Shown: positions 1-39,874 of the stretch, in pieces
Layout: the number at the start of each line of letters is the position of its first letter
Position numbering within the stretch: position 1 is the first letter of the stretch
IMG/VR virus record: IMGVR_UViG_3300045988_151782
Coordinates: 1-39,874 of that record
DNA from: a virus
Direction: 5' to 3' (one strand)
Length of the DNA: 39,874 nt
Made by a program: the position numbers and the translations under genes
The notes under the pieces: generated by a model
What the model was told of the DNA's origin: nothing
Seen by the model: only the letters and a program-made list of their open reading frames with translations
Databases searched by the model: none

Positions 1-80
1 GCAGGGGAAGGCGGGGCGTATGGGTCTCCAATCCTTGCCCCCTCATAGGCAGGAACCGCGCCAAACAGCTCCGCCGTGGC
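1..80. repeat. Terminal direct repeat, copy 1; circular-assembly overlap or short DTR
   Basis: Bases 1-80 (gcaggggaaggcggggcgtatggg...ccgccgtggc) recur exactly as the last 80 bases, 39795-39874. Confidence 0.95.
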
Positions 81-143
81 ATCATTCTCACAGACAATCA
101 TGTTTTCGATAGTCTTTTTGTCGTTCAAAATGCAATAGTTCAT
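1..143 (-). CDS. Hypothetical protein; N-terminal part of a 77-aa ORF that crosses the window junction
   Basis: ATG at 143 lies 5 nt after GAGGGA. Translation starts MNYCILNDKKTIENMIVCENDATAELFGAVPAYEGARIGDPYAPPSP. The frame stays open through the repeat and ends at TGA 39704-39706. Confidence 0.6.
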   Translation of the reverse strand, partial: MNYCILNDKKTIENMIVCENDATAELFGAVPAYEGARIGDPYAPPSP

Positions 144-145
144 TT

Positions 146-1573
146 TCATCCCTCAACAATATTGGCTGTTGTTTCGTTTTTTAACCTAAGATATAAACCT
201 CCATTACCACCAGCTGAACCTTTTGCTATTCCATTTGAATTTGAAAATCCTCCACCACCGCCGCCGCCAACACCTGGTGATGCAGCATTAACAAAAGTAA
301 AGCTAGCACTAGCATATCCTCCTGTTGCTCCATGTGGAGTTCCTCCAGCAAAAGATGAATAATCATTTGGATTGCTTGATCCTCCACCACCGCCACCTGC
401 TAGCCCTAAGCTTTGATCATTAAAAATAAAACCTGTACCAGCAGTTCCGGATGCTCCTTTTCCAGCATATGTTGGTGCTCCTTGATATGTATAGCCACCA
501 CCAACACCATTTCCAGAAGCAAAATTGAGACTTGTATTATTTTCTCTATATGATCCTTGTCCCCCATTTCCTCCTGTTGCGGTTACAATTACACTTTGAT
601 CTTTATTTCGTACAACTTGTGTATATCCGCCACTACCCGCATAGTACTTTTGTGCAGAAGAGCCAGAAAATGTTCCTACAGTACCACCAGAACCGATGTT
701 CAATTGCAAACTTTCATCTTTATCTATTTGCACATCTAAAACAGTGTTTACATAGCCTCCGCCTCCGCCGCCACCAAAATCACCAGCAGAAGCTTGGCTT
801 ACACCAGCTGCTCCTCCACCGCCCCCTCCTACAGCGGTCAAGTCTAATTTGTAAGCCCTGGAGAACTTCATAACCTGGGAAGTAGTAAGCAGTACATAGT
901 TTTCATAAGTCTTATAGGCAAACTCCACTGTCTGCCTGGTCAGGACCCCAGCGGCGTTTACTGCCTGATTAGAGATGTTTGCAATGTCAAAATAGGGAGA
1001 TTTGATGGAAAAAGAAATTTCGTTGTTTTCGCTAACCGCCAGGAAATAGCCGTTTTCATCTGTGGTAATGGCCTTTCCAAGCCTGTCTGTTACTCCGGTT
1101 ACTGACAGTCCTGCCGCCGGTGTCCCATCTGGGTATTTGACCGTGATGCCATAGCCGTATTTCCCGGCTCCCAATGCCAAAATGATAAACACATCATCCG
1201 GAGCCGCCGTATCATCCAGCTCATATAATGCCGCCGTCTCAGGGCTGAGCGTCTCTTCTTTCGTGAACACATCGGAAGCGGGAGCCATAGAGCCAATTTG
1301 TTCTTTCAGCTCTTCGCTCAGCTTATCCTCCGTAATGGTCCCGTCCGGAATCTGGCCCAGAACAAGCCCCTGAAGCTCATCTTTACCCGCCTTGTCTCCA
1401 AGAGCAACTTTCACTTCCGGAATCACGGTGTTGTTCAGATAGTCCTTGATGGCGTTTCCGCCCTCGTCAAATTTGGCTTTCAGCTCCGTGGCGGTCAGCC
1501 CTCCCACATCATTGGGCTCGTCATCCAATGCGGAGATAATATTCATGTCCTTTTCCAGCGGTGTAAAATCCAT
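146..1573 (-). CDS. Tail fibre / receptor-binding protein with glycine-rich C-terminal domain
   Basis: 475-aa ORF with GAGAGGAG 8 nt before the ATG. It is the last large gene of the virion operon. The C-terminal ~250 aa consist of GGGGGG / GxGG repeats typical of phage glycine-rich fibre domains. Confidence 0.65.
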   Translation of the reverse strand: MDFTPLEKDMNIISALDDEPNDVGGLTATELKAKFDEGGNAIKDYLNNTVIPEVKVALGDKAGKDELQGLVLGQIPDGTITEDKLSEELKEQIGSMAPASDVFTKEETLSPETAALYELDDTAAPDDVFIILALGAGKYGYGITVKYPDGTPAAGLSVTGVTDRLGKAITTDENGYFLAVSENNEISFSIKSPYFDIANISNQAVNAAGVLTRQTVEFAYKTYENYVLLTTSQVMKFSRAYKLDLTAVGGGGGGAAGVSQASAGDFGGGGGGGYVNTVLDVQIDKDESLQLNIGSGGTVGTFSGSSAQKYYAGSGGYTQVVRNKDQSVIVTATGGNGGQGSYRENNTSLNFASGNGVGGGYTYQGAPTYAGKGASGTAGTGFIFNDQSLGLAGGGGGGSSNPNDYSSFAGGTPHGATGGYASASFTFVNAASPGVGGGGGGGFSNSNGIAKGSAGGNGGLYLRLKNETTANIVEG

Positions 1574-1576
1574 GTG

Positions 1577-3265
1577 TTACGCTCCTCTCTCCGTGGGAAT
1601 TTCTCCAGTTTGATTGATGGCCCTCTGCAAGGCCCCATATCCGGGGCCGCCCCGCAAAGGCGGCTGCGCCTCATCTGTCGGTCCTGGGGCCTGGCCGGAG
1701 ACCGGGACGCCCATAGCGCCCATCTGCGCGGCCATCTGCTGCTGCCGGTTGGCCTCCAATACGGCAATCAGGGTTTCCCGGTCCGTAATCTGACCGGCGG
1801 GCAGGCGCTTCAAATACTCAATCGTATCAATCTTGTCCTGCATCAGCAGGTTGTCCAGCGTCTGCATGGAGGCGATTTCGCTCCAGTAGGAGGACGCGCC
1901 TACATCCAATTCCACCGTGAAGTAGAGGTCCTTCAAAGCCTCAAAATCAAACAGAGCCGGCATCTTCATCGTGGGATTGATGTTGATCTCTATATATCGC
2001 TCCCCGTAATATTCACCCATGAACTCCATGTAAATCCTGCCTAGGTCCTCGATACACTGCAACAGGGTCTGTTTGGTCAGCTCCATCGGTGTGGAGGCCG
2101 CCCGCTGCAGCGCGATAATGGCGGAGGTGTTGTCCGGCCTGGTATCGCCCAGGGCGACGTCGGAAGCTCCAAGGAATTTCTGCGTGTAGGAGATGGCGAT
2201 GTCAATGAACTGGGAAATCTGCGGGGAGATGGTGGCCGGGTCGATGATCTTCGCCACGTTTTCTACGCTTCCGTTCACTCCGATTGCCGCGCCGACTCGG
2301 TTGTTCCACTTGGGGACCTTTGTCTTGTCGTACATGATTTTGGGATAGGCCAGCATCATGAGGGAGATCATGGACATGGCAAAGAGCTTGTTGACAAAAA
2401 TCTGGTTGGGAATCAGCCCGGTAATCATGGCCTGACCATGGTAGCAATCCTGTACATAGTCCCAATTCATCCAGGTGATTGGGTACAGCTTGATGCCAAG
2501 GTCCCACTCCGGCTTGATTTCCCGGTCCCGTGTGCATTCATAGCCGTGGATGGTCCCACTCTTCTCATCTCTCCAAAGTCTCAGCAGAACCGTAACCTTG
2601 CTGCCGCCCAGGTTATCCATGCGGGGATCGCCGCTCTGCTTGGTGTCCGCTGCGATTCCCTCTCGTTCCTCCCGGCTGACGCCGCTGGCCTCTGCCCGTC
2701 TCCTGGCCTCCCGCACCAGCATCCGCCGCTCGATGAGGATGTACGGCTGAGATTGCACCTCCCGGCTGTTGGGATTTCCAAACAGAACCTGTGTGTTTGG
2801 CAGGACTTCCGTCTTGATTGCGCCTCTGCTGGGCTGTCCGGTCTCCACATCGGGGTCCCAATAGGTATAAAGGCAGCCGTCTCCGTCCACCGCGGCATTC
2901 CGGCAGAACTCCCGAATGCAGGAGCCCATTTTGTTGAACTCAAAAATACCGGAAAACTGCTCGTTCAAGAGGTCCGTCAGCATTTCGGCGCTCTGTCCGG
3001 AAATCTTGCCGCTGGATGGAAGGGGCTTTGCGTGGAGTTTTAAATTGTCCGTGGACACATTGGCGACAGAGAACAGCACCACACGCTTTAAGAAATTGAA
3101 AACCGGCGTCGGCAGGCCGTTGGAACGGACGCCCTCCCACTGCTTTCCAATGAAGAAGTTTTCGTTGACATTCACGCAGTCATAAAACGAAATGCCGTTG
3201 TTGAATTGAAGGCCGGCCTCATATTCATTTGACACCTTTTCCGGTGTGGGACGATACTTTTCCAT
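1577..3265 (-). CDS. Portal protein
   Basis: 562 aa, located in the head module. The N-terminus ...NENFFIGKQWEG... resembles portal families. This is a size, position and memory-based call. Confidence 0.7.
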   Translation of the reverse strand: MEKYRPTPEKVSNEYEAGLQFNNGISFYDCVNVNENFFIGKQWEGVRSNGLPTPVFNFLKRVVLFSVANVSTDNLKLHAKPLPSSGKISGQSAEMLTDLLNEQFSGIFEFNKMGSCIREFCRNAAVDGDGCLYTYWDPDVETGQPSRGAIKTEVLPNTQVLFGNPNSREVQSQPYILIERRMLVREARRRAEASGVSREEREGIAADTKQSGDPRMDNLGGSKVTVLLRLWRDEKSGTIHGYECTRDREIKPEWDLGIKLYPITWMNWDYVQDCYHGQAMITGLIPNQIFVNKLFAMSMISLMMLAYPKIMYDKTKVPKWNNRVGAAIGVNGSVENVAKIIDPATISPQISQFIDIAISYTQKFLGASDVALGDTRPDNTSAIIALQRAASTPMELTKQTLLQCIEDLGRIYMEFMGEYYGERYIEININPTMKMPALFDFEALKDLYFTVELDVGASSYWSEIASMQTLDNLLMQDKIDTIEYLKRLPAGQITDRETLIAVLEANRQQQMAAQMGAMGVPVSGQAPGPTDEAQPPLRGGPGYGALQRAINQTGEIPTERGA

Positions 3266-3278
3266 GTGTGTTTTCCTC

Positions 3279-5123
3279 TTATTTCACGTTTCCGGCATAG
3301 CGCAGCTGCACATCCGTCTCCAACACCGTAGCGGTGGCGGAAGCGCTGTCGCTCTTGAAAATCAATCGGTAGAATGTTGCCTTTTTGACCTTGAGCTTTA
3401 ATCGTTCTACCTGGGGCTTCCGGTTCGTCAGAAAGGACCAGTGATTGAAATCCACATTGGTAAAGGAGGCGAAGGACGCTGCAACCACCTTGTCCGGGTA
3501 GTCGCTCCGGCGGTTGCTCTCGGCGGTGACGGTGATTCTCGCGTTATTCTCCGGCTTGATGGCTACAAAGATCACAGGGGAGTACTTGAGCTGCCAGTCC
3601 CGGTCAAAATCCATCGCGCCGGTGGCGGCATAGGCGCTGATTTCTTCGCCGTCGTCGTTGCGATAGGACCGGGACACCTCCTTGATCTTGCCCTCCTGCG
3701 TAAAGCCGAAGGTCCTCTGGTCCACCTCCAGCATAGAGACAAATGGCATGTTGGTGTAGGTGTACCAGGTATTGTTGGAGTAGTTCAGAATCAATGCGGT
3801 TTCCTTCCACAAAAACCAATACTCGTGATGATGCTTCCGGTTGAAGGTTTTCGTCTTCTCCAGATCAAAAGCACTGATGGTAGCGGCAATCCGGTCCGAT
3901 ATACGGGTCGCGTTTTGCTCGCTGTCGGTGATGTTCCCGCTGGAGGAGGTGGAGCGCCACTGATAAATGCTGCCGCCGTCCAGGGTCAGGGGGTTATTTT
4001 CCAGAAGGCGGACCTGTCCCGGGGCGTCGTTTCCGATCTGGCGGTTTACCGGGAGCACATAAAATGCCGGCGCGGTAATTCCGTTGTCCAGCACGGTGGT
4101 GCTGTATTGCAAAGACCACGCGCTGTCCCGTTTAAAAGCCATCAATCTTGCATAATGTCGAACCAGCGCTGTGATGGGGGTGTTGCTGTCTCCGATGGCG
4201 GCCTCATAGAGGTCCGGGAAGTACTCCGCCGTGGCAAGGCCCGTGTCCCCGTCAATGCCGCTGTAAATTGTCTTGTTGCTGCCGTCCCCGTATAGGAATA
4301 CCCGGCTGTCCAAAGAGCCGTTATAGAGCTCGGAGAAATGCATGGAGGTAACTTCCGCCCGCGCTCCATCTCCCTTTTTATAGGTCACGGTCACGGTGTT
4401 GGTGCCCTTTTCCGGTGCCGTTGCAAACGTCATCTTTCCGGCCGCCGTGTCCACCGTATAGGTGGCCTCCGTTCCCGTCACGGAGATCACGCTGTCAATC
4501 TCCTTTTCCGGCAGGAAAAAATCTTTGGCCGTTCCGTCCGGGGAAAACTTGACCCGCCGCTTGCCTGTCAGCCGGTTTACATTCTCCAGCAGCGTCCCGC
4601 TCCCGCCCGGTTCCGTTGCCGTCTGGATGACCGGGACATAGCCCTCCACCTCGGAAAACGTCTCGTCCTCCCCGGCGCCCCAGCTCATGTATTCGTGCCC
4701 GTTCAAGAGGTATACTTTCTCGTCAAATCCAAAGAAGGTGGTAGTTTCATCCTGGGTACAGGCCCCTACTGCGGTGACGGCCTCCGTCAGGATGTTCACG
4801 TCAAAAATAGCTCCGCCAAAGGCGCACAGCAGATGATAGGCCTTGTTGACCATCCCATACCAAGCGCCGCAGAAAACCGGCGCCTCGACAGGAGATTCCT
4901 GGTCCTCTGCCCAGGCATCCCAGGCGGTCCGCAAATGCAGCAGTGTGTGGGTACCCGGCCTAATCTGCAAGTGGCTGTCCTTGGTAATGGAGAAGTTCCG
5001 CATTTCGGACATCTCTCCAACACGGATTTTGGTGTCGCCGTCCTGATTCTCATTGAGACCTAGGAACTCCTTTATCCGCATGATCGTGATATTGCTGCCC
5101 GCTGCCATCTGGGCCAAGCTCAA
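3279..5123 (-). CDS. Virion structural protein of unknown role (possibly tail/adaptor)
   Basis: 614-aa ORF between large terminase and portal. The TTG start overlaps the terL stop (TTGA). The start codon is uncertain (alternative ATG 15 nt downstream). Confidence 0.6.
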   Translation of the reverse strand: MSLAQMAAGSNITIMRIKEFLGLNENQDGDTKIRVGEMSEMRNFSITKDSHLQIRPGTHTLLHLRTAWDAWAEDQESPVEAPVFCGAWYGMVNKAYHLLCAFGGAIFDVNILTEAVTAVGACTQDETTTFFGFDEKVYLLNGHEYMSWGAGEDETFSEVEGYVPVIQTATEPGGSGTLLENVNRLTGKRRVKFSPDGTAKDFFLPEKEIDSVISVTGTEATYTVDTAAGKMTFATAPEKGTNTVTVTYKKGDGARAEVTSMHFSELYNGSLDSRVFLYGDGSNKTIYSGIDGDTGLATAEYFPDLYEAAIGDSNTPITALVRHYARLMAFKRDSAWSLQYSTTVLDNGITAPAFYVLPVNRQIGNDAPGQVRLLENNPLTLDGGSIYQWRSTSSSGNITDSEQNATRISDRIAATISAFDLEKTKTFNRKHHHEYWFLWKETALILNYSNNTWYTYTNMPFVSMLEVDQRTFGFTQEGKIKEVSRSYRNDDGEEISAYAATGAMDFDRDWQLKYSPVIFVAIKPENNARITVTAESNRRSDYPDKVVAASFASFTNVDFNHWSFLTNRKPQVERLKLKVKKATFYRLIFKSDSASATATVLETDVQLRYAGNVK

Positions 5124-6517
5124 CCACCTCCGTACTCCAGATAATCCTCCGGCATCTCTCCGCCGGTCATCTCGTCGTCGTAATCCGTCATACCGGAATC
5201 CTCAAAATCCTCCGGCACAGGGGACTCCACCCGTTCCGCGCCCAATGTCCTGGTAACACAGAAATACCGGATGGCGTCGCAGATATGCGTGATCTCATGG
5301 GGCTGCACCGCGCAGTCTGACGGGTTCTTCTCGTCGTGCTGGATGGCGGCGATATGGGAGATGAGGGCTTGACAGTTGCTGGTCACCAGCAGCCCGGGGC
5401 GGTCCTGCGGCCTTGACAGGGGCTTGAGCAGCTCCTTCACAGCCATCCAGCCCTGTACCCGGTTGTTGCTGCCACGGATGATGCCCACGCCGTTCTCCAT
5501 GAACAGCTCTGCCATGCTGCGGCCGCTGTCCTTTTGCCGGTTCCACATGTCCGGCGGCGCAATCGTGAACTCGATGTGTTCCCACGGCGGCGTCGCGTCC
5601 AGCATCAGCTTCGCGGCCTCTGAGACGATCACACCGGACTGCTGCAATTCCCGGTATACATAGCAGCGCCCGTCAAAATCCACCGCAATCCAGAGGCAGG
5701 CGAACATGTCAAGGCCATAGTCAAAGGCCCGGTATTTCCTCCACTCCGCTGGAATCCGCCAGAACGGTTCTATCACATGAGTTTTCTTTGTAAACTCCGG
5801 GAAGAAGGACCCGGACAGGGCGTCCCAGTCGCCAAACCTCCAGGCATTGCGCACGTTGTCCGGCAGCAGGTCCAGCATCTGTACATACTCCGGAGACGCC
5901 GCCAGCAGCTGGGGGTTATCGTCCACCGTCGCGTGAATGAAGGTATAGTCCTCCGCCGTTTCGCCGTCCCGGTACTGCCTGGAGACGAACAGCCGTTTTA
6001 CCCAAAGGTGCCCGATGCCGCCGGGGTTGCAGGTCAGGTACATCCGGCGGGGGATATTCGTCGCGCCGCGCAGACACGCGCCCAAGGTGCGGAACTGGCT
6101 CTCCGTAAACTGCGTGGCCTCGTCCATGAAAATCCAGTCATATTCCTGGCCCTGGTACTCGTCGTCATCGCTCGTTCCATAATGTCCAAACTTGATCGTG
6201 GAACCGTTGGCGAAGAAAAACATATGCATGGAGCCGTTATAGACCGCAACCTCCTGCGGGATCAGCTTTCGCATGGGCAGAATCATGGTCTGCTCCAGCT
6301 CCGGGTATTCCCGCCGCACAATCAAAATCCGGATTCCCGGATAGGTCAGCGCACCGCCAAAGGCTTTGATTCGCAAAACGTGGCTCTTTCCGCCGCCTCT
6401 TGCCCCGCCATAGCCCACATACCGGGTTCTGGCCTGACAAAAGAGCTTTTGTTTGGGATTCAGTTCTCCCAAGTCCACGGAAATCATCCCGCTGTGGTTT
6501 CTGTATTTTCCAGCCAT
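5120..6517 (-). CDS. terL: Terminase large subunit
   Basis: Walker A GYGGARGGGKSH, Walker B YDWIFMDEATQF, and a C-terminal nuclease-like half; 465 aa. Confidence 0.9.
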   Translation of the reverse strand: MAGKYRNHSGMISVDLGELNPKQKLFCQARTRYVGYGGARGGGKSHVLRIKAFGGALTYPGIRILIVRREYPELEQTMILPMRKLIPQEVAVYNGSMHMFFFANGSTIKFGHYGTSDDDEYQGQEYDWIFMDEATQFTESQFRTLGACLRGATNIPRRMYLTCNPGGIGHLWVKRLFVSRQYRDGETAEDYTFIHATVDDNPQLLAASPEYVQMLDLLPDNVRNAWRFGDWDALSGSFFPEFTKKTHVIEPFWRIPAEWRKYRAFDYGLDMFACLWIAVDFDGRCYVYRELQQSGVIVSEAAKLMLDATPPWEHIEFTIAPPDMWNRQKDSGRSMAELFMENGVGIIRGSNNRVQGWMAVKELLKPLSRPQDRPGLLVTSNCQALISHIAAIQHDEKNPSDCAVQPHEITHICDAIRYFCVTRTLGAERVESPVPEDFEDSGMTDYDDEMTGGEMPEDYLEYGGG

Positions 6518-6530
6518 GCGCTCACCTCTT

Positions 6531-6563
6531 CGGAAATAGGGGAAAGGCCCCCTTGCGGGGGCC
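6531..6563 (-). terminator. Intrinsic terminator / attenuating hairpin after the capsid gene
   Basis: Minus strand reads GGCCCCC-GCAA-GGGGGCC followed by TTTCCCCTATTT. It lies between the capsid gene stop (6571) and the terL start (6517). Confidence 0.6.
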
Positions 6564-6570
6564 CGTATGC

Positions 6571-7626
6571 TTACTCGTAGTCCTTCGTTCCCTCCATGCC
6601 GACACAGCCATCTTTGACCTGGATGCAGCGCATCGTCTGTCCCTCGGACAGCGTGACGCCGCCGGAGGGATAGGCCGCCGCGGTGTGGCTATAGCGGGGA
6701 TTGGTTCCGTCCAGCGTGTACAGATAATTCTTTCCGCTGGCTCCCGTGATCGTCGCCACATGGGTGGAAACGCTGATCGCTGGCGCATCCAAAATTGCGT
6801 CCGCACTTCCGCAAACCGCAATTCCGTCACCTTTGGTGCCAAGGACAAACGCATCATAGTAGGTAACCCCCTGCACCACAGGCCCGGAAAAGCCCTGCAC
6901 CTTGGTCAGCACGTCATACTGCTGCATCTTCACCGGGTCCACGGTGCTCCCCTTGAACTTGATCATGAAGTACACGCCATTGGGGAGATAGCTCTTGGTG
7001 ACCGGGATCACCTTCACACCGTCCACCTCGCCCACAACGCCGCGGGAGAGCGCCATGTTTCCGGTCTTCTCCAGTGCCAGGAAATCCGGATTCTGCTTGA
7101 GGAGCTTGTAGTACTCCGTGGGAATGTACATCGTCCGATTTTCCAGCGGAACAAACGCATCCGTCATCTTGGCATTGGCGTCAATGATGGCCTCCACAAT
7201 ATTGGATTTTGTGGGGGCGGAGGTGAGTTTGTGCTGGATGTTGGCTCCCATGCACCACTTTTTCAGCCGGTATCTGTCCATACCGGGGACTGTCCTCTCG
7301 TCCAGCTGCCGGCGCAGCGCGCGGCCGGCGGATTTCTCAATGGCTTGGTCGGAGTTGTCCAACGCCTCAATCACAAAGGTGAACGAGGGCTCCTGCGTCA
7401 TGGTCATCTCCTGGATGGTGTCTCCCAGGTTCTGGGGCGTGCCGAAGCGGTTATTAGCCGCGTTCCGGTCATAGGGCTGCTCGGGTACGGTGTCCACAGA
7501 GTAGACACGAATCGTCTTTGCGCCCACAAAGGAATAGTCGTTGCCGCACGCGGCGTCTGTGATGGACGCCTTGTGAAATCGCTCCGCGATTTTGTCAGCA
7601 TACTTGATGGTATAATTGACTGCCAT
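6571..7626 (-). CDS. Major capsid protein (P22-coat / N4-gp56-like) with C-terminal Fn3-associated/chitobiase-like extension
   Basis: 351 aa, directly downstream of the scaffold gene. The N-terminal ...ACGNDYSFVGAKTIRVYSV... pattern is typical of this capsid family. The C-terminal YLYTLDGTNPRYS motif is discussed in the findings. Confidence 0.8.
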   Translation of the reverse strand: MAVNYTIKYADKIAERFHKASITDAACGNDYSFVGAKTIRVYSVDTVPEQPYDRNAANNRFGTPQNLGDTIQEMTMTQEPSFTFVIEALDNSDQAIEKSAGRALRRQLDERTVPGMDRYRLKKWCMGANIQHKLTSAPTKSNIVEAIIDANAKMTDAFVPLENRTMYIPTEYYKLLKQNPDFLALEKTGNMALSRGVVGEVDGVKVIPVTKSYLPNGVYFMIKFKGSTVDPVKMQQYDVLTKVQGFSGPVVQGVTYYDAFVLGTKGDGIAVCGSADAILDAPAISVSTHVATITGASGKNYLYTLDGTNPRYSHTAAAYPSGGVTLSEGQTMRCIQVKDGCVGMEGTKDYE

Positions 7627-7667
7627 ATTGACCCTCTCTTTCGTATCTGCGGAAAGGGCGCCGTCGT

Positions 7668-8579
7668 TCAGGAGTCAAATCCCCTCAGAAAATCATCCTT
7701 GCTGTTGCCCTCTTCACCGGCGGATTTCATGCTTCCGGTGGAGCGCTCCGCGTTCTTTTGGTTTTTCTGCGCGGCTTCCGCGGCGTGCTGATACCGTTCG
7801 GCTTCGGCTCTTGCCTGTTCCACCTGCCACCTTGCGTAGCTGGCCGTCAGGGAGAGCCCGTTTCTCACGCCGTCCCAAACCTCCGCGGGGATGTCCTTCG
7901 GCGCCTTTGCCGCTTCTGGAAATGTGTTTTGAAATTCCTGAATATCCGCCATCCGGCGGTCCTCATCGGACCGCTTTTTTGCCTCTGCCGCCTCCACAGC
8001 CTTCCTCTGGTCGGCCTCTGCGGCTTCCTTTGCCGCAACCGTCGCCTCCCGGTCCTCCAGCTCAACGGCTCTTTTGGCTTCCTCAGAGCTCATGCCCTCG
8101 GACTTTTTCGCCTCCTGGCGGATGTAGGAGATGTAGTCCCTCGTGTTCATGCCGGAACGGTTCGCGAACTGGCTGAACATGTCCATCACAGGCTTGAACT
8201 CGTCGTATTTCTCCCGCAGCCTGTCGTAGTCGAGCCCCTTCTGGGCAAGCGCGGTCATCTCCGCCTCATTCACGGTCCGACTCTCGCCCAGATGCTGCAG
8301 CGTCCAGGTTTTCGGGGGCTCCTCTGCCGGCCCTTCCTCGGCTTCTGCGGGCGGTTCCTGAGCCGGTTGCGGCTCTTCCCCGCTCTCAGCTTTCGTCTGT
8401 TCATGAGGCGCGCTGTCCTGTGTTGTTTCTGATGGGATCTCCGGCTGGTCTGCCGTGGGCTCCATGTCGTCCAGTCCCTCTAAAAAGCCGTCCGTGGTCT
8501 CGGGCGTCTGGTCCTGGGTGTTCAAAGTCTCTTCCATCTGATCACGCTTTCTCCGCCTGGTCTGGCGGCTGTATTTCAT
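7668..8579 (-). CDS. Scaffolding protein
   Basis: 303 aa, very acidic, E/A/K-rich with a coiled-coil character, immediately upstream of the capsid gene. Confidence 0.7.
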   Translation of the reverse strand: MKYSRQTRRRKRDQMEETLNTQDQTPETTDGFLEGLDDMEPTADQPEIPSETTQDSAPHEQTKAESGEEPQPAQEPPAEAEEGPAEEPPKTWTLQHLGESRTVNEAEMTALAQKGLDYDRLREKYDEFKPVMDMFSQFANRSGMNTRDYISYIRQEAKKSEGMSSEEAKRAVELEDREATVAAKEAAEADQRKAVEAAEAKKRSDEDRRMADIQEFQNTFPEAAKAPKDIPAEVWDGVRNGLSLTASYARWQVEQARAEAERYQHAAEAAQKNQKNAERSTGSMKSAGEEGNSKDDFLRGFDS

Positions 8580-8601
8580 CTCCCTGGTGTGGGAAAGTGA
8601 G

Positions 8602-8670
8602 CAAAAAGAGAAAGCGCCAAAGGTCGGATTCCTCCAACCTCTGGCGCCAAGCGCTCTCGCTTATGATTCA
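8602..8670 (-). promoter_or_regulatory. Conserved leader box plus terminator hairpin, copy A (partner at 34174-34243)
   Basis: Minus strand reads TGAATCATAAGCGAGAGCGCTTGGCGCC, then a 14-bp hairpin GCGCCAGAGGTTGG/CCGACCTTTGGCGC, then TTTCTCTTTTTG. It ends 22 nt before the scaffold ATG. Confidence 0.6.
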
Positions 8671-8837
8671 ATTTTCCCGGAGAGATCTTCCAATTCTCTC
8701 CCCATGTAGATTTTGGGGAACCACTCCATCTTGCACTTCCGGCAGTAAATCGGCGCCCCAAGCATCACCGTGTTACCACGGACCTGCTGCAAATTTTTCC
8801 GGCAGCGGGGGCAGGTAAACCATCCATTGACTACCAT
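8661..8837 (-). CDS. Small cysteine-rich zinc-ribbon protein (Cys-rich KTR-like)
   Basis: 58-aa ORF not in the supplied track: MVVNGWFTCPRCRKNLQQVRGNTVMLGAPIYCRKCKMEWFPKIYMGRELEDLSGKIES. It has two CxxC pairs. Its TAA lies inside the conserved leader box. Confidence 0.55.
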   Translation of the reverse strand: MVVNGWFTCPRCRKNLQQVRGNTVMLGAPIYCRKCKMEWFPKIYMGRELEDLSGKIES

Positions 8838-9307
8838 CGTCCAAAGCCCCCATATTCAATCCCGCCCCATCCCAGGGCGCTTTCGCCGCCTTCACCGCCT
8901 CCGTACACATCCTCCACGCTCTCAATCCCGGAAGACGGCAGGCGGCTTTTTGCCGCGTTCAGGTTTTCCAGATACGTCTGCCAGAAGAAATTCGCCTGGG
9001 TGGGATTTTCCTCTGTCAGCAAAAGCCCTGCAAGACCAAATGGGAGGACGTTCCGGCAGATATAGGCGTCCAGGTCCAGCTCATCCTCCAAGCTGGAAAC
9101 GCTTGGAAGAAATGGGCGCTCCGAAGAGCCGTCCTCCACGCTCGGATAGGTCCCGCTGTACGGATAGACCTGGTCCAGCAGCGTGTTGATGATATTGGGT
9201 GTCCGCAAAGCGTACTCCTTCGTGTCCGCCGTGGTGGTGGAACCAGTGCTCTCGTTCTGGGCATCCATCAGGTGAATCGCCTGATCAAAGACGTTTTGTA
9301 CAATCAT
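8831..9307 (-). CDS. Hypothetical head-module protein
   Basis: 158-aa ORF in the packaging/head operon that ends in TAG. Confidence 0.6.
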   Translation of the reverse strand: MIVQNVFDQAIHLMDAQNESTGSTTTADTKEYALRTPNIINTLLDQVYPYSGTYPSVEDGSSERPFLPSVSSLEDELDLDAYICRNVLPFGLAGLLLTEENPTQANFFWQTYLENLNAAKSRLPSSGIESVEDVYGGGEGGESALGWGGIEYGGFGRW

Positions 9308-9529
9308 CTACCGCCCTCCATCCTGTCCGGGGACCTGGAATGACAGCAAATTCTGAATGCCCTCCTCCATCGCTTTGGAGAGACGGTTCTCTTCCTCCCC
9401 CTGCGGTTCCGCCGGCGTGGGATTGCCGCTCTGCTGGGATTCGTTTTTCTTCCCTGCGGTCCAGGCCCCGACAATGACTCCGGCCATTGTCAAAAGTCCG
9501 CCGGCTGCAAAACAGATCAAAAGCTCCAT
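9308..9529 (-). CDS. Small membrane protein
   Basis: 73 aa with an N-terminal hydrophobic helix MELLICFAAGGLLTMAGVIVGAW. The ATG overlaps the terS stop. Its TAG stop abuts the next ATG in the same frame. Confidence 0.55.
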   Translation of the reverse strand: MELLICFAAGGLLTMAGVIVGAWTAGKKNESQQSGNPTPAEPQGEEENRLSKAMEEGIQNLLSFQVPGQDGGR

Positions 9530-9945
9530 CAGGCAAAATCACTCTCTTCCATGTTTTTCCCCATCTTCACGTTTACGTTCAGATCGCTTTTTGCCTCAAT
9601 CTTGTCCTGGTAACCGCCGAATTTCTCCTGCTTCAGCAGGAAAATGCGGTAAGACACCATCTGCCTGTCGCTGTACCGCGGGTCAGAGGCAATCTGCTCC
9701 GCGATTCTGGTATAGGCCATCCGGATGGTTTCCTGCAAATGCTCGCTTCTGCGCCCTCTCCACCAATCGTCCAAGGTGCTGACGGCAGTTCCAAGAAACA
9801 CAGCCATTCCAGCCTCTGTGTACAGCTTTCCCTCCTCATCGCACTGGGAAAAATACCGCTCTAGACGCTCCTGCAGCTCTTCCGCCGTCTTAAATTTCGC
9901 GGCGGTGCTGTGCCGCTGCTTTCCGTTCTCCGGTTTCTTTGCCAT
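9529..9945 (-). CDS. terS: Terminase small subunit
   Basis: MAKKPENGKQRHSTAAKFKTAEELQERLERYFSQCDEEGKLYTEAGMAVFLG... is a typical terS HTH N-terminus. I prefer the ATG at 9945 over the GTG at 10050 because the extra 35 aa look non-protein-like. Confidence 0.75.
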   Translation of the reverse strand: MAKKPENGKQRHSTAAKFKTAEELQERLERYFSQCDEEGKLYTEAGMAVFLGTAVSTLDDWWRGRRSEHLQETIRMAYTRIAEQIASDPRYSDRQMVSYRIFLLKQEKFGGYQDKIEAKSDLNVNVKMGKNMEESDFA

Positions 9946-10088
9946 CGCACTCGCCGCCTTTCGTTTGTTGGAGCCGCCCCCGTCTCGCGCAACTGCGGGG
10001 CGGCATATCCCCCTTTGCGGGGGAGCTGTGAGTTTTTCGGCTTTTCTCACTTGCCTTTCGCCAAGAAATTCTGTAAGGACTTGCGCCC

Positions 10089-10162
10089 TGGCACGGGTGG
10101 AAGGCTCTGTTCCCCCAACCTCCGGTTTTGGAGACCGGCGCTCTCCATTGAGCTACACCCGT
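10089..10162 (-). tRNA. tRNA-Trp (anticodon CCA) with encoded CCA end and non-canonical T-arm
   Basis: Minus strand folds as ACGGGTG-TA-GCTC-AATGGA-GAGC-G-CCGGT-CTCCAAA-ACCGG-AGGTT-GGGGG-AACAGAG-CCTTC-CACCCGT-G-CCA. The acceptor, D and anticodon stems are perfect. The T-stem has two G-U pairs and the T-loop lacks TTC. Confidence 0.7.
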
Positions 10163-10796
10163 ATATGTGCGCTTCTCGCTTAAATTGTCACACGCCGCAT
10201 ATCGGCCCCGATTACGGAACTCTGGCGCAGTTTTCAGCGGGCATTGTCATTCTCTCTGAGGACTTGCGCTACGCTCAGATCATCCGGGAGCGACCCGGCC
10301 TCTGGTGGAACATCGCGGCCCTGCCCCGCTTTAGCACTTAGGGCAACGTGCCCTTCGCTTGCTGTGACCTCCCCATTTTGGGGGTGCCTATGTTCCGCAT
10401 GCCCCCGTCTTTCCGGGGTGTCAGCCACAGGAGGTGGGTGGCATTGATGGGAGATTTGGAACAAGTCTAGCCCTGTTCCTACAAAAAGCATGACAGCCAT
10501 TTCATGAATAGTCAAGACCTGTTTTTGTTTTTCTTCACAAAAATTGTCTCCCGTTTTTGCTGCATATCCTCCCCTTTTTCCGACGGGGTTGTGAAGAGCG
10601 TGGGGAATGTGTGTGATATAACCTATCCCGTTTTCCACAAGCGCCCCCTGTTTTTCCGGCACCCCCAGGGGACTCTCACACTCTGTCATCCAGCCAACCT
10701 CCATCCTCGCCCAGGACCACCCACCGCCGCACCCAGCCCCGGGAGGAGTACGATCAGCGCGCCGCAGCGGGCGGTAATACACACTACATACACAGA
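10163..10796 (-). ncRNA. Candidate large structured non-coding RNA (ROOL/GOLLD-like context); strand assumed from the adjacent tRNA
   Basis: About 630 nt without a credible ORF; the only long ORF (10234-10806) has non-protein-like composition. The region holds many short GC hairpins (for example CCCCA-TTT-TGGGG and CCCCG-TCTTTC-CGGGG). It abuts the 5' side of a phage tRNA. Confidence 0.35.
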
Positions 10797-10868
10797 AACG
10801 GCTCAAAGCGTTGAAACATCAAACAAAGCATTTAATGCCATCTTAAAATTCAACGTCCTTGAGCCGTT
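10797..10868. terminator. Long imperfect hairpin, possible terminator of the RHH gene
   Basis: AACGGCTCAAAGCGTTGAA ... TTCAACGTCCTTGAGCCGTT with a ~32-nt loop, and T-rich sequence after it on both strands. Confidence 0.45.
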
Positions 10869-11006
10869 TTGCTGATATCCGGATTTCTCTTGTTTTCTCG
10901 CAATCTTTCGGTTTTTCATGCACTTGCTATTTTTTTAATCATAGGCAGTCCGCATTTTATCAGAAAACCATATCACCAACAACCATACGCATGAATCACT
11001 CTTTCT

Positions 11007-11100
11007 CCCCCTTATTCCCCCCTCTTTCTTTCCCCCTTAAACCCCCTATCTATTACCCCCTATTATCCCCCATAACACCGCCAACACCGCCAACGCCGCC
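11007..11100 (-). repeat. G-tract array plus tandem 9-mers
   Basis: The minus strand has three 9-mers GGCGG(C/T)GTT, then six G5-6 runs separated by 5-9 A/T-rich nt (GGGGGATAATAGGGGGTAATAGATAGGGGGTTTAAGGGGGAAAGAAAGAGGGGGGAATAAGGGGG). Confidence 0.8.
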
Positions 11101-11108
11101 GCCAGAAA

Positions 11109-11306
11109 TCATCCATAAAATTCACGGCGAATCAGATCAAGAATCCAGCCGTTGACGCTTTTCCCGTCAGCTTTGGCCGCGTCCTCAATCTGCGGCTTGA
11201 CATCGACCGGCACAACCAGGGAAATCCGTGCGTAACGGTCCTTGTTGGCCTCATCCCATTTCCTGTTTGCCTGTTTCTTTGCCTCTGTATATCGCTGCTT
11301 TGCCAT
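11109..11306 (-). CDS. Ribbon-helix-helix (Arc/CopG-like) DNA-binding protein
   Basis: 65 aa: ...RYARISLVVPVDVKPQIEDAAKADGKSVNGWILDLIRREF. The SD GGAGGTGA precedes the ATG. Confidence 0.7.
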   Translation of the reverse strand: MAKQRYTEAKKQANRKWDEANKDRYARISLVVPVDVKPQIEDAAKADGKSVNGWILDLIRREFYG

Positions 11307-11499
11307 GCGCTCACCTCCAACTCATACACTTATTATATCCATATGTGTACACCAGCACAAGTGTACAATCTGCACAAAACAAACGACAAACCTTGGTACA
11401 GTTTTTTTCCTGCATCCCACTTGACAAATACACTTACACAAGTGTATGATTACATCATCCAAGGCAACCACGACAACCATCAAACAGGAGGTTATAACC
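11307..11499. promoter_or_regulatory. Divergent promoter/operator region
   Basis: Plus strand: TTGACA (11421-11426), 18 nt, TATGAT (11445-11450). Minus strand: TTGTGC, 17 nt, TATAAT upstream of the RHH gene. GTGTA(C/T)(A/G) motifs repeat at 11345, 11361 and 11442. Confidence 0.5.
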
Positions 11500-11790
11500 A
11501 TGACAACGTATTTTATGAACTGCAAAAATCTGGATGAGCTAAAAAAGGCATATAAAGCCGCCGCGATGAAATATCACCCGGACATGGGCGGCGATACGGC
11601 CACCATGCAGGCAATCAATGCAGAGTATGAAGCCCGTTTCGAGGTATTGAAGCGGTCCCAAAACGAGCAAGCTGCAGAGGATGCCACCGGACAGACAAAG
11701 GCCACGACGGAGAGCGCAGGCGACTTCATCGCCATTGTCTCCGCGCTGCTGAAATTGGACGGCCTGGAAATCGAGCTTTGCGGCCGGTAG
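11500..11790 (+). CDS. J-domain (DnaJ-like) protein, truncated by an in-frame TAG
   Basis: SD AGGAGG lies 8 nt before the ATG. The J-domain signature is LKKAYKAAAMKYHPDMGGD. The ORF stops at TAG 11788-11790 in the middle of a conserved block. Confidence 0.8.
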   Translation: MTTYFMNCKNLDELKKAYKAAAMKYHPDMGGDTATMQAINAEYEARFEVLKRSQNEQAAEDATGQTKATTESAGDFIAIVSALLKLDGLEIELCGR

Positions 11791-12003
11791 CTGTGGATTG
11801 GAGGAGAGACCCGGAAGCATAAGGATGCATTGAAGGCTGCCGGCTGCCGCTGGTCCAGTCAGAAAAAGCTCTGGTCCTGGCACTATGCAGAAGACGGCAG
11901 CCATTGGCACCGCGGAAGCAAATCTATGGCACAGATTCGCAGCAAGTACGGCTCCACCAGCTTCACCCGCGGCGGCGCTGGCTCCGATGCCCTTCCTGCC
12001 TGA
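11791..12003 (+). other. In-frame continuation of the J-domain gene after the TAG
   Basis: Same frame, no further stop until TGA 12001-12003. It encodes LWIGGETRKHKDALKAAGCRWSSQKKLWSWH...SMAQIRSKYGSTSF, the conserved C-terminal half of this phage protein family as I remember it. Confidence 0.6.
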
Positions 12004-12037
12004 CGGGGAAGGGCCTGCGATAAGAGGAGGTTCCATC

Positions 12038-12493
12038 ATGAGCTATGAACATCTCTTCCAACGTTACGGCAGTCCCAGCGATGAAGCGGATATTCGGCTG
12101 ACCGGGTATCTGCTCCGGCCGGACAAGCTGAAAGAATACCAGATCAAACGGAATGATGAGACTGCCGCCCGGCTAATACTGGAGTGTGAGCGGACCGCGG
12201 AAACCCTTCGGGAGTACCGCCAAGCTCTGGCTTCCAGGTACGCCGCTCTGAACACGATGCCATATCAGGAGCGGCTTGAGATAGAACGGTACCGGTCTTA
12301 CCGTGGAAATCTGGTGACGTATTACGTTCGTATCGTCAGAACTTACGAAGATGGGACTCAAGCAAAAACGCTTTCAGAAACATACCCAGGGAAAGAGCGC
12401 AGGAAAGCCATATCCAGGTTTGAAGAACTAAAACGCCAGCGCCCCGGCATTGAAGTGCTGGAGGACATTTCTCCTCAGTCTTGGGAGAAGTAA
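12038..12493 (+). CDS. Hypothetical protein
   Basis: 151 aa, starting MSYEHLFQRYG, with GAGGAGG 7 nt upstream. Confidence 0.65.
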   Translation: MSYEHLFQRYGSPSDEADIRLTGYLLRPDKLKEYQIKRNDETAARLILECERTAETLREYRQALASRYAALNTMPYQERLEIERYRSYRGNLVTYYVRIVRTYEDGTQAKTLSETYPGKERRKAISRFEELKRQRPGIEVLEDISPQSWEK

Positions 12494-12496
12494 AAG

Positions 12497-12523
12497 AAAA
12501 CCGCCCTGCCGGGCGGTTTTCTT
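12497..12523 (+). terminator. Rho-independent terminator
   Basis: AAAA-CCGCCC-TGCC-GGGCGG-TTTTCTT, directly after the TAA at 12491. Confidence 0.8.
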
Positions 12524-12576
12524 AATTCACATACAATACACAGTATAGTAATAGACCACTTGAAACATAAAGAAAA

Positions 12577-12631
12577 AATCTTAAAAAAATAGATATTTTT
12601 TATTGACCACTAGCAAAAAGTGTTATATGAT
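12577..12631 (+). promoter_or_regulatory. Repressor-gene promoter with upstream operator-like palindrome
   Basis: AATCTTAAAAAAATAGATA (12577-12595), then TTGACC (12603-12608), 17 nt, TATGAT (12626-12631). Confidence 0.55.
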
Positions 12632-12658
12632 ACTATTGAACCCAGAAAGGAGGAAAGC

Positions 12659-13468
12659 GTGAAATTCAGAATAAGAGAGGCGCGTGAGCGCGCTGGTTAT
12701 TCCCAAAAGGAACTTGCTGAAATAATAGGTGTTGCTCAAAACACGTTTCATGGTTATGAGAGCGGGAAGCATGACCCTAAGTCAGAATTACTATCTAAAA
12801 TTGCAACAGCATGTAACGTCACAGTTGATTTCCTGCTTGGTAGAGATACAGAACATCCTTCGGTTATACAAGTGGACTTTGGGCATGGGGAGATGGGCGC
12901 AAAAAAGGCCCCGCCCTTGTCGGGCGAGGCGATGAGGCTTGCAAAGGATTATGACAGCCTGGACCGCTGGGGGAGGCAGGCGCTGCGAGAGCTGGCGGAG
13001 ACGGAGCTCCAGCGGATGGAGGATGAGAAACGCTTTCAGGAGGAGGCAGAGGAGCCGGAAACACCACCTGTTATCAACCTGTTTATCAATCCCTCCGCCG
13101 CCGGCCCTGCCCTGGGCGAGACCGGACAGAGCTGCGAGCCTTACGAACTGAAACCGGAGGACCCCAGAGGTGCCTCCTATGCCATTCGGGTACAGGGAAA
13201 CAGCATGGAACCGGACTTCCCGGATGAGTCGATCGTGTTTGTCAATCATGATGAAATGCGGGATGGGGACATCGGCGTTTTCTGCGTGGATGGAGCTACC
13301 GTCATCAAGCAGTGGCACTATGACCGCATGTTGGGGATTACCTACCTCTTCAGCCTGAATCGGAAACGGTCGGACGCTGACTTGGTGATCACCGCCAGCA
13401 GCGGAAGGTCCCTGGTCTGGCAGGGGCGGGTCATGACCAAAAAGAGATATCCCCTTCCGGGGAGATAA
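12659..13468 (+). CDS. CI/LexA-type repressor (XRE HTH plus S24 peptidase domain)
   Basis: GTG start 5 nt after AAAGGAGGA; the track start at 12620 lies inside the predicted promoter. HTH: YSQKELAEIIGVAQNTFHGYESGKHDP. S24 motifs: VQGNSMEPDF and ATVIKQW. Confidence 0.85.
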   Translation: MKFRIREARERAGYSQKELAEIIGVAQNTFHGYESGKHDPKSELLSKIATACNVTVDFLLGRDTEHPSVIQVDFGHGEMGAKKAPPLSGEAMRLAKDYDSLDRWGRQALRELAETELQRMEDEKRFQEEAEEPETPPVINLFINPSAAGPALGETGQSCEPYELKPEDPRGASYAIRVQGNSMEPDFPDESIVFVNHDEMRDGDIGVFCVDGATVIKQWHYDRMLGITYLFSLNRKRSDADLVITASSGRSLVWQGRVMTKKRYPLPGR

Positions 13469-13503
13469 AAAAGCCGCCGGAGGGCGGCGAGGAGGAAGAT
13501 CAT

Positions 13504-13743
13504 ATGAACTACGAAGAAAAAATGATATCCATGCTGGAAGAAATCAATCAACGTCTGGTAAGTGTTGAAGTCGCGCAGGAGAACATCTTAATCCCCCAAA
13601 TTCAAGCGTTAGCCGAGGGCCAGAAAACCATTCTCGAGACTTTGGCCCCAAAGAGCAGGGTGGAGGCGCTGGAGGAGGAAGTCGAGCTTCGCATCATCAA
13701 GATGCGTACCAACCAGATCAATGATTTGAAAAAGGCGCAATAA
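13504..13743 (+). CDS. Small coiled-coil protein
   Basis: 79 aa, GAGGAGGA upstream, located between the repressor and the integrase. Confidence 0.6.
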   Translation: MNYEEKMISMLEEINQRLVSVEVAQENILIPQIQALAEGQKTILETLAPKSRVEALEEEVELRIIKMRTNQINDLKKAQ

Positions 13744-13865
13744 AATGCCGCTCCGGCGCTGCAAACACCGGAGCGGATCGATCCAAACCACCCAGCAACC
13801 ACGACGAAGCGGGAGGTCTCAGGCACAGTATAGCATGGACCTCCGGAAAAAACAAGGAGGTAACG

Positions 13866-14939
13866 ATGGCAAAGCAAAAATATTACCAGCGGCCCGACGG
13901 ACTCTATGAGTCCATCCGGAAAATCAACGGCAGACGGGTGGCCTTTCGGGGCAAGACCTGCAGGGAGGTGGACCGGAAGATCCTGGCGTATCAGGAACAG
14001 GCGCAGGCCGGGAGGCCATTCCCGGTGGTGGCGGCGCAATGGCAGCGGGAACACGACAAGACGGTGTCCCTCAGCACGCAAATGGTGTACGGATATGCCG
14101 TAAAACGGCTTTGCGCGGCATTTCCAAAGAGCATTCGGGACGTCAAGCCTCTGGACGTGAAACGGTATCTCAACGACTTGGAGAGAGCTGGTTACAGTGC
14201 GCAAACGGTACAGACTGACTTGAGCGTATGCAAGATGATCTGTTCCTACGCCGTCATTTCCGGCGATATCGACGTGTCCCCGGCTACGGAGATACGCAAG
14301 AGCCGGGGGCTTCCGGTAAAACGCCGGGAAGCGCTGACGGAGGAACAGGAGGCCATTGTCAAGCGGGTATCTGCAGAGAGAAAAGCTCACTTTTGGCTGT
14401 TCGGCTGTCTGTTGCTCTACACCGGGATGCGGCGGGGAGAAGCCCTGGCGCTGACCTATGGAGACATTGACCGCAAGGCCGGCGTCATCCATGTGACCAA
14501 AAAGCTCTCCTATGCGACGGGGCAGGTGCCGGTGCTGGAGGACCACCTCAAAAGCGAGAACGGCCGGCGGGACATCCCCCTGCTTCCGCCCCTGGCTGCG
14601 GCGCTGCCGCGAAACCGGGCGGGGCTGATCTTCCCGGGAGAGGACGGGGGCTTTATGCGCTCCTCGGAAATCACAAAAAACTGGCGGCGGTACTGCCGAG
14701 ACGCGGGTCTTTTCGCTGCAGAGCGGGCCAGCAACGGCGAAACCGTGGAGACGTTCCACATTACTCCGCATTGTTTCCGGCACTCTATGGCCACGATCTG
14801 CTATGAGGCTGGATTGGACCCCAGGCAGACGGCCCGGATTCTGGGGGATGCGGTGGAGACTGTGGAGGGGGTTTACACCCACCTTAGACAACAGCGCCAA
14901 AAAAGCGCGGCGGAAATCCTGGCGGAATACTGCAAGTAA
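13866..14939 (+). CDS. int: Tyrosine integrase
   Basis: AAGGAGG SD. Motifs: YTGMRRGEAL (Arg), HCFRHSMAT (HxxR), VYTHL (catalytic Tyr). Confidence 0.9.
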   Translation: MAKQKYYQRPDGLYESIRKINGRRVAFRGKTCREVDRKILAYQEQAQAGRPFPVVAAQWQREHDKTVSLSTQMVYGYAVKRLCAAFPKSIRDVKPLDVKRYLNDLERAGYSAQTVQTDLSVCKMICSYAVISGDIDVSPATEIRKSRGLPVKRREALTEEQEAIVKRVSAERKAHFWLFGCLLLYTGMRRGEALALTYGDIDRKAGVIHVTKKLSYATGQVPVLEDHLKSENGRRDIPLLPPLAAALPRNRAGLIFPGEDGGFMRSSEITKNWRRYCRDAGLFAAERASNGETVETFHITPHCFRHSMATICYEAGLDPRQTARILGDAVETVEGVYTHLRQQRQKSAAEILAEYCK

Positions 14940-15120
14940 GCTGCTGTGTATTTTCTGTGTATTTGTACGCGATAAATGATACCAGATTGCGCAGGTTTGT
15001 GCTTGAAATAAAATGAGGTTGCGGCCTTGAAATATGGTGTAAACGTTGGCGGATAAGCATGGGATAGATATAGGGGGATATTTACACACCGTTTTTCTAG
15101 AAATATTTTGCATGGCGCGC
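14940..15120. other. Candidate attP region
   Basis: Non-coding and directly downstream of int. It has the tandem 11-mer CTGTGTATTT(T/G) at 14945-14966 and CTTGAAATA at 15002 and 15026. The core site was not identified. Confidence 0.35.
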
Positions 15121-15180
15121 CTTGACAAAATCTAAAAAATAGATTATATTTTAGATAACTTCTAGAAAATAGATTTTTAG
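15095..15180 (+). promoter_or_regulatory. Early promoter with operators
   Basis: TTGACA (15122-15127), 17 nt, TATATT (15145-15150). The palindrome AATCTAAAAAATAGATT (15129-15145) lies in the spacer. TTCTAGAAA occurs at 15095 and 15160, and AAATAGATTTT at 15167-15177. Confidence 0.55.
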
Positions 15181-15191
15181 GGGGTGAATTT

Positions 15192-15446
15192 ATGAAATCC
15201 GACTTGGCGCCAATTACACACTTGGAATACACAAAAGCGATGCTGTCTGGCCTCTTGAACTTTTGCTACAGGAGCGGATTTGCAGACGGCGGCGCATGCC
15301 CGGATTGTGAATTGTGTCAAACGGACATGGACCGAATCCACTGTCGGTGCTGCTACGCCAGTGTTTTAAAAACCGCAATCCAGGCAGTGGACGAGAAAAT
15401 GGAAAGGGAAGGCGTTAAGCCTCCCCCTTCAGCGCGACAGCCCTGA
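15192..15446 (+). CDS. Cysteine-rich hypothetical protein
   Basis: 84 aa with the SD GGGGGTGA; contains CPDCELC and CRCC. Confidence 0.5.
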   Translation: MKSDLAPITHLEYTKAMLSGLLNFCYRSGFADGGACPDCELCQTDMDRIHCRCCYASVLKTAIQAVDEKMEREGVKPPPSARQP

Positions 15447-15630
15447 CTTGCCCCATGCAGGTGATACAGGGTTCGCCTCCCTGTAGATCATCGCATCCGT
15501 TGCATTGTGCGTCAACTGTTTTTCTGTCTTTTATGAGAAGCCGCACATAACAACGCCGCTCCATCCCAGCCGGGTCTCGTTTGCATGGAACAAGAAAAGA
15601 CTTCTCAACGATTTCGTACTCTTTGTCCAT
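15415..15630 (-). CDS. Cysteine-rich hypothetical protein
   Basis: 71 aa with GGAAAGGTG upstream. It is divergent from the HTH gene at 15701 and its 3' end overlaps the previous ORF by 32 nt. Confidence 0.45.
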   Translation of the reverse strand: MDKEYEIVEKSFLVPCKRDPAGMERRCYVRLLIKDRKTVDAQCNGCDDLQGGEPCITCMGQVRAVALKGEA

Positions 15631-15700
15631 GTGGCCACACCTTTCCTAAAGTTGGGAAAATTATACCACAAATACGTAATTTCTGCAACGAGGAGGAACC

Positions 15701-15898
15701 ATGAAAGTAAACATCGAATCGGAACGCGCCAGAAATAACTTAACAAAGCAGTCGATTTCCGCCAAACTCGGTATTTCTTCCAAGACTTATTGGAACTACA
15801 TCAACGGCCATACTCCCATTCCATCAGATGTCCTTCTTTCCCTGTCAGATATGTTCCATTGTTCAACGGACTATCTTCTGGAGGATGACGCAAGCTGA
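15701..15898 (+). CDS. XRE-family HTH protein (Cro-like)
   Basis: 65 aa: LTKQSISAKLGISSKTYWNYINGHTPIP. The SD is GAGGAGG. Confidence 0.8.
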   Translation: MKVNIESERARNNLTKQSISAKLGISSKTYWNYINGHTPIPSDVLLSLSDMFHCSTDYLLEDDAS

Positions 15899-16083
15899 CC
15901 CGGGAAATGCGTGGCAAAAAGGAAAGCGCCCCAGCGGTGCAACGCTGAGACGCTTCCTGCGGAGATGTTTTCGCTGCGGTGAATCTTTCACATTACGGTA
16001 TGGTCGCCGGGTCGTGAAAAGCGGTTGCACCCACTTTAGACATCGCAAACCAGAGGCGAGGCTCCGCACCTTTGCCCCTCTGG

Positions 16084-16158
16084 TTACACCGCCTGGTCTA
16101 GCAATGCGCGAAAATGGCGGCGTGTCATAAGGGAAACGCTCGTAAAGAGCTTGTCCAT
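16084..16158 (-). CDS. Possible 24-aa small ORF
   Basis: GAGAGGAGG lies 8 nt before the ATG. Translation: MDKLFTSVSLMTRRHFRALLDQAV. It is followed by the hairpin AACCAGAGG...CCTCTGGTT. There is no other support. Confidence 0.2.
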   Translation of the reverse strand: MDKLFTSVSLMTRRHFRALLDQAV

Positions 16159-16268
16159 CTGATACGCCTCCTCTCTTTCCCGTGAGGGGGAATGACCGAG
16201 AGTGCCGCGCACGGCATATTCACTTTACCACGCATTTCCCGTTTAGGCAAATAATTTCCTACCAGCAC

Positions 16269-16586
16269 CTAGGGCAATGGGTGCCCGTCAATCCCCACCA
16301 CAAGAGAGGTAATGACCGCACAGGCAACAATCATCCCGGCGACCCTGAAAAGCAGTCTGGCGATAGGCACAGGTTCGTCGTCAGCGGAATGATCTAAATT
16401 ACTGGTGCATGCAGTGCCAACTGTATGTAGAATCCCCGCAAAGAATGTGGAAATCACCACAGTTACCAACCCTTCCAGCGTCCGATACACCATCCAATCA
16501 ATGCCCAAATCATAGCACGTCAATACCCATCCAAGTGGGATATATTGGGCAAACTCTCTCAATATCCCAGCTATTCTTTTCTTCAC
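16269..16586 (-). CDS. Membrane protein
   Basis: 105 aa, GTG start, several hydrophobic helices, ends in TAG. Confidence 0.55.
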   Translation of the reverse strand: MKKRIAGILREFAQYIPLGWVLTCYDLGIDWMVYRTLEGLVTVVISTFFAGILHTVGTACTSNLDHSADDEPVPIARLLFRVAGMIVACAVITSLVVGIDGHPLP

Positions 16587-16611
16587 AATATCACCCTTTC
16601 AAGGAGGCCTT

Positions 16612-16833
16612 ATGTTATTTCGCAGAAAGACCCTGCCGGACGGCTCCGCGCGTATCGACCCCGATCACGCGCAGATCGACATGCTGGACAAATGGCACCA
16701 GCAGGAAAGCGCGTGGGCGGCCGGTTACATCCAGCTATTGGAGCGGCACCTTGCAGAGCGAATAGAGCGTTGCCAGAAGTGCCCCTACCGAAACAAGGAG
16801 GGTAGCGGATGTAATGACCAGATTCCTGACTGA
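16612..16833 (+). CDS. Hypothetical protein
   Basis: 73 aa with AAGGAGG 5 nt before the ATG. Confidence 0.6.
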   Translation: MLFRRKTLPDGSARIDPDHAQIDMLDKWHQQESAWAAGYIQLLERHLAERIERCQKCPYRNKEGSGCNDQIPD

Positions 16834-16998
16834 ATCCCGGCACTGCCGGACATAGGAGAACGCCTCGGGATTTGGGAAGAACAACACTCCATTCACCTCT
16901 ACATAGGAGTGATTCGCCAGATTCAAAAGTACGCTGCGGTCGGGGCACTTCTTCCAGTGCTGCTTGATCTCCGCATAGGAGACCCACCGCTCCCCCAT
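16735..16998 (-). CDS. Hypothetical protein (start uncertain)
   Basis: It fills a ~390-nt gap without plus-strand ORFs. The translation MGERWVSYAEIKQHWKKCPDRSVLLNLANHSYVEVNGVLFFPNPEAF looks protein-like. There is no clear SD, and the 3' end overlaps the convergent ORF by ~100 nt. Confidence 0.3.
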   Translation of the reverse strand: MGERWVSYAEIKQHWKKCPDRSVLLNLANHSYVEVNGVLFFPNPEAFSYVRQCRDSVRNLVITSATLLVSVGALLATLYSLCKVPLQ

Positions 16999-17092
16999 GG
17001 ACAGCTTGCACACGGTTTTTAGGAATTTGTATTGTGCATCCACGACTTTCCACAACCTTCCACCATATTGTACACCAGCAACCACGACAAGC

Positions 17093-17135
17093 GAAAAAAG
17101 ATGCCCCGCCAGGTGTTGGCCGCGCCTGGCGGGGC
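17093..17135 (-). terminator. Rho-independent terminator on the minus strand
   Basis: GCCCCGCCAGG-11 nt-CCTGGCGGGGC followed by ATCTTTTTTCG on the minus strand. Confidence 0.6.
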
Positions 17136-17224
17136 GGCGGAAGCCTATTGACCAACCCAACAGGCCCGCAGGATGATTTTACCACATCCTCCTGCCGGGC
17201 ACAAGACAAGGAGGATGATTTTTT

Positions 17225-17425
17225 ATGGAACGAAACTTCAAAGATGTGGTAGAGAACATCCGCGGCGCGGAGAAGGACGTGGACAAGGTTCTGAACGCCG
17301 CCCGTCTGGAGCGGCATGAAGGCCCAACCCGGCATATGACCGGGGAGCAGAAATTGATCCTGCTGCTGTCCCTGATCGCCGCCGGAACGTTTCTGACCCT
17401 GCTGCTCGCCCCCATACTGTTATAG
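17225..17425 (+). CDS. Small protein with C-terminal transmembrane helix
   Basis: 66 aa with the SD AAGGAGGA; ends in TAG. Confidence 0.6.
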   Translation: MERNFKDVVENIRGAEKDVDKVLNAARLERHEGPTRHMTGEQKLILLLSLIAAGTFLTLLLAPILL

Positions 17426-17437
17426 AAGGAGGACCCC

Positions 17438-17641
17438 ATGGAAAACAAATACTACCGTGACAATCTGGCCGCGATTCTGGAATTTACCGGAGGCCGGCAC
17501 CTGCTGGGCTATGGAGATATCTATAGATACACCGGCCTCAAAGACCACCGGGCTATCCGCAAGCGCTACCCGCTCAACAAGGACGGCACCATCACCGCGG
17601 AAACCCTGGCCCGCCGTCTGTGCGAGGGGGCCAGATCATGA
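17438..17641 (+). CDS. Hypothetical small protein (possible HTH/excisionase-like)
   Basis: 67 aa with the SD GAAGGAGG. Confidence 0.55.
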   Translation: MENKYYRDNLAAILEFTGGRHLLGYGDIYRYTGLKDHRAIRKRYPLNKDGTITAETLARRLCEGARS

Positions 17642-17733
17642 ACTGGTTTTTAACCGCTGCGCTCGCAGCCATCGGCGCCTGGAAGGCCACCGAATGGATA
17701 TTCCGCCTGGTAGATCAACTGGAGGGCCGGTAA
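17638..17733 (+). CDS. 31-aa hydrophobic peptide
   Basis: ATGA coupling to the previous ORF. Translation: MNWFLTAALAAIGAWKATEWIFRLVDQLEGR. The next ATG abuts its TAA. Confidence 0.4.
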   Translation: MNWFLTAALAAIGAWKATEWIFRLVDQLEGR

Positions 17734-17916
17734 ATGAACATTGGGGACAAGCTCCGCCGCCCGTTGGAGCTGGACACGACCTATTGGGGCTCCACGGATG
17801 GCCGCCTGTACCCCTGCGAGGTGGTCTACATCCACCCAAAAGGCCGCTATTACACCGTGGAATTTGACTTCCACGGGACAAAAATCCGTCAGAGTTTCCA
17901 GGAGGGATTTGATTGA
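17734..17916 (+). CDS. Hypothetical protein
   Basis: 60-aa ORF, translationally coupled on both sides. Confidence 0.5.
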   Translation: MNIGDKLRRPLELDTTYWGSTDGRLYPCEVVYIHPKGRYYTVEFDFHGTKIRQSFQEGFD

Positions 17917-18401
17917 AAACATTGTTTACATATCTGTTCGCCGCCGGTCTGCTGGCCGTCTGTCTGCTGGGCTTCCTGTCTATGCCTGTGGACGCAGAGC
18001 GGCAGCCCAAAGCTATCATGCCGGAGATCACGTTGGACGAGCTGGAGGCCGCAGAGAATGAGCTTATTGAGGCCGCGCTGTTGGCCCGCTCAACCAAACT
18101 GGAGGACGTGACCATCACCTTCTACTGCTGCGAGGAACGTCCACACATCTGTGGGACAGGCTCCGGCATCACTGCCAGCGGACGGCGTGTGACTCCGTAT
18201 GTTAGCTGCGCTGTAGACCCTGCCGTGATTCCACTGGGCAGCACCATCATGATCGAGCACAACGGCGAAATGTTGTATCTGCGGGCGGACGATACCGGCC
18301 CTGCTATCCAGGGAGACAGGCTGGACATTGCGGTACAAGGTCACCAGGAGGCGTTATCTTTAGGCGTGAAAACGGCTGATATTTGGTGGTGCGAGGAATG
18401 A
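17913..18401 (+). CDS. Secreted 3D-domain (MltA/RlpA-like double-psi barrel) protein
   Basis: TTG start 6 nt after GGAGGG. It has a signal-peptide-like N-terminus. ...TASGRRVTPYVSCAVDPAVIPLGSTIMIE...LRADDTGPAIQGDRLDI resembles 3D domains. Confidence 0.65.
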   Translation: MKTLFTYLFAAGLLAVCLLGFLSMPVDAERQPKAIMPEITLDELEAAENELIEAALLARSTKLEDVTITFYCCEERPHICGTGSGITASGRRVTPYVSCAVDPAVIPLGSTIMIEHNGEMLYLRADDTGPAIQGDRLDIAVQGHQEALSLGVKTADIWWCEE

Positions 18402-18416
18402 GAGGAGGCCAAATGC

Positions 18417-18734
18417 GTGTACTATTGCGAACTCTGCGGCACGTTTTTCGATAAGCCGCACATCCGAACATATAAAGACCCCACGGTGGACCCCAGGGCA
18501 GAATTCCAAGAGGTTGTCTGCCCGGTCTGCCTGGAACCCCACATCGAAGAGGCGGCCTTCTGTCCCGCCTGCGACCAGCCTATGCCGGTGGGGCCTGTGC
18601 TCTGTGAGAGCTGCCGCATGTCTTTGAAGCGGCGGGTGACAGAATTTTTTGATACCCTCACGGCTGAGGAAGAGCAGCAGTTTGACACCTGGATGGAGGG
18701 CTGCAGCATCACGGAGAGGAGGGCGTTCCCATGA
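18417..18734 (+). CDS. Zinc-ribbon protein
   Basis: GTG start 8 nt after GGAGG. Four CxxC pairs: CELC, CPVC, CPAC, CESC. Confidence 0.6.
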   Translation: MYYCELCGTFFDKPHIRTYKDPTVDPRAEFQEVVCPVCLEPHIEEAAFCPACDQPMPVGPVLCESCRMSLKRRVTEFFDTLTAEEEQQFDTWMEGCSITERRAFP

Positions 18735-19303
18735 TTCAATTTCATGAGGCATCCCATACCTATACGCTGGATGGCGTGGACCTCCCCAGCGTCACCCATA
18801 TCTGCCGCTTCCTAGCCTATGACTACAAATCGGACAAGCCATGGCTCGCGGAGGCAGCGGCCCAGCGTGGGAATGCGGTCCACGAGGCCTGCGCCCTGAT
18901 TGACTACGGCGAAGAGCCGGAGGAATCCGCGCAGATCGCCGGGTATCTTAACGCCTATCGGCGGTTTTTGAAGGACTACCGGCCGGATTGGGAGCTGATC
19001 GAGCACCCTATGGGAACTTTGGAGCTTGGCTACGCCGGGACTCTGGACCGGTATGGAACCCTCTATGACGGGCGCACCTGCATCCTGGATATCAAGACCG
19101 GGCAGCTTTACGGCGCCGCGCTCCGGGCCCAACTGACGGCCTATCAAGCGCTCCTTCCGCCACGATATCACTGTACACACCTCTACGCCTTAAAACTCAG
19201 CGCAGACGGCACCTATCAGCTGCGGGAAGTCCCGGCGGACCGGGCCCTGCTGGATGCCTGTTTGTTTATGAACAACGCCACCGAAAGGAAGAAACGCACA
19301 TGA
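18731..19303 (+). CDS. PD-(D/E)XK exonuclease (Cas4/RecB-like)
   Basis: 190 aa with ...GTLDRYG...CILDIKTGQ (D...D-x-K), upstream of an annealing protein and SSB. Confidence 0.7.
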   Translation: MIQFHEASHTYTLDGVDLPSVTHICRFLAYDYKSDKPWLAEAAAQRGNAVHEACALIDYGEEPEESAQIAGYLNAYRRFLKDYRPDWELIEHPMGTLELGYAGTLDRYGTLYDGRTCILDIKTGQLYGAALRAQLTAYQALLPPRYHCTHLYALKLSADGTYQLREVPADRALLDACLFMNNATERKKRT

Positions 19304-20019
19304 GTGAGGAATTGATGCTTTATAGTTACAGCGCATCTCCGCTGGCTGTCCAGAAAAAGCCCCACACCGGGGATTATGAGATATCTGTCTTCGGCGGCGC
19401 TCCGGCCACCTTGCGGCGGGGCGTGGACTTCGGCATGATTCGACGGAAGGACGGCAGTGCCCAGACCAAGCACCCAACGCTCTTTAAGGCCGGCGCGGAA
19501 AAGGTAGCCGTGGCCTATGGCCTGTGCCAGAGATACCACATGGAGAGCAAGCTGGAAGACGCGGAGAGCGGGTTCTTTTTCTACGCCGTCCGCTGCGACC
19601 TGGTCAAGATCGTGGACGGGCGGGAGTATACCATCACCAGCTCCTACGGCTCTGCTAACACCCGGGAAGGCCGCAACGGACGGCAGTCCCCCTTTGATGG
19701 CGCAAACAGCGCCCTAAAGATGGCCCAGAAGCGGGCCCTGGTCTCTGCGGCGCTGTCTCTTGGCTGTATGTCCGACAGCTTCACCCAGGACGTGGAGAGC
19801 GACACGGAGGACGCCAGCGCCTACTTCAACGCCAAAAATCCGGAATTTCCCATCTCCCCCGCCCAGGTGAAGTTCTTCTATGCCGCCGCTGGGCGGCACG
19901 GACTGACCAAGCAAGACGCCAAAGCGCTGCTGAAGAAATACGGTTATTCCAGTGCCAAAGACATCCTGACAAAGGATTTTGATATTATCTTGGAGGAATT
20001 GGAGGGTGCCGATGCTTAA
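19300..20019 (+). CDS. Putative single-strand annealing protein (recombinase)
   Basis: 239 aa, located between the exonuclease and SSB. ...ALKMAQKRALVSAALSLG resembles SSAP motifs. The family was not resolved. Confidence 0.5.
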   Translation: MSEELMLYSYSASPLAVQKKPHTGDYEISVFGGAPATLRRGVDFGMIRRKDGSAQTKHPTLFKAGAEKVAVAYGLCQRYHMESKLEDAESGFFFYAVRCDLVKIVDGREYTITSSYGSANTREGRNGRQSPFDGANSALKMAQKRALVSAALSLGCMSDSFTQDVESDTEDASAYFNAKNPEFPISPAQVKFFYAAAGRHGLTKQDAKALLKKYGYSSAKDILTKDFDIILEELEGADA

Positions 20020-20428
20020 CCATATTACACTCATGGGCCGCCTGACCCGTGACCCGGAGCTGCGCCGCACCCAGAGCGGCACCGCTGTTACATCTTTCAC
20101 CCTGGCCGTGGACCGGGACTTCAAGTCTCAGTTCGGCGAGAAGGAGACGGACTTTATTGATATTGTTGTCTGGCGCTCTACCGCTGAGTTTGTCAGTAAG
20201 TACTTCTCCAAAGGCCGCATGGCTGTTGTGGAGGGCCGCCTGCAAATCCGGGACTGGACGGACAAGGACGGCGGCAAGCGCCGCAGCGCCGAGGTGATCG
20301 CGAATAACGTCTACTTTGGGGGTTCCAAGAAAGATGATCAGGGCTCCCGTCCTGTCTCCCGCGGTGTGGACGTCTCCGCCTCTGACTTCGCAGAGATCAG
20401 CGAGGAAGACGGCGAGCTGCCGTTCTAA
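20012..20428 (+). CDS. ssb: Single-stranded DNA-binding protein
   Basis: MLNHITLMGRLTRDPELRRTQSGTAVTSFTLAV... is an OB fold, and the acidic tail ends DGELPF. Confidence 0.9.
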   Translation: MLNHITLMGRLTRDPELRRTQSGTAVTSFTLAVDRDFKSQFGEKETDFIDIVVWRSTAEFVSKYFSKGRMAVVEGRLQIRDWTDKDGGKRRSAEVIANNVYFGGSKKDDQGSRPVSRGVDVSASDFAEISEEDGELPF

Positions 20429-20443
20429 ATTGAGGAGGCTTTT

Positions 20444-21118
20444 ATGGATCGAAAACAATTTACGTTCTATGCCTCTTTCTATCAAGCGATTTCCCGCATT
20501 AAAAACAAGGCCGCCCGATGTGACGCTTATGACGCCATCTGTGCCTACGCCATCACGGGACAGCTCCCGGACCTGGATCAGGTTACAGACGCCGCCGCCA
20601 TCGCTTTTGAACTATGCAGACCAAATCTGGATGCAAGCAGGCGTAAAGCAGAGGCTGGAAAATCCGGCGGAAAGTCCAAGCAAACCGGAAGCAAACCGAA
20701 AGCAGAAACAAAGCAAGAGCAAATAGCAAGCGAGAAAGAGAATGAGATAGAGAGTGAGAATGAGAATGAGATAGAGAACGAATGTTATTCCCCTTCCCCC
20801 TTACCGCCGCCGGATGAAGCAGCGTCCGTTTTGGCTGATTACCTGAACCGGGTGAACCCATCCGCGTCCCCGTCCTCCCTTGACGAACTGCGCGGGTTTG
20901 CAGAAGTCATGGGCGCAGAAGTATGCCGCAGGGCCTTTGACATCGCTCTGGACAGCAAAGCGGCCACATGGCCGTATATCCGCAAAATACTGCAGGACAA
21001 GCAATCGCGCGGCGTCCGGTGCCTTGCGGATTGGGATGCACTGGAGAAAAAGCGGGAATCCGAAAAGAAGTCCTCAGCGGAGAGCGTGAATAAAAGCGCA
21101 TGGGGGTATGTGAAATGA
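20444..21118 (+). CDS. Replisome organiser / DnaD-like replication protein
   Basis: 224 aa. The C-terminal ...TWPYIRKILQDKQSRGVRCLADW is DnaD/DnaB_2-like. The central linker is an acidic repeat. Confidence 0.65.
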   Translation: MDRKQFTFYASFYQAISRIKNKAARCDAYDAICAYAITGQLPDLDQVTDAAAIAFELCRPNLDASRRKAEAGKSGGKSKQTGSKPKAETKQEQIASEKENEIESENENEIENECYSPSPLPPPDEAASVLADYLNRVNPSASPSSLDELRGFAEVMGAEVCRRAFDIALDSKAATWPYIRKILQDKQSRGVRCLADWDALEKKRESEKKSSAESVNKSAWGYVK

Positions 21119-21495
21119 AATTTACCATCCCCTACCCGCCCACAAAGCGGGAAAAGGCGGCGTGGAACAAGCGATACGGCCTGAATGCCTACTACGCCGG
21201 AAAGCATTGGTCACAGCGCCGGCGGGACGCTGAGGAGTTACATACCCTGGCCCAGTGGGCCATGAAATGCGCCCATATCCGGCGGCGGATGGTCAGCGGG
21301 CCGGTAGAGATCACGTTCCGCTGGAACGACGGCCTGGACATTGATAACCACGCGGCGCTGGGAAAGGCGTTTGTGGACGCCATGAAGGGCTATCTGCTCC
21401 CGGACGATAATCGGGAATGGGTCAAGCGAGTCTCCCACGAGTTTTGGGATGGCGACGCTATCCAGGTGGAGGTGACGGCATATCATGACAAGTAA
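21115..21495 (+). CDS. rusA: RusA-like Holliday junction resolvase
   Basis: 126 aa with ATGA coupling; ...WNDGLDIDNHAALGKAFVDAMKG... Confidence 0.7.
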   Translation: MKFTIPYPPTKREKAAWNKRYGLNAYYAGKHWSQRRRDAEELHTLAQWAMKCAHIRRRMVSGPVEITFRWNDGLDIDNHAALGKAFVDAMKGYLLPDDNREWVKRVSHEFWDGDAIQVEVTAYHDK

Positions 21496-21814
21496 AACGC
21501 TGCTGCGGCTGATCGAAATGGCGCGGGACGGATGCACAGACAGAGAGATCGGAAAAGCGGTGGGCGCTGCCCCATCGACGGTCAGCTACTACAGGAAGAA
21601 GGCTGGCATAGACAGAACCCGTGGCCAAGCATGCCGCACCCTGTACGCGCTCTACGACCGGGATGGGCAGTACCTGTTTGAAGGCAACGTGAAGGAATGC
21701 GCAAATTTCCTGGAAATTCAGGAGCACACGGTCCGGGAATATCTGTCCAGATTCCGCGCCGGAAAGAAAACGCCTGTTGAGATTTACGCAGAGCCATTCA
21801 GGAGGATGACATGA
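21485..21814 (+). CDS. HTH DNA-binding protein
   Basis: 109 aa; TDREIGKAVGAAPSTVSYYRKKAG. Confidence 0.55.
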   Translation: MTSKTLLRLIEMARDGCTDREIGKAVGAAPSTVSYYRKKAGIDRTRGQACRTLYALYDRDGQYLFEGNVKECANFLEIQEHTVREYLSRFRAGKKTPVEIYAEPFRRMT

Positions 21815-22113
21815 CAGATGAAAGACGCGCCCTCTTGGGCGACCACGAGGCGGCGAAGCGGCTGACGGATGCTGGGGTGCTGCTGCCGTGTATGTGTGGC
21901 GGAAAAGCCGGAATTGTTTGTTTTGAAAAGCGCGGAGCTCCGTCTGGAGATATGGGATATTTGGCATCAATTAAATGCCGGGATTGCTGGATGGAACTGA
22001 GACGGTGGGCGTTGAAAAAGAAGTGGGCAAAGGATTCAGCCCGCCTCGCCTGGAACGCTCGCGCGCCGATCCTGAGCGCGGAAGAGCTTGAGATGTTGGA
22101 GGGGATGGAATAA
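21811..22113 (+). CDS. Lar-like (restriction alleviation family) small Cys protein
   Basis: 100 aa with AGGAGG upstream; LLPCMCGGKA...KCRDCW. The family assignment is from memory. Confidence 0.45.
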   Translation: MTDERRALLGDHEAAKRLTDAGVLLPCMCGGKAGIVCFEKRGAPSGDMGYLASIKCRDCWMELRRWALKKKWAKDSARLAWNARAPILSAEELEMLEGME

Positions 22114-22277
22114 TGGCGCAAAGTATGATGCGAGTAACTAAAAAAGACATTTTAGAAATGCTTAAGAGTTACGATGACAAAGATTTTGTTGGCGTTATCT
22201 TTGAAGCACAGGACGGGAAAGAAAGCCCCTGCCATCAAGTTCTTGTGTTTTTCCATGCGATGGAAAACATTTGCTGA
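22113..22277 (+). CDS. Hypothetical 54-aa protein
   Basis: TAATG coupling. Translation starts MAQSMMRVTKKDILEMLKSYDDKDFVGVIFEAQDGKES... It lies in an AT-richer segment. Confidence 0.45.
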   Translation: MAQSMMRVTKKDILEMLKSYDDKDFVGVIFEAQDGKESPCHQVLVFFHAMENIC

Positions 22278-22290
22278 AAGGAGGTCAGCA

Positions 22291-22539
22291 ATGAGCATGG
22301 GAGAATATGTTGACATTGGAGAACCAGCCTTGCAAATCAAAACAGACGAGGATGGAAACACTGTAGCCTCTGCAACGATACAGGCGGTTGTCCTCTGGAA
22401 AGAAGATATCAAAAACCACATCATGGACGAGATCATCAAGATGTGCAAGGAGCACGGAATTACGGACCTGTATGTGCTGAACCGGGATTTCATCCTGTCG
22501 GCTATCAAGGAGAAGATGGAAAAGGAGGCCCACCAATGA
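22291..22539 (+). CDS. Hypothetical protein
   Basis: 82 aa with AAAGGAGG 6 nt before the ATG. Confidence 0.6.
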   Translation: MSMGEYVDIGEPALQIKTDEDGNTVASATIQAVVLWKEDIKNHIMDEIIKMCKEHGITDLYVLNRDFILSAIKEKMEKEAHQ

Positions 22540-22910
22540 CGCGGGAAGAAGCTGCCATCAAAAGCTGTGAGGATAGAATCAAGCACCTGAAAAGCGCGCC
22601 AACTCACCATTATGGGAAACGGCAGCGGGAAAGAGCCATTGAGCTGGAAAAGGTAAAAATAAAGGCTCTCCGCCCCGTCAGACGGGAGACGGTGGAGCGA
22701 ATGCGGGGGAAGTGGATTAAGCCGCATTGGAAGAATAACACAAGCTGTGCTGTATGTTCACAATGTGGATTTGAGGCGCATCACCATGAGTATCACGGAG
22801 TTCAAGATACCTATTTGTTTTGTCCGCGTTGCATGGCTCCCATGACGGACGAGGCAGTAGAAATGGTGATGGAGAGATTGGAGGCGCTGAAAGATGGCAA
22901 GGGCGATTGA
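22536..22910 (+). CDS. Hypothetical zinc-ribbon protein
   Basis: 124 aa with ATGA coupling; CAVCSQCG...CPRC. Confidence 0.6.
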   Translation: MTREEAAIKSCEDRIKHLKSAPTHHYGKRQRERAIELEKVKIKALRPVRRETVERMRGKWIKPHWKNNTSCAVCSQCGFEAHHHEYHGVQDTYLFCPRCMAPMTDEAVEMVMERLEALKDGKGD

Positions 22911-23277
22911 TTTAGATAAGGCAATTGAAATTATTGAGGAGAAGCAGAAAGAGCTTTGCCCTGTTGGTAGATATGGGAGAAATTATGTCTATGGCTCTGA
23001 CCGGGAAAAATATGATGATTGGGAAGAAATTATTGATGCTTTGGAGCATTTGTCCACCCTCACCCCGCCGAACGAGCCGCTAACGCTGGAAGAACTGCGG
23101 GAGATGGACGGGGAGCCGGTTTGGGTAGACGACGAAAAAACCTGGGCGATTTTGCAAGTTTGGGATGATCAAAATATTGACGCAGTTTTTCCAATACAAA
23201 GAGGATGTTTCCGAGCAGAAAGTGTGCTTGGAATGAAGATTTACCGCCGCCCGCCGGAGGGAGAGGAGTACACCTGA
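22894..23277 (+). CDS. Hypothetical protein
   Basis: 127-aa ORF in the early operon. Confidence 0.55.
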   Translation: MARAIDLDKAIEIIEEKQKELCPVGRYGRNYVYGSDREKYDDWEEIIDALEHLSTLTPPNEPLTLEELREMDGEPVWVDDEKTWAILQVWDDQNIDAVFPIQRGCFRAESVLGMKIYRRPPEGEEYT

Positions 23278-23570
23278 TGGACTACGAAAAGCTTGTGGCT
23301 GACTTAAGAGATTGGTTGCCACCGGAAAGAGAGAAAATCCCATACGGAGAACTAGTCGGCGCGCCATATCCATACAACCTGCAAGGTCCATTGGTGTATT
23401 CTGATGGGGTATGTAACTTAGTGGAAGAAGCTGCGGATGCTATCACTGCCCTGCTGGATGAAAACGCTAGACTGAAAAACAGGAAATCAATGTGGAGGAA
23501 ACTGTTGGAGGCGATTAAAAGCGCCTTTGGCTGGAGGGACAAAGGAGAGGAGAACCCTGATGGACATTGA
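23277..23570 (+). CDS. Hypothetical protein
   Basis: 97 aa with TGATG coupling. Confidence 0.55.
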   Translation: MDYEKLVADLRDWLPPEREKIPYGELVGAPYPYNLQGPLVYSDGVCNLVEEAADAITALLDENARLKNRKSMWRKLLEAIKSAFGWRDKGEENPDGH

Positions 23571-24006
23571 GAAGCTGATTGAGCGGCTGCGAACCGAAAG
23601 CCTGTACAAGGACAAGGCAACACTGGAAATCATGGATTTGTGTATGGAGGCGGCTGACGCCCTCTCCACGCTCCAGGCCGAAAACGAAGAACTCAAAGAA
23701 AAACTCTATGACGGCGAAGGAGTAAATCTTGTTGATTACTGGATGCAGCAGGCTAAGATCGAGGAGAACGGGCATAGAAACTGTCAGGCCGAGCTGGAAC
23801 AGGCCCGGACAGAAATTACCCATTTGAAGCACTACGAGGACAAATGCCATGACTGTCCCATCGTCTGTGCCAAAACGGAAATCATCAAGGCGCACGAGGA
23901 GTTGGAAGCGGTACAAGCCGAGCTGGAACGGGTGAAGCGGGAGAATGAAACCCTAAAACATGCATTACAAAATTGGCACGAGGAGGATGAGCATGAGGCT
24001 GATTGA
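23560..24006 (+). CDS. Coiled-coil hypothetical protein
   Basis: 148 aa, E/K/L-rich. Confidence 0.55.
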   Translation: MDIEKLIERLRTESLYKDKATLEIMDLCMEAADALSTLQAENEELKEKLYDGEGVNLVDYWMQQAKIEENGHRNCQAELEQARTEITHLKHYEDKCHDCPIVCAKTEIIKAHEELEAVQAELERVKRENETLKHALQNWHEEDEHEAD

Positions 24007-24307
24007 TGTTGATGCATTGCCAAACTATAAGTTAATAGGGACAATGGCATTGGGGAGCGAAAGAAGCCCTGCTGAACTAAGAATAGTTTTATGGGAAGAT
24101 ATTAAATCTATGCCCACCATCGACGCCGTGCCTGTGGTCAGGTGCAAAAATTGCAAGCACTTCAACCTCCAAACGCATGAGTGCGAAAACGAATCGCTTT
24201 CAACTGACCATGAGGGCGGAGCTTCATACAGCCTTAATTTTTATGATGATGACTTTTGTTCTTATGGAGAATGGAGGGAGGCCGCCCATGAAGTTTCGGA
24301 ACCCTGA
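23993..24307 (+). CDS. Hypothetical protein
   Basis: 104 aa with GAGGAGG 7 nt upstream; starts MRLIDVDAL. Confidence 0.55.
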   Translation: MRLIDVDALPNYKLIGTMALGSERSPAELRIVLWEDIKSMPTIDAVPVVRCKNCKHFNLQTHECENESLSTDHEGGASYSLNFYDDDFCSYGEWREAAHEVSEP

Positions 24308-24950
24308 GACGGGGGAAATGTATGTAGGGATTTTGAACGCTATGGATCATTATTGTGACAGCAAGGAAGACTGTGACGATTGTCAAATCAAAGAACCTGT
24401 TCAGGTCTATAAAGGGCAGAAACACCCTTGTTATGCTTATGTGGCAGACAATCCTCACGAGGCCGCCCGCCTGATGGGCTATCAGGTGGTGGAGGAAATG
24501 CGGGAGCCGCAATTAAATGCGGGGGAAAAGGAGGAGGCCAACATGGGCAAGAAGAAGCCCCTGAGCGATTGGACGCTGGGAGAAGTTAAAGAACACTGTA
24601 AGGAACAACGAGACACCCCAGCGAGATGTACGGGATGTAAAATGCAAAAGTATTGTGATCAATATTTCGGAAGGCAAGGAGACGCAGCTGCCCCTAAATA
24701 CTGGGACTTAACCGAGCCACCCCGTTGGACGGAGCAGGAGGTGGAGGATGCGGCCCATTTGAAAAAAATTCTTGACAGCCGAAAAATCGGCTACCTGACA
24801 AGAGAATGGGGTGGTGAGCTTCGCTTTTGCGATAACTATGGGAAAAGCGAAAGCGTATTTTCTTCGATTTCTCTCTGCCCTGCTATGTTCCCATCCATCC
24901 AGCCCGGCCAGTCCGTAACTCTTGACGAGATCATCGGAGGTGCGGAATGA
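24288..24950 (+). CDS. Hypothetical protein
   Basis: 220 aa with GGAGGGAGG upstream of the ATG at 24288. Confidence 0.55.
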   Translation: MKFRNPETGEMYVGILNAMDHYCDSKEDCDDCQIKEPVQVYKGQKHPCYAYVADNPHEAARLMGYQVVEEMREPQLNAGEKEEANMGKKKPLSDWTLGEVKEHCKEQRDTPARCTGCKMQKYCDQYFGRQGDAAAPKYWDLTEPPRWTEQEVEDAAHLKKILDSRKIGYLTREWGGELRFCDNYGKSESVFSSISLCPAMFPSIQPGQSVTLDEIIGGAE

Positions 24951-25267
24951 ACGAAGTAATCATTACCAGTGCATGGGACCTTGAAGATGACCAGCAGGCC
25001 AAAGCCGACGCGGGGAAGCCTCGTCCTACTCTGGTTCCTGTGTCTCTGATCGAGGCTGTGACGGCGGTCCGCATGTACGGAAATGAAAAGTACCACGACC
25101 CGGAGAATTGGCGGCAGGTGGAGCCGCAGCGCTATCAGGATGCTTTGTACCGGCACTGGCTGTCCTATCTCAAGGGTGAGAAGTGCGATCCGGAAAGCGG
25201 CCTGCCTCACCTGTGGCATCTGGCTTGTAATGCGGCATTTTTGATTGAGATGGAGGGCAAAGAATGA
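24947..25267 (+). CDS. Putative dATP/dGTP diphosphohydrolase-like domain protein (DUF5664-like)
   Basis: 106 aa; ...KPRPTLVPVSLIEAVTAVRMYGNEKYHDPENW... The family assignment is from memory. Confidence 0.45.
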   Translation: MNEVIITSAWDLEDDQQAKADAGKPRPTLVPVSLIEAVTAVRMYGNEKYHDPENWRQVEPQRYQDALYRHWLSYLKGEKCDPESGLPHLWHLACNAAFLIEMEGKE

Positions 25268-25686
25268 GAGATATCCTTTTCAAAGCCAAGCGGCTGAGTG
25301 ATGGCGAATGGGTAGAGGGAAACATTGTGAATGTCCCGGCAGATGCCGACTTTATGCCGGGAGCGTACATTCTGCCACGGTTGGTTTCAGCCAGGGCAGA
25401 CCCGCCCACAAAAGGCATTATGCTTGGTGGGTTCTTTGAGGTTGACCCCTCCACGGTATGCCAGTATACCGGCCTGACCGACAAGAGGGGAAAGAGAGTG
25501 TTTGTCGGGGATATTGTAAGATGCAGCCGTGGTTGTCCGCATGAGGTGGTATGGGTCCAGGAACACGGTGGAACTTTTATCGGAGGAATGCCAGCAGTGT
25601 ATCTATCTGATTTAAACCCAGGATATGCATGGACAGGTGAGGAAGAAATGATAGGCAACCTCCACGACGGGGAGGGCGGACAATGA
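25264..25686 (+). CDS. YopX-family protein
   Basis: MRDILFKAKRLSDGEWVEGN...VCQYTGLTDKRGKRVFVGDIV. Confidence 0.7.
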   Translation: MRDILFKAKRLSDGEWVEGNIVNVPADADFMPGAYILPRLVSARADPPTKGIMLGGFFEVDPSTVCQYTGLTDKRGKRVFVGDIVRCSRGCPHEVVWVQEHGGTFIGGMPAVYLSDLNPGYAWTGEEEMIGNLHDGEGGQ

Positions 25687-26090
25687 CAAAAGAAGAATCA
25701 TTGACATGGGTGAAATCGTTAAAGCCAGGAGATATCGTAATATACAGCGGGTTTGGGGCTGCGGGAAGGATTCAAACTGCTAAAGTAGAAAAAGTCACTC
25801 CATCTGGTATTGTCAGGACCAATCGGGGCAGTTTTAAAGAATCTCCATGGAGCTGGTCTGGAAGAGTAGGCGGCTATGGGAAAACACCTGGAGAGATTAG
25901 CCCGCCAACGGCAGAATTGCTTATCGAGGCAGAGCTTCAAGAAGCGGAAGATGCTGCTGAGAAGAAGCGGCGAGACACCATCTACAAGGCGCGGAACCTG
26001 ATTTCCGAACTATATTATAATAGATTCCGTATCGACTATGACACGGCAGTTGAGATAATCAATGTGTTAGAGAGGTGGCGGACAGCATGA
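25683..26090 (+). CDS. Hypothetical protein
   Basis: 135 aa with ATGA coupling. Confidence 0.55.
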   Translation: MTKEESLTWVKSLKPGDIVIYSGFGAAGRIQTAKVEKVTPSGIVRTNRGSFKESPWSWSGRVGGYGKTPGEISPPTAELLIEAELQEAEDAAEKKRRDTIYKARNLISELYYNRFRIDYDTAVEIINVLERWRTA

Positions 26091-26305
26091 GCGATTGGAT
26101 TAGCGTCAGGGAGCGGTTGCCGGAAGTGGGGCAAGAAGTGTTGGTATACTGGCGGAATACATCTCAAAAAGCGGAACATTTTGAATTGACACATTACACA
26201 GGGGACCATTGGTATTTACTTGACAATACAGGCCGACCTTGGATTGAGGTTGTTGCATGGATGCCCCTCCCCGAACCACCAAAGGAGAATCAGCAGCATG
26301 AGTAA
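26087..26305 (+). CDS. DUF551-like protein
   Basis: MSDWISVRERLPEVGQEVLVYW... Confidence 0.6.
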   Translation: MSDWISVRERLPEVGQEVLVYWRNTSQKAEHFELTHYTGDHWYLLDNTGRPWIEVVAWMPLPEPPKENQQHE

Positions 26306-26579
26306 AAAAGTCAACCCCCGCAGACAACCGGCGTCAAAGGCAGATGTAAAACGGGCTGAGCTTCGTGGGCGGGATGATGGCATCAAATTCGCAAGCGCTC
26401 TATTTTTGATGGCCCTGCGCGATAAGGAGGGCTTTGATCTGGAAGCTCTGCAAAAGGTCTGGAAAGAGGTTGGAGACTTGGCGGACAGCATTGCGGAAGG
26501 CTATTGCAGCATCGAGGATTTACATACCGTCTTAGAGTCTGAAGCGGGCGCCAAAATTGTGGGAGGGATAGCCACATGA
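26298..26579 (+). CDS. Hypothetical protein
   Basis: 93 aa with AAAGGAGA upstream. Confidence 0.55.
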   Translation: MSKKVNPRRQPASKADVKRAELRGRDDGIKFASALFLMALRDKEGFDLEALQKVWKEVGDLADSIAEGYCSIEDLHTVLESEAGAKIVGGIAT

Positions 26580-26713
26580 CCGAATGGTGTCTAGCCCATC
26601 CGTGGATGACCTTTTTCTTGCTAACATTTGCTCTGCTCGTCATCGACGAAATAGTATGCACGATTGCGAATGCCCTTGCAAGCAAGAACAGAGACAAGCA
26701 TGAGGAGGGATAG
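26576..26713 (+). CDS. 45-aa membrane peptide
   Basis: ATGA coupling. Translation: MTEWCLAHPWMTFFLLTFALLVIDEIVCTIANALASKNRDKHEEG. It ends in TAG. Confidence 0.4.
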   Translation: MTEWCLAHPWMTFFLLTFALLVIDEIVCTIANALASKNRDKHEEG

Positions 26714-26716
26714 CGA

Positions 26717-27079
26717 TTGACCAGTCAAGGAATAGAAGCCTTCCTCTCCTATCTACGAGAAACCGAGAAACGTTACCACATGGCAGAATTGGACGAGCAG
26801 GAAGCAAATGACGAGACACAGGACATCCTACATAGCTTGGAGCTTCAAGATCATGACTATCACGACTTTGCTCGTCTATCAAAGGAGCTGAGAGGAGTCC
26901 GTCAGAAAAGACGGGCTGCAAAGGACACTATGAGTGAGACGGCTCCGGTTCTTGACTGGATAGACGCAAATCGCTCAACGATCAAAAGCCTTGAGCGGTT
27001 GCTGGGAGATGTGCGGAAAGCTGAGAAGAACACCGAGAATCGAATTTATACGCCAAAGGTGAGGAGGGATAGCCCTTGA
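26717..27079 (+). CDS. Hypothetical protein
   Basis: 120 aa, TTG start 7 nt after GGAGGG. It is in frame with the preceding ORF across TAG plus one codon. Confidence 0.55.
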   Translation: MTSQGIEAFLSYLRETEKRYHMAELDEQEANDETQDILHSLELQDHDYHDFARLSKELRGVRQKRRAAKDTMSETAPVLDWIDANRSTIKSLERLLGDVRKAEKNTENRIYTPKVRRDSP

Positions 27080-27125
27080 ATGAGTTCCCGGGGATAAAAC
27101 ACGAAAGCACAAAGGAGGCGTCACA

Positions 27126-27854
27126 ATGACAGAGTTGAAAGTTTTCAACAATCCCGAATTCGGGCAGATTCGCACTATCACAGAGAAGGGCAAGACTCTG
27201 TTCTGTGCAAAAGACGTGGCCCAAGCTCTTGGCTACAAGGACACTACCAACGCCATCAAGCAACATTGCCGTGGGGTGGTGAAACGCCACCTCACCGATG
27301 ACTTGGGAAGAAACCAGCTCACAAACTTCATCCCTGAGGGTGATATCTACCGCCTTGCTACTTCCTCCCAGCTCCCTGGCGCAGAGAAATTCGAAAGCTG
27401 GATTTTTGACGAGGTCCTCCCAACTATCCGCAAGACGGGACAGTACACAGCCAAGCCCATGACGGAGTATCAGCAGATGATGGCTGAGACTCGTCGCAGA
27501 AATGCCCGTGTTCAATCCGCCCGCATTTTGACACAGCTTGCAAAGCAGTACCATGGAACTACATACGAACAGGTGCTGAACGCTCACGCCACAAAGGAGC
27601 TGACCGGGGAATACTTGCTGCCTCTCCCACAGCTAGAAGCGAAAACATATAGTGCCGAAGAGATTGGGAAGATTCTTGGAATCAGTTCCAATAAGGTCGG
27701 GACACTTGCAAACCAGAACGAATTAAAAAACGATGAGTACGGACAGTGGTTCAAGGATAAGGCGAAATGGAGCAACAAGGAGGTCCCATCGTTTCGTTAT
27801 TATGAGAACGTGATTCCGATCCTGCGCGGCATTTTGGACCGCGAAAAGTACTAG
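27126..27854 (+). CDS. Bro-N domain antirepressor-like protein
   Basis: LKVFNNPEFGQIRTITEKGKTLFCAKDVAQALGYKDTTNAIKQHC...ESWIFDEVLPTIRKTGQY. Confidence 0.75.
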   Translation: MTELKVFNNPEFGQIRTITEKGKTLFCAKDVAQALGYKDTTNAIKQHCRGVVKRHLTDDLGRNQLTNFIPEGDIYRLATSSQLPGAEKFESWIFDEVLPTIRKTGQYTAKPMTEYQQMMAETRRRNARVQSARILTQLAKQYHGTTYEQVLNAHATKELTGEYLLPLPQLEAKTYSAEEIGKILGISSNKVGTLANQNELKNDEYGQWFKDKAKWSNKEVPSFRYYENVIPILRGILDREKY

Positions 27855-27869
27855 CGAAGAAAAAGAGAA

Positions 27870-27889
27870 GCCCCGCCAACCGGCGGGGC
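27870..27889. terminator. Bidirectional terminator hairpin between convergent operons
   Basis: GCCCCGCC-AACC-GGCGGGGC, with an A-run before it and GTTCT after it. Confidence 0.7.
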
Positions 27890-27893
27890 GTTC

Positions 27894-30800
27894 TCATGCA
27901 TAGGGATTCCGCTTCCAGCTTTTGTTGATGATCGTCCAGAGGTCCGCCTTTTGTTCCCGTGTGAAATCCTGCCCGTCCAGATAAGCCTGCGCCTCTGTTT
28001 GAGAAACGCTGTTGTTTCCGTCACTGTCAAGTCCGGCTTTCATGCCGGCATATTGCCCCACCGTTAACCCGGCCTGAACCGCCTGTATGGTTTTCTCATA
28101 GGCCTTTCCGCTCATGATCTCAGACCCATACTGGCGGTAAAGCGCCAAGTATTCCGCGGGAGAAACGCCCAATTCTCTCTGTGCGTTCTCCGCGTGGCCG
28201 ACCCACGCCGGCACACTGTCGTCCCCGAGGATCGCCTTCTTCGCCCGCTGGCTGGCGTAGTCGCCGCACAGATTCAGAAGCGTCGCCTTTTCCTCGTCGC
28301 TTGCCCCACGGTAAGCACGGCTGCCCATCATGGACGAAAATGTGGTGAGCGCCACAGCTCCGCGTTCCCGGAGATAGTCCTGCCGCTCCTCATAGGTCAG
28401 GGACTTGCTGTGCTGCTTCCCGTTACTGTCCGTGTAGGAGACCTTCGACGGGGCGCTCTTGCTGAGATAGAAGGAAGTATCTCCGGTTCGTCCCCGCAAG
28501 GTCTCCATCTCCCGTGATACCGCGCTTTGCGTGTAGGTGTTGACGCCGATGGGGTTCAACAGCGTATTGAGCAGGCGGGCCGTATCATTTTCAATCTGAT
28601 AGGTCTTCTCATCCCCCATAGGATTCACGGAGCCGGGGAGCTCTTCCCGCAGCACGGGGATGCTGTTCTGCACGGTATCACGTACATTTTCCAACAGTGT
28701 GTCTCCGGTATAGGTATTCCTGGGCCGGTCATCCAGGCCCCGCGCTGTTGTCCGCAGGATGTTCGGAATTACAGAGGCCGCGACGGTGTTAGCTCCCTCT
28801 TGCAAAAGCACCTCCCGCGGGTCCTCGCCGTACCGGATAATATCAGTCGCCGCGTTCCCGAGGAACTGCATGACGGGGAGCTCCGCGGTGGAGTCCATGA
28901 AGGCCTCGCTGGTAGCGTTGAACGCCGTCACGATGGGGTTTTGGTAATCCTTTGCCATCTCCGTTCCAAGATTCATCAGAAGATTCAGCGGCTGGACGGA
29001 GGACAGGTCGATCAGGGTGTCCCCATCCTGCCATACCGGACTCCCATCATGAATCCACCGCTCCGCCGCGGAGAGATTGAGCTGCGTCCCGGTGATTCCC
29101 TCGCTGGAGTTCAGCGCCGCCACATCGGGGTCGTTTTCATCGTCCGCCTGCCGGAGAAGTCCGGCCCTGGCAAGAAGCATGAAGCCGTAAGCGATTGCGG
29201 TCCCGGTCAGCCCCCGCGCCGTGTCGGAAACGGCCCGCGCCTGCGCCGCCGGGTCCACCGTTTTCTTCTGTACCGCTTGCGCCACATTCCTTGCGATCTC
29301 CACGGTCCCGCGCACGGCGTTCACCGGGGAGTATTCAAGCCCCCGGGAGGCGAGGTTTCCGGCCACGCGGGTAAACGGCGCCACAATATCGCCCAGGCCA
29401 AAGCTGTGGACGGTCTTTCCGCGGACGCTCCGCCCGCTGTCGCCCACGCCTGCAATCATATTCAAAACATCGTGAATGTCCTGAATGGCAATAGAAAGAG
29501 CGCTGTTGTCCTGGAACGTCCGGTAGCGGGCCAGGTTCTGAGCCTGCTCCTGGGCATAGCCGGGGTTGTCCGTCCTGATCTTTCCGGAATCTACCAGCGC
29601 CTGTGTGCGGCGCGCGGTCCCGCTGGCGAGTCCCTTATAAAACTCATCGGTTGCGTTCAGCAAATATGCCTGATTGCGCTCCAGCATGGAGAGAACCCGT
29701 TCCGGAAGTCTCCCGCCGGCGCGGAACGTGCGGTTGCTGCTGGTTCCATAACGGCTTTCGGTCCCGCTCATGTCCACGTCCATCGTGATCTCCGCAATCG
29801 CCATCCGCATGGCCTGCACAGCGGCGTTCAGGCTGGTCCCTCCGCTTGCGACGCTCCGGGTTCCTGTGACGTGGGAGAGCGCCATGTCCAGAATCGACGC
29901 GCCCCGCATGGCAAGGGCGTCAATCCCATAGAAAGACGTGTTTCCAACAAGGTTTCTCGCGGGGGTGACAGGGCTGGAGAGCATATTCAAAACCTGAATC
30001 GTCTTGATCCGCTGCCCCCAGTTCACCGGGGTGCTGTCCGTGCTGAGCGCGGAGGTGGCCGCATATGCGAACTGCTTAAGCTGGTCAAAGCTCAGCGCGT
30101 CCAGACTGCTGCCGGCCGCTGCCGTCAGGATGCGGCTCTCCCGGTTGGTCAGACTGTTGTTGAGTACTCCGCGCTGCCGGGACACCTCCAGAATGATGTC
30201 TTTAAGCTGCTGCGGTGTTTGGGCCTGTTCAATTTGGGTGTCCCACTGAACAATGCGCTGGAATAACCGCTGCCTGCCCTCGTCAGAGAGATTGGAGTTC
30301 TGCAGATTCTCCCAGGCTTCCAGCTCAGACGTCTGCCCGTTCTGGTTGTTCCGGCGGCTCCACTTGGCGTTAGCCTGGACGCCCTGGCCGGTGGAGGTCT
30401 CATGTTCCCGCATGATCTGTAGGAAATTCGTGTATTCCTCCGCTGGAATTTCCATGTTGGCGGATTTGCCCTGGAGCTCCTGCTGAATCATTCTGGCCGC
30501 GTCCATCTGCGGCGCGTTCCACGCCGTCGCGTCATCTAAGGATTGTACCAGCTCATGGAACGCCGCCTCATCAATGTCCCGCAGGAACGTCCGATGACCG
30601 TCCCGGATGAAATAGACCAGCTCCTCTGCTCTTGCGATAGACTGCCCCTCTGTCTGGCTCATATACCGGAAGAGCTTCGCGTAGTCATCCCGAGAGAGTC
30701 CAGTCGCCGCCTCCTGATATTGGTTGTACGGCATGGATTCCGCGAGACGGCTGGTCTGCTCCTTTCCCTCCATGCCGGGCGTTGTGAACCCCTCCCGCGC

Positions 30801-32873
30801 GCTCCCCAGATTATCATAAGTCTCACCGCTTTGCTGCTGTGGCCTCCCGAACAGGATGGTGTCAGAGTTGACATTTTCCGCCCCCGGTGCTATGATAGAA
30901 TCAGGATTGAGGGGACGCGTACCCTCAATCGGGCTTGACGTCTCGGTGGAAGCCGTAGGTGATGGACCTACCAAGCTGGCCTCCGCAGGCGTCAGGTCCC
31001 CAGACGCCGGAGATTGTGTCCCAGCGTCGCCATTGGCGGCAAGGCTGGTTGGAGTGGCACTTTCTCCCGCGTCTATTTTTATGATGTTTCCAGTGGAATC
31101 AACTACTTCATGCAGATAGAATCGGTTCTTACTGGTACGTTTCACCACTGCTGCCACATAAGCGGTCTGCCCGTCCATAATCACCGGAGCGGCAAACACA
31201 TACCCGTCATAGCCTCTATTTTTCCAGTTTTCCGCGAAATAGATTTGTTGCCCGCGCCGTATTACCTCCGGAACAGCAGCAATTGTAGCAGCTTTTGCAG
31301 GGCCCACTCCGTGACTCAGGTCATCTTTCACAGAGCGTCCATTGATTTCCACATCTCCAAAGTCTGGTCTTGTTACAATACCCTTGACAGTCTCAAACAA
31401 GTTCCGTGCTTTTTCGGCCATTGTACTGCCGCTCACACGCTCTATTGCCTGTATGCCTGTCCTTGCCACCGGCTCCACTTCTTTCAGCGCCGGTATACTC
31501 TCCTTCAATTTTTGGACTACGGTGTATGTATCGCGGTCCGCTTTCACCGCCGTCCCCACCTCGGGGGCGGTCTTGTTTTGCCCCAGGATGCCATGTGCGC
31601 CATCTTGCACCCCAGGGGCACCCGCGCCCCCGCTGTCCCTGCCAAACGCTCCTGCGCCCTCCTGTGCCGCCGTTGGGCCTATTCTGTTCACGGCCACATC
31701 TGTGGCACCGCCGACGCCGCCTAGCGCCGCACCTATCAGCCCATCATATAACGTGTCTGAAAGAAATTCCGGGTTCTGGTACTGGGAGAGAGCTCCGCTG
31801 TCATAGGTGATTCGTTGAAGAAGCGGCTGCACCAAGTCTTCCACCACTTCCTCCCCGCCCTCACCGATAGCAGAGAGCACGGTTCGACCTGCCGCGGACT
31901 GTGACAGCTTTGCGGGAAGCCGGGAGAGTGCGTCATCCAAAACGCCTGCGCCGAATGCGGCCTTAAACGGCGCGGCTACGTTTGAGATTTTCTCTGTGGC
32001 AACGGACAGCGCGGCGCTGCCCGTGCCGTATAGAAGCTGCTGCCCCAGGTCCGCACCGGACTGTCTGGCCGTCTGCGCGGAGGAACCAAAGCTTCGGACC
32101 GCCATCGGCAAAAGAGCGCCGCCGCCTGTCACGGAACCGGCCAAAATATCCCCTAGAAGTTGTGTCCCAGCCACGCCCACATCTACCGCAAACTGTCCCG
32201 CCCGGCCAAGACCTTCTTTGGCGGCGGCAATGTCTCCCTGAGAAGATGCGCTCAACCGGTCCGCACCGCCTTGGATGCGCTGAACGGCCTGAGATAGCGG
32301 CTCATGCTGCGCAGCTGCGCTCTCCGTGTAGACGCCGGCGCGCTGTTCCGCCAATTCCGCAAGACGGAGCAGGCGTTCCCGGTCCCCGTCCTCCATCGTC
32401 CTGCCGTCCGCGAACCTTCCGGCCGAAACCATCTCCCGGTAGCGTCTGGCGTTTTCCAGCTCCTGACGAGCCCTCTGGTTTTCCTGAGAGGCGTTGATGT
32501 CCGCCTGCCGCAGGGCGTCCAGCGCGGTCCCCGCAGTATTGGCAAATCCGGACGCCGTACTCTTTGCGGCGCCTCGAATGACAGCGCCGGTCCGCGACGA
32601 TAAAATCTCGTCAACGCCACGCTGCGCCTCCTGCTTGAGCTGGTTCCTCATGCTTAAGGCGCGACCTGGCAAAGAATCTTCTGCCTGAGCAGTATTCTTT
32701 TTCATACTAGAAGTTATCGCATTGACAAGTGCATCCTTTTTGATTTCTGGATTGCGTCCTGTCGGCTTTCGAACGGGGGCCTGTGCGCGTTTCCGAACCG
32801 CCTGGACCTGTTCTTCGGTTGGGTTTGCGGAACCGTATACCCGTCTTCTCAGATCATCAAATTCTTTTGACAT
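27894..32873 (-). CDS. Giant virion-associated protein (ejection/internal or polyvalent type)
   Basis: 1659-aa uninterrupted ORF. The N-terminal third is A/G/S-rich and tape-measure-like. An internal module ...ENWKNRGYDGYVFAAPVIMDGQTAYVAAVVKRTSKNRFYLHEV is typical of polyvalent-protein domains. Confidence 0.65.
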   Translation of the reverse strand: MSKEFDDLRRRVYGSANPTEEQVQAVRKRAQAPVRKPTGRNPEIKKDALVNAITSSMKKNTAQAEDSLPGRALSMRNQLKQEAQRGVDEILSSRTGAVIRGAAKSTASGFANTAGTALDALRQADINASQENQRARQELENARRYREMVSAGRFADGRTMEDGDRERLLRLAELAEQRAGVYTESAAAQHEPLSQAVQRIQGGADRLSASSQGDIAAAKEGLGRAGQFAVDVGVAGTQLLGDILAGSVTGGGALLPMAVRSFGSSAQTARQSGADLGQQLLYGTGSAALSVATEKISNVAAPFKAAFGAGVLDDALSRLPAKLSQSAAGRTVLSAIGEGGEEVVEDLVQPLLQRITYDSGALSQYQNPEFLSDTLYDGLIGAALGGVGGATDVAVNRIGPTAAQEGAGAFGRDSGGAGAPGVQDGAHGILGQNKTAPEVGTAVKADRDTYTVVQKLKESIPALKEVEPVARTGIQAIERVSGSTMAEKARNLFETVKGIVTRPDFGDVEINGRSVKDDLSHGVGPAKAATIAAVPEVIRRGQQIYFAENWKNRGYDGYVFAAPVIMDGQTAYVAAVVKRTSKNRFYLHEVVDSTGNIIKIDAGESATPTSLAANGDAGTQSPASGDLTPAEASLVGPSPTASTETSSPIEGTRPLNPDSIIAPGAENVNSDTILFGRPQQQSGETYDNLGSAREGFTTPGMEGKEQTSRLAESMPYNQYQEAATGLSRDDYAKLFRYMSQTEGQSIARAEELVYFIRDGHRTFLRDIDEAAFHELVQSLDDATAWNAPQMDAARMIQQELQGKSANMEIPAEEYTNFLQIMREHETSTGQGVQANAKWSRRNNQNGQTSELEAWENLQNSNLSDEGRQRLFQRIVQWDTQIEQAQTPQQLKDIILEVSRQRGVLNNSLTNRESRILTAAAGSSLDALSFDQLKQFAYAATSALSTDSTPVNWGQRIKTIQVLNMLSSPVTPARNLVGNTSFYGIDALAMRGASILDMALSHVTGTRSVASGGTSLNAAVQAMRMAIAEITMDVDMSGTESRYGTSSNRTFRAGGRLPERVLSMLERNQAYLLNATDEFYKGLASGTARRTQALVDSGKIRTDNPGYAQEQAQNLARYRTFQDNSALSIAIQDIHDVLNMIAGVGDSGRSVRGKTVHSFGLGDIVAPFTRVAGNLASRGLEYSPVNAVRGTVEIARNVAQAVQKKTVDPAAQARAVSDTARGLTGTAIAYGFMLLARAGLLRQADDENDPDVAALNSSEGITGTQLNLSAAERWIHDGSPVWQDGDTLIDLSSVQPLNLLMNLGTEMAKDYQNPIVTAFNATSEAFMDSTAELPVMQFLGNAATDIIRYGEDPREVLLQEGANTVAASVIPNILRTTARGLDDRPRNTYTGDTLLENVRDTVQNSIPVLREELPGSVNPMGDEKTYQIENDTARLLNTLLNPIGVNTYTQSAVSREMETLRGRTGDTSFYLSKSAPSKVSYTDSNGKQHSKSLTYEERQDYLRERGAVALTTFSSMMGSRAYRGASDEEKATLLNLCGDYASQRAKKAILGDDSVPAWVGHAENAQRELGVSPAEYLALYRQYGSEIMSGKAYEKTIQAVQAGLTVGQYAGMKAGLDSDGNNSVSQTEAQAYLDGQDFTREQKADLWTIINKSWKRNPYA

Positions 32874-32875
32874 GG

Positions 32876-34156
32876 TTATTCCCTTTCGTTTCCAAGCGCC
32901 TGCAAAATAGTAGCAAGTCCATCCTCATTGATTTTTCCGCCATCAAGTTGCTGTGTGAGATAATTTTTAATCTCAGCATCGCTGTTACCGTTTCGAATCA
33001 TATTCTGTACCATTTGAAGCGTGTGTCCATACTGCGATCCATAAAGTCCGGCACTGGAATTTTTCAAAATCGTATCATAATCCGGAAGGTTTGCGTAGTC
33101 AACAGTCACGGTGTTGTTCTTCGTCGGGCTTCTGCTGGGCGTTGTTCTACCAGAAGAGGAAGACCTGCTGCCGGAAGAACCTCCCTGCAGCGCGGCCATC
33201 CGCATGGAGAGGGCGTCCGAGGAGGAAATCCCAGCCTGGGTGAGTGTAGCGTTATCAGGCATAATTCCGGCGCCTAGCATGGTCATCGCCAGGTTATACG
33301 CGTACTCCCGGTTTTGCGCGGCAAGGCTATCCTGATACTGCTGCTGCGAGGCCTGAAACTGCTGATTCCACTGATTATTTGCGGTGTTGAATTGCGCCTC
33401 CCAATTTGCCTGCTCCTGGGCGAGCTGGGCAAGCTGCATGGAGGCGTCGTCCTGCCGGACATACTCGCTGTACAGCGCCTGGGCTAACTGCGCGTTACCC
33501 TGGGCCTGAGCCTGAGCCGCCGCATTCCGGTACTCCACGGCAAGAAGCTGCTGCTGTAAGGCGTTCTCCGCCAGCGCATTGGACTCCTGTGTGGAAATGT
33601 CGGAGAGATTGCCTTGCAGCGTCGCGGAGTTTGCGAGCGCTGCCTGCCCAGAGGTGCCGGTATTCAGCCCCCGGGCGTTGGCATACTCGTTAAACGCCTG
33701 CCGCGCGATTTCATTTTGACTGGCTGCTTCATTTCGGGCGGCCTGATAGGTGACAGGAATCTTCTCCGCATTGGCCTGCAGGCCCGCGAGGTTTTGTTCA
33801 TAGGCGGACTGCAGCGCTGCAAGCTGGGCCTGTGTGTTCGCGGCGTACATCGCGTTGAGATATTCAGACAAGTCCGAAACGCTGCCGCCGCGGCTGTGGC
33901 TTCCACCCGAAGAACCACCCCCGCCGCCGCTTCCGGAGTCGTTGAACAGCTGGTGGGAGGTGTTGGTTCCCTTGACCGCATAGCCCGATTCATCGTATGT
34001 GACCTTGTACTTTCCGCTGGTCGTGGTCTGTTCCACCGTCTGGCCGGCGAGGTCCGGCCGCTTGGACATGTCCGGTTTGTTTGGGTATACCTTATGGGGC
34101 TTGGAGGACTCCGTGAAGCCCTGCTCCATCTCCTCTTTTGTCCAGGTGCTTGCCAT
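32876..34156 (-). CDS. Q/A/N-rich coiled-coil virion protein
   Basis: 426 aa with AAAGGAG SD, in an operon with the giant protein. It contains a poly-Gly/Ser linker. Confidence 0.6.
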   Translation of the reverse strand: MASTWTKEEMEQGFTESSKPHKVYPNKPDMSKRPDLAGQTVEQTTTSGKYKVTYDESGYAVKGTNTSHQLFNDSGSGGGGGSSGGSHSRGGSVSDLSEYLNAMYAANTQAQLAALQSAYEQNLAGLQANAEKIPVTYQAARNEAASQNEIARQAFNEYANARGLNTGTSGQAALANSATLQGNLSDISTQESNALAENALQQQLLAVEYRNAAAQAQAQGNAQLAQALYSEYVRQDDASMQLAQLAQEQANWEAQFNTANNQWNQQFQASQQQYQDSLAAQNREYAYNLAMTMLGAGIMPDNATLTQAGISSSDALSMRMAALQGGSSGSRSSSSGRTTPSRSPTKNNTVTVDYANLPDYDTILKNSSAGLYGSQYGHTLQMVQNMIRNGNSDAEIKNYLTQQLDGGKINEDGLATILQALGNERE

Positions 34157-34173
34157 GTCTGATCACTCCTTTG

Positions 34174-34243
34174 CAAAAATAAAAGCGCCGAAAGGCTGGA
34201 TTTCTCCAGTCCTTCGGCGCCAAGCGCTCTCGCTTATGATTCA
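34174..34243 (-). promoter_or_regulatory. Conserved leader box plus terminator hairpin, copy B
   Basis: The same 28-nt box as 8643-8670, then the hairpin GCGCCGAAGGACTGG/CCAGCCTTTCGGCGC, then TTTTATTTTTG. It ends 17 nt before the ATG at 34156. Confidence 0.6.
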
Positions 34244-34252
34244 TTTATCCTC

Positions 34253-34281
34253 ATTATATACGAAAAAAAGCCGCCTCGCAA
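34253..34281 (-). promoter_or_regulatory. Sigma-70-type promoter of the second virion operon
   Basis: Minus strand: TTGCGA (34281-34276), 17 nt, TATAAT (34258-34253). The predicted start falls at the first bases of the conserved box. Confidence 0.5.
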
Positions 34282-34287
34282 GGCGGC
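34270..34287 (-). terminator. Rho-independent terminator of the membrane-protein gene
   Basis: GCCGCC-TTGCGA-GGCGGC followed by TTTTTTTCG on the minus strand. Confidence 0.7.
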
Positions 34288-34325
34288 TCTTGTAAATCCG
34301 ATTCACATTTTTCAGAAAGCAAACT

Positions 34326-34934
34326 TCATAACCCGGCCCTCGCTGCCCGCTTGCGGTCTTCTTCGTCCACCTTTTGTGCCGCTTCCGCTTCGCTAATTCC
34401 TTCTTCCGCTCTTTTGGACTCAATTCGGAGATACCGAATATAGTCCGGGACGGAGCGGTTCTCTTGTCTGGCGAATCGTTCTATAAGTTCCATCCCCGGC
34501 AGAAATACTTCATATTTAGAGGTGATCTGCTTATGGTATTCAAGCGATCCGGCAATGCTCTTTCCGTATTGATAGGCGAAAACGATCAGAAGTACACTGG
34601 CAATCCCCACGGCGATCAGGCTCTGCAAACCCGCTCCGCCGATAAGAAGGTTCAGAAGTGTGAGAGACGAGCAAAGTGTTGCCGCAATCACGCAGTTCAC
34701 AAAATACAGAAGTTTACATTTCCCCTGCGTAATGCTTTCTTCCGCCCAGACCGCAATTCCCGCGCCCGCCGCAGTTGACACCGTTTGCAGGACCAGATAC
34801 CCCAAGTCCCCGGGCCGGTATTGGGCAAAATATGGAGACAGCGCGTTCAAGAGCATCACCAGACTACCGCCGAACGTCACCAGAAGCCAGAAAGCGACCG
34901 TCGCAAGAACCTTTTTCCCGATAGAAATGTGCAT
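34326..34934 (-). CDS. Membrane protein (possible moron / superinfection exclusion)
   Basis: 202 aa with about four N-terminal transmembrane helices and a charged C-terminal tail. It has its own terminator. Confidence 0.6.
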   Translation of the reverse strand: MHISIGKKVLATVAFWLLVTFGGSLVMLLNALSPYFAQYRPGDLGYLVLQTVSTAAGAGIAVWAEESITQGKCKLLYFVNCVIAATLCSSLTLLNLLIGGAGLQSLIAVGIASVLLIVFAYQYGKSIAGSLEYHKQITSKYEVFLPGMELIERFARQENRSVPDYIRYLRIESKRAEEGISEAEAAQKVDEEDRKRAARAGL

Positions 34935-35051
34935 GATTCATCCCTCCGCCAGACAGCATACATTATCCGCCGTAATTTAACAAGACTGAATGGAATATTT
35001 TTTCTATTAGAGCCTCAATGCGTCCATGATCTTCTATTATAAATTTTCTTC

Positions 35052-35080
35052 TTGACTTTTTGCCTTTCATAAATTATATT
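35052..35080 (+). promoter_or_regulatory. Promoter of the accessory plus-strand island
   Basis: TTGACT, 17 nt, TATATT. Confidence 0.55.
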
Positions 35081-35109
35081 AAATGCAAGGCGAAAAGTGG
35101 GGTGATAAA

Positions 35110-35283
35110 ATGTCGCCTAGAACAGGAAGGCCGAAAGTAGATAATCCGAAGGGCGTAAACCTGACAATCAGGTTAGACACGGAAACCGAAAAGGCCCTCA
35201 GAGAATATTGCAAGAAACACAATATTTCTCGTGGTGAAGCCATACGACAAGGAATCCATCTACTTTTAGCCGCAGAAAAGTGA
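35110..35283 (+). CDS. Ribbon-helix-helix (CopG-like) protein
   Basis: MSPRTGRPKVDNPKGVNLTIRLDTETEKALREYCKKHNISRGEAIRQGIHLLL. The ATG at 35110 follows GGGGTGA. The track start at 35083 lies upstream of the predicted transcription start. Confidence 0.7.
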   Translation: MSPRTGRPKVDNPKGVNLTIRLDTETEKALREYCKKHNISRGEAIRQGIHLLLAAEK

Positions 35284-35404
35284 AAACAGCCCGGCACCGT
35301 GGAAAGTTACGAGCTGTTTTCTCCGCCCGGAGGTCTCCCTGCCGGTAAATCTATGATACCACCAGAGGGACCTCCAATCAAGAAAAATTTATGGAGGAGC
35401 CAGT

Positions 35405-35650
35405 ATGAACAATACAATTACCATGACAGATATCGAAGTTTCGTTACAGTCGATTCTTGCGCTGATGCAGTTGACACAGGAGGGCATGGAGAGCGATATC
35501 CATACCGCTGTGAATGCGGGAAGCAACGATGCCGCTTGCATCCTCGCCTCCATTTCCGGTCGATTGCAGAGCATCTACATCCCGGCTTATGATGCTATTT
35601 TCTCAGCAATCGGGGACCTGCGCAGCAAGATCATGGAGGTATCACAATGA
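35405..35650 (+). CDS. Hypothetical protein
   Basis: 81 aa with GGAGGAG 6 nt upstream. Confidence 0.55.
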   Translation: MNNTITMTDIEVSLQSILALMQLTQEGMESDIHTAVNAGSNDAACILASISGRLQSIYIPAYDAIFSAIGDLRSKIMEVSQ

Positions 35651-36357
35651 ATGAACTGATCAAGATCACCTATCACAACGACCAGCCCGCAGTCTCCGCC
35701 CGGGAACTTCACGAGTTCCTCGAAGTAGAAACCCCGTATAGGATTTGGTTCCCCCGTATGTGCGAATATGGCTTCAAAGATGGGGAAGATTTCAACCCGT
35801 ACAAAAATGATCGGGTTCAAATGGAGGGCGGCCGCATGGTCTCCCGTATGGTTGATGACGCCATCCTCTCCCTGGACATGGCGAAGGAAATCTGCATGCT
35901 CCAGCGCAGCGAGAAGGGCAAGCTGGCCCGGCAGTATTTCCTGGCCCTGGAGCGGGACTGGAACACCCCGGAAAAGGTCATGTCCCGCGCCCTGCGGTAT
36001 GCGGAGCAGGAGCTGAAGCAGGTCCGCGCCCTCAACTCCGCCCTCACCGTGGACAACCAGATCATGAAGCCCAAGGCGGACTATTTCGACGAGTTGGTGG
36101 AGCGGAACACCCTCACCAGCTTCCGGGAGACCGCAAAGGAGCTTGGCATCCCGCCCAAGAAGTTCGTCCGTTTTCTTCTGGACAGGAAGTACATCTTCCG
36201 GGACAAAAAGGGAAAACTGCTCCCGTATGAGCAGAAAAATACCGGACTGTTCGAGGTCAAGGAAACGTTCAACGAAAAGACCCAGTGGAGCGGCACCCAA
36301 ACCCTGATCACTCCAAAAGGCCGGGAGACCTTCCGCCTCCTCTACCCGGGCTCCTGA
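35647..36357 (+). CDS. Antirepressor (AntA/AntB N-terminal plus KilAC C-terminal domains)
   Basis: ...PAVSARELHEFLEVETPYRIWFPRMCEYGFKDGEDF... and ...KPKADYFDELVERNTLTSFRETAKELGIPPKKFVRFLL... Confidence 0.8.
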   Translation: MNELIKITYHNDQPAVSARELHEFLEVETPYRIWFPRMCEYGFKDGEDFNPYKNDRVQMEGGRMVSRMVDDAILSLDMAKEICMLQRSEKGKLARQYFLALERDWNTPEKVMSRALRYAEQELKQVRALNSALTVDNQIMKPKADYFDELVERNTLTSFRETAKELGIPPKKFVRFLLDRKYIFRDKKGKLLPYEQKNTGLFEVKETFNEKTQWSGTQTLITPKGRETFRLLYPGS

Positions 36358-36362
36358 CCCAA

Positions 36363-36393
36363 AGCCCCCGCCGGACTTTCCCCGGCGGGGGCT
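36363..36393 (+). terminator. Terminator hairpin after the antirepressor gene
   Basis: 12-bp stem AGCCCCCGCCGG / CCGGCGGGGGCT with a 7-nt loop; the T-tract is weak. Confidence 0.6.
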
Positions 36394-36519
36394 CTTAAAA
36401 TCTGCTGGAACACTATTGACAACCGTGATATACTTTAATTTGTAACTGGTTGTTGCTTTTTTTAACCATTTGTGTAGTATACAATTACATAAATACTTTG
36501 TCGTGGTGGTATAGTAAGG

Positions 36520-37038
36520 ATGTCAAAATTACAGCTCGTTGTGATAGACAAAGATATTCCAGCTGATGCTATCTCATGCGGAGAAAAAAGCATTGATGCG
36601 CTGATGCAACAGGCATATCCTAGCACACTGTTCAAGCAGGGGCGCGCATATAATATTCTAATCGATGACAAATTGATTGGCAGTTGCATGATAAGATTTG
36701 TTTCGCTTTATGATAAAGACGCGGAATATTATGTAGGCCATAAGGACTATACCGCGCTTGAAATATCATATCTTGCAATAGATTCCCGTATACAGGGGCA
36801 TGGATATGGCAGGTTAGTATTGAAACAGCTAATTCTTTTGGCTCGGAGGATTGCGGACGATCTTCCTGTTAGGTTCCTTGTATTAGATGCCTTTAAAGAT
36901 AAGGAAGAATGGTATACATCAGCCGGGTTTAAAATATATCCCAAAAAGAAAGACTTACGATATCCTGGAACGCTGCCAATGAGAATGGATTTGATTGACA
37001 AGAAGCTGGCTGAAAATTATGCGCAATCATTTATGTAA
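36520..37038 (+). CDS. GNAT acetyltransferase resembling TacT/AtaT-type toxins
   Basis: 172 aa; ISCGEKSIDALMQQA, SYLAIDSRIQGHGYGRLVL, LVLDAFKDKEEWYTSAGF. It lies in the AT-rich island. Confidence 0.7.
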   Translation: MSKLQLVVIDKDIPADAISCGEKSIDALMQQAYPSTLFKQGRAYNILIDDKLIGSCMIRFVSLYDKDAEYYVGHKDYTALEISYLAIDSRIQGHGYGRLVLKQLILLARRIADDLPVRFLVLDAFKDKEEWYTSAGFKIYPKKKDLRYPGTLPMRMDLIDKKLAENYAQSFM

Positions 37039-37054
37039 CAAGGAGGGATGAAAC

Positions 37055-37372
37055 GTGTATGGATGCAGAATTGAATTGCAGCACGATCAAGCGCAGGCAT
37101 TTTTTGAGGAAGCATTACATCCAGACCTGGAAGAACTTCAGCGGCGAGATGCCTTCTTGGAACAGCTTGAACAAGAAATGAATCTTCAGATACATGGCTC
37201 AAGCATTATAATGGAAATTCCGGATGTTAACATTGATATGCTTTTAAACACGGAAAAAACATATATTTCTATTGAAGATCTGCCATGTACGCTTGCACTG
37301 GGGACAACAGTCAATATCGAAAAGCGAGTTTCAGCGTATACTATCAGACCAACCATAGATATAGCGGCTTAA
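37055..37372 (+). CDS. Acidic 105-aa protein, putative antitoxin with C-terminal extension
   Basis: GTG start 7 nt after AGGAGGG. The N-terminus RIELQHDQAQAFFEEALHPDLEELQRRDAFL resembles the toxin-binding tail of DUF1778 antitoxins. I saw no RHH domain. Confidence 0.45.
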   Translation: MYGCRIELQHDQAQAFFEEALHPDLEELQRRDAFLEQLEQEMNLQIHGSSIIMEIPDVNIDMLLNTEKTYISIEDLPCTLALGTTVNIEKRVSAYTIRPTIDIAA

Positions 37373-37389
37373 AAATGACGAGGTACGAA

Positions 37390-37812
37390 ATGAACGAGTC
37401 GGATTGTGTCTTGAAGCTTAATCACCTGGTATTTGATGAATTATCTTTTCGCCGCAAAAATTTCCAAAGCGAAAATGATATACATTTTGAATTCGGATTC
37501 AATTTTGAGCAACGAGGAGACGTAGATTTTGTTGCCCATCTTCAAATCAAAGGTATCAAAGAAAATGAATATGATATTGGTGCACGAGCATCCGGGTATT
37601 TCACCTTAAACGATGCCGCAAATTATGACTTTCTTACACTACGGCAGAATGCGGTAGCGATTGTATTTCCATATCTTAGAAGCCAGATTTCATTGTTGAC
37701 GGCACAACCTGAGGTTAAGCCTGTCATAATACCCCCGATGAATATTGCGCAAATGGTTGAAGATACGCTAAAAGCTCAGTCCGAATCACTTAGCAACGAA
37801 AAAGATAGCTGA
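37390..37812 (+). CDS. SecB-like chaperone
   Basis: 140 aa, GAGG 6 nt before the ATG. LNHLVFDELSFRRKN... and NAVAIVFPYLRSQISLLTAQPEVKPVIIPPMNIAQMV parallel E. coli SecB. Confidence 0.7.
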   Translation: MNESDCVLKLNHLVFDELSFRRKNFQSENDIHFEFGFNFEQRGDVDFVAHLQIKGIKENEYDIGARASGYFTLNDAANYDFLTLRQNAVAIVFPYLRSQISLLTAQPEVKPVIIPPMNIAQMVEDTLKAQSESLSNEKDS

Positions 37813-37833
37813 TCATTTTTCGGAACATATCTT

Positions 37834-37870
37834 CCCCCGAAGAGCCTTATTGACTCTCCGGGGGATTTTT
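37834..37870 (+). terminator. Rho-independent terminator of the three-gene cassette
   Basis: CCCCCGAAGAG-9 nt-CTCTCCGGGGG (one mismatch) followed by ATTTTTTAT. It abuts the endolysin stop. Confidence 0.75.
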
Positions 37871-38565
37871 TATGTTCTTCTCTGTTTCTTTGCCAGCCTG
37901 TACAGCATGGTACACATCTGCTCCCTGGTTACGCTTTGGGAGAGCATCAAATCTCCCTCCGCATTTCCCCGCAGGATGCCGTTCTCCACGGCCCACTCCA
38001 CGCCCTCCTTGTGGGCGGGAGATGGGGTGTTATCCATGGTCTTTCCCTCCAATCTCTTCTTGAACTCCGCCCACTTCTGGGCATTCACCAGATACGACGG
38101 ACAGTGTTTTCCTGTCACGTCGAAGTGGCGGTACACATTTCTCAGCGGGATGCCGTACTTTTCCATCAGCTCCCGGCCCAGGGCGGCGGCATTTGCCAGG
38201 GTTGCTTCGCTGGCCTGATAAATGCCGTTGCGGATGGTATCGCACATCTCAATGCTGATGCTGTTGGTGTTGGTGATCATCCCATACATCGTCCCACCGC
38301 CGGTCTTGTCGGCGTTGGCGTACTTCTTACCGCCCACCGCCCAGGCCACCTTCAGATCAGGCACAGAACGCCAGACCGTGGTATCGTCCACAAAGTAGTG
38401 GGCGCTGGCCTGCACGATATTGTTTTGAAAATAGGCGGCGTTGTTGGCTGCTTGGTCCCCGTCGTTGCCGGTGTAGTGGAACACCAGGTATTTGATCTGA
38501 TTGACAGCCCGGGAACCGCCATAGTTCCCGGGGTTGGCTAACCGCTCCTGAAGAATATAGCTCAC
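37870..38565 (-). CDS. Endolysin: N-acetylmuramoyl-L-alanine amidase (Amidase_2) with SLH-like C-terminal domain
   Basis: IKYLVFHYTGNDGD...SAHYFVDD; the C-terminus is ...GVEWAVENGILRGNAEGDLMLSQSVTREQMCTMLYR. The GTG start overlaps the holin stop. Confidence 0.85.
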   Translation of the reverse strand: MSYILQERLANPGNYGGSRAVNQIKYLVFHYTGNDGDQAANNAAYFQNNIVQASAHYFVDDTTVWRSVPDLKVAWAVGGKKYANADKTGGGTMYGMITNTNSISIEMCDTIRNGIYQASEATLANAAALGRELMEKYGIPLRNVYRHFDVTGKHCPSYLVNAQKWAEFKKRLEGKTMDNTPSPAHKEGVEWAVENGILRGNAEGDLMLSQSVTREQMCTMLYRLAKKQRRT

Positions 38566-38765
38566 GAGCTCTCGCCGCCTGTCCGGACCTTCCGCTCCGC
38601 CTGGGTACCAAAATAGAACGCGATCACCACTGTGAACACCGTCAAAAACTGATCTGTAGTCACATGACCGCTGACGGAGAGATACGCGAACACCGCCGTG
38701 AGAATCACTGTCACGATGCTCTTTACGGTCAGCAGATTAGAAAGGCGCTTTTTCAGGTCATCCAT
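38562..38765 (-). CDS. Holin (two transmembrane helices)
   Basis: 67 aa: MDDLKKRLSNLLTVKSIVTVILTAVFAYLSVSGHVTTDQFLTVFTVVIAFYFGTQAERK... GGGAGGG lies 6 nt upstream. It is directly upstream of the amidase. Confidence 0.7.
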   Translation of the reverse strand: MDDLKKRLSNLLTVKSIVTVILTAVFAYLSVSGHVTTDQFLTVFTVVIAFYFGTQAERKVRTGGESS

Positions 38766-38766
38766 G

Positions 38767-39168
38767 TCATGCCCTCCCATGGTCCTTGTCGTAGTCCGCC
38801 ATAGACTTGGGCTGATACTTGCAGGACCCGTCCTCGGCATAGATGTACCGCAGAGCGCCCTTCACCACGTCCACGCCATGATACTTGGGCCGGTTGTACA
38901 CCATATCCTTTTCGGGGATGTACTTGTCGATCTCCTCCTGCCACGCGACAGCGCCGGTGAAAGTGTGCATGGAGGCCCACCAGGGAGTTTCAACGGGAGC
39001 GGGAATAAAACCCTCCTCCATCTCTTCCTTCGTCCAGCCGCCGCCAGGATTCTTGTTCGGGTCCAGAGAAAAGTTCGCGCCAGCCTCTTTCAGCTTCGCG
39101 TTGGCTTCCTCCACCGTGATCTTACCGGCCTTGTACTGCTGCATAATCTCGTTGATGATCTTGTTCAT
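38767..39168 (-). CDS. Hypothetical protein
   Basis: 133-aa ORF between the fibre-accessory genes and the holin. Confidence 0.55.
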   Translation of the reverse strand: MNKIINEIMQQYKAGKITVEEANAKLKEAGANFSLDPNKNPGGGWTKEEMEEGFIPAPVETPWWASMHTFTGAVAWQEEIDKYIPEKDMVYNRPKYHGVDVVKGALRYIYAEDGSCKYQPKSMADYDKDHGRA

Positions 39169-39207
39169 AGTATGTACTTCCTTTCTAAATTTCCGGCTGT
39201 GCCGGTT

Positions 39208-39516
39208 CTAAACTTTGCTCAAATTGCGGGCCGCCTCATCTCTGACAAAATCCACATAAGCCTCCTGCGCGCTGCGCGCGGCCTCCATGGCCTCTTCCAC
39301 ATCGCCGTTGGTATGCATCCCCGCCAGCTTCTTGGCAGTGGTGAGGGAGAGCGCGCAATTCGCGTACATCAGCTCCATGGCAAGGCGGCTCTCCTTCTCC
39401 CGGCGCTGGGCCCGCGCCTCTGTCCGCCTGGCGCTCTGTCGGCTGCGCCGCTCCGCCAGTGCCGCCAGCACCGAAGCCCCACCCGCAATCAGGGCGCAAA
39501 TGATCTCCGTGTTCAA
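39208..39516 (-). CDS. N-terminally membrane-anchored coiled-coil protein
   Basis: TTG start 8 nt after GGAGG. Translation starts MNTEIICALIAGGASVLAALAERRSRQ... It ends in TAG. Confidence 0.5.
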   Translation of the reverse strand: MNTEIICALIAGGASVLAALAERRSRQSARRTEARAQRREKESRLAMELMYANCALSLTTAKKLAGMHTNGDVEEAMEAARSAQEAYVDFVRDEAARNLSKV

Positions 39517-39529
39517 TACGCGGACCTCC

Positions 39530-39685
39530 TTACTCAGCCGCCTCCGCGGCCAGCATTTCACTAAGGACGCTGTACTCCTCCGGGGTCAGCCTGTCCGCCG
39601 CCAGATACACATCCATCTTCTCCTGCAGGCCTTCCGTCCGGCCTCGGTCAATCAGCAGCTTGCAAAGATTGTACACAGTAGACAT
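39530..39685 (-). CDS. XkdX-like small protein
   Basis: 51-aa ORF not in the track: MSTVYNLCKLLIDRGRTEGLQEKMDVYLAADRLTPEEYSVLSEMLAAEAAE. AAAGGAGA lies upstream. Its position before the lysis genes is typical for this family. Confidence 0.55.
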   Translation of the reverse strand: MSTVYNLCKLLIDRGRTEGLQEKMDVYLAADRLTPEEYSVLSEMLAAEAAE

Positions 39686-39703
39686 AGGGGTTCTCCTTTC
39701 ACA

Positions 39704-39874
39704 TCATAGGGCTGTGAGTTCCAGCATACACAGGCGTTCCTCGTGGTCTGCCAGCATATCCAGGGTAATATCCTCCGCTGTCGGTTCCGGAGGCGCAGGG
39801 GAAGGCGGGGCGTATGGGTCTCCAATCCTTGCCCCCTCATAGGCAGGAACCGCGCCAAACAGCTCCGCCGTGGC
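39704..39874 (-). CDS. C-terminal part of the junction-spanning 77-aa ORF
   Basis: ...PAPPEPTAEDITLDMLADHEERLCMLELTAL, then TGA at 39704-39706. It is in frame with the ATG at 143 when the 80-bp repeat is collapsed. Confidence 0.6.
   Translation of the reverse strand, partial: ATAELFGAVPAYEGARIGDPYAPPSPAPPEPTAEDITLDMLADHEERLCMLELTAL
39795..39874. repeat. Terminal direct repeat, copy 2
   Basis: Identical to bases 1-80. Confidence 0.95.

Follow-up and report, generated by a model that had tools for sequence, protein, structure and literature searches.

A covarying terminator-like RNA element linked to a Cys_rich_KTR zinc-ribbon gene lies ahead of virion genes in a temperate P22-like phage

Two copies of a terminator-like element in the window

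The window is the whole 39,874-nucleotide stretch analysed here (IMGVR_UViG_3300045988_151782, positions 1 to 39,874), and all coordinates refer to it. Its gene content is that of a temperate, P22-like phage, with TerS, the major capsid protein, TerL, a P22-type portal and a 1659-aa LPD3 'polyvalent' protein all encoded on the minus strand. One further minus-strand product, of 426 aa, shares 99% identity with the Pusillibacter faecalis protein MM59RIKEN_26930, encoded on a 2.89-Mb contig; thus, the host is an Oscillospiraceae bacterium and the phage exists as a prophage. The minus-strand late genes appear to share one long direction of transcription, running from about 11.3 kb via the window ends to 27.9 kb. 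Other genes identified are as follows.

12620-13468: CI/LexA-type repressor
13866-14939: integrase
27126-27854, plus strand: Ant protein, encoded with the replication/recombination module on the same strand

The element under study occurs twice on the minus strand, once on the scaffold side (copy A, site A) and once on the side of the 426-aa gene (copy B, site B). At site A, read in the direction of transcription, we found:

8661..8837, minus strand: Cys_rich_KTR zinc-ribbon gene (KTR), 58 aa, PF14205 (Pfam E 8.5e-08)
8643..8670, minus strand: 28-nt box of copy A, containing the KTR stop codon TAA (8663-8661) and the core AGAGCG (8657-8652)
8613..8648, minus strand: terminator hairpin of copy A, 16 pairs with a GGAA loop, from folding and covariation
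8601..8612, minus strand: U tract of copy A, TTCTCTTTTTGC
8553..8599, minus strand: scaffold leader, outside the repeated element, with hairpins at 8599-8577 and 8568-8553 and AGACCA-type hexaloops
7668..8537, minus strand: scaffold-position gene downstream of copy A, its start revised to ATG 8537
6571-7626, then 5120-6517, minus strand: major capsid gene and TerL, 3' of the scaffold gene

At site B, in the same order:

34266..34291, minus strand: ordinary terminator closing the preceding genes, 5' of the copy B promoter
34253..34281, minus strand: sigma-A-like promoter TTGCGA-17-TATAAT, 5' of copy B
34216..34243, minus strand: 28-nt box of copy B, with the core AGAGCG at 34230-34225
34184..34221, minus strand: terminator hairpin of copy B, GAAA loop, 17 positions with one A-C mismatch
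34172..34183, minus strand: U tract of copy B, TTTATTTTTGCA, followed by the SD AAGGAG and ATG 34156
32876..34156, minus strand: 426-aa gene downstream of copy B
27894-32873, minus strand: 1659-aa LPD3 polyvalent-protein gene, 3' of the 426-aa gene, with a final terminator at 27889-27870

The start of the KTR gene overlaps the stop of an upstream 158-aa gene, and the copy A module begins at the KTR stop codon. Over its first 11 kb, the late strand has copy A as its one strong terminator; the portal and further late genes, as well as those listed, lie beyond this copy. No promoter was found at site A, where the position matching the -10 of copy B reads TCTCCG. At site B, the -35 lies within the loop of the upstream terminator, and relatives keep the same promoter layout (TTGCAT-17-TATAAT).

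The original prediction placed the start of the scaffold gene at 8579; ATG 8537 (MEETLNTQ...) is most likely the start, since this codon and its SD are kept in relatives, while positions 8579-8538 are kept as RNA hairpins and not as protein. In all 15 of 15 diverse relatives the leader contains two hairpins whose stems differ and whose hexaloop, of the AGACCA type, is common, the second hairpin abutting the SD; loci lacking the terminator cassette have the leader just as those carrying it do. Its appearance is that of a translational operator. RNAalifold predicted nothing on a MAFFT alignment of these leaders, a null result due to indels in the stems; folded singly, the sequences show both hairpins.

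The 28-mer TGAATCATAAGCGAGAGCGCTTGGCGCC has two exact occurrences in the whole window, at 8643-8670(-) and 34216-34243(-), as had been predicted. A third match is absent from the window even with up to 3 mismatches allowed, and 0 of 100 shuffles contained a match. At each site the box runs into a hairpin, 8648-8613 followed by TTCTCTTTTT in copy A and 34221-34184 followed by TTTATTTTTG in copy B. Folding upheld this predicted arrangement of box, hairpin and U tract, with energies of -35.0 kcal/mol for copy A and -32.8 kcal/mol for copy B (z-scores of -5.5 and -4.8, respectively). In both copies the stem-loop and U tract lie on the same strand as the flanking genes; read on the other strand, the hairpin runs into AAGCGCTCTCGC and lacks a T tract. 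By every criterion that can be tested on sequence, the element is a putative intrinsic terminator. A covariance-model scan of the window returned copies A and B as its sole matches.

Two smaller features that had been proposed did not hold up. The half-box TTAAGCGAGAAGCGCAC at 10185-10166 (-), near the tRNA, is present as letters and is unsupported as an element: an extra A disrupts AGAGC, which is invariant elsewhere, no hairpin lies 3' of it and the covariance model does not detect it. Likewise, the inner stem AAGCG/CGCTT within the box exists only in the lineage of the window phage; over 27 variants 56.5% of cells pair, with no compensatory change and no excess over shuffles.

Conservation, covariation and origin of the two copies

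Exact matches to the box in IMG/VR all came from one phage species, that of the window. Beyond it, we found a homologous element at both sites A and B in a clade (G2) that is about 60% identical to the window phage in its scaffold and 426-aa proteins. G2 site A reads ATAACAAGCTAGAGCG CAAG ACGCCAGAGCTGGG..CCCGGCTTTGGCGTC T6, and G2 site B has an identical box and a different stem. About 50 remoter relatives (TerL identity of 75-78%) carry the element about 2.2 kb upstream of TerL with wholly different stems, at model scores down to 28-70 bits, and a metagenome scan added more variants.

In an alignment of 27 distinct variants that is model-based, i.e., fitted to the covariance model, 96.9% of hairpin cells were paired and 13 of 16 pairs showed changes on both sides; 0 of 500 shuffles reached these values, and slid controls were only 39-49% paired. 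Thus, the structure-preserving divergence seen between the two copies is borne out across relatives. While the stems change completely, all 26 of 26 forward-strand variants in alignment A3 keep AGAGC unchanged; it is single-stranded, lies 4-5 nt 5' of the stem and is the sole sequence invariant over all of them. The U tract is kept in all variants and many have GNRA-type loops. A candidate antiterminator mini-hairpin, GCG-N5-CGC between the box end and the 5' arm, could form 3 bp in 92% of cells, in columns that never vary.

The original prediction had proposed a search for the box in related phages and a covariation test of the hairpin; both were run, and the element is kept and its hairpin covaries strongly. 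A conserved functional RNA signal is therefore upheld, in the form of a terminator-like element kept across clades. The opposite case, a recent duplication of no consequence, does not fit phages in which clades of about 60% identity keep both sites and remoter ones keep site A.

Searches further afield yielded little. With Rfam 15, only a tRNA matched at the gathering score, and permissive thresholds gave only sub-threshold, terminator-driven matches (≤22 bits). A degenerate pattern run over 185,579 reference genomes gave chance matches and one binned phage contig of the G2 clade; a Schwartzia match to this pattern was rejected because it sits in the end of a CDS. In a third clade (IMG/VR contig 3300029713_000378), a scan with its box GCATAGAGCG... 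was too unspecific to use, and its 432-aa protein as query matched only itself.

The shared 28 nt hold a clue to the origin of copy B. They start with TGAATCATAA, which in copy A forms the last KTR codons and the stop (…I-E-S-stop); since this is the end of the KTR coding sequence, copy B was derived from copy A. Moreover, metagenomes contain A/B chimeras, in which B-site flanks carry A-type arms and vice versa, showing that conversion between the copies is ongoing. On these grounds copy B is a solo duplicate of the copy A module, with gene conversion maintaining the identity. The original prediction had rested on the identical 28-nt box together with the diverged terminator. The identity itself reflects duplication and gene conversion, and the selected core comprises AGAGC, its spacing and the hairpin only.

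Copy B is also less widely distributed. In one related phage without it (413-aa homologue 60% identical), the CHAP gene directly abuts the 413-aa gene. The most abundant related clade, with the box CGAGAGCC, has one copy per contig in 54 contigs, none of which gave a strong second match. In the third clade, copy B lacks a promoter and lies directly 3' of a stop codon.

Linkage to the Cys_rich_KTR gene

We found the element in 56 of 56 KTR-positive loci (48/48 TerL-related and 8/8 of the clade of about 60% identity) and in 0 of 10 KTR-negative loci covering the site, counts that come from phylogenetically non-independent loci representing few clades. In the 10 KTR-negative loci the stop of the 158-aa gene runs directly into the scaffold leader, and the terminator is absent. 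This joint gain and loss indicates that KTR and the AGAGC terminator behave as one insertion cassette. The element had been predicted to be specific to the leaders of two virion operons; judged from its distribution, it is tied to the KTR gene and not to the virion operons, as it travels with that gene and many relatives are single-copy or lack copy B.

The linkage extends to two types of siphophage that are unrelated, in which KTR lies between the replication genes and the packaging genes (HNH/Terminase_4/TerL or GP3_package/Terminase_6N/portal). Here the element is placed between KTR and the first packaging gene, from which it is separated by an SD alone; the interval up to HNH/TerS gave no promoter-like site. 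In MT835558, likewise an unrelated phage, a KTR gene (42% identical) ends AGAGCG TTAA ACGCCAGAGCCCATGA…CATGGACTCTGGCGT T5 and is followed by the HNH gene. A covariance model built solely from the lineage of the window phage and the clade of about 60% identity, both P22-like, detects these elements at 33-38 bits (E 1e-6 to 1e-7), the siphophage ones at 37-38 bits (E about 1e-7). The two groups share the 16 nt AGAGCG-N4-ACGCCAGAGC. Relatives of about 60% identity have them outside any coding sequence; the siphophages have the box and some of the 5' arm within coding sequence (…GQSVKRQSP*). Since these 16 nt are kept both as coding and as non-coding sequence, selection appears to act on the nucleic acid itself. 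The element is also kept where a Tad2-like gene or four tRNA genes lie between it and KTR. Its persistence apart from KTR, and as the solo copy B, makes a trans-acting factor plausible. If a KTR-linked family is defined by AGAGC 3-5 nt 5' of a hairpin plus U tract, 0-1 kb 3' of a PF14205 gene, then copy A fits; copy B, being solo, fits only the RNA part of the definition.

A related arrangement is found in conjugative elements. The tet(O)-linked KTR genes of Campylobacter and Enterococcus plasmids end in …AAAGAGCCAGACGC…GACGCAGAGCCGATGA…TCATCGGCTCT T5, and a like ending is seen in KTR genes that close regulator-plus-cargo modules in Lachnospiraceae and Erysipelotrichaceae contigs, which hold up to three KTR genes within 8 kb. 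In this ICE or tet(O) type the first AGAGCC encodes K-E-P of the conserved C-terminus, and the second opens the 5' arm of a roughly 20-bp terminator that encloses the stop codon; it differs from the phage type in that the first box is coding and the second lies in the 5' arm of the stem. The P22-like covariance model did not detect these elements, so their homology with the phage elements rests on reading by eye. In the cargo regions, genes 3' of the KTR terminator have intergenic regions of their own. A published table of a Tn916-like element places a Cys_rich_KTR gene between a cargo gene and orf9 (PMC9137128), and a KTR gene adjoining orf9 occupies the orf6 position of Tn916. The likeness to the Tn916-family region (tet(M)/tet(O), orf6, orf9/orf7/orf8) thus consists of the KTR gene there and the AGAGCC...AGAGCC terminator at tet(O). 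Previous work treats orf6 as a variable, mobile part of the Tn916 regulatory region (PMC7288454) and as an insertion site for Mega (PMC4321634), in neither case giving a function, and we found no functional study of PF14205 or orf6 in the literature.

As for the protein, a search with the single KTR sequence recovered 4 proteins and a profile search about 2,000 clusters. Structure prediction gave a zinc ribbon (pLDDT 87), whose nearest folds were RNA polymerase I subunit A12.2/TFIIS-type and ribosomal zinc ribbons, none of them significant (E of about 0.2 or more); a PDB profile search returned nothing meaningful. The modelled fold is compatible with KTR as a factor acting on the terminator, yet it is no evidence for such a role.

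Candidate mechanisms and relation to known systems

What we observe is the element itself (sequence, structure, covariation, conservation), its linkage to KTR, and the fact that no promoter could be detected in the stretch from the terminator to the genes beyond it. From these we infer that termination may be conditional, that a trans-acting factor may exist and that this factor may be KTR. A conditional terminator gate, with KTR as the likely trans factor, is in our view the best explanation, and we hold it with confidence a little short of even. Copy A would be the native 3' module of KTR, placed inside the late operon ahead of scaffold, capsid, terminase and portal. RNA polymerase would halt at the hairpin unless read-through were permitted by a factor that binds the stem base together with the AGAGC box, either in the nascent RNA or in the non-template DNA. 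KTR, encoded in the part of the transcript upstream of copy A, would be the prime candidate, such that virion genes would be turned on only once KTR had accumulated, a feed-forward delay like the logic of N or Q. Copy B, behind its constitutive-looking promoter, would give an RNA of about 70 nt until KTR accumulated, and would gate the 426-aa and polyvalent-protein genes.

The antitermination or attenuation logic proposed from the start stands in part: the layout of promoter, box, terminator, SD and gene at site B fits it, while site A has no promoter and put or nut features are absent. The RHH and HTH proteins had been suggested as candidate factors; none of them is specifically linked to the element, as KTR is. 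Among the ORFs scanned, none had a known antiterminator domain.

The element most resembles the PR'-tR'/Q or N/nut arrangements by analogy, yet it lacks the features that define either class. The likeness to lambda N with nutL and nutR lies in two near-identical cis sites, one promoter-proximal and one after a small gene, and in a candidate factor encoded in the transcript 5' of the first terminator. In contrast, nut has a separate boxB hairpin, whereas here the sole hairpin is the terminator; the RNA strand reads AGAGCG in place of a boxA consensus, CGCUCU occurring on the opposite strand only, and no N homologue was found among the ORFs scanned. RfaH with its ops element and the LoaP leaders offer another comparison, in that a short conserved element upstream of long operons is proposed to load an elongation factor that suppresses downstream terminators. 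Our element is likewise short, conserved, repeated in the genome and upstream of long operons; unlike those, it lies directly beside a terminator, and a NusG/KOW paralogue was not found among the ORFs scanned. For ANTAR/RAT-type control, which calls for an alternative hairpin overlapping the 5' arm of the terminator, the GCG/CGC pairing above, in columns without variation, would be a candidate; the loops fall outside the A1/G4 hexaloop rule and neither an ANTAR nor a CAT domain was found among the ORFs scanned.

The main rival to the gate is a plain terminator cassette, that is, a constitutive and perhaps leaky KTR terminator that moved with its gene, copy B being a copied terminator with no factor involved; we consider this somewhat unlikely. 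It accords with the joint gain and loss of KTR and terminator, with the absence of copy B in one relative and the single copy per contig of the CGAGAGCC clade, and with the ICE cargo modules, which end in KTR and terminator with independent genes next and so resemble the end of an operon. On this account AGAGC might aid termination or 3'-end stability (for instance through A-tract-like pairing with the U tract) or be an ancestral coding relic: in minimum free energy folds, GUUUU or CUCU of the distal U tract forms weak pairs with the AGAG box, and the first AGAGCC of canonical KTR genes encodes the K-E-P of the conserved C-terminus. Ordinary Rho-independent terminators share the GC-rich stem, the U tract and a purine-rich 5' flank able to pair with the distal U tract. 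However, any purine run would suffice for such pairing, whereas AGAGC is invariant at a fixed distance in very different elements, whether non-coding, read as Q-S codons or read as K-E-P codons, with strict linkage to one protein family and essential late genes downstream without a promoter. An unregulated strong terminator ahead of scaffold and capsid, or of HNH/TerS, with no promoter behind it, would starve the phage of late proteins. Moreover, copied as a mere terminator, the solo copy B behind its own conserved promoter would leave a promoter-terminator pair with no evident product.

The remaining models account for fewer observations. An RNA processing or stabilising site, at which AGAGC beside the stem guides an enzyme of the RNase Y, E or III type and a protective 5' or 3' hairpin is left, would suit a conserved single-stranded motif at a fixed distance from a stable stem, and in two places, site A and the third clade's site B, the element lies between cistrons. 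We regard it as distinctly improbable: the U tract kept in all variants is required for termination and not for cleavage, the element matches no known processing motif or Rfam family, and strict linkage to KTR is left unexplained. Very improbable is an sRNA gene, in which the roughly 70 nt of copy B and the 3'-UTR RNA of copy A would share the box as a seed acting on host or phage mRNAs. Promoter and terminator do bracket about 70 nt at copy B, sRNAs are typically conserved in just this way, in their 5' part and through covariation of the terminator stem, and an analogue exists in the short RNA freed from the Stx-phage PR' by early termination, StxS, in PR'/tR'/Q late control (PMC7547250). Nevertheless, conservation across clades is limited to AGAGC, which is too short for a seed, all A copies and copy B of the third clade lack a promoter, and the box is part of the KTR reading frame in siphophages and ICEs. 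A lambda-type mechanism, with either a Q-like factor acting at a promoter-proximal pause or a factor-free, put-like RNA modifying RNA polymerase, seems scarcely probable at all. Its appeal lies in copy B, which, like the lambdoid PR'-tR'/Q (6S RNA; StxS), combines a constitutive-looking promoter with a strong terminator within about 70 nt and would gate virion genes, and in a 109-aa protein with two HTH motifs that follows RusA, which is the place of Q in lambdoid phages. Q-lambda, too, contains a zinc ribbon (PMC9388147). Yet a promoter was found at copy B only, and neither at copy A (TCTCCG at the -10 equivalent) nor at the A site of any clade, nor at copy B of the third clade; the sole candidates for a Q-type pause element (A at position 2, T at position 6) are CATAAG and GATAAC, which resemble a -10 and lack the final T, at -7. 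Neither a Q-binding element nor a Q homologue was found, with no Pfam or PHROG Q-family match among the ORFs scanned, all of which lie below 34.3 kb, and no match in Rfam, and the candidate factor is instead a 58-aa zinc ribbon encoded directly upstream. As to put, the HK022 RNA of about 70 nt is a two-stem structure and not itself a terminator, whereas here there is one conserved stem with a U tract.

We return, then, to the conditional gate with KTR as its candidate factor. The element is novel in having a family-specific box together with an obligate protein partner, and in being spread over phages and ICEs. A wider proposal, which we advance as speculation and think unlikely, is that PF14205 may be a new family of zinc-ribbon antiterminators, forming portable gates with their own AGAGC terminators that would set late timing in phages, with solo copies as additional sites of control, and in conjugative transposons would tie the transcription of cargo genes to read-through into regulatory and transfer genes.

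Read conservatively, the findings still amount to a new and well-defined cis-RNA motif that Rfam lacks, one with clear covariation, a clear protein partner and a form open to direct testing. For the temperate phages of Oscillospiraceae and other Firmicutes we know of no described antitermination system; a conditional terminator, if KTR does control it, would be an unrecognised late-gene switch in them. In that case PF14205, a widespread orphan family of about 2,000 clusters, would also gain its first function. This family includes the gene at the orf6 position of Tn916, near tet(M)/tet(O), and the module would then be a candidate for the step at which transcription continues from the resistance gene into genes of transfer control.

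A structured leader and the start of the scaffold gene

When we folded the region immediately upstream of the scaffold gene in the window, along with the equivalent regions of relatives, we found a leader with two hairpins.

8599-8553, minus strand: scaffold leader with two hairpins

The leader regions compared came from the window, L028, L317-L322, L325, L327, L333, L337, L369, L373, L376 and L395. The two-hairpin fold was present in 15/15 diverse scaffold leaders, with stems that differ in sequence between clades and covary, a hexaloop common to both hairpins (AGACCA; variants ACACCA, AUACCA and AAACCA), and the spacer (UU)GAAA(A)UAYA between them. The second hairpin directly abuts the SD GGAAAGAGG, and GCAGACCAG is found again within the scaffold coding sequence, in its 5' part. 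We consider this leader a likely translational operator. The P22 scaffolding protein is autoregulated, and the putative operator resembles that system.

The original prediction began the scaffold ORF at 8579, but this longer ORF runs through the conserved leader hairpins and is not kept as protein in relatives. The start is probably ATG 8537 (minus strand; MEETLNTQ...), which is preceded by GGAGAAAG.

We also note that in one clade lacking KTR (the 58-aa Cys_rich_KTR zinc-ribbon gene), a GC-rich-repeat insert of ~400-800 nt separates the 158-aa gene from the scaffold leader (L322/L323, 1900-2330); part of this insert, GGGGCCCCCAGCGAAACCCAACGAAGTGGTTTCGGTGGGGAGAGG, is found again within the scaffold gene.

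The tRNA region and the half-box

10092-10162, minus strand: tRNA-Trp (anticodon CCA), Rfam tRNA model, 53.9 bits
10166-10185, minus strand: box-like TTAAGCGAGAAGCGCAC, 4 nt 5' of the tRNA

ARAGORN did not find the tRNA-Trp at 10092-10162. Relatives have different tRNAs in this region (Asn, Ser, Met, Val, Pro), and in one of them KTR and the terminator are separated by four tRNA genes. The half-box proposed 5' of the tRNA does resemble the 28-nt box in sequence, but TTAAGCGAGAAGCGCAC has one extra A, is followed by no hairpin and is not matched by the covariance model of the element; the resemblance could be a relic or due to chance. A 124-nt segment on the TerS side of the tRNA, ahead of the TerS coding region (9968-10091), shares 89.8% identity with positions 18466-18591 of Flavonifractor phage Chenonceau (ON453904.1), where the annotation is hypothetical protein. 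Chenonceau is a siphovirus otherwise unrelated to the window phage.

The head of the late-gene strand and a candidate late regulator

11109-11306, minus strand: 65-aa RHH gene, heading the late-gene strand
Within 11300-11460: promoter TTGACA-18-TATGAT, towards the DnaJ-like/CI/integrase genes
Within 11300-11460: promoter TTGTGC-17-TATAAT, towards the 65-aa RHH gene
21485-21814, plus strand: 109-aa protein, weak matches to HTH domains in two segments (HTH_23/GerE, HTH_71/Sigma70_r4_2)

GTACAC/TGTACA motifs are repeated in the divergent promoter region (11300-11460), and a non-coding segment that separates the RHH gene from the 190-aa ORF (11000-11100, minus strand) contains short G-rich repeats (GGCGGTGTT; GGGGGNAATAG; GGGGGAAAGA). 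The 109-aa HTH gene immediately follows RusA, the place of Q in lambdoid phages, and its homologue in L384 matches Sigma70_r4. We regard this protein as a candidate alternative late regulator.

KTR genes in conjugative elements

Three Cys_rich_KTR genes occur within 8 kb (L390, a Logan SRR9924474 contig; L392). Each has its own AGAGCC terminator and comes last in a small module that pairs a regulator with cargo (TetR-MFS, TetR-M23 peptidase or MerR-BtrH_N). In ICE cargo regions, KTR seems to mark where a module ends.

Follow-up and report, generated by a model that had tools for sequence, protein, structure and literature searches.

Two separate conserved RNA modules, one tRNA-shaped and one pseudoknotted, adjoin a phage tRNA-Trp

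The tRNA-Trp locus and its upstream sequence

The window, as we call the whole 39,874-nucleotide stretch of DNA analysed here (IMG/VR record IMGVR_UViG_3300045988_151782), covers the packaging region of a temperate phage, with terS, terL, major head protein and portal genes and a CI-like repressor gene. A tRNA-Trp lies on its minus strand, and the initial annotation had proposed that the segment upstream of this gene, 10163-10868, forms one large structured RNA of about 630 nt, possibly of the ROOL or GOLLD type. A structured non-coding RNA is indeed present upstream of the phage tRNA, on the same strand and at the head of the packaging operon, but neither the proposed size nor a single RNA could be upheld. 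The structured RNA consists of two separate conserved modules, a tRNA-shaped RNA (TLS-A) and a pseudoknotted RNA (M3), and the conserved part of the segment is only the tRNA-proximal ~260 nt that hold both. All RNA features of the region are on the minus strand, on which 10092-10418 reads leader hairpin, TLS-A, M3 and tRNA-Trp, with 0-1 nt between units. From 5' to 3' on that strand, the features are:

10796-10870, minus strand: long imperfect hairpin, stem of ~19 bp with an A-tract/U-tract at its foot (inverted repeat I3)
10419-10795, minus strand: lineage-specific spacer, outside the conserved RNAs
10403-10418, minus strand: leader hairpin CCCCG-gaaaga-CGGGG, 6 nt 5' of TLS-A, seen in the sequence and in the minimum-free-energy fold
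10303-10396, minus strand: TLS-A, a 94-nt tRNA-shaped cloverleaf with a 7-bp acceptor stem and ACCA, lacking an anticodon loop
10163-10302, minus strand: M3, a 140-nt pseudoknotted RNA that runs straight into tRNA-Trp (10162-10092)
10192-10228, minus strand: Pv, a hypervariable hairpin at the apex of M3 (37 nt in the window; 13-94 nt in other loci)
10092-10162, minus strand: tRNA-Trp, anticodon CCA (RF00005, 53.9 bits, model positions 1-71)
10066-10088, minus strand: truncated second M3 remnant, with direct repeats D5 (88% over 17 nt) and D8

The tRNA-Trp had been recognized in the initial annotation, and its match to the Rfam tRNA model is full-length and includes the anticodon. It starts 1 nt after the end of M3 and is followed by an encoded CCA (10091-10089). 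ARAGORN does not detect this tRNA because its T-loop, AACAGAG, is non-canonical. The initial annotation had also listed six short GC stems in the upstream segment, five of which are real helices with covariation support. The CTGAG/CTCAG and CCGGG-AGCGA-CCCGG stems are helices H2 and H1 of M3, the GGGCA-ACG-TGCCC and CCCCA-TTT-TGGGG stems are arms of TLS-A, and the CCCCG-TCTTTC-CGGGG stem is the leader hairpin just 5' of TLS-A; CCCCTG...CAGGGG is not among the five. Single-sequence folding of the conserved 263 nt is unexceptional (z = -1.55), and that of 10426-10868 is modest (z = -2.64) and mostly owed to the long hairpin.

Conservation beyond near-identical phages ends at ~10425, and the upstream ~440 nt are, as judged from sequence comparison, a lineage-specific spacer with a terminator-like hairpin. 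The spacer proper (10419-10795) has alignable counterparts only in relatives of 95-99% identity, and the covariance models R1 (M3) and R2 (TLS-A) return no match within it. The upstream half is not a decayed duplicate of the modules either, as a blastn self-comparison gave E≥0.22 and the covariance models no match. The leader hairpin is confined to the window-type lineage; it also occurs in locus L047, which shares TLS-A, M3, the tRNA and terS, yet differs further upstream. The spacer may hold a (late) promoter, with TTGACT-17-CATGCT at ~10517-10489 as a candidate; a promoter scan of the spacer returned nothing above threshold. The long hairpin, which had been described as closing the segment, is borne out, with a predicted stability of -35.5 kcal/mol (z = -5.4) that none of 200 shuffles attains. 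The two stem substitutions in the related locus L008 both keep its pairing (10850 A>G, giving G.U, and 10807 U>C, giving G-C). It may serve as a bidirectional terminator or mark a transcript boundary that sets the RNA array apart from the RHH gene. A simple terminator scan does not call it, since its loop is too long and its T-run too short.

The statement that this region contains no believable ORF also holds, with no Pfam match for any ORF in 10163-11108. The 190-aa ORF at 10234-10806, described earlier as non-protein-like, is broken up by frameshifts in relatives of 96-99% identity (94+110 aa in L005, 101+127 aa in L008; one-nucleotide indels occur near 10571), and is therefore not coding.

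Structure and covariation of M3 and TLS-A

In M3, helix H1 pairs 10298-10294 with 10288-10284, helix H2 pairs 10279-10274 with 10260-10255, and the H2 loop (GCGC, 10269-10266) forms a pseudoknot with a second GCGC in the 3' tail (10172-10169). A conserved joiner, AGAGAAUGACAAUG at 10255-10242, precedes the long-range helix Pc, in which 10241-10236 pairs with 10180-10175 around a C10240.A10176 mismatch. Above Pc lies an invariant internal loop with GAAAACU (10235-10229) opposite GUGACAAUUUA (10191-10181), which is capped by Pv. Covariance model R1 matches the window at 10157-10310 on the minus strand (148.5 bits, E = 2e-40), and this is the only copy in the window. Members of the family are 130-210 nt in size; the minimal form, found in locus L010, has ~115 nt, small enough for cleavage assays and structure determination.

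The M3 helices are supported by covariation among homologues. In an alignment of 65 sequences (A2), pairing is maintained at 98.8% for H1, 92.6% for the pseudoknot and 97.7% for Pc; none of 500 shuffles reaches the observed values, and pairing in slid controls does not exceed 47%. All four pairs of the pseudoknot change on both sides, with at least 8 covarying versions, H2 occurs in at least 6 sequence variants, and Pc has compensatory variants such as CUCGCU/AGCGAG, GCUGCU/AGCAGC and CUCGUU/AACGGG. Many G.U pairs are compatible with the minus strand only. The covariation samples were gathered by exact sequence motifs, so that the apparent invariance of these motifs is inflated and the diversity limited. 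RNAalifold, applied to a MAFFT alignment, recovered only H1 and part of Pc, and H2 was checked by script because both MAFFT and the covariance model mis-register this helix in about half of the rows. Mutual-information scans for additional pairs of the M3 5' G-N-N-G or of the upstream CCA gave nothing convincing, with lineage structure being dominant.

Pv differs from the remainder of M3 in its mode of variation. Among phages that are 96-99% identical in the flanks, wholesale replacement (38, 51 or 94 nt) is limited to Pv and to the sequence that follows M3, and the same Pv types are found on different M3 backbones. In phages 98-99% identical to the window, the recombination breakpoints coincide exactly with module borders, at 10163 and at Pv. 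Read from these comparisons, Pv is a swappable peripheral domain.

TLS-A folds as a cloverleaf, which the minimum-free-energy prediction reproduces. Its acceptor stem pairs GGAACAU (10396-10390) with AUGUUCC (10313-10307) and is followed by a discriminator, A10306, and CCA (10305-10303). A D-like hairpin carries the loop GUAA or AAAAU, a long arm contains a k-turn-like 3-nt bulge with G.A/A.A pairs and ends in a 3-nt apical loop, and a T-like arm bears the invariant loop GGCAGGR. Covariance model R2 matches the window as a single copy at 10297-10404 on the minus strand (103.8 bits, E = 5e-31). In alignment A3, 98% of cells pair and 14 of the 23 pairs change on both sides, among them six of the seven acceptor pairs, and ACCA is at least 90% conserved; no shuffle out of 500 reaches the observed score, and none of the slid controls pairs above 42%.

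TLS-A thus shares with canonical tRNAs the four-way junction, the 7-bp acceptor stem, the discriminator with CCA, a 7-nt T-like loop and the slots that tRNAs occupy in arrays. In contrast to canonical tRNAs, its T-loop reads GGCAGGR and not UUCRANY, its D-like loop GUAA lacks GG, and its long arm has a 3-nt loop and a k-turn-like internal loop where a tRNA has a 7-nt anticodon loop. It is detected neither by the Rfam tRNA model (E≤10) nor by ARAGORN. As it has no anticodon loop, TLS-A is unable to decode; its strong conservation suggests a function of its own.

No family in Rfam 15 matches M3 or TLS-A at a cut-off as lenient as E≤10; the two are covariation-supported RNA families absent from that catalogue. 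Because the homologues covary and no coding frame is conserved, the earlier proposal of a structured RNA at this locus stands in this modular form, and its suggestion that a new RNA class may be present gains support.

Distribution and array context

TLS-A and M3 each recur in more than 100 gut-phage contigs of IMG/VR. An exact 20-base M3 motif was found in 84 contigs and a looser one in at least 120, while the TLS-A motif returned at least 120 matches. Further members are present in Oscillospiraceae and Phocaeicola MAGs, of which the genome scan gave only three, and the two families, abundant with hundreds of gut-phage contigs, span phages of Bacillota and Bacteroidota. A sensitive blastn search with 10051-11108 against 50,697 phage records returned matches to the tRNA-Trp and, as the sole homologue of the region, the unannotated faecal contig MT836871.1; no other cultured-phage homologue was found.

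The position of M3 relative to tRNA-like elements is strict. Across 160 distinct loci, M3 begins between -4 and +2 nt after a tRNA, TLS-A or a further tRNA-like, TLS-B, and on its 3' side a tRNA or TLS-A usually follows within 0-2 nt, all in the same orientation. In 94% of loci, vs 57% at control offsets, the last 1-5 nt (mostly 3-4 nt) before M3 are preceded by an acceptor-like helix of 6 bp or more. The junction at the M3 5' border reads CCA|G in 59 and CAA|G in 33 of 144 loci, and the A|G within it is retained to at least 90%, including in loci where CAA, UUA or UCA replaces CCA. Only one M3 is present per array, even among many tRNAs. The modules are independent of each other: TLS-A mostly occurs without M3, which is present in only 16 of 86 additional TLS-A loci, and both are found alone and in either order. 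The neighbouring tRNA-likes share one conserved acceptor/D/T scaffold whose anticodon arm is hypervariable, replaced or deleted, and they resemble handles more than decoders.

Arrays such as TLS-A-TLS-B-(tRNA)-M3 reach ~740 nt in other loci, and arrays are flanked by a regulator gene on one side and by terS, ParB-like/methylase or terL genes on the other. In several loci (L012, L018, L054 and L171), M3 directly precedes a ribosome-binding site and start codon and not a tRNA-like. Screening the surroundings of the arrays for a conserved protein partner yielded only regulators, terS, terL, ParB-like/methylase genes and unassigned small proteins, and no RNA-processing enzyme was found over ~3 kb.

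Known RNA families and possible roles

Rfam 15 was searched with cmscan at the gathering score on the whole window and at E≤10 on 9400-11700, on a 281-nt core (10150-10430) and on seven related loci (L001, L008, L096, L138, L021, L149 and L136). These scans returned only tRNAs and chance matches. ROOL, GOLLD, HEARO, raiA, all ribozyme families, RNase P, tmRNA and SRP can accordingly be rejected in the form in which Rfam models them. Likenesses to RNase P regions, glmS, the hammerhead (CUGAUGA...GAAA) and the hairpin ribozyme, judged by eye, were dismissed as well, since key positions vary or the topology differs.

Other systems offer closer parallels in organization. In MALAT1-mascRNA and in the tRNA-miRNA units of murine gammaherpesvirus 68, a non-decoding tRNA-shaped element guides excision of a neighbouring non-coding RNA by RNase P and RNase Z. 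These units are eukaryotic or herpesviral, in contrast to the present modules, for which we infer processing from the gene layout. RNAC and RNAD of phage T4 (species 1 and 2 stable RNAs) are located in the T4 tRNA cluster and released by tRNA-processing enzymes. M3 and TLS-A are likewise non-tRNA RNA genes within phage tRNA clusters, but they show no sequence similarity to the T4 RNAs (blastn, 50,697 phage records), and hosts and structures differ. RNAC and RNAD are late small non-tRNA RNAs without assigned function (PMC9697503).

We propose that the locus encodes a short, tRNA-array-like cassette of the late transcript that would be cut by tRNA-processing enzymes into two stable non-coding RNAs, TLS-A and M3, an explanation to which we give about an even chance. 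The cassette, which heads the packaging operon, would be transcribed with the late genes, and the host tRNA-processing machinery would cut it at the tRNA-like borders, with RNase P acting at the 5' end of a downstream tRNA or TLS and RNase Z or a related 3' endonuclease at the end of an upstream one. The flanking tRNA-like bodies would thus serve as processing handles, and TLS-A and M3 would be released as separate, stable RNAs that act in trans. In M3, the invariant unpaired segments (two copies of UGACAAU, and GAAAAC) could form the contact surface for a partner that probably belongs to the translation or tRNA machinery of the host or is a defence factor, and Pv might provide an exchangeable peripheral or specificity domain.

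Some junctions fit this scheme less well. RNase P is unable to define the M3 3' end in L012, L018, L054 and L171, as a ribosome-binding site and start codon follow there. At the 5' border, RNase Z of some bacteria acts poorly on tRNAs with an encoded CCA, which leaves the cut in the CCA|G loci unexplained.

The main rival, which we consider unlikely, is that M3 is a putative self-cleaving or hydrolytic ribozyme that acts in cis and cuts at its own 5' border, after the CCA/NNA of the upstream tRNA-like. Cleavage would generate the 3' end of the upstream RNA independently of host nucleases, and M3 would be a larger functional analogue of the theta ribozymes. The start of M3, always within a few nucleotides of a tRNA-like 3' end, and the persistence of A|G at the junction despite replacement of CCA are in line with this idea, as is an architecture typical of ribozymes: the core is pseudoknotted, numerous unpaired nucleotides are invariant, and the peripheral stem is variable (13-94 nt) and dispensable. 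A structured trailer that touches an encoded CCA would, moreover, otherwise hinder exonucleolytic 3' trimming.

The theta ribozymes set a precedent, as these minimal HDV-like ribozymes abut tRNAs in gut phages (PMC10879173). M3 resembles them in its gut Caudoviricetes context and in lying within a few nucleotides of a phage tRNA 3' end, a likeness of position only, and processing of tRNA 3' trailers may be a role of M3 as well. However, theta ribozymes are nested double pseudoknots of ~50-60 nt, and only 4.5% of their tRNAs encode CCA (PMC10879173), whereas M3 has 130-210 nt, mostly follows an encoded CCA and is not matched by the HDV model. The HDV fold is a nested double pseudoknot (P1, P1.1, P2, P3, P4), in contrast to the H1, H2, loop-tail pseudoknot and Pc/Pv of M3; H1 cannot act as P3 after a P1/P2 strand, because only 4 nt precede it.

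Beyond topology, the absence of Rfam matches at E≤10 to HDV, hatchet, pistol, twister, hammerhead and glmS argues against a ribozyme, as does the single M3 in arrays with many tRNAs. The upstream partner is often a non-decoding scaffold that lacks an anticodon arm, and M3 therefore cannot serve tRNA maturation alone. The 5'-most G-N-N-G does not covary with the core, and transesterification would leave a 2',3'-cyclic phosphate on the encoded CCA.

A broader reading, to which we attach rather low credence, is that gut phages carry a toolkit of RNAs with tRNA architecture, in which M3 is a catalytic or trans-acting effector and the TLS scaffolds are decoys or specificity modules. M3 would then be either a new catalytic class that cuts the CCA end of the preceding tRNA-shaped unit or an effector RNA of a new kind that acts in trans. 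TLS-A, TLS-B and the anticodon-less scaffolds would display exchangeable hairpins (Pv, and the replacements of the anticodon arm), and these would reflect an arms race with host defence enzymes that target tRNAs or CCA ends.

A role in cis, with the cassette as leader of the late packaging operon and a function in, for example, processive antitermination or the shielding of processed late mRNA from 5'-3' decay, is quite improbable. Such a leader would agree with the location of most arrays between a gene for a transcription-activator-like protein or regulator and terS, ParB-like or terL genes, with the terminator-like hairpin preceding the region in the window, and with several loci in which 5-25 nt separate M3 from a downstream ribosome-binding site and start codon. 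However, the downstream neighbour varies between tRNA, TLS-A and unrelated ORFs, the Shine-Dalgarno sequence is never within the conserved structure, and no likeness to known antitermination RNAs in Rfam was found. Nor would a leader account for the frequent absence of M3 beside TLS-A, for the occurrence of both orders, or for the tight abutment (0-2 nt) to tRNA-like ends on both sides.

The original idea of one large ornate RNA across 10163-10868, of the ROOL/GOLLD type or as a single new RNA of ~630 nt, is largely refuted and in our view has very little chance of being correct. GOLLD and ROOL are structured, pseudoknotted non-coding RNAs of phages and prophages near tRNA islands, and GOLLD combines a conserved 3' part with a variable 5' part, with tRNAs sometimes embedded between them (PMC12286853). 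The context does fit, as TLS-A and M3 are phage-encoded close to tRNA genes in a prophage segment with no conserved ORF, and the GOLLD layout loosely resembles the ~740-nt TLS-A-TLS-B-(tRNA)-M3 arrays, yet the parts of these arrays also occur alone and reversed. Against a single RNA stand the absence of matches to ROOL, GOLLD (including its universally conserved 3' domain), HEARO and raiA at E≤10 in the window and the seven loci, and the restriction of 10419-10868 to near-identical phages. Whereas ROOL and GOLLD measure ~580 and >800 nt, the units here have 94 nt and 130-210 nt, and the conserved sequence in the window amounts to 94 + 140 nt and not to a single RNA of roughly 580 nt; TLS-A and M3 are separable genes.

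We likewise give almost no weight to an explanation outside the RNA level, namely a protein gene (the 190-aa ORF or one of 67 aa in antisense) or a site in the DNA such as pac/cos or an operator array. In its favour, the region borders terS, a frequent pac location, some public gene calls place a 151-aa ORF at the region in four of eight related contigs, and an ORF antisense to M3 forms a cluster over 102 loci, if only because the DNA itself is conserved, but the frameshifts, the lack of Pfam matches and Pv lengths that differ by non-multiples of 3 speak against a gene, and neither a coding frame nor a DNA site would yield compensatory helix substitutions and abundant strand-specific G.U pairs.

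TLS-A and M3 add two further compact families to the enigmatic set associated with phage tRNA islands, next to GOLLD, ROOL and T4 RNAC/RNAD. Their strict abutment to tRNA ends, the wholesale swapping of a hairpin, and the replacement or deletion of anticodon arms in neighbouring scaffolds make them good experimental material. They bear on how phages process and use non-decoding tRNA-like RNAs, on whether more classes of tRNA-linked ribozymes exist, and on whether phages deploy RNA decoys against tRNA-directed defence.

Directly after the CCA of the tRNA-Trp, the window contains the sequence GGGCGCAAGUCCUUACAGAAU, the truncated second M3, which copies the H2 loop and 3' strand of the full-length module. 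Similar truncated M3 copies are present in loci L244 and L234.

Layout upstream of the small terminase gene

All RNA features treated here lie on the minus strand, between a ribbon-helix-helix (RHH) protein gene on the upstream side, with a CI-like repressor located further upstream, and a packaging and head module downstream that comprises the small terminase subunit, followed by the major head protein, the large terminase subunit and the portal.

11109-11306 (-), gene of the 65-residue RHH protein
~10796-10870, long terminator-like hairpin (-35.5 kcal/mol, z = -5.4)
10396-10303 (-), TLS-A, a tRNA-shaped RNA module of 94 nt
10302-10163 (-), M3, a pseudoknotted RNA module of 140 nt
10092-10162 (-), tRNA-Trp, anticodon CCA (Rfam, full-length, 53.9 bits)
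10089-10091 (-), encoded CCA end of tRNA-Trp
9529-10050, small terminase subunit gene, its start probably the ATG at 9945, according to gene calls in public assemblies

The Rfam match bears out the tRNA-Trp of the initial annotation. ARAGORN returned no tRNA across the whole window, and misses this one because its T-loop (AACAGAG) departs from UUCRANY, as seen in the alignment; the T stem also contains G.U pairs. It may be a degenerate tRNA, retained mainly as a processing signal. The absence of a believable ORF from 10163-11108 agrees with a Pfam search, which gave no match for the ORFs in this stretch. A 190-residue ORF, previously judged non-protein-like, is indeed not a gene, since 1-nt indels near 10571 split it (94 + 110 or 101 + 127 residues) in phages 96-99% identical over the stretch. 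The long hairpin thought to close the region is also real.

The central proposal of the initial annotation, a structured RNA beside the phage tRNA, was correct in substance, and covariation supports both TLS-A and M3, yet the RNA had been mis-sized and misnamed. Instead of one ornate RNA of ~630 nt, conservation beyond near-identical phages ends at ~10425 and comprises two modules, and covariance-model searches for ROOL and GOLLD, the suggested families, and for HEARO and raiA gave no match in the window and seven related loci. The actual layout is a spacer of ~440 nt, the 94-nt tRNA-like RNA and the 140-nt pseudoknotted RNA, fused head-to-tail to the tRNA.

Seven near-identical IMG/VR contigs, retrieved with the small terminase subunit protein, were aligned to 10051-11320. 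Identity is 95-99% throughout, with two exceptions: the block 10196-10226 is replaced wholesale, and in some contigs everything after 10163 differs. Sensitive blastn against 50,697 phage records returned tRNA-Trp genes and one diverged match (MT836871.1, 76% over 91 nt), an unannotated human-faecal phage contig in which the homologous stretch lies between a tRNA-Gln and two more tRNAs. Comparison by eye revealed conserved motifs separated by hairpins that differ in sequence and keep their pairing. The exact 20-base M3 motif GACAATGNCCGCTGAAAACTG is present in 84 IMG/VR contigs, a looser version gives at least 120 IMG/VR matches, and this type of motif occurs in only three of 185,579 species-representative genomes (metagenome-assembled genomes of Oscillospiraceae, Phocaeicola and one unnamed bacterium). 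Beyond the near-identical lineage, conservation stops at ~10425: related locus L047 shares the sequence from there to the terminase gene, and carries a tRNA-like gene and unrelated sequence upstream. Covariance models of M3 and TLS-A found no match in 10426-10868, which has no significant sequence similarity to the modules and owes its folding z-score of -2.64 mostly to the long hairpin. These ~440 nt are a lineage-specific spacer with a terminator-like hairpin.

Structure and covariation of M3 and TLS-A

For M3, 46 distinct copies were aligned with MAFFT and 65 diverse copies with a covariance model, and both alignments support the structure described here. Hairpin H1 (CCGGG-UNGCN-CCCGG) is accompanied by a second hairpin, H2, with at least six sequence variants, of whose loop at least four bases form a pseudoknot with bases after the last helix. 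Versions of this pseudoknot include GCGC/GCGC, CGGC/GCCG, UCGGCUU/AAGCCGA, CCGUCU/AGACGG, UCGUC/GACGA, GCAG/CUGC, GCGA/UCGU and UGCG/CGCA. A long-range helix, Pc (NCCGCU/AGCGGN, with compensatory variants CUCGCU/AGCGAG, GCUGCU/AGCAGC and CUCGUU/AACGGG), has within it the apical hairpin Pv and an asymmetric internal loop that is invariant (GAAAACU opposite GUGACAAUYUA). Two copies of UGACAAU are among the invariant unpaired segments.

In the covariance-model alignment, pairing amounts to 98.8% for H1, 92.6% for the pseudoknot and 97.7% for Pc, and all four pseudoknot pairs change on both sides. None of 500 shuffles reached the observed covariation, and pairing fell to 31-47% when partners were slid by 1-3 columns; the MAFFT alignment gives the same picture. 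The low H2 figure in the covariation tables reflects a register error of the aligners, not missing pairing. G.U pairs are frequent (24 U.G at one Pc pair, 58 G.U at the Pv base) and would turn into A.C mismatches if the opposite strand were read; M3 is therefore read from the minus strand, which is that of tRNA-Trp and the terminase genes. The window holds a single copy (148.5 bits, E 2e-40), as does each related locus.

About ten sequence types of Pv exist, with lengths of 13-94 nt. One type occurs on M3 backbones with differing H1, H2 and pseudoknot, and phages identical elsewhere bear different types (38, 51 or 94 nt); Pv is therefore exchanged by recombination and does not drift. A coding frame is excluded here too, since Pv lengths do not differ by multiples of three.

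Immediately 5' of M3 lies TLS-A, a unit of ~95 nt that is also found elsewhere and, in an alignment of 22 distinct versions, folds as a cloverleaf. Its 7-bp acceptor stem, seen in four sequence versions, is followed by discriminator and CCA; the D-like hairpin is short, and the T-like arm (4 bp) bears the invariant loop GGCAGGR. In the long arm a 3-nt bulge precedes G.A/A.A, a possibly k-turn-like arrangement, and the terminal loop is of 3 nt; TLS-A lacks an anticodon loop. Pairing holds in 98% of cells, both sides change in 14 of 23 pairs, none of 500 shuffles matched the observed covariation, and slid controls pair at 32-42%. Thermodynamic folding of the window sequence reproduces the cloverleaf, and the covariance model scores this copy at 103.8 bits; neither ARAGORN nor the Rfam tRNA model at E<=10 detects it. 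A motif scan gave at least 120 matches. Only 16 of 86 newly fetched TLS-A loci contain M3, most having TLS-A alone or followed by TLS-B, a second tRNA-like module; TLS-A and M3 are thus separate genes and not halves of one RNA.

Packing of the modules on tRNA-like ends

Across 160 distinct loci, the element preceding M3 is a tRNA (Pro, Trp, Thr, Gln, Glu, Cys and others), TLS-A or TLS-B, and M3 starts -4 to +2 nt past its end. About 0-2 nt 3' of M3 stands a tRNA or TLS-A, or, at some loci, a ribosome-binding site and start codon. All elements of these arrays are co-oriented; a regulator gene stands on one side of them, and genes for small terminase, a ParB-like/methylase protein or large terminase on the other. 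At 94% of loci, compared with 57% at control offsets, M3 is preceded by an acceptor-like helix of 6 bp or more whose end lies 1-5 nt (mostly 3-4) from it; of 144 loci, 59 have CCA|G and 33 have CAA|G at the 5' junction. A single acceptor/D/T scaffold is common to many of the flanking 'tRNAs', with an anticodon arm that is hypervariable, replaced by an insert or missing; these cannot all be decoders.

One such scaffold, GCAGGCGUAGCUCAGUCGGUAGAGC...GGUCGCUGGUUCGAGUCCAGCCGCCUGCA, occurs ~80-100 nt upstream of M3 in L014, L016, L042, L046, L057, L103, L118 and L123, and at 4202-4294 of L001. ARAGORN assigns it differing 'anticodons'; some copies carry a pseudoknot-like insert of ~35 nt in place of the anticodon arm, and those of L057 and L123 are armless. 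These copies look like natural tRNA scaffolds. TLS-B (~105-125 nt; L001 ~3917-4020, L043, L018; 48 or more loci), absent from both the window and Rfam, has the acceptor stem CCACACA/UGUGUGG followed by A and CCA, and purine-rich internal loops; it mostly stands directly after TLS-A.

In phages 98-99% identical to the window, recombination breakpoints coincide exactly with module borders, and in L008 and L191 other modules replace tRNA-Trp from 10163 onward. This replacement (560-700 nt; L008 3420-4000, L191 ~4140-4700; breakpoints at window 10163 and 10008) holds a 99-residue ORF in L191 and an element of ~185 nt closed by GAGCGGUG/CACCCGCUC, with a T-arm-like hairpin GUGAGGUGCAAAUCCUCAC, which is probably another tRNA-framed RNA. 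Directly after the CCA of tRNA-Trp, about 21 nt at 10066-10088 (-), GGGCGCAAGUCCUUACAGAAU, duplicate part of M3, its H2 loop and 3' strand (repeats D5 and D8), and look like what a deletion has left of a second copy. Truncated M3 copies are also found at other loci.

Possible roles and neighbouring elements

Two RNA families supported by covariation are read from a defined strand, behave like cassettes and pack strictly on tRNA-like ends. The most economical model, to which we give an even chance, is tRNA punctuation. The cassette would be transcribed together with the late genes, RNase P and a tRNA 3' endonuclease would cut at the tRNA-like borders, and TLS-A and M3 would be freed as stable, trans-acting small RNAs. 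M3 would then offer its invariant unpaired segments, both UGACAAU copies among them, as a contact surface, with Pv as an exchangeable peripheral domain. The presence of non-decoding scaffolds beside M3 suggests that the tRNA-like bodies are there for M3, and not M3 for the maturation of tRNAs.

The main rival, which we consider unlikely, is that M3 itself is a ribozyme cutting at its own 5' border, comparable to but larger than the theta ribozymes, which adjoin tRNAs in gut phages (PMC10879173). Such an activity would suit the ribozyme-like architecture of M3 and the conserved A|G junction; however, each array has a single M3 copy, the topology is not that of HDV, and the first M3 nucleotides are without pairing. 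Less probable still is a cis-regulatory leader: the cassette heads the late operon, which would agree with such a role, and the downstream partner of M3 is variable, which would not.

Functionally, T4 RNAC and RNAD, whose genes lie within the T4 tRNA cluster, come closest as a precedent. Both are late RNAs without known function (PMC9697503), and sensitive blastn over 50,697 phage records gave no sequence similarity between them and the region. GOLLD and ROOL, set in phage tRNA islands (PMC12286853), have only this kind of context in common with TLS-A and M3. No description of the TLS-A or M3 motifs was found in the literature searched; the set of 10,006 anonymous candidates of Fremin et al. 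2023 may include them. Rfam 15 lacks the abundant gut-phage families to which both RNAs belong. One M3-bearing contig, L149, has a near-threshold match to the ribozyme-candidate family RAGATH-5 (9190-9242 (-), 47 bits; gathering score 50).

The 65-residue RHH protein recurs with identical sequence in 1012 blocks of a public assembly index, and in RHH-bearing contigs (L186-L193) an integrase or host aminotransferase gene lies ~1.5 kb past its gene. The window phage is a very common integrated gut prophage, with the RNA cassette near one prophage end. Directly after the RHH stop, 11000-11085 contains six G5 tracts spaced by ~11-13 nt (G-runs on the minus strand, C-runs on the plus strand), a candidate protein-binding array, pac-type site or G-quadruplex-forming sequence; relatives 96-99% identical vary most at 11050-11099. 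Two further elements lie at 11340-11367 and 11421-11450 (+). One, a short distance upstream of the RHH gene, is an operator-like near-repeat, CATATGTGTACA / CACAAGTGTACA; the other is a sigma-70-like promoter on the plus strand (TTGACA-18-TATGAT, 11/12 match) that faces a DnaJ-like gene. Finally, the 143-nt leader of the small terminase gene contains two GC-rich hairpins at 9946-10010 (-), CCCCCGCAAAGGGGG and GCCGCCCC...GGGGGCGGC, the second of which is kept in all relatives, including those in which the tRNA is replaced.

Follow-up and report, generated by a model that had tools for sequence, protein, structure and literature searches.

The low-GC block downstream of the antirepressor gene in the viral contig IMGVR_UViG_3300045988_151782 (39,874 nucleotides, analyzed in full and called the window below) is probably a horizontally acquired toxin-antitoxin-chaperone (TAC) operon that works by the mechanism proposed below and forms part of the cargo of a temperate phage from Oscillospiraceae-like gut Clostridia. 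Its three genes are predicted to encode a GNAT acetyltransferase toxin (ORF1), an antitoxin from an unannotated family (ORF2), and a SecB-like chaperone (ORF3). The combination of a GNAT toxin with a TAC-type antitoxin and chaperone was met in none of the papers that we found, while TACs encoded by prophages are already known.

Layout of the cassette and its phage setting

The cassette consists of three plus-strand ORFs of 172, 105, and 140 amino acids, separated by intergenic gaps of 16 and 17 nt. Its features are as follows.

Left hairpin, 36363 to 36393, plus strand: 12-bp GC hairpin directly 3' of the antirepressor stop codon, at the left edge of the low-GC block.
Leader, 36416 to 36519, plus strand: AT-rich, with TTGACA at 36416 to 36421 and candidate -10 elements; putative own promoter and 5' UTR.
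ORF1, 36520 to 37038, plus strand: ATG start, 172 aa, pI 8.4; GNAT acetyltransferase, candidate toxin.
ORF2, 37055 to 37372, plus strand: GTG start, 105 aa, pI 4.4; candidate antitoxin.
ORF3, 37390 to 37812, plus strand: ATG start, 140 aa, pI 4.8; SecB-like chaperone of CmdC (PD-T4-9_C) type.
Cassette terminator, 37833 to 37873, plus strand: hairpin at about 37833 to 37865 followed by U6; intrinsic terminator.

The start of ORF3 was taken at 37390; the program-made ORF list begins this frame upstream, at 37285. A purine-rich Shine-Dalgarno (SD) sequence precedes every ORF start, with AAGGAGG 7 nt ahead of ORF2 and GAGG 6 nt ahead of ORF3. GC content is 39.1% in the cassette versus 54.1% in the window, and GC3 is 0.35 to 0.38 in the three ORFs versus 0.79 in the adjoining antirepressor gene. 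The left hairpin (-29.2 kcal/mol, z = -4.95, with none of 200 shuffles folding equally well) has no U-tract and probably terminates the antirepressor transcript. A single terminator, placed after ORF3, is present for all three ORFs; this terminator, with a hairpin of -27.8 kcal/mol (z = -5.5), overlaps the convergent endolysin gene at its stop codon. Both hairpins were overlooked by a simple consensus terminator scan because of its loop and tail rules. A consensus promoter scan of the leader revealed no convincing cassette promoter, and the upstream regions of homologous cassettes showed no alignable conservation except for GGTGGTATAA immediately 5' of the ATG.

On one side the cassette is flanked by an AntA/KilAC antirepressor gene (Pfam 2e-21 and 3e-24) and on the other by an Amidase_2 endolysin gene (Pfam 7e-24) on the opposite strand. 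The window is identified as a phage by its genes for portal, large terminase, and major head proteins. An earlier note, made from the sequence alone, had described this arrangement, and all of its sequence-level statements that we checked hold: the number, strand, and spacing of the ORFs, their own SD sequences, the AT-rich block, the bracketing hairpins, and the position between antirepressor and lysis genes. The peptide motifs that it quoted are present as written. Elsewhere in the analysis of the window, a tRNA was matched by Rfam and none was found by ARAGORN.

ORF1 is a predicted GNAT toxin

Sequence and modeled structure place ORF1 among the GNATs, in the clade of aminoacyl-tRNA-acetylating toxins, with acetylating activity as a prediction. 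It matched the Pfam family Acetyltransf_1 at 1.9e-5, and a phmmer search of the PDB returned almost exclusively GNAT toxins of toxin-antitoxin (TA) systems (AtaT, KacT, and TacT). With the ORF1 family profile, the best PDB match was ItaT (7byy; PMC7367177) at 8.5e-9 over residues 15 to 153. The AlphaFold2 (AF2) model of ORF1 (pLDDT 81) was compared with the PDB using Foldseek, and ranks 1 to 30 were all GNAT TA toxins (ItaT, GmvT, TacT1 to TacT3, AtaT, AtaT2, and KacT), with generic GNATs appearing from rank 31. These three comparisons agree with the proposal of the earlier note that ORF1 is of the TacT/AtaT type rather than a generic GNAT.

At the residue level, the invariant Y132 of ORF1 aligns with the general acid and catalytic tyrosine of ItaT, Y150; Q92, G95, and G97 align with ItaT Q110, G113, and G115 of the acetyl-CoA motif Q/RxxGxG; and C20-G21 represents the conserved CG motif near the N terminus. 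Overall identity to six DUF1778-linked GNAT toxins in the alignment is 13 to 21%. The aminoacyl-pocket residues of ItaT (V36, I37, F40, and M102) correspond to S24, I25, L28, and Y84 in ORF1 and are not conserved. Because these pocket residues differ, the substrate of ORF1 may be something other than aminoacyl-tRNA.

The divergent pocket would also fit a different account of the locus, in which ORF1 is no toxin and acetylates another substrate, for instance a small molecule or a protein of the host or of a phage, while ORF2 and ORF3 act as substrate adaptor and chaperone for a phage process or the set forms an anti-defense device. AtaT is reported to acetylate a protein lysine (PMC7957018), and public annotation goes no further than the generic labels "acetoin utilization protein" and "GNAT family." We nevertheless regard this account as improbable. 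Every one of the 30 best structural neighbors is a tRNA-acetylating TA toxin, ORF1 keeps its catalytic and cofactor residues, the gene architecture is tight, and the acidic partner ORF2 ends in a putative degron. Moreover, chaperones of the ORF3 type otherwise occur in toxin cassettes, with ADP-ribosyltransferase (ART) or HEPN toxins, and among five contigs that do not differ in other respects, one has a 1-nt frameshift in ORF1, a weak hint of counterselection against a toxin. ORF1 had no match in PADLOC, including the PD-T4-9_A (CmdT) model, which did match the positive controls (loci L014, L023, and L036).

ORF2 is a candidate antitoxin from an unannotated family

In the AF2 model of ORF2, residues 1 to 65 form two helices, a β-hairpin, and a short helix, and residues 66 to 105 form a disordered tail. 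Nearly invariant positions in the N-terminal domain are L8, F16, P23, R31, D32, F34, and I55-P56-D57. Among 1.84 billion representatives we found 82 relatives, all of them short and matching at the N terminus; the family that ORF2 defines by sequence is small, at about 80 clusters, and has no annotation. Of the four relatives whose match starts later, three were inspected, and these show no RHH motif. These observations bear out the description of ORF2 in the earlier note as a protein without an RHH domain and with a C-terminal extension.

The same note had likened ORF2 to the DUF1778/TacA-type antitoxins, and this resemblance was not sustained. An hhalign comparison of the ORF2 family with six DUF1778 proteins placed the alignment on exactly the segment that had been named, but E values of 0.24 and 0.12 are not significant, and when 49 family members were searched against Pfam at E ≤ 10, the matches were scattered and attributable to chance, with none of the 49 matching DUF1778. 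The comparison of the family with six CmdA-like proteins was not significant (hhalign E = 0.26), and the PADLOC model of the PD-T4-9 antitoxin did not match ORF2. Searches of Pfam, NCBIfam, PADLOC, and PHROGs with ORF2 returned nothing credible, and Foldseek of its model returned nothing below E = 5. A match of the ORF2 profile to protein A in the PDB was rejected as spurious and repeat driven.

The tail of ORF2 has a conserved tyrosine, Y95, about 10 residues from the end, and its C terminus is -IAA. A terminal -AA is present in 38 of 54 full-length family members versus 3.5% of background ORFs. In other SecB-linked cassettes, too, the product of the middle gene has this ending. CmdA has been described as having LAA, which is a signal for ClpXP, at its C terminus, as do antitoxins of the other TACs known (PMC11618068), and a short C-terminal chaperone-addiction (ChAD) element of antitoxins has been defined and found to be transferable (PMC5105189). 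By analogy, we read the ORF2 tail as a candidate chaperone-addiction element combined with a ClpXP-type degron. Since ORF2 has no detectable relative among known antitoxins, its candidate antitoxin role rests on position, charge, and co-conservation.

ORF3 resembles the SecB-like chaperone CmdC

Its sequence marks ORF3 as a SecB-like chaperone of CmdC type, with a predicted chaperone action. It matched two PADLOC PD-T4-9_C models at 3.3e-15 and 5.7e-10, with a score that exceeds those of chaperones in genuine CmdT-containing loci. The match of ORF3 to Pfam SecB, at 1e-4, falls below the gathering cutoff, and most ORF3 homologs carry a precomputed PF02556 match. A phmmer search of the PDB with the single sequence returned nothing; the family profile was needed for the SecB match, and it aligned over its full length with Haemophilus influenzae SecB (1fx3, 3.8e-5). 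The SecB likeness recognized in the earlier note is thus upheld by the PD-T4-9_C, Pfam, and 1fx3 comparisons.

Relatives of ORF3 are named "protein-export chaperone SecB" at NCBI, as would be expected if the three ORFs were unrelated neighbors or if ORF3 were a general protein-export SecB supplied by the phage. The NCBIfam models of housekeeping SecB scored only 16 to 21 bits on ORF3 against cutoffs of 103 to 223, and the synteny of the three genes persists down to 24 to 42% identity in very different contexts. The named hosts are Bacillota, which to our knowledge have no SecB export pathway. Taken with these results, chance adjacency or an export function is very improbable, and we continue to treat the three genes as one TAC module.

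The trio recurs on diverse mobile elements

The three genes are conserved together elsewhere: in gut Eubacteriales, the trio of ORF1, ORF2, and ORF3 recurs in six or more different contexts on mobile elements, including MobL/integrase elements, a Dysosmobacter MAG, and an Oscillibacter MAG. Across these contexts, identity is 42 to 56% for ORF1, 36 to 42% for ORF2, and 49 to 68% for ORF3; in a seventh, more divergent trio, the ORF2 relative is 26% identical. Five IMG/VR contigs share the cassette DNA with no difference but a single base inserted in one contig, and the flanking genes differ. Conversely, a near-identical phage (endolysin 97% and downstream 426-aa protein 100% identical) has other small genes at the cassette site. 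The site beside the endolysin gene is a variable cargo position typical of defense or moron genes.

The modules also occur in other combinations. At locus L014, a CmdT-like ADP-ribosyltransferase is followed by a SecB-like protein that has 51% identity to ORF3, an arrangement that we read from sequence as module swapping between toxins and CmdC-type chaperones. Locus L120 encodes a related GNAT and ORF2-family pair followed by a third gene that has neither SecB similarity nor an -AA end; we did not count it as a TAC because of the missing SecB similarity, and it indicates that a GNAT/ORF2-family pair can exist without a recognizable SecB.

Comparison with known TAC and GNAT toxin systems

One of the closest known counterparts of the cassette is CmdTAC (PD-T4-9) of E. 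coli (PMC11618068; PMC9519451), an antiphage system. Both have the T-A-C gene order, which agrees with known TACs as the earlier note had stated; both have SecB-like chaperones of one subfamily and antitoxins that begin with helices, continue into a long disordered tail, and end in -AA. CmdTAC, too, has prophage-borne examples, and translation is the predicted target in both. The CmdTAC toxin, however, is an mRNA ADP-ribosyltransferase rather than a GNAT acetyltransferase, the N-terminal domain of ORF2 is unrelated to CmdA-like proteins, only the terminal -AA is common to the antitoxin sequences, and the hosts are Enterobacteria there and gut Clostridia here.

With the GNAT/DUF1778 type II TA systems (TacAT, AtaRT, KacAT, ItaRT, and GmvAT), the cassette shares the toxin fold, the CG motif, Q/RxxGxG, and the catalytic tyrosine, and all of the best sequence and structure matches of ORF1 belong to this group. 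It differs from them in that the partner of ORF1 is not a DUF1778/RHH protein, the toxin gene comes first, and a third, chaperone gene is present. The three-gene logic is also that of the Mycobacterium tuberculosis TAC (HigB1-HigA1-SecB^TA) and of E. coli prophage HigBAC (PMC5105189; bioRxiv 10.1101/2024.02.24.581848). In these HigBA-type systems, to which we liken the ORF2 tail, the antitoxin carries a C-terminal chaperone-addiction element with key aromatic residues, ClpXP is involved, and ChAD/chaperone pairs are modular and movable between toxin-antitoxin pairs. Their toxins are, in contrast, ribosome-dependent RNases, their antitoxins HTH proteins, and their chaperones only distantly related to ORF3.

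A TAC with a GNAT toxin was described in none of the papers that we found, in line with the earlier note; a paper on a Lactobacillus "SecB homolog" in which GNAT is mentioned proved to have no bearing on the question. Its companion claim, that no prophage-encoded TAC had been described, does not stand, since prophage HigBAC and CmdTAC have been published (bioRxiv 10.1101/2024.02.24.581848). Its list of known TAC toxins (HigB, MqsR, and HicA) is likewise outdated, since the toxin of CmdTAC is an ADP-ribosyltransferase (PMC11618068), and it is CmdC in particular that ORF3 resembles. Because TAC modularity is already established, a new warhead is an expected kind of discovery. If confirmed, the acetyltransferase would be a fourth enzymatic class of TAC toxins, beside RNases, the CmdT ADP-ribosyltransferase, and possibly HEPN, and the cassette would be a natural case of the warhead/sensor modularity engineered by Bordes 2016 and Mets 2024. 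ORF2 would represent a new antitoxin family for GNAT toxins, and the statement that homologs of GNAT toxins are nearly lacking in Firmicutes (PMC9177977) would need to be qualified. Surveys anchored on DUF1778 would overlook the ORF1 clade.

Proposed mechanism and biological role

Each step of the mechanism that we propose draws on sequence, structure prediction, or analogy. Judging from its sequence and structural relatives, ORF1 would transfer acetyl from acetyl-CoA to the amino group of charged tRNAs, which would stop translation. Like CmdT, it may depend on its antitoxin for folding. The acidic, helical N-terminal domain of ORF2 would bind and block the basic toxin, and the disordered tail, with its conserved tyrosine and terminal -AA, would make ORF2 unstable and a ClpXP substrate. 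As in other TACs, ORF3 may bind this tail, keeping ORF2 soluble and protected, so that the complex would be harmless in the lysogen. By analogy with CmdTAC and HigBAC, infection by a second phage would supply an abundant structural protein, such as a major capsid or tail protein, that competes for ORF3; titration of the chaperone would then lead to degradation of ORF2 and release of ORF1, and translation would stop and the infection abort. Both the defense role and its trigger are proposed purely by analogy.

The instability of ORF2 could also stabilize the mobile element that carries the cassette, and the same TAC architecture might serve in addiction, or postsegregational killing, for a prophage or integrative element rather than in antiphage defense. 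Upon loss of the element, synthesis of ORF2 and ORF3 would end, the unstable ORF2 would decay, and ORF1 would arrest the cell. Consistent with such a role, the carriers of the trio include various mobile elements with integrases, MobL relaxase, or recombinases and not phages alone, plasmids often bear classical GNAT/DUF1778 modules (643 plasmid records), and the instability features of ORF2 fit addiction equally well. Yet both published prophage-borne TACs, with CmdC- or HigC-type chaperones, act in phage defense via chaperone titration, and the locus lies downstream of the endolysin gene, in the cargo site described above. We consider addiction as the role in place of defense unlikely, although a more serious contender than a nontoxic ORF1; the two roles are not mutually exclusive.

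More tentatively, we suggest that the cassette may exemplify an antiphage TAC with a GNAT warhead that occurs widely among the phages and integrative elements of Clostridia in the human gut, in which a CmdC-like chaperone senses a structural protein of a competitor phage and frees a tRNA-acetylating toxin held by a previously unknown antitoxin fold. If true, Firmicutes would gain their first substantial GNAT-toxin clade, and a GNAT toxin would for the first time be paired with an antitoxin outside DUF1778.

Abundance in human-gut metagenomes

A blastn search of the cassette against 50,697 phage records gave no match, and megablast of the first 25 kb of the window gave short matches only. Database labels of the cassette proteins are limited to "GNAT," "hypothetical," and "SecB." The exact window proteins occur on about 250 contigs, and the cluster of one relative occurs on more than 900, from human-gut metagenomes. 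Because the cassette is common in these metagenomes, it may shape phage-phage competition in gut Clostridia.

A compact, foreign cassette in a tailed-phage genome

The window is part of the genome of a tailed phage, with PHROGs matches for the portal protein (6e-23), large terminase (4e-42), and major head protein (1e-45). The three same-strand ORFs, AT-rich block, and flanking hairpins described in the earlier note are all present, and the cassette that they make up is a real, well-delimited feature.

36363-36393, upstream hairpin (-29.2 kcal/mol, z = -4.95)
36520-37038, + strand, ORF1, 172 aa, candidate GNAT toxin
37055-37372, + strand, ORF2, 105 aa, GTG start, candidate antitoxin
37390-37812, + strand, ORF3, 140 aa, SecB-like chaperone
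~37833-37865, downstream hairpin, then U6 (-27.8 kcal/mol, z = -5.5)

The ORFs form a compact operon with gaps of 16 and 17 nt and a separate SD for every start. GC content is 39.1% in the block versus 54.1% in the window, and GC3 is 0.35 to 0.38 versus 0.79 in the adjoining AntA/KilAC antirepressor gene; the block is therefore compositionally foreign. Its other neighbor is a convergent Amidase_2 endolysin gene (- strand), preceded by a holin-like ORF.

ORF1 is a toxin-clade GNAT and ORF3 a CmdC-type chaperone

Pfam returned only generic GNAT matches for ORF1, and nearly all matches in a single-sequence PDB search were GNAT toxins of toxin-antitoxin systems (AtaT, KacT, TacT). A family profile (21 sequences) matched 7BYY over residues 15-153 (8.5e-9); this is the structure of E. 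coli ItaT, an aminoacyl-tRNA acetyltransferase (PMC7367177). In the profile alignment, with numbering verified, the ItaT general acid Y150 corresponds to ORF1 Y132 and the acetyl-CoA motif Q110/G113/G115 to Q92/G95/G97, and the two proteins have an N-terminal CG-x3-[IL]D motif in common. When ORF1 was aligned with six plasmid-borne GNAT toxins, each adjoining an annotated DUF1778 gene, C20, G54, G97, A124, Y132, and F137 were invariant and G21 and G136 nearly so. Foldseek neighbors of the AlphaFold2 model (pLDDT 81, pTM 0.77) in the PDB were ItaT, GmvT, TacT1-3, AtaT, AtaT2, and KacT throughout ranks 1 to 30, and generic GNATs such as GCN5 appeared only from rank 31. ORF1 is thus a toxin-clade GNAT, as the TacT/AtaT-type assignment had proposed. 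The ItaT aminoacyl-pocket residues are not conserved in the profile alignment, and the substrate specificity of ORF1 therefore cannot be read from sequence.

The SecB-like assignment of ORF3 also held. The protein matched PD-T4-9_C (3.3e-15), the PADLOC model for the chaperone of the E. coli toxin-antitoxin-chaperone (TAC) system CmdTAC. The Pfam SecB match (1e-4) fell under the gathering cut-off, most homologs carry a precomputed PF02556 match, and a 19-sequence profile matched H. influenzae SecB (1fx3) at full length (3.8e-5). ORF3 scored far under the cut-offs of the housekeeping SecB equivalog models. Its homologs are numerous in Eubacteriales (taxonomy checked for Dysosmobacter). We conclude that ORF3 is a CmdC-type SecB-like chaperone.

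ORF2 defines a small family with antitoxin anatomy

No HMM library scanned annotated ORF2. Among 1.84 billion representatives searched exhaustively with HMMER, 82 relatives were found. Three of these, in proteins of >4,000 aa, are spurious matches; the rest are all short. Their matches nearly always begin at the relative's N terminus, and the few extended relatives read had no extra N-terminal domain. An alignment of 49 sequences revealed a conserved N-terminal domain of ~65 aa (near-invariant L8, F16, P23, R31, D32, F34, and I55-P56-D57) and a tail of variable length with a Tyr ~10 residues before its end. Of 54 full-length members, 38 end in -AA; among background ORFs from the retrieved loci the share is 3.5%. 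AlphaFold2 placed helices at 10-21 and 25-41, a β-hairpin at 44-53, a short helix at 60-64, and disorder through residue 105. ORF2 is acidic (pI 4.4) versus the basic ORF1 (pI 8.4). ORF2 therefore represents a new small family with the anatomy of a TAC antitoxin.

The ORF2 N terminus had been likened to the toxin-neutralizing C-terminal segment of DUF1778 antitoxins. hhalign reproduced the exact register, pairing ORF2 residues 4-31 with ItaR residues 63-90, but at E = 0.24 and 0.12; Pfam DUF1778 matched none of the family members scanned, Foldseek found no structural neighbor of the model, and the likeness is unproven. ORF2 was also unrelated to CmdA-like antitoxins in profile comparison.

The trio is conserved as a unit, and related chaperones accompany other toxins

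The trio of GNAT (170 to 178 aa), ORF2-family protein (105 to 141 aa), and SecB-like protein (131 to 141 aa) recurs in unrelated genomic surroundings: integrase/MobL relaxase elements of "Eubacteriales" genomes (loci L001-L005 and L013), an integrase/sigma-factor element (L006-L010), a Dysosmobacter MAG (L011, L012), an Oscillibacter MAG (L015), and two more contexts (L119; L123-L126). Across five IMG/VR contigs of this phage, the only difference in the 1.48-kb cassette is a single inserted base, present in one contig; the antirepressor and RHH genes beside it vary. The three genes are a co-conserved unit.

The inserted base, in IMGVR_UViG_3300045988_140544 (L020), is a G in a G-run of ORF1 equivalent to window position 36646. 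It frameshifts the putative toxin and reflects either misassembly or a mutation that inactivates the toxin. A variant cassette lies between serine recombinases (contig L120, 1951-3341; also L121 and L122). Its GNAT is homologous to ORF1 (hhalign 99.8%), its ORF2-family protein (155 aa) lacks the terminal -AA, and its third protein (126 aa) matches no Pfam family and shows no detectable similarity to SecB; this variant may rely on another partner or chaperone.

More distant SecB-like genes are found behind either CmdT-like ADP-ribosyltransferases (ARTs), confirmed by matches to the PADLOC toxin model PD-T4-9_A, or HEPN proteins, and the middle genes of these cassettes likewise end in -AA. One such chaperone behind an ART (L014) shares 51% identity with ORF3, and so different toxin-antitoxin pairs are served by chaperones that are close relatives. 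The warhead of SecB-linked cassettes is swappable, a natural counterpart of engineered transfers of chaperone and chaperone-addiction element (ChAD) between systems (PMC5105189) and of the hybrid HigC-CmdTA system (bioRxiv 10.1101/2024.02.24.581848).

In L014 (2047-3294, Lachnospiraceae MAG), the short protein between ART and chaperone has a tail, DYTVE, resembling the ORF2 Tyr motif AYTIR, which hints that the tail motif tracks chaperone clade, not toxin. What looks like a HEPN-warhead TAC cassette occurs in three IMG/VR contigs (L047, 3851-5129; L046; L051): a HEPN-domain protein (Pfam 2.6e-4) and a ~150-aa protein ending in -LAA (L047, L051) or -NAA (L046) precede the SecB-like gene. The L051 cassette is directly upstream of a 1,295-aa ORF. 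Two further loci (L043, 4566-5821; L049, 4487-5684) encode a small protein (C terminus -DFSF and -FAFAA, respectively), a SecB-like protein, and an ART-like protein with a WLGxGxYFWD motif, an antitoxin-chaperone-toxin rather than toxin-antitoxin-chaperone arrangement.

Predicted activity and relation to published systems

Architecturally, the cassette is probably a TAC system in which a new toxin/antitoxin pair is joined to a CmdC-type chaperone. ORF1 would acetylate aminoacyl-tRNA and arrest translation, and the N-terminal domain of ORF2 would neutralize it. The ORF2 tail would act as a ChAD that ORF3 binds; unbound, its -AA end would expose ORF2 to ClpXP. By analogy with CmdC and HigC, which are titrated by T4 Gp23 and lambda gpV, respectively, an abundant structural protein of a second infecting phage could titrate ORF3 and free the toxin. 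We regard such a defense role as possible, slightly short of an even chance; its main rival is addiction to the element that carries the cassette, which the proposed biochemistry would also allow.

An ADP-ribosyltransferase is by now among the known TAC toxins. The earlier suggestion that no prophage-encoded TAC had been described is incorrect, as HigBAC and CmdTAC are both prophage encoded (bioRxiv 10.1101/2024.02.24.581848). The companion claim for a GNAT-toxin TAC stands insofar as the full text of open-access papers and bioRxiv yielded no paper on a SecB-linked GNAT toxin, an absence that is not proof. Members of this GNAT clade occur in gut Eubacteriales and would have been missed by a GNAT-toxin survey that reports homologs of such toxins as nearly missing in Firmicutes (PMC9177977); public records name the cassette proteins only "acetoin utilization protein," "GNAT family N-acetyltransferase," "hypothetical protein," or "SecB."

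A variable cargo site and other features of the phage

Contig IMGVR_UViG_3300007353_000023 (L064) belongs to a near-identical phage, whose endolysin and downstream 426-aa protein match their window counterparts at 97% and 100% identity, respectively. Other small genes, one with a DUF2283 match, stand there in place of the block of RHH gene, 81-aa ORF, antirepressor, and cassette; downstream of the lysis genes there is therefore a variable cargo locus. The alternative cargo (4743-5584) comprises ORFs of 83, 133, and 111 aa, the last matching DUF2283 (E = 4.5e-4), and may be another toxin-antitoxin-like module.

Three other features of the window were recorded.

35052-35283, + strand, 66-aa ribbon-helix-helix protein (Pfam RHH_1 4.6e-5, DUF6290 3e-5)
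10092-10162, - strand, probable phage-encoded tRNA
27894-32873, - strand, 1659-aa ORF with large polyvalent protein-associated domain 3 (LPD3, 2.6e-9)

The RHH gene sits behind the best sigma-70-like promoter match of the region (10/12) and heads a + strand block (RHH, 81-aa ORF, antirepressor) that covaries with the cassette among related phages. Its product could be a regulator; DUF6290 is an antitoxin-like family. The tRNA assignment draws on a full-length Rfam match (53.9 bits, E = 5e-9) and 92 to 95% blastn identity to actinophage tRNA-Trp genes; ARAGORN called none. LPD3-type proteins are typical of giant multidomain proteins in phages and conjugative elements.
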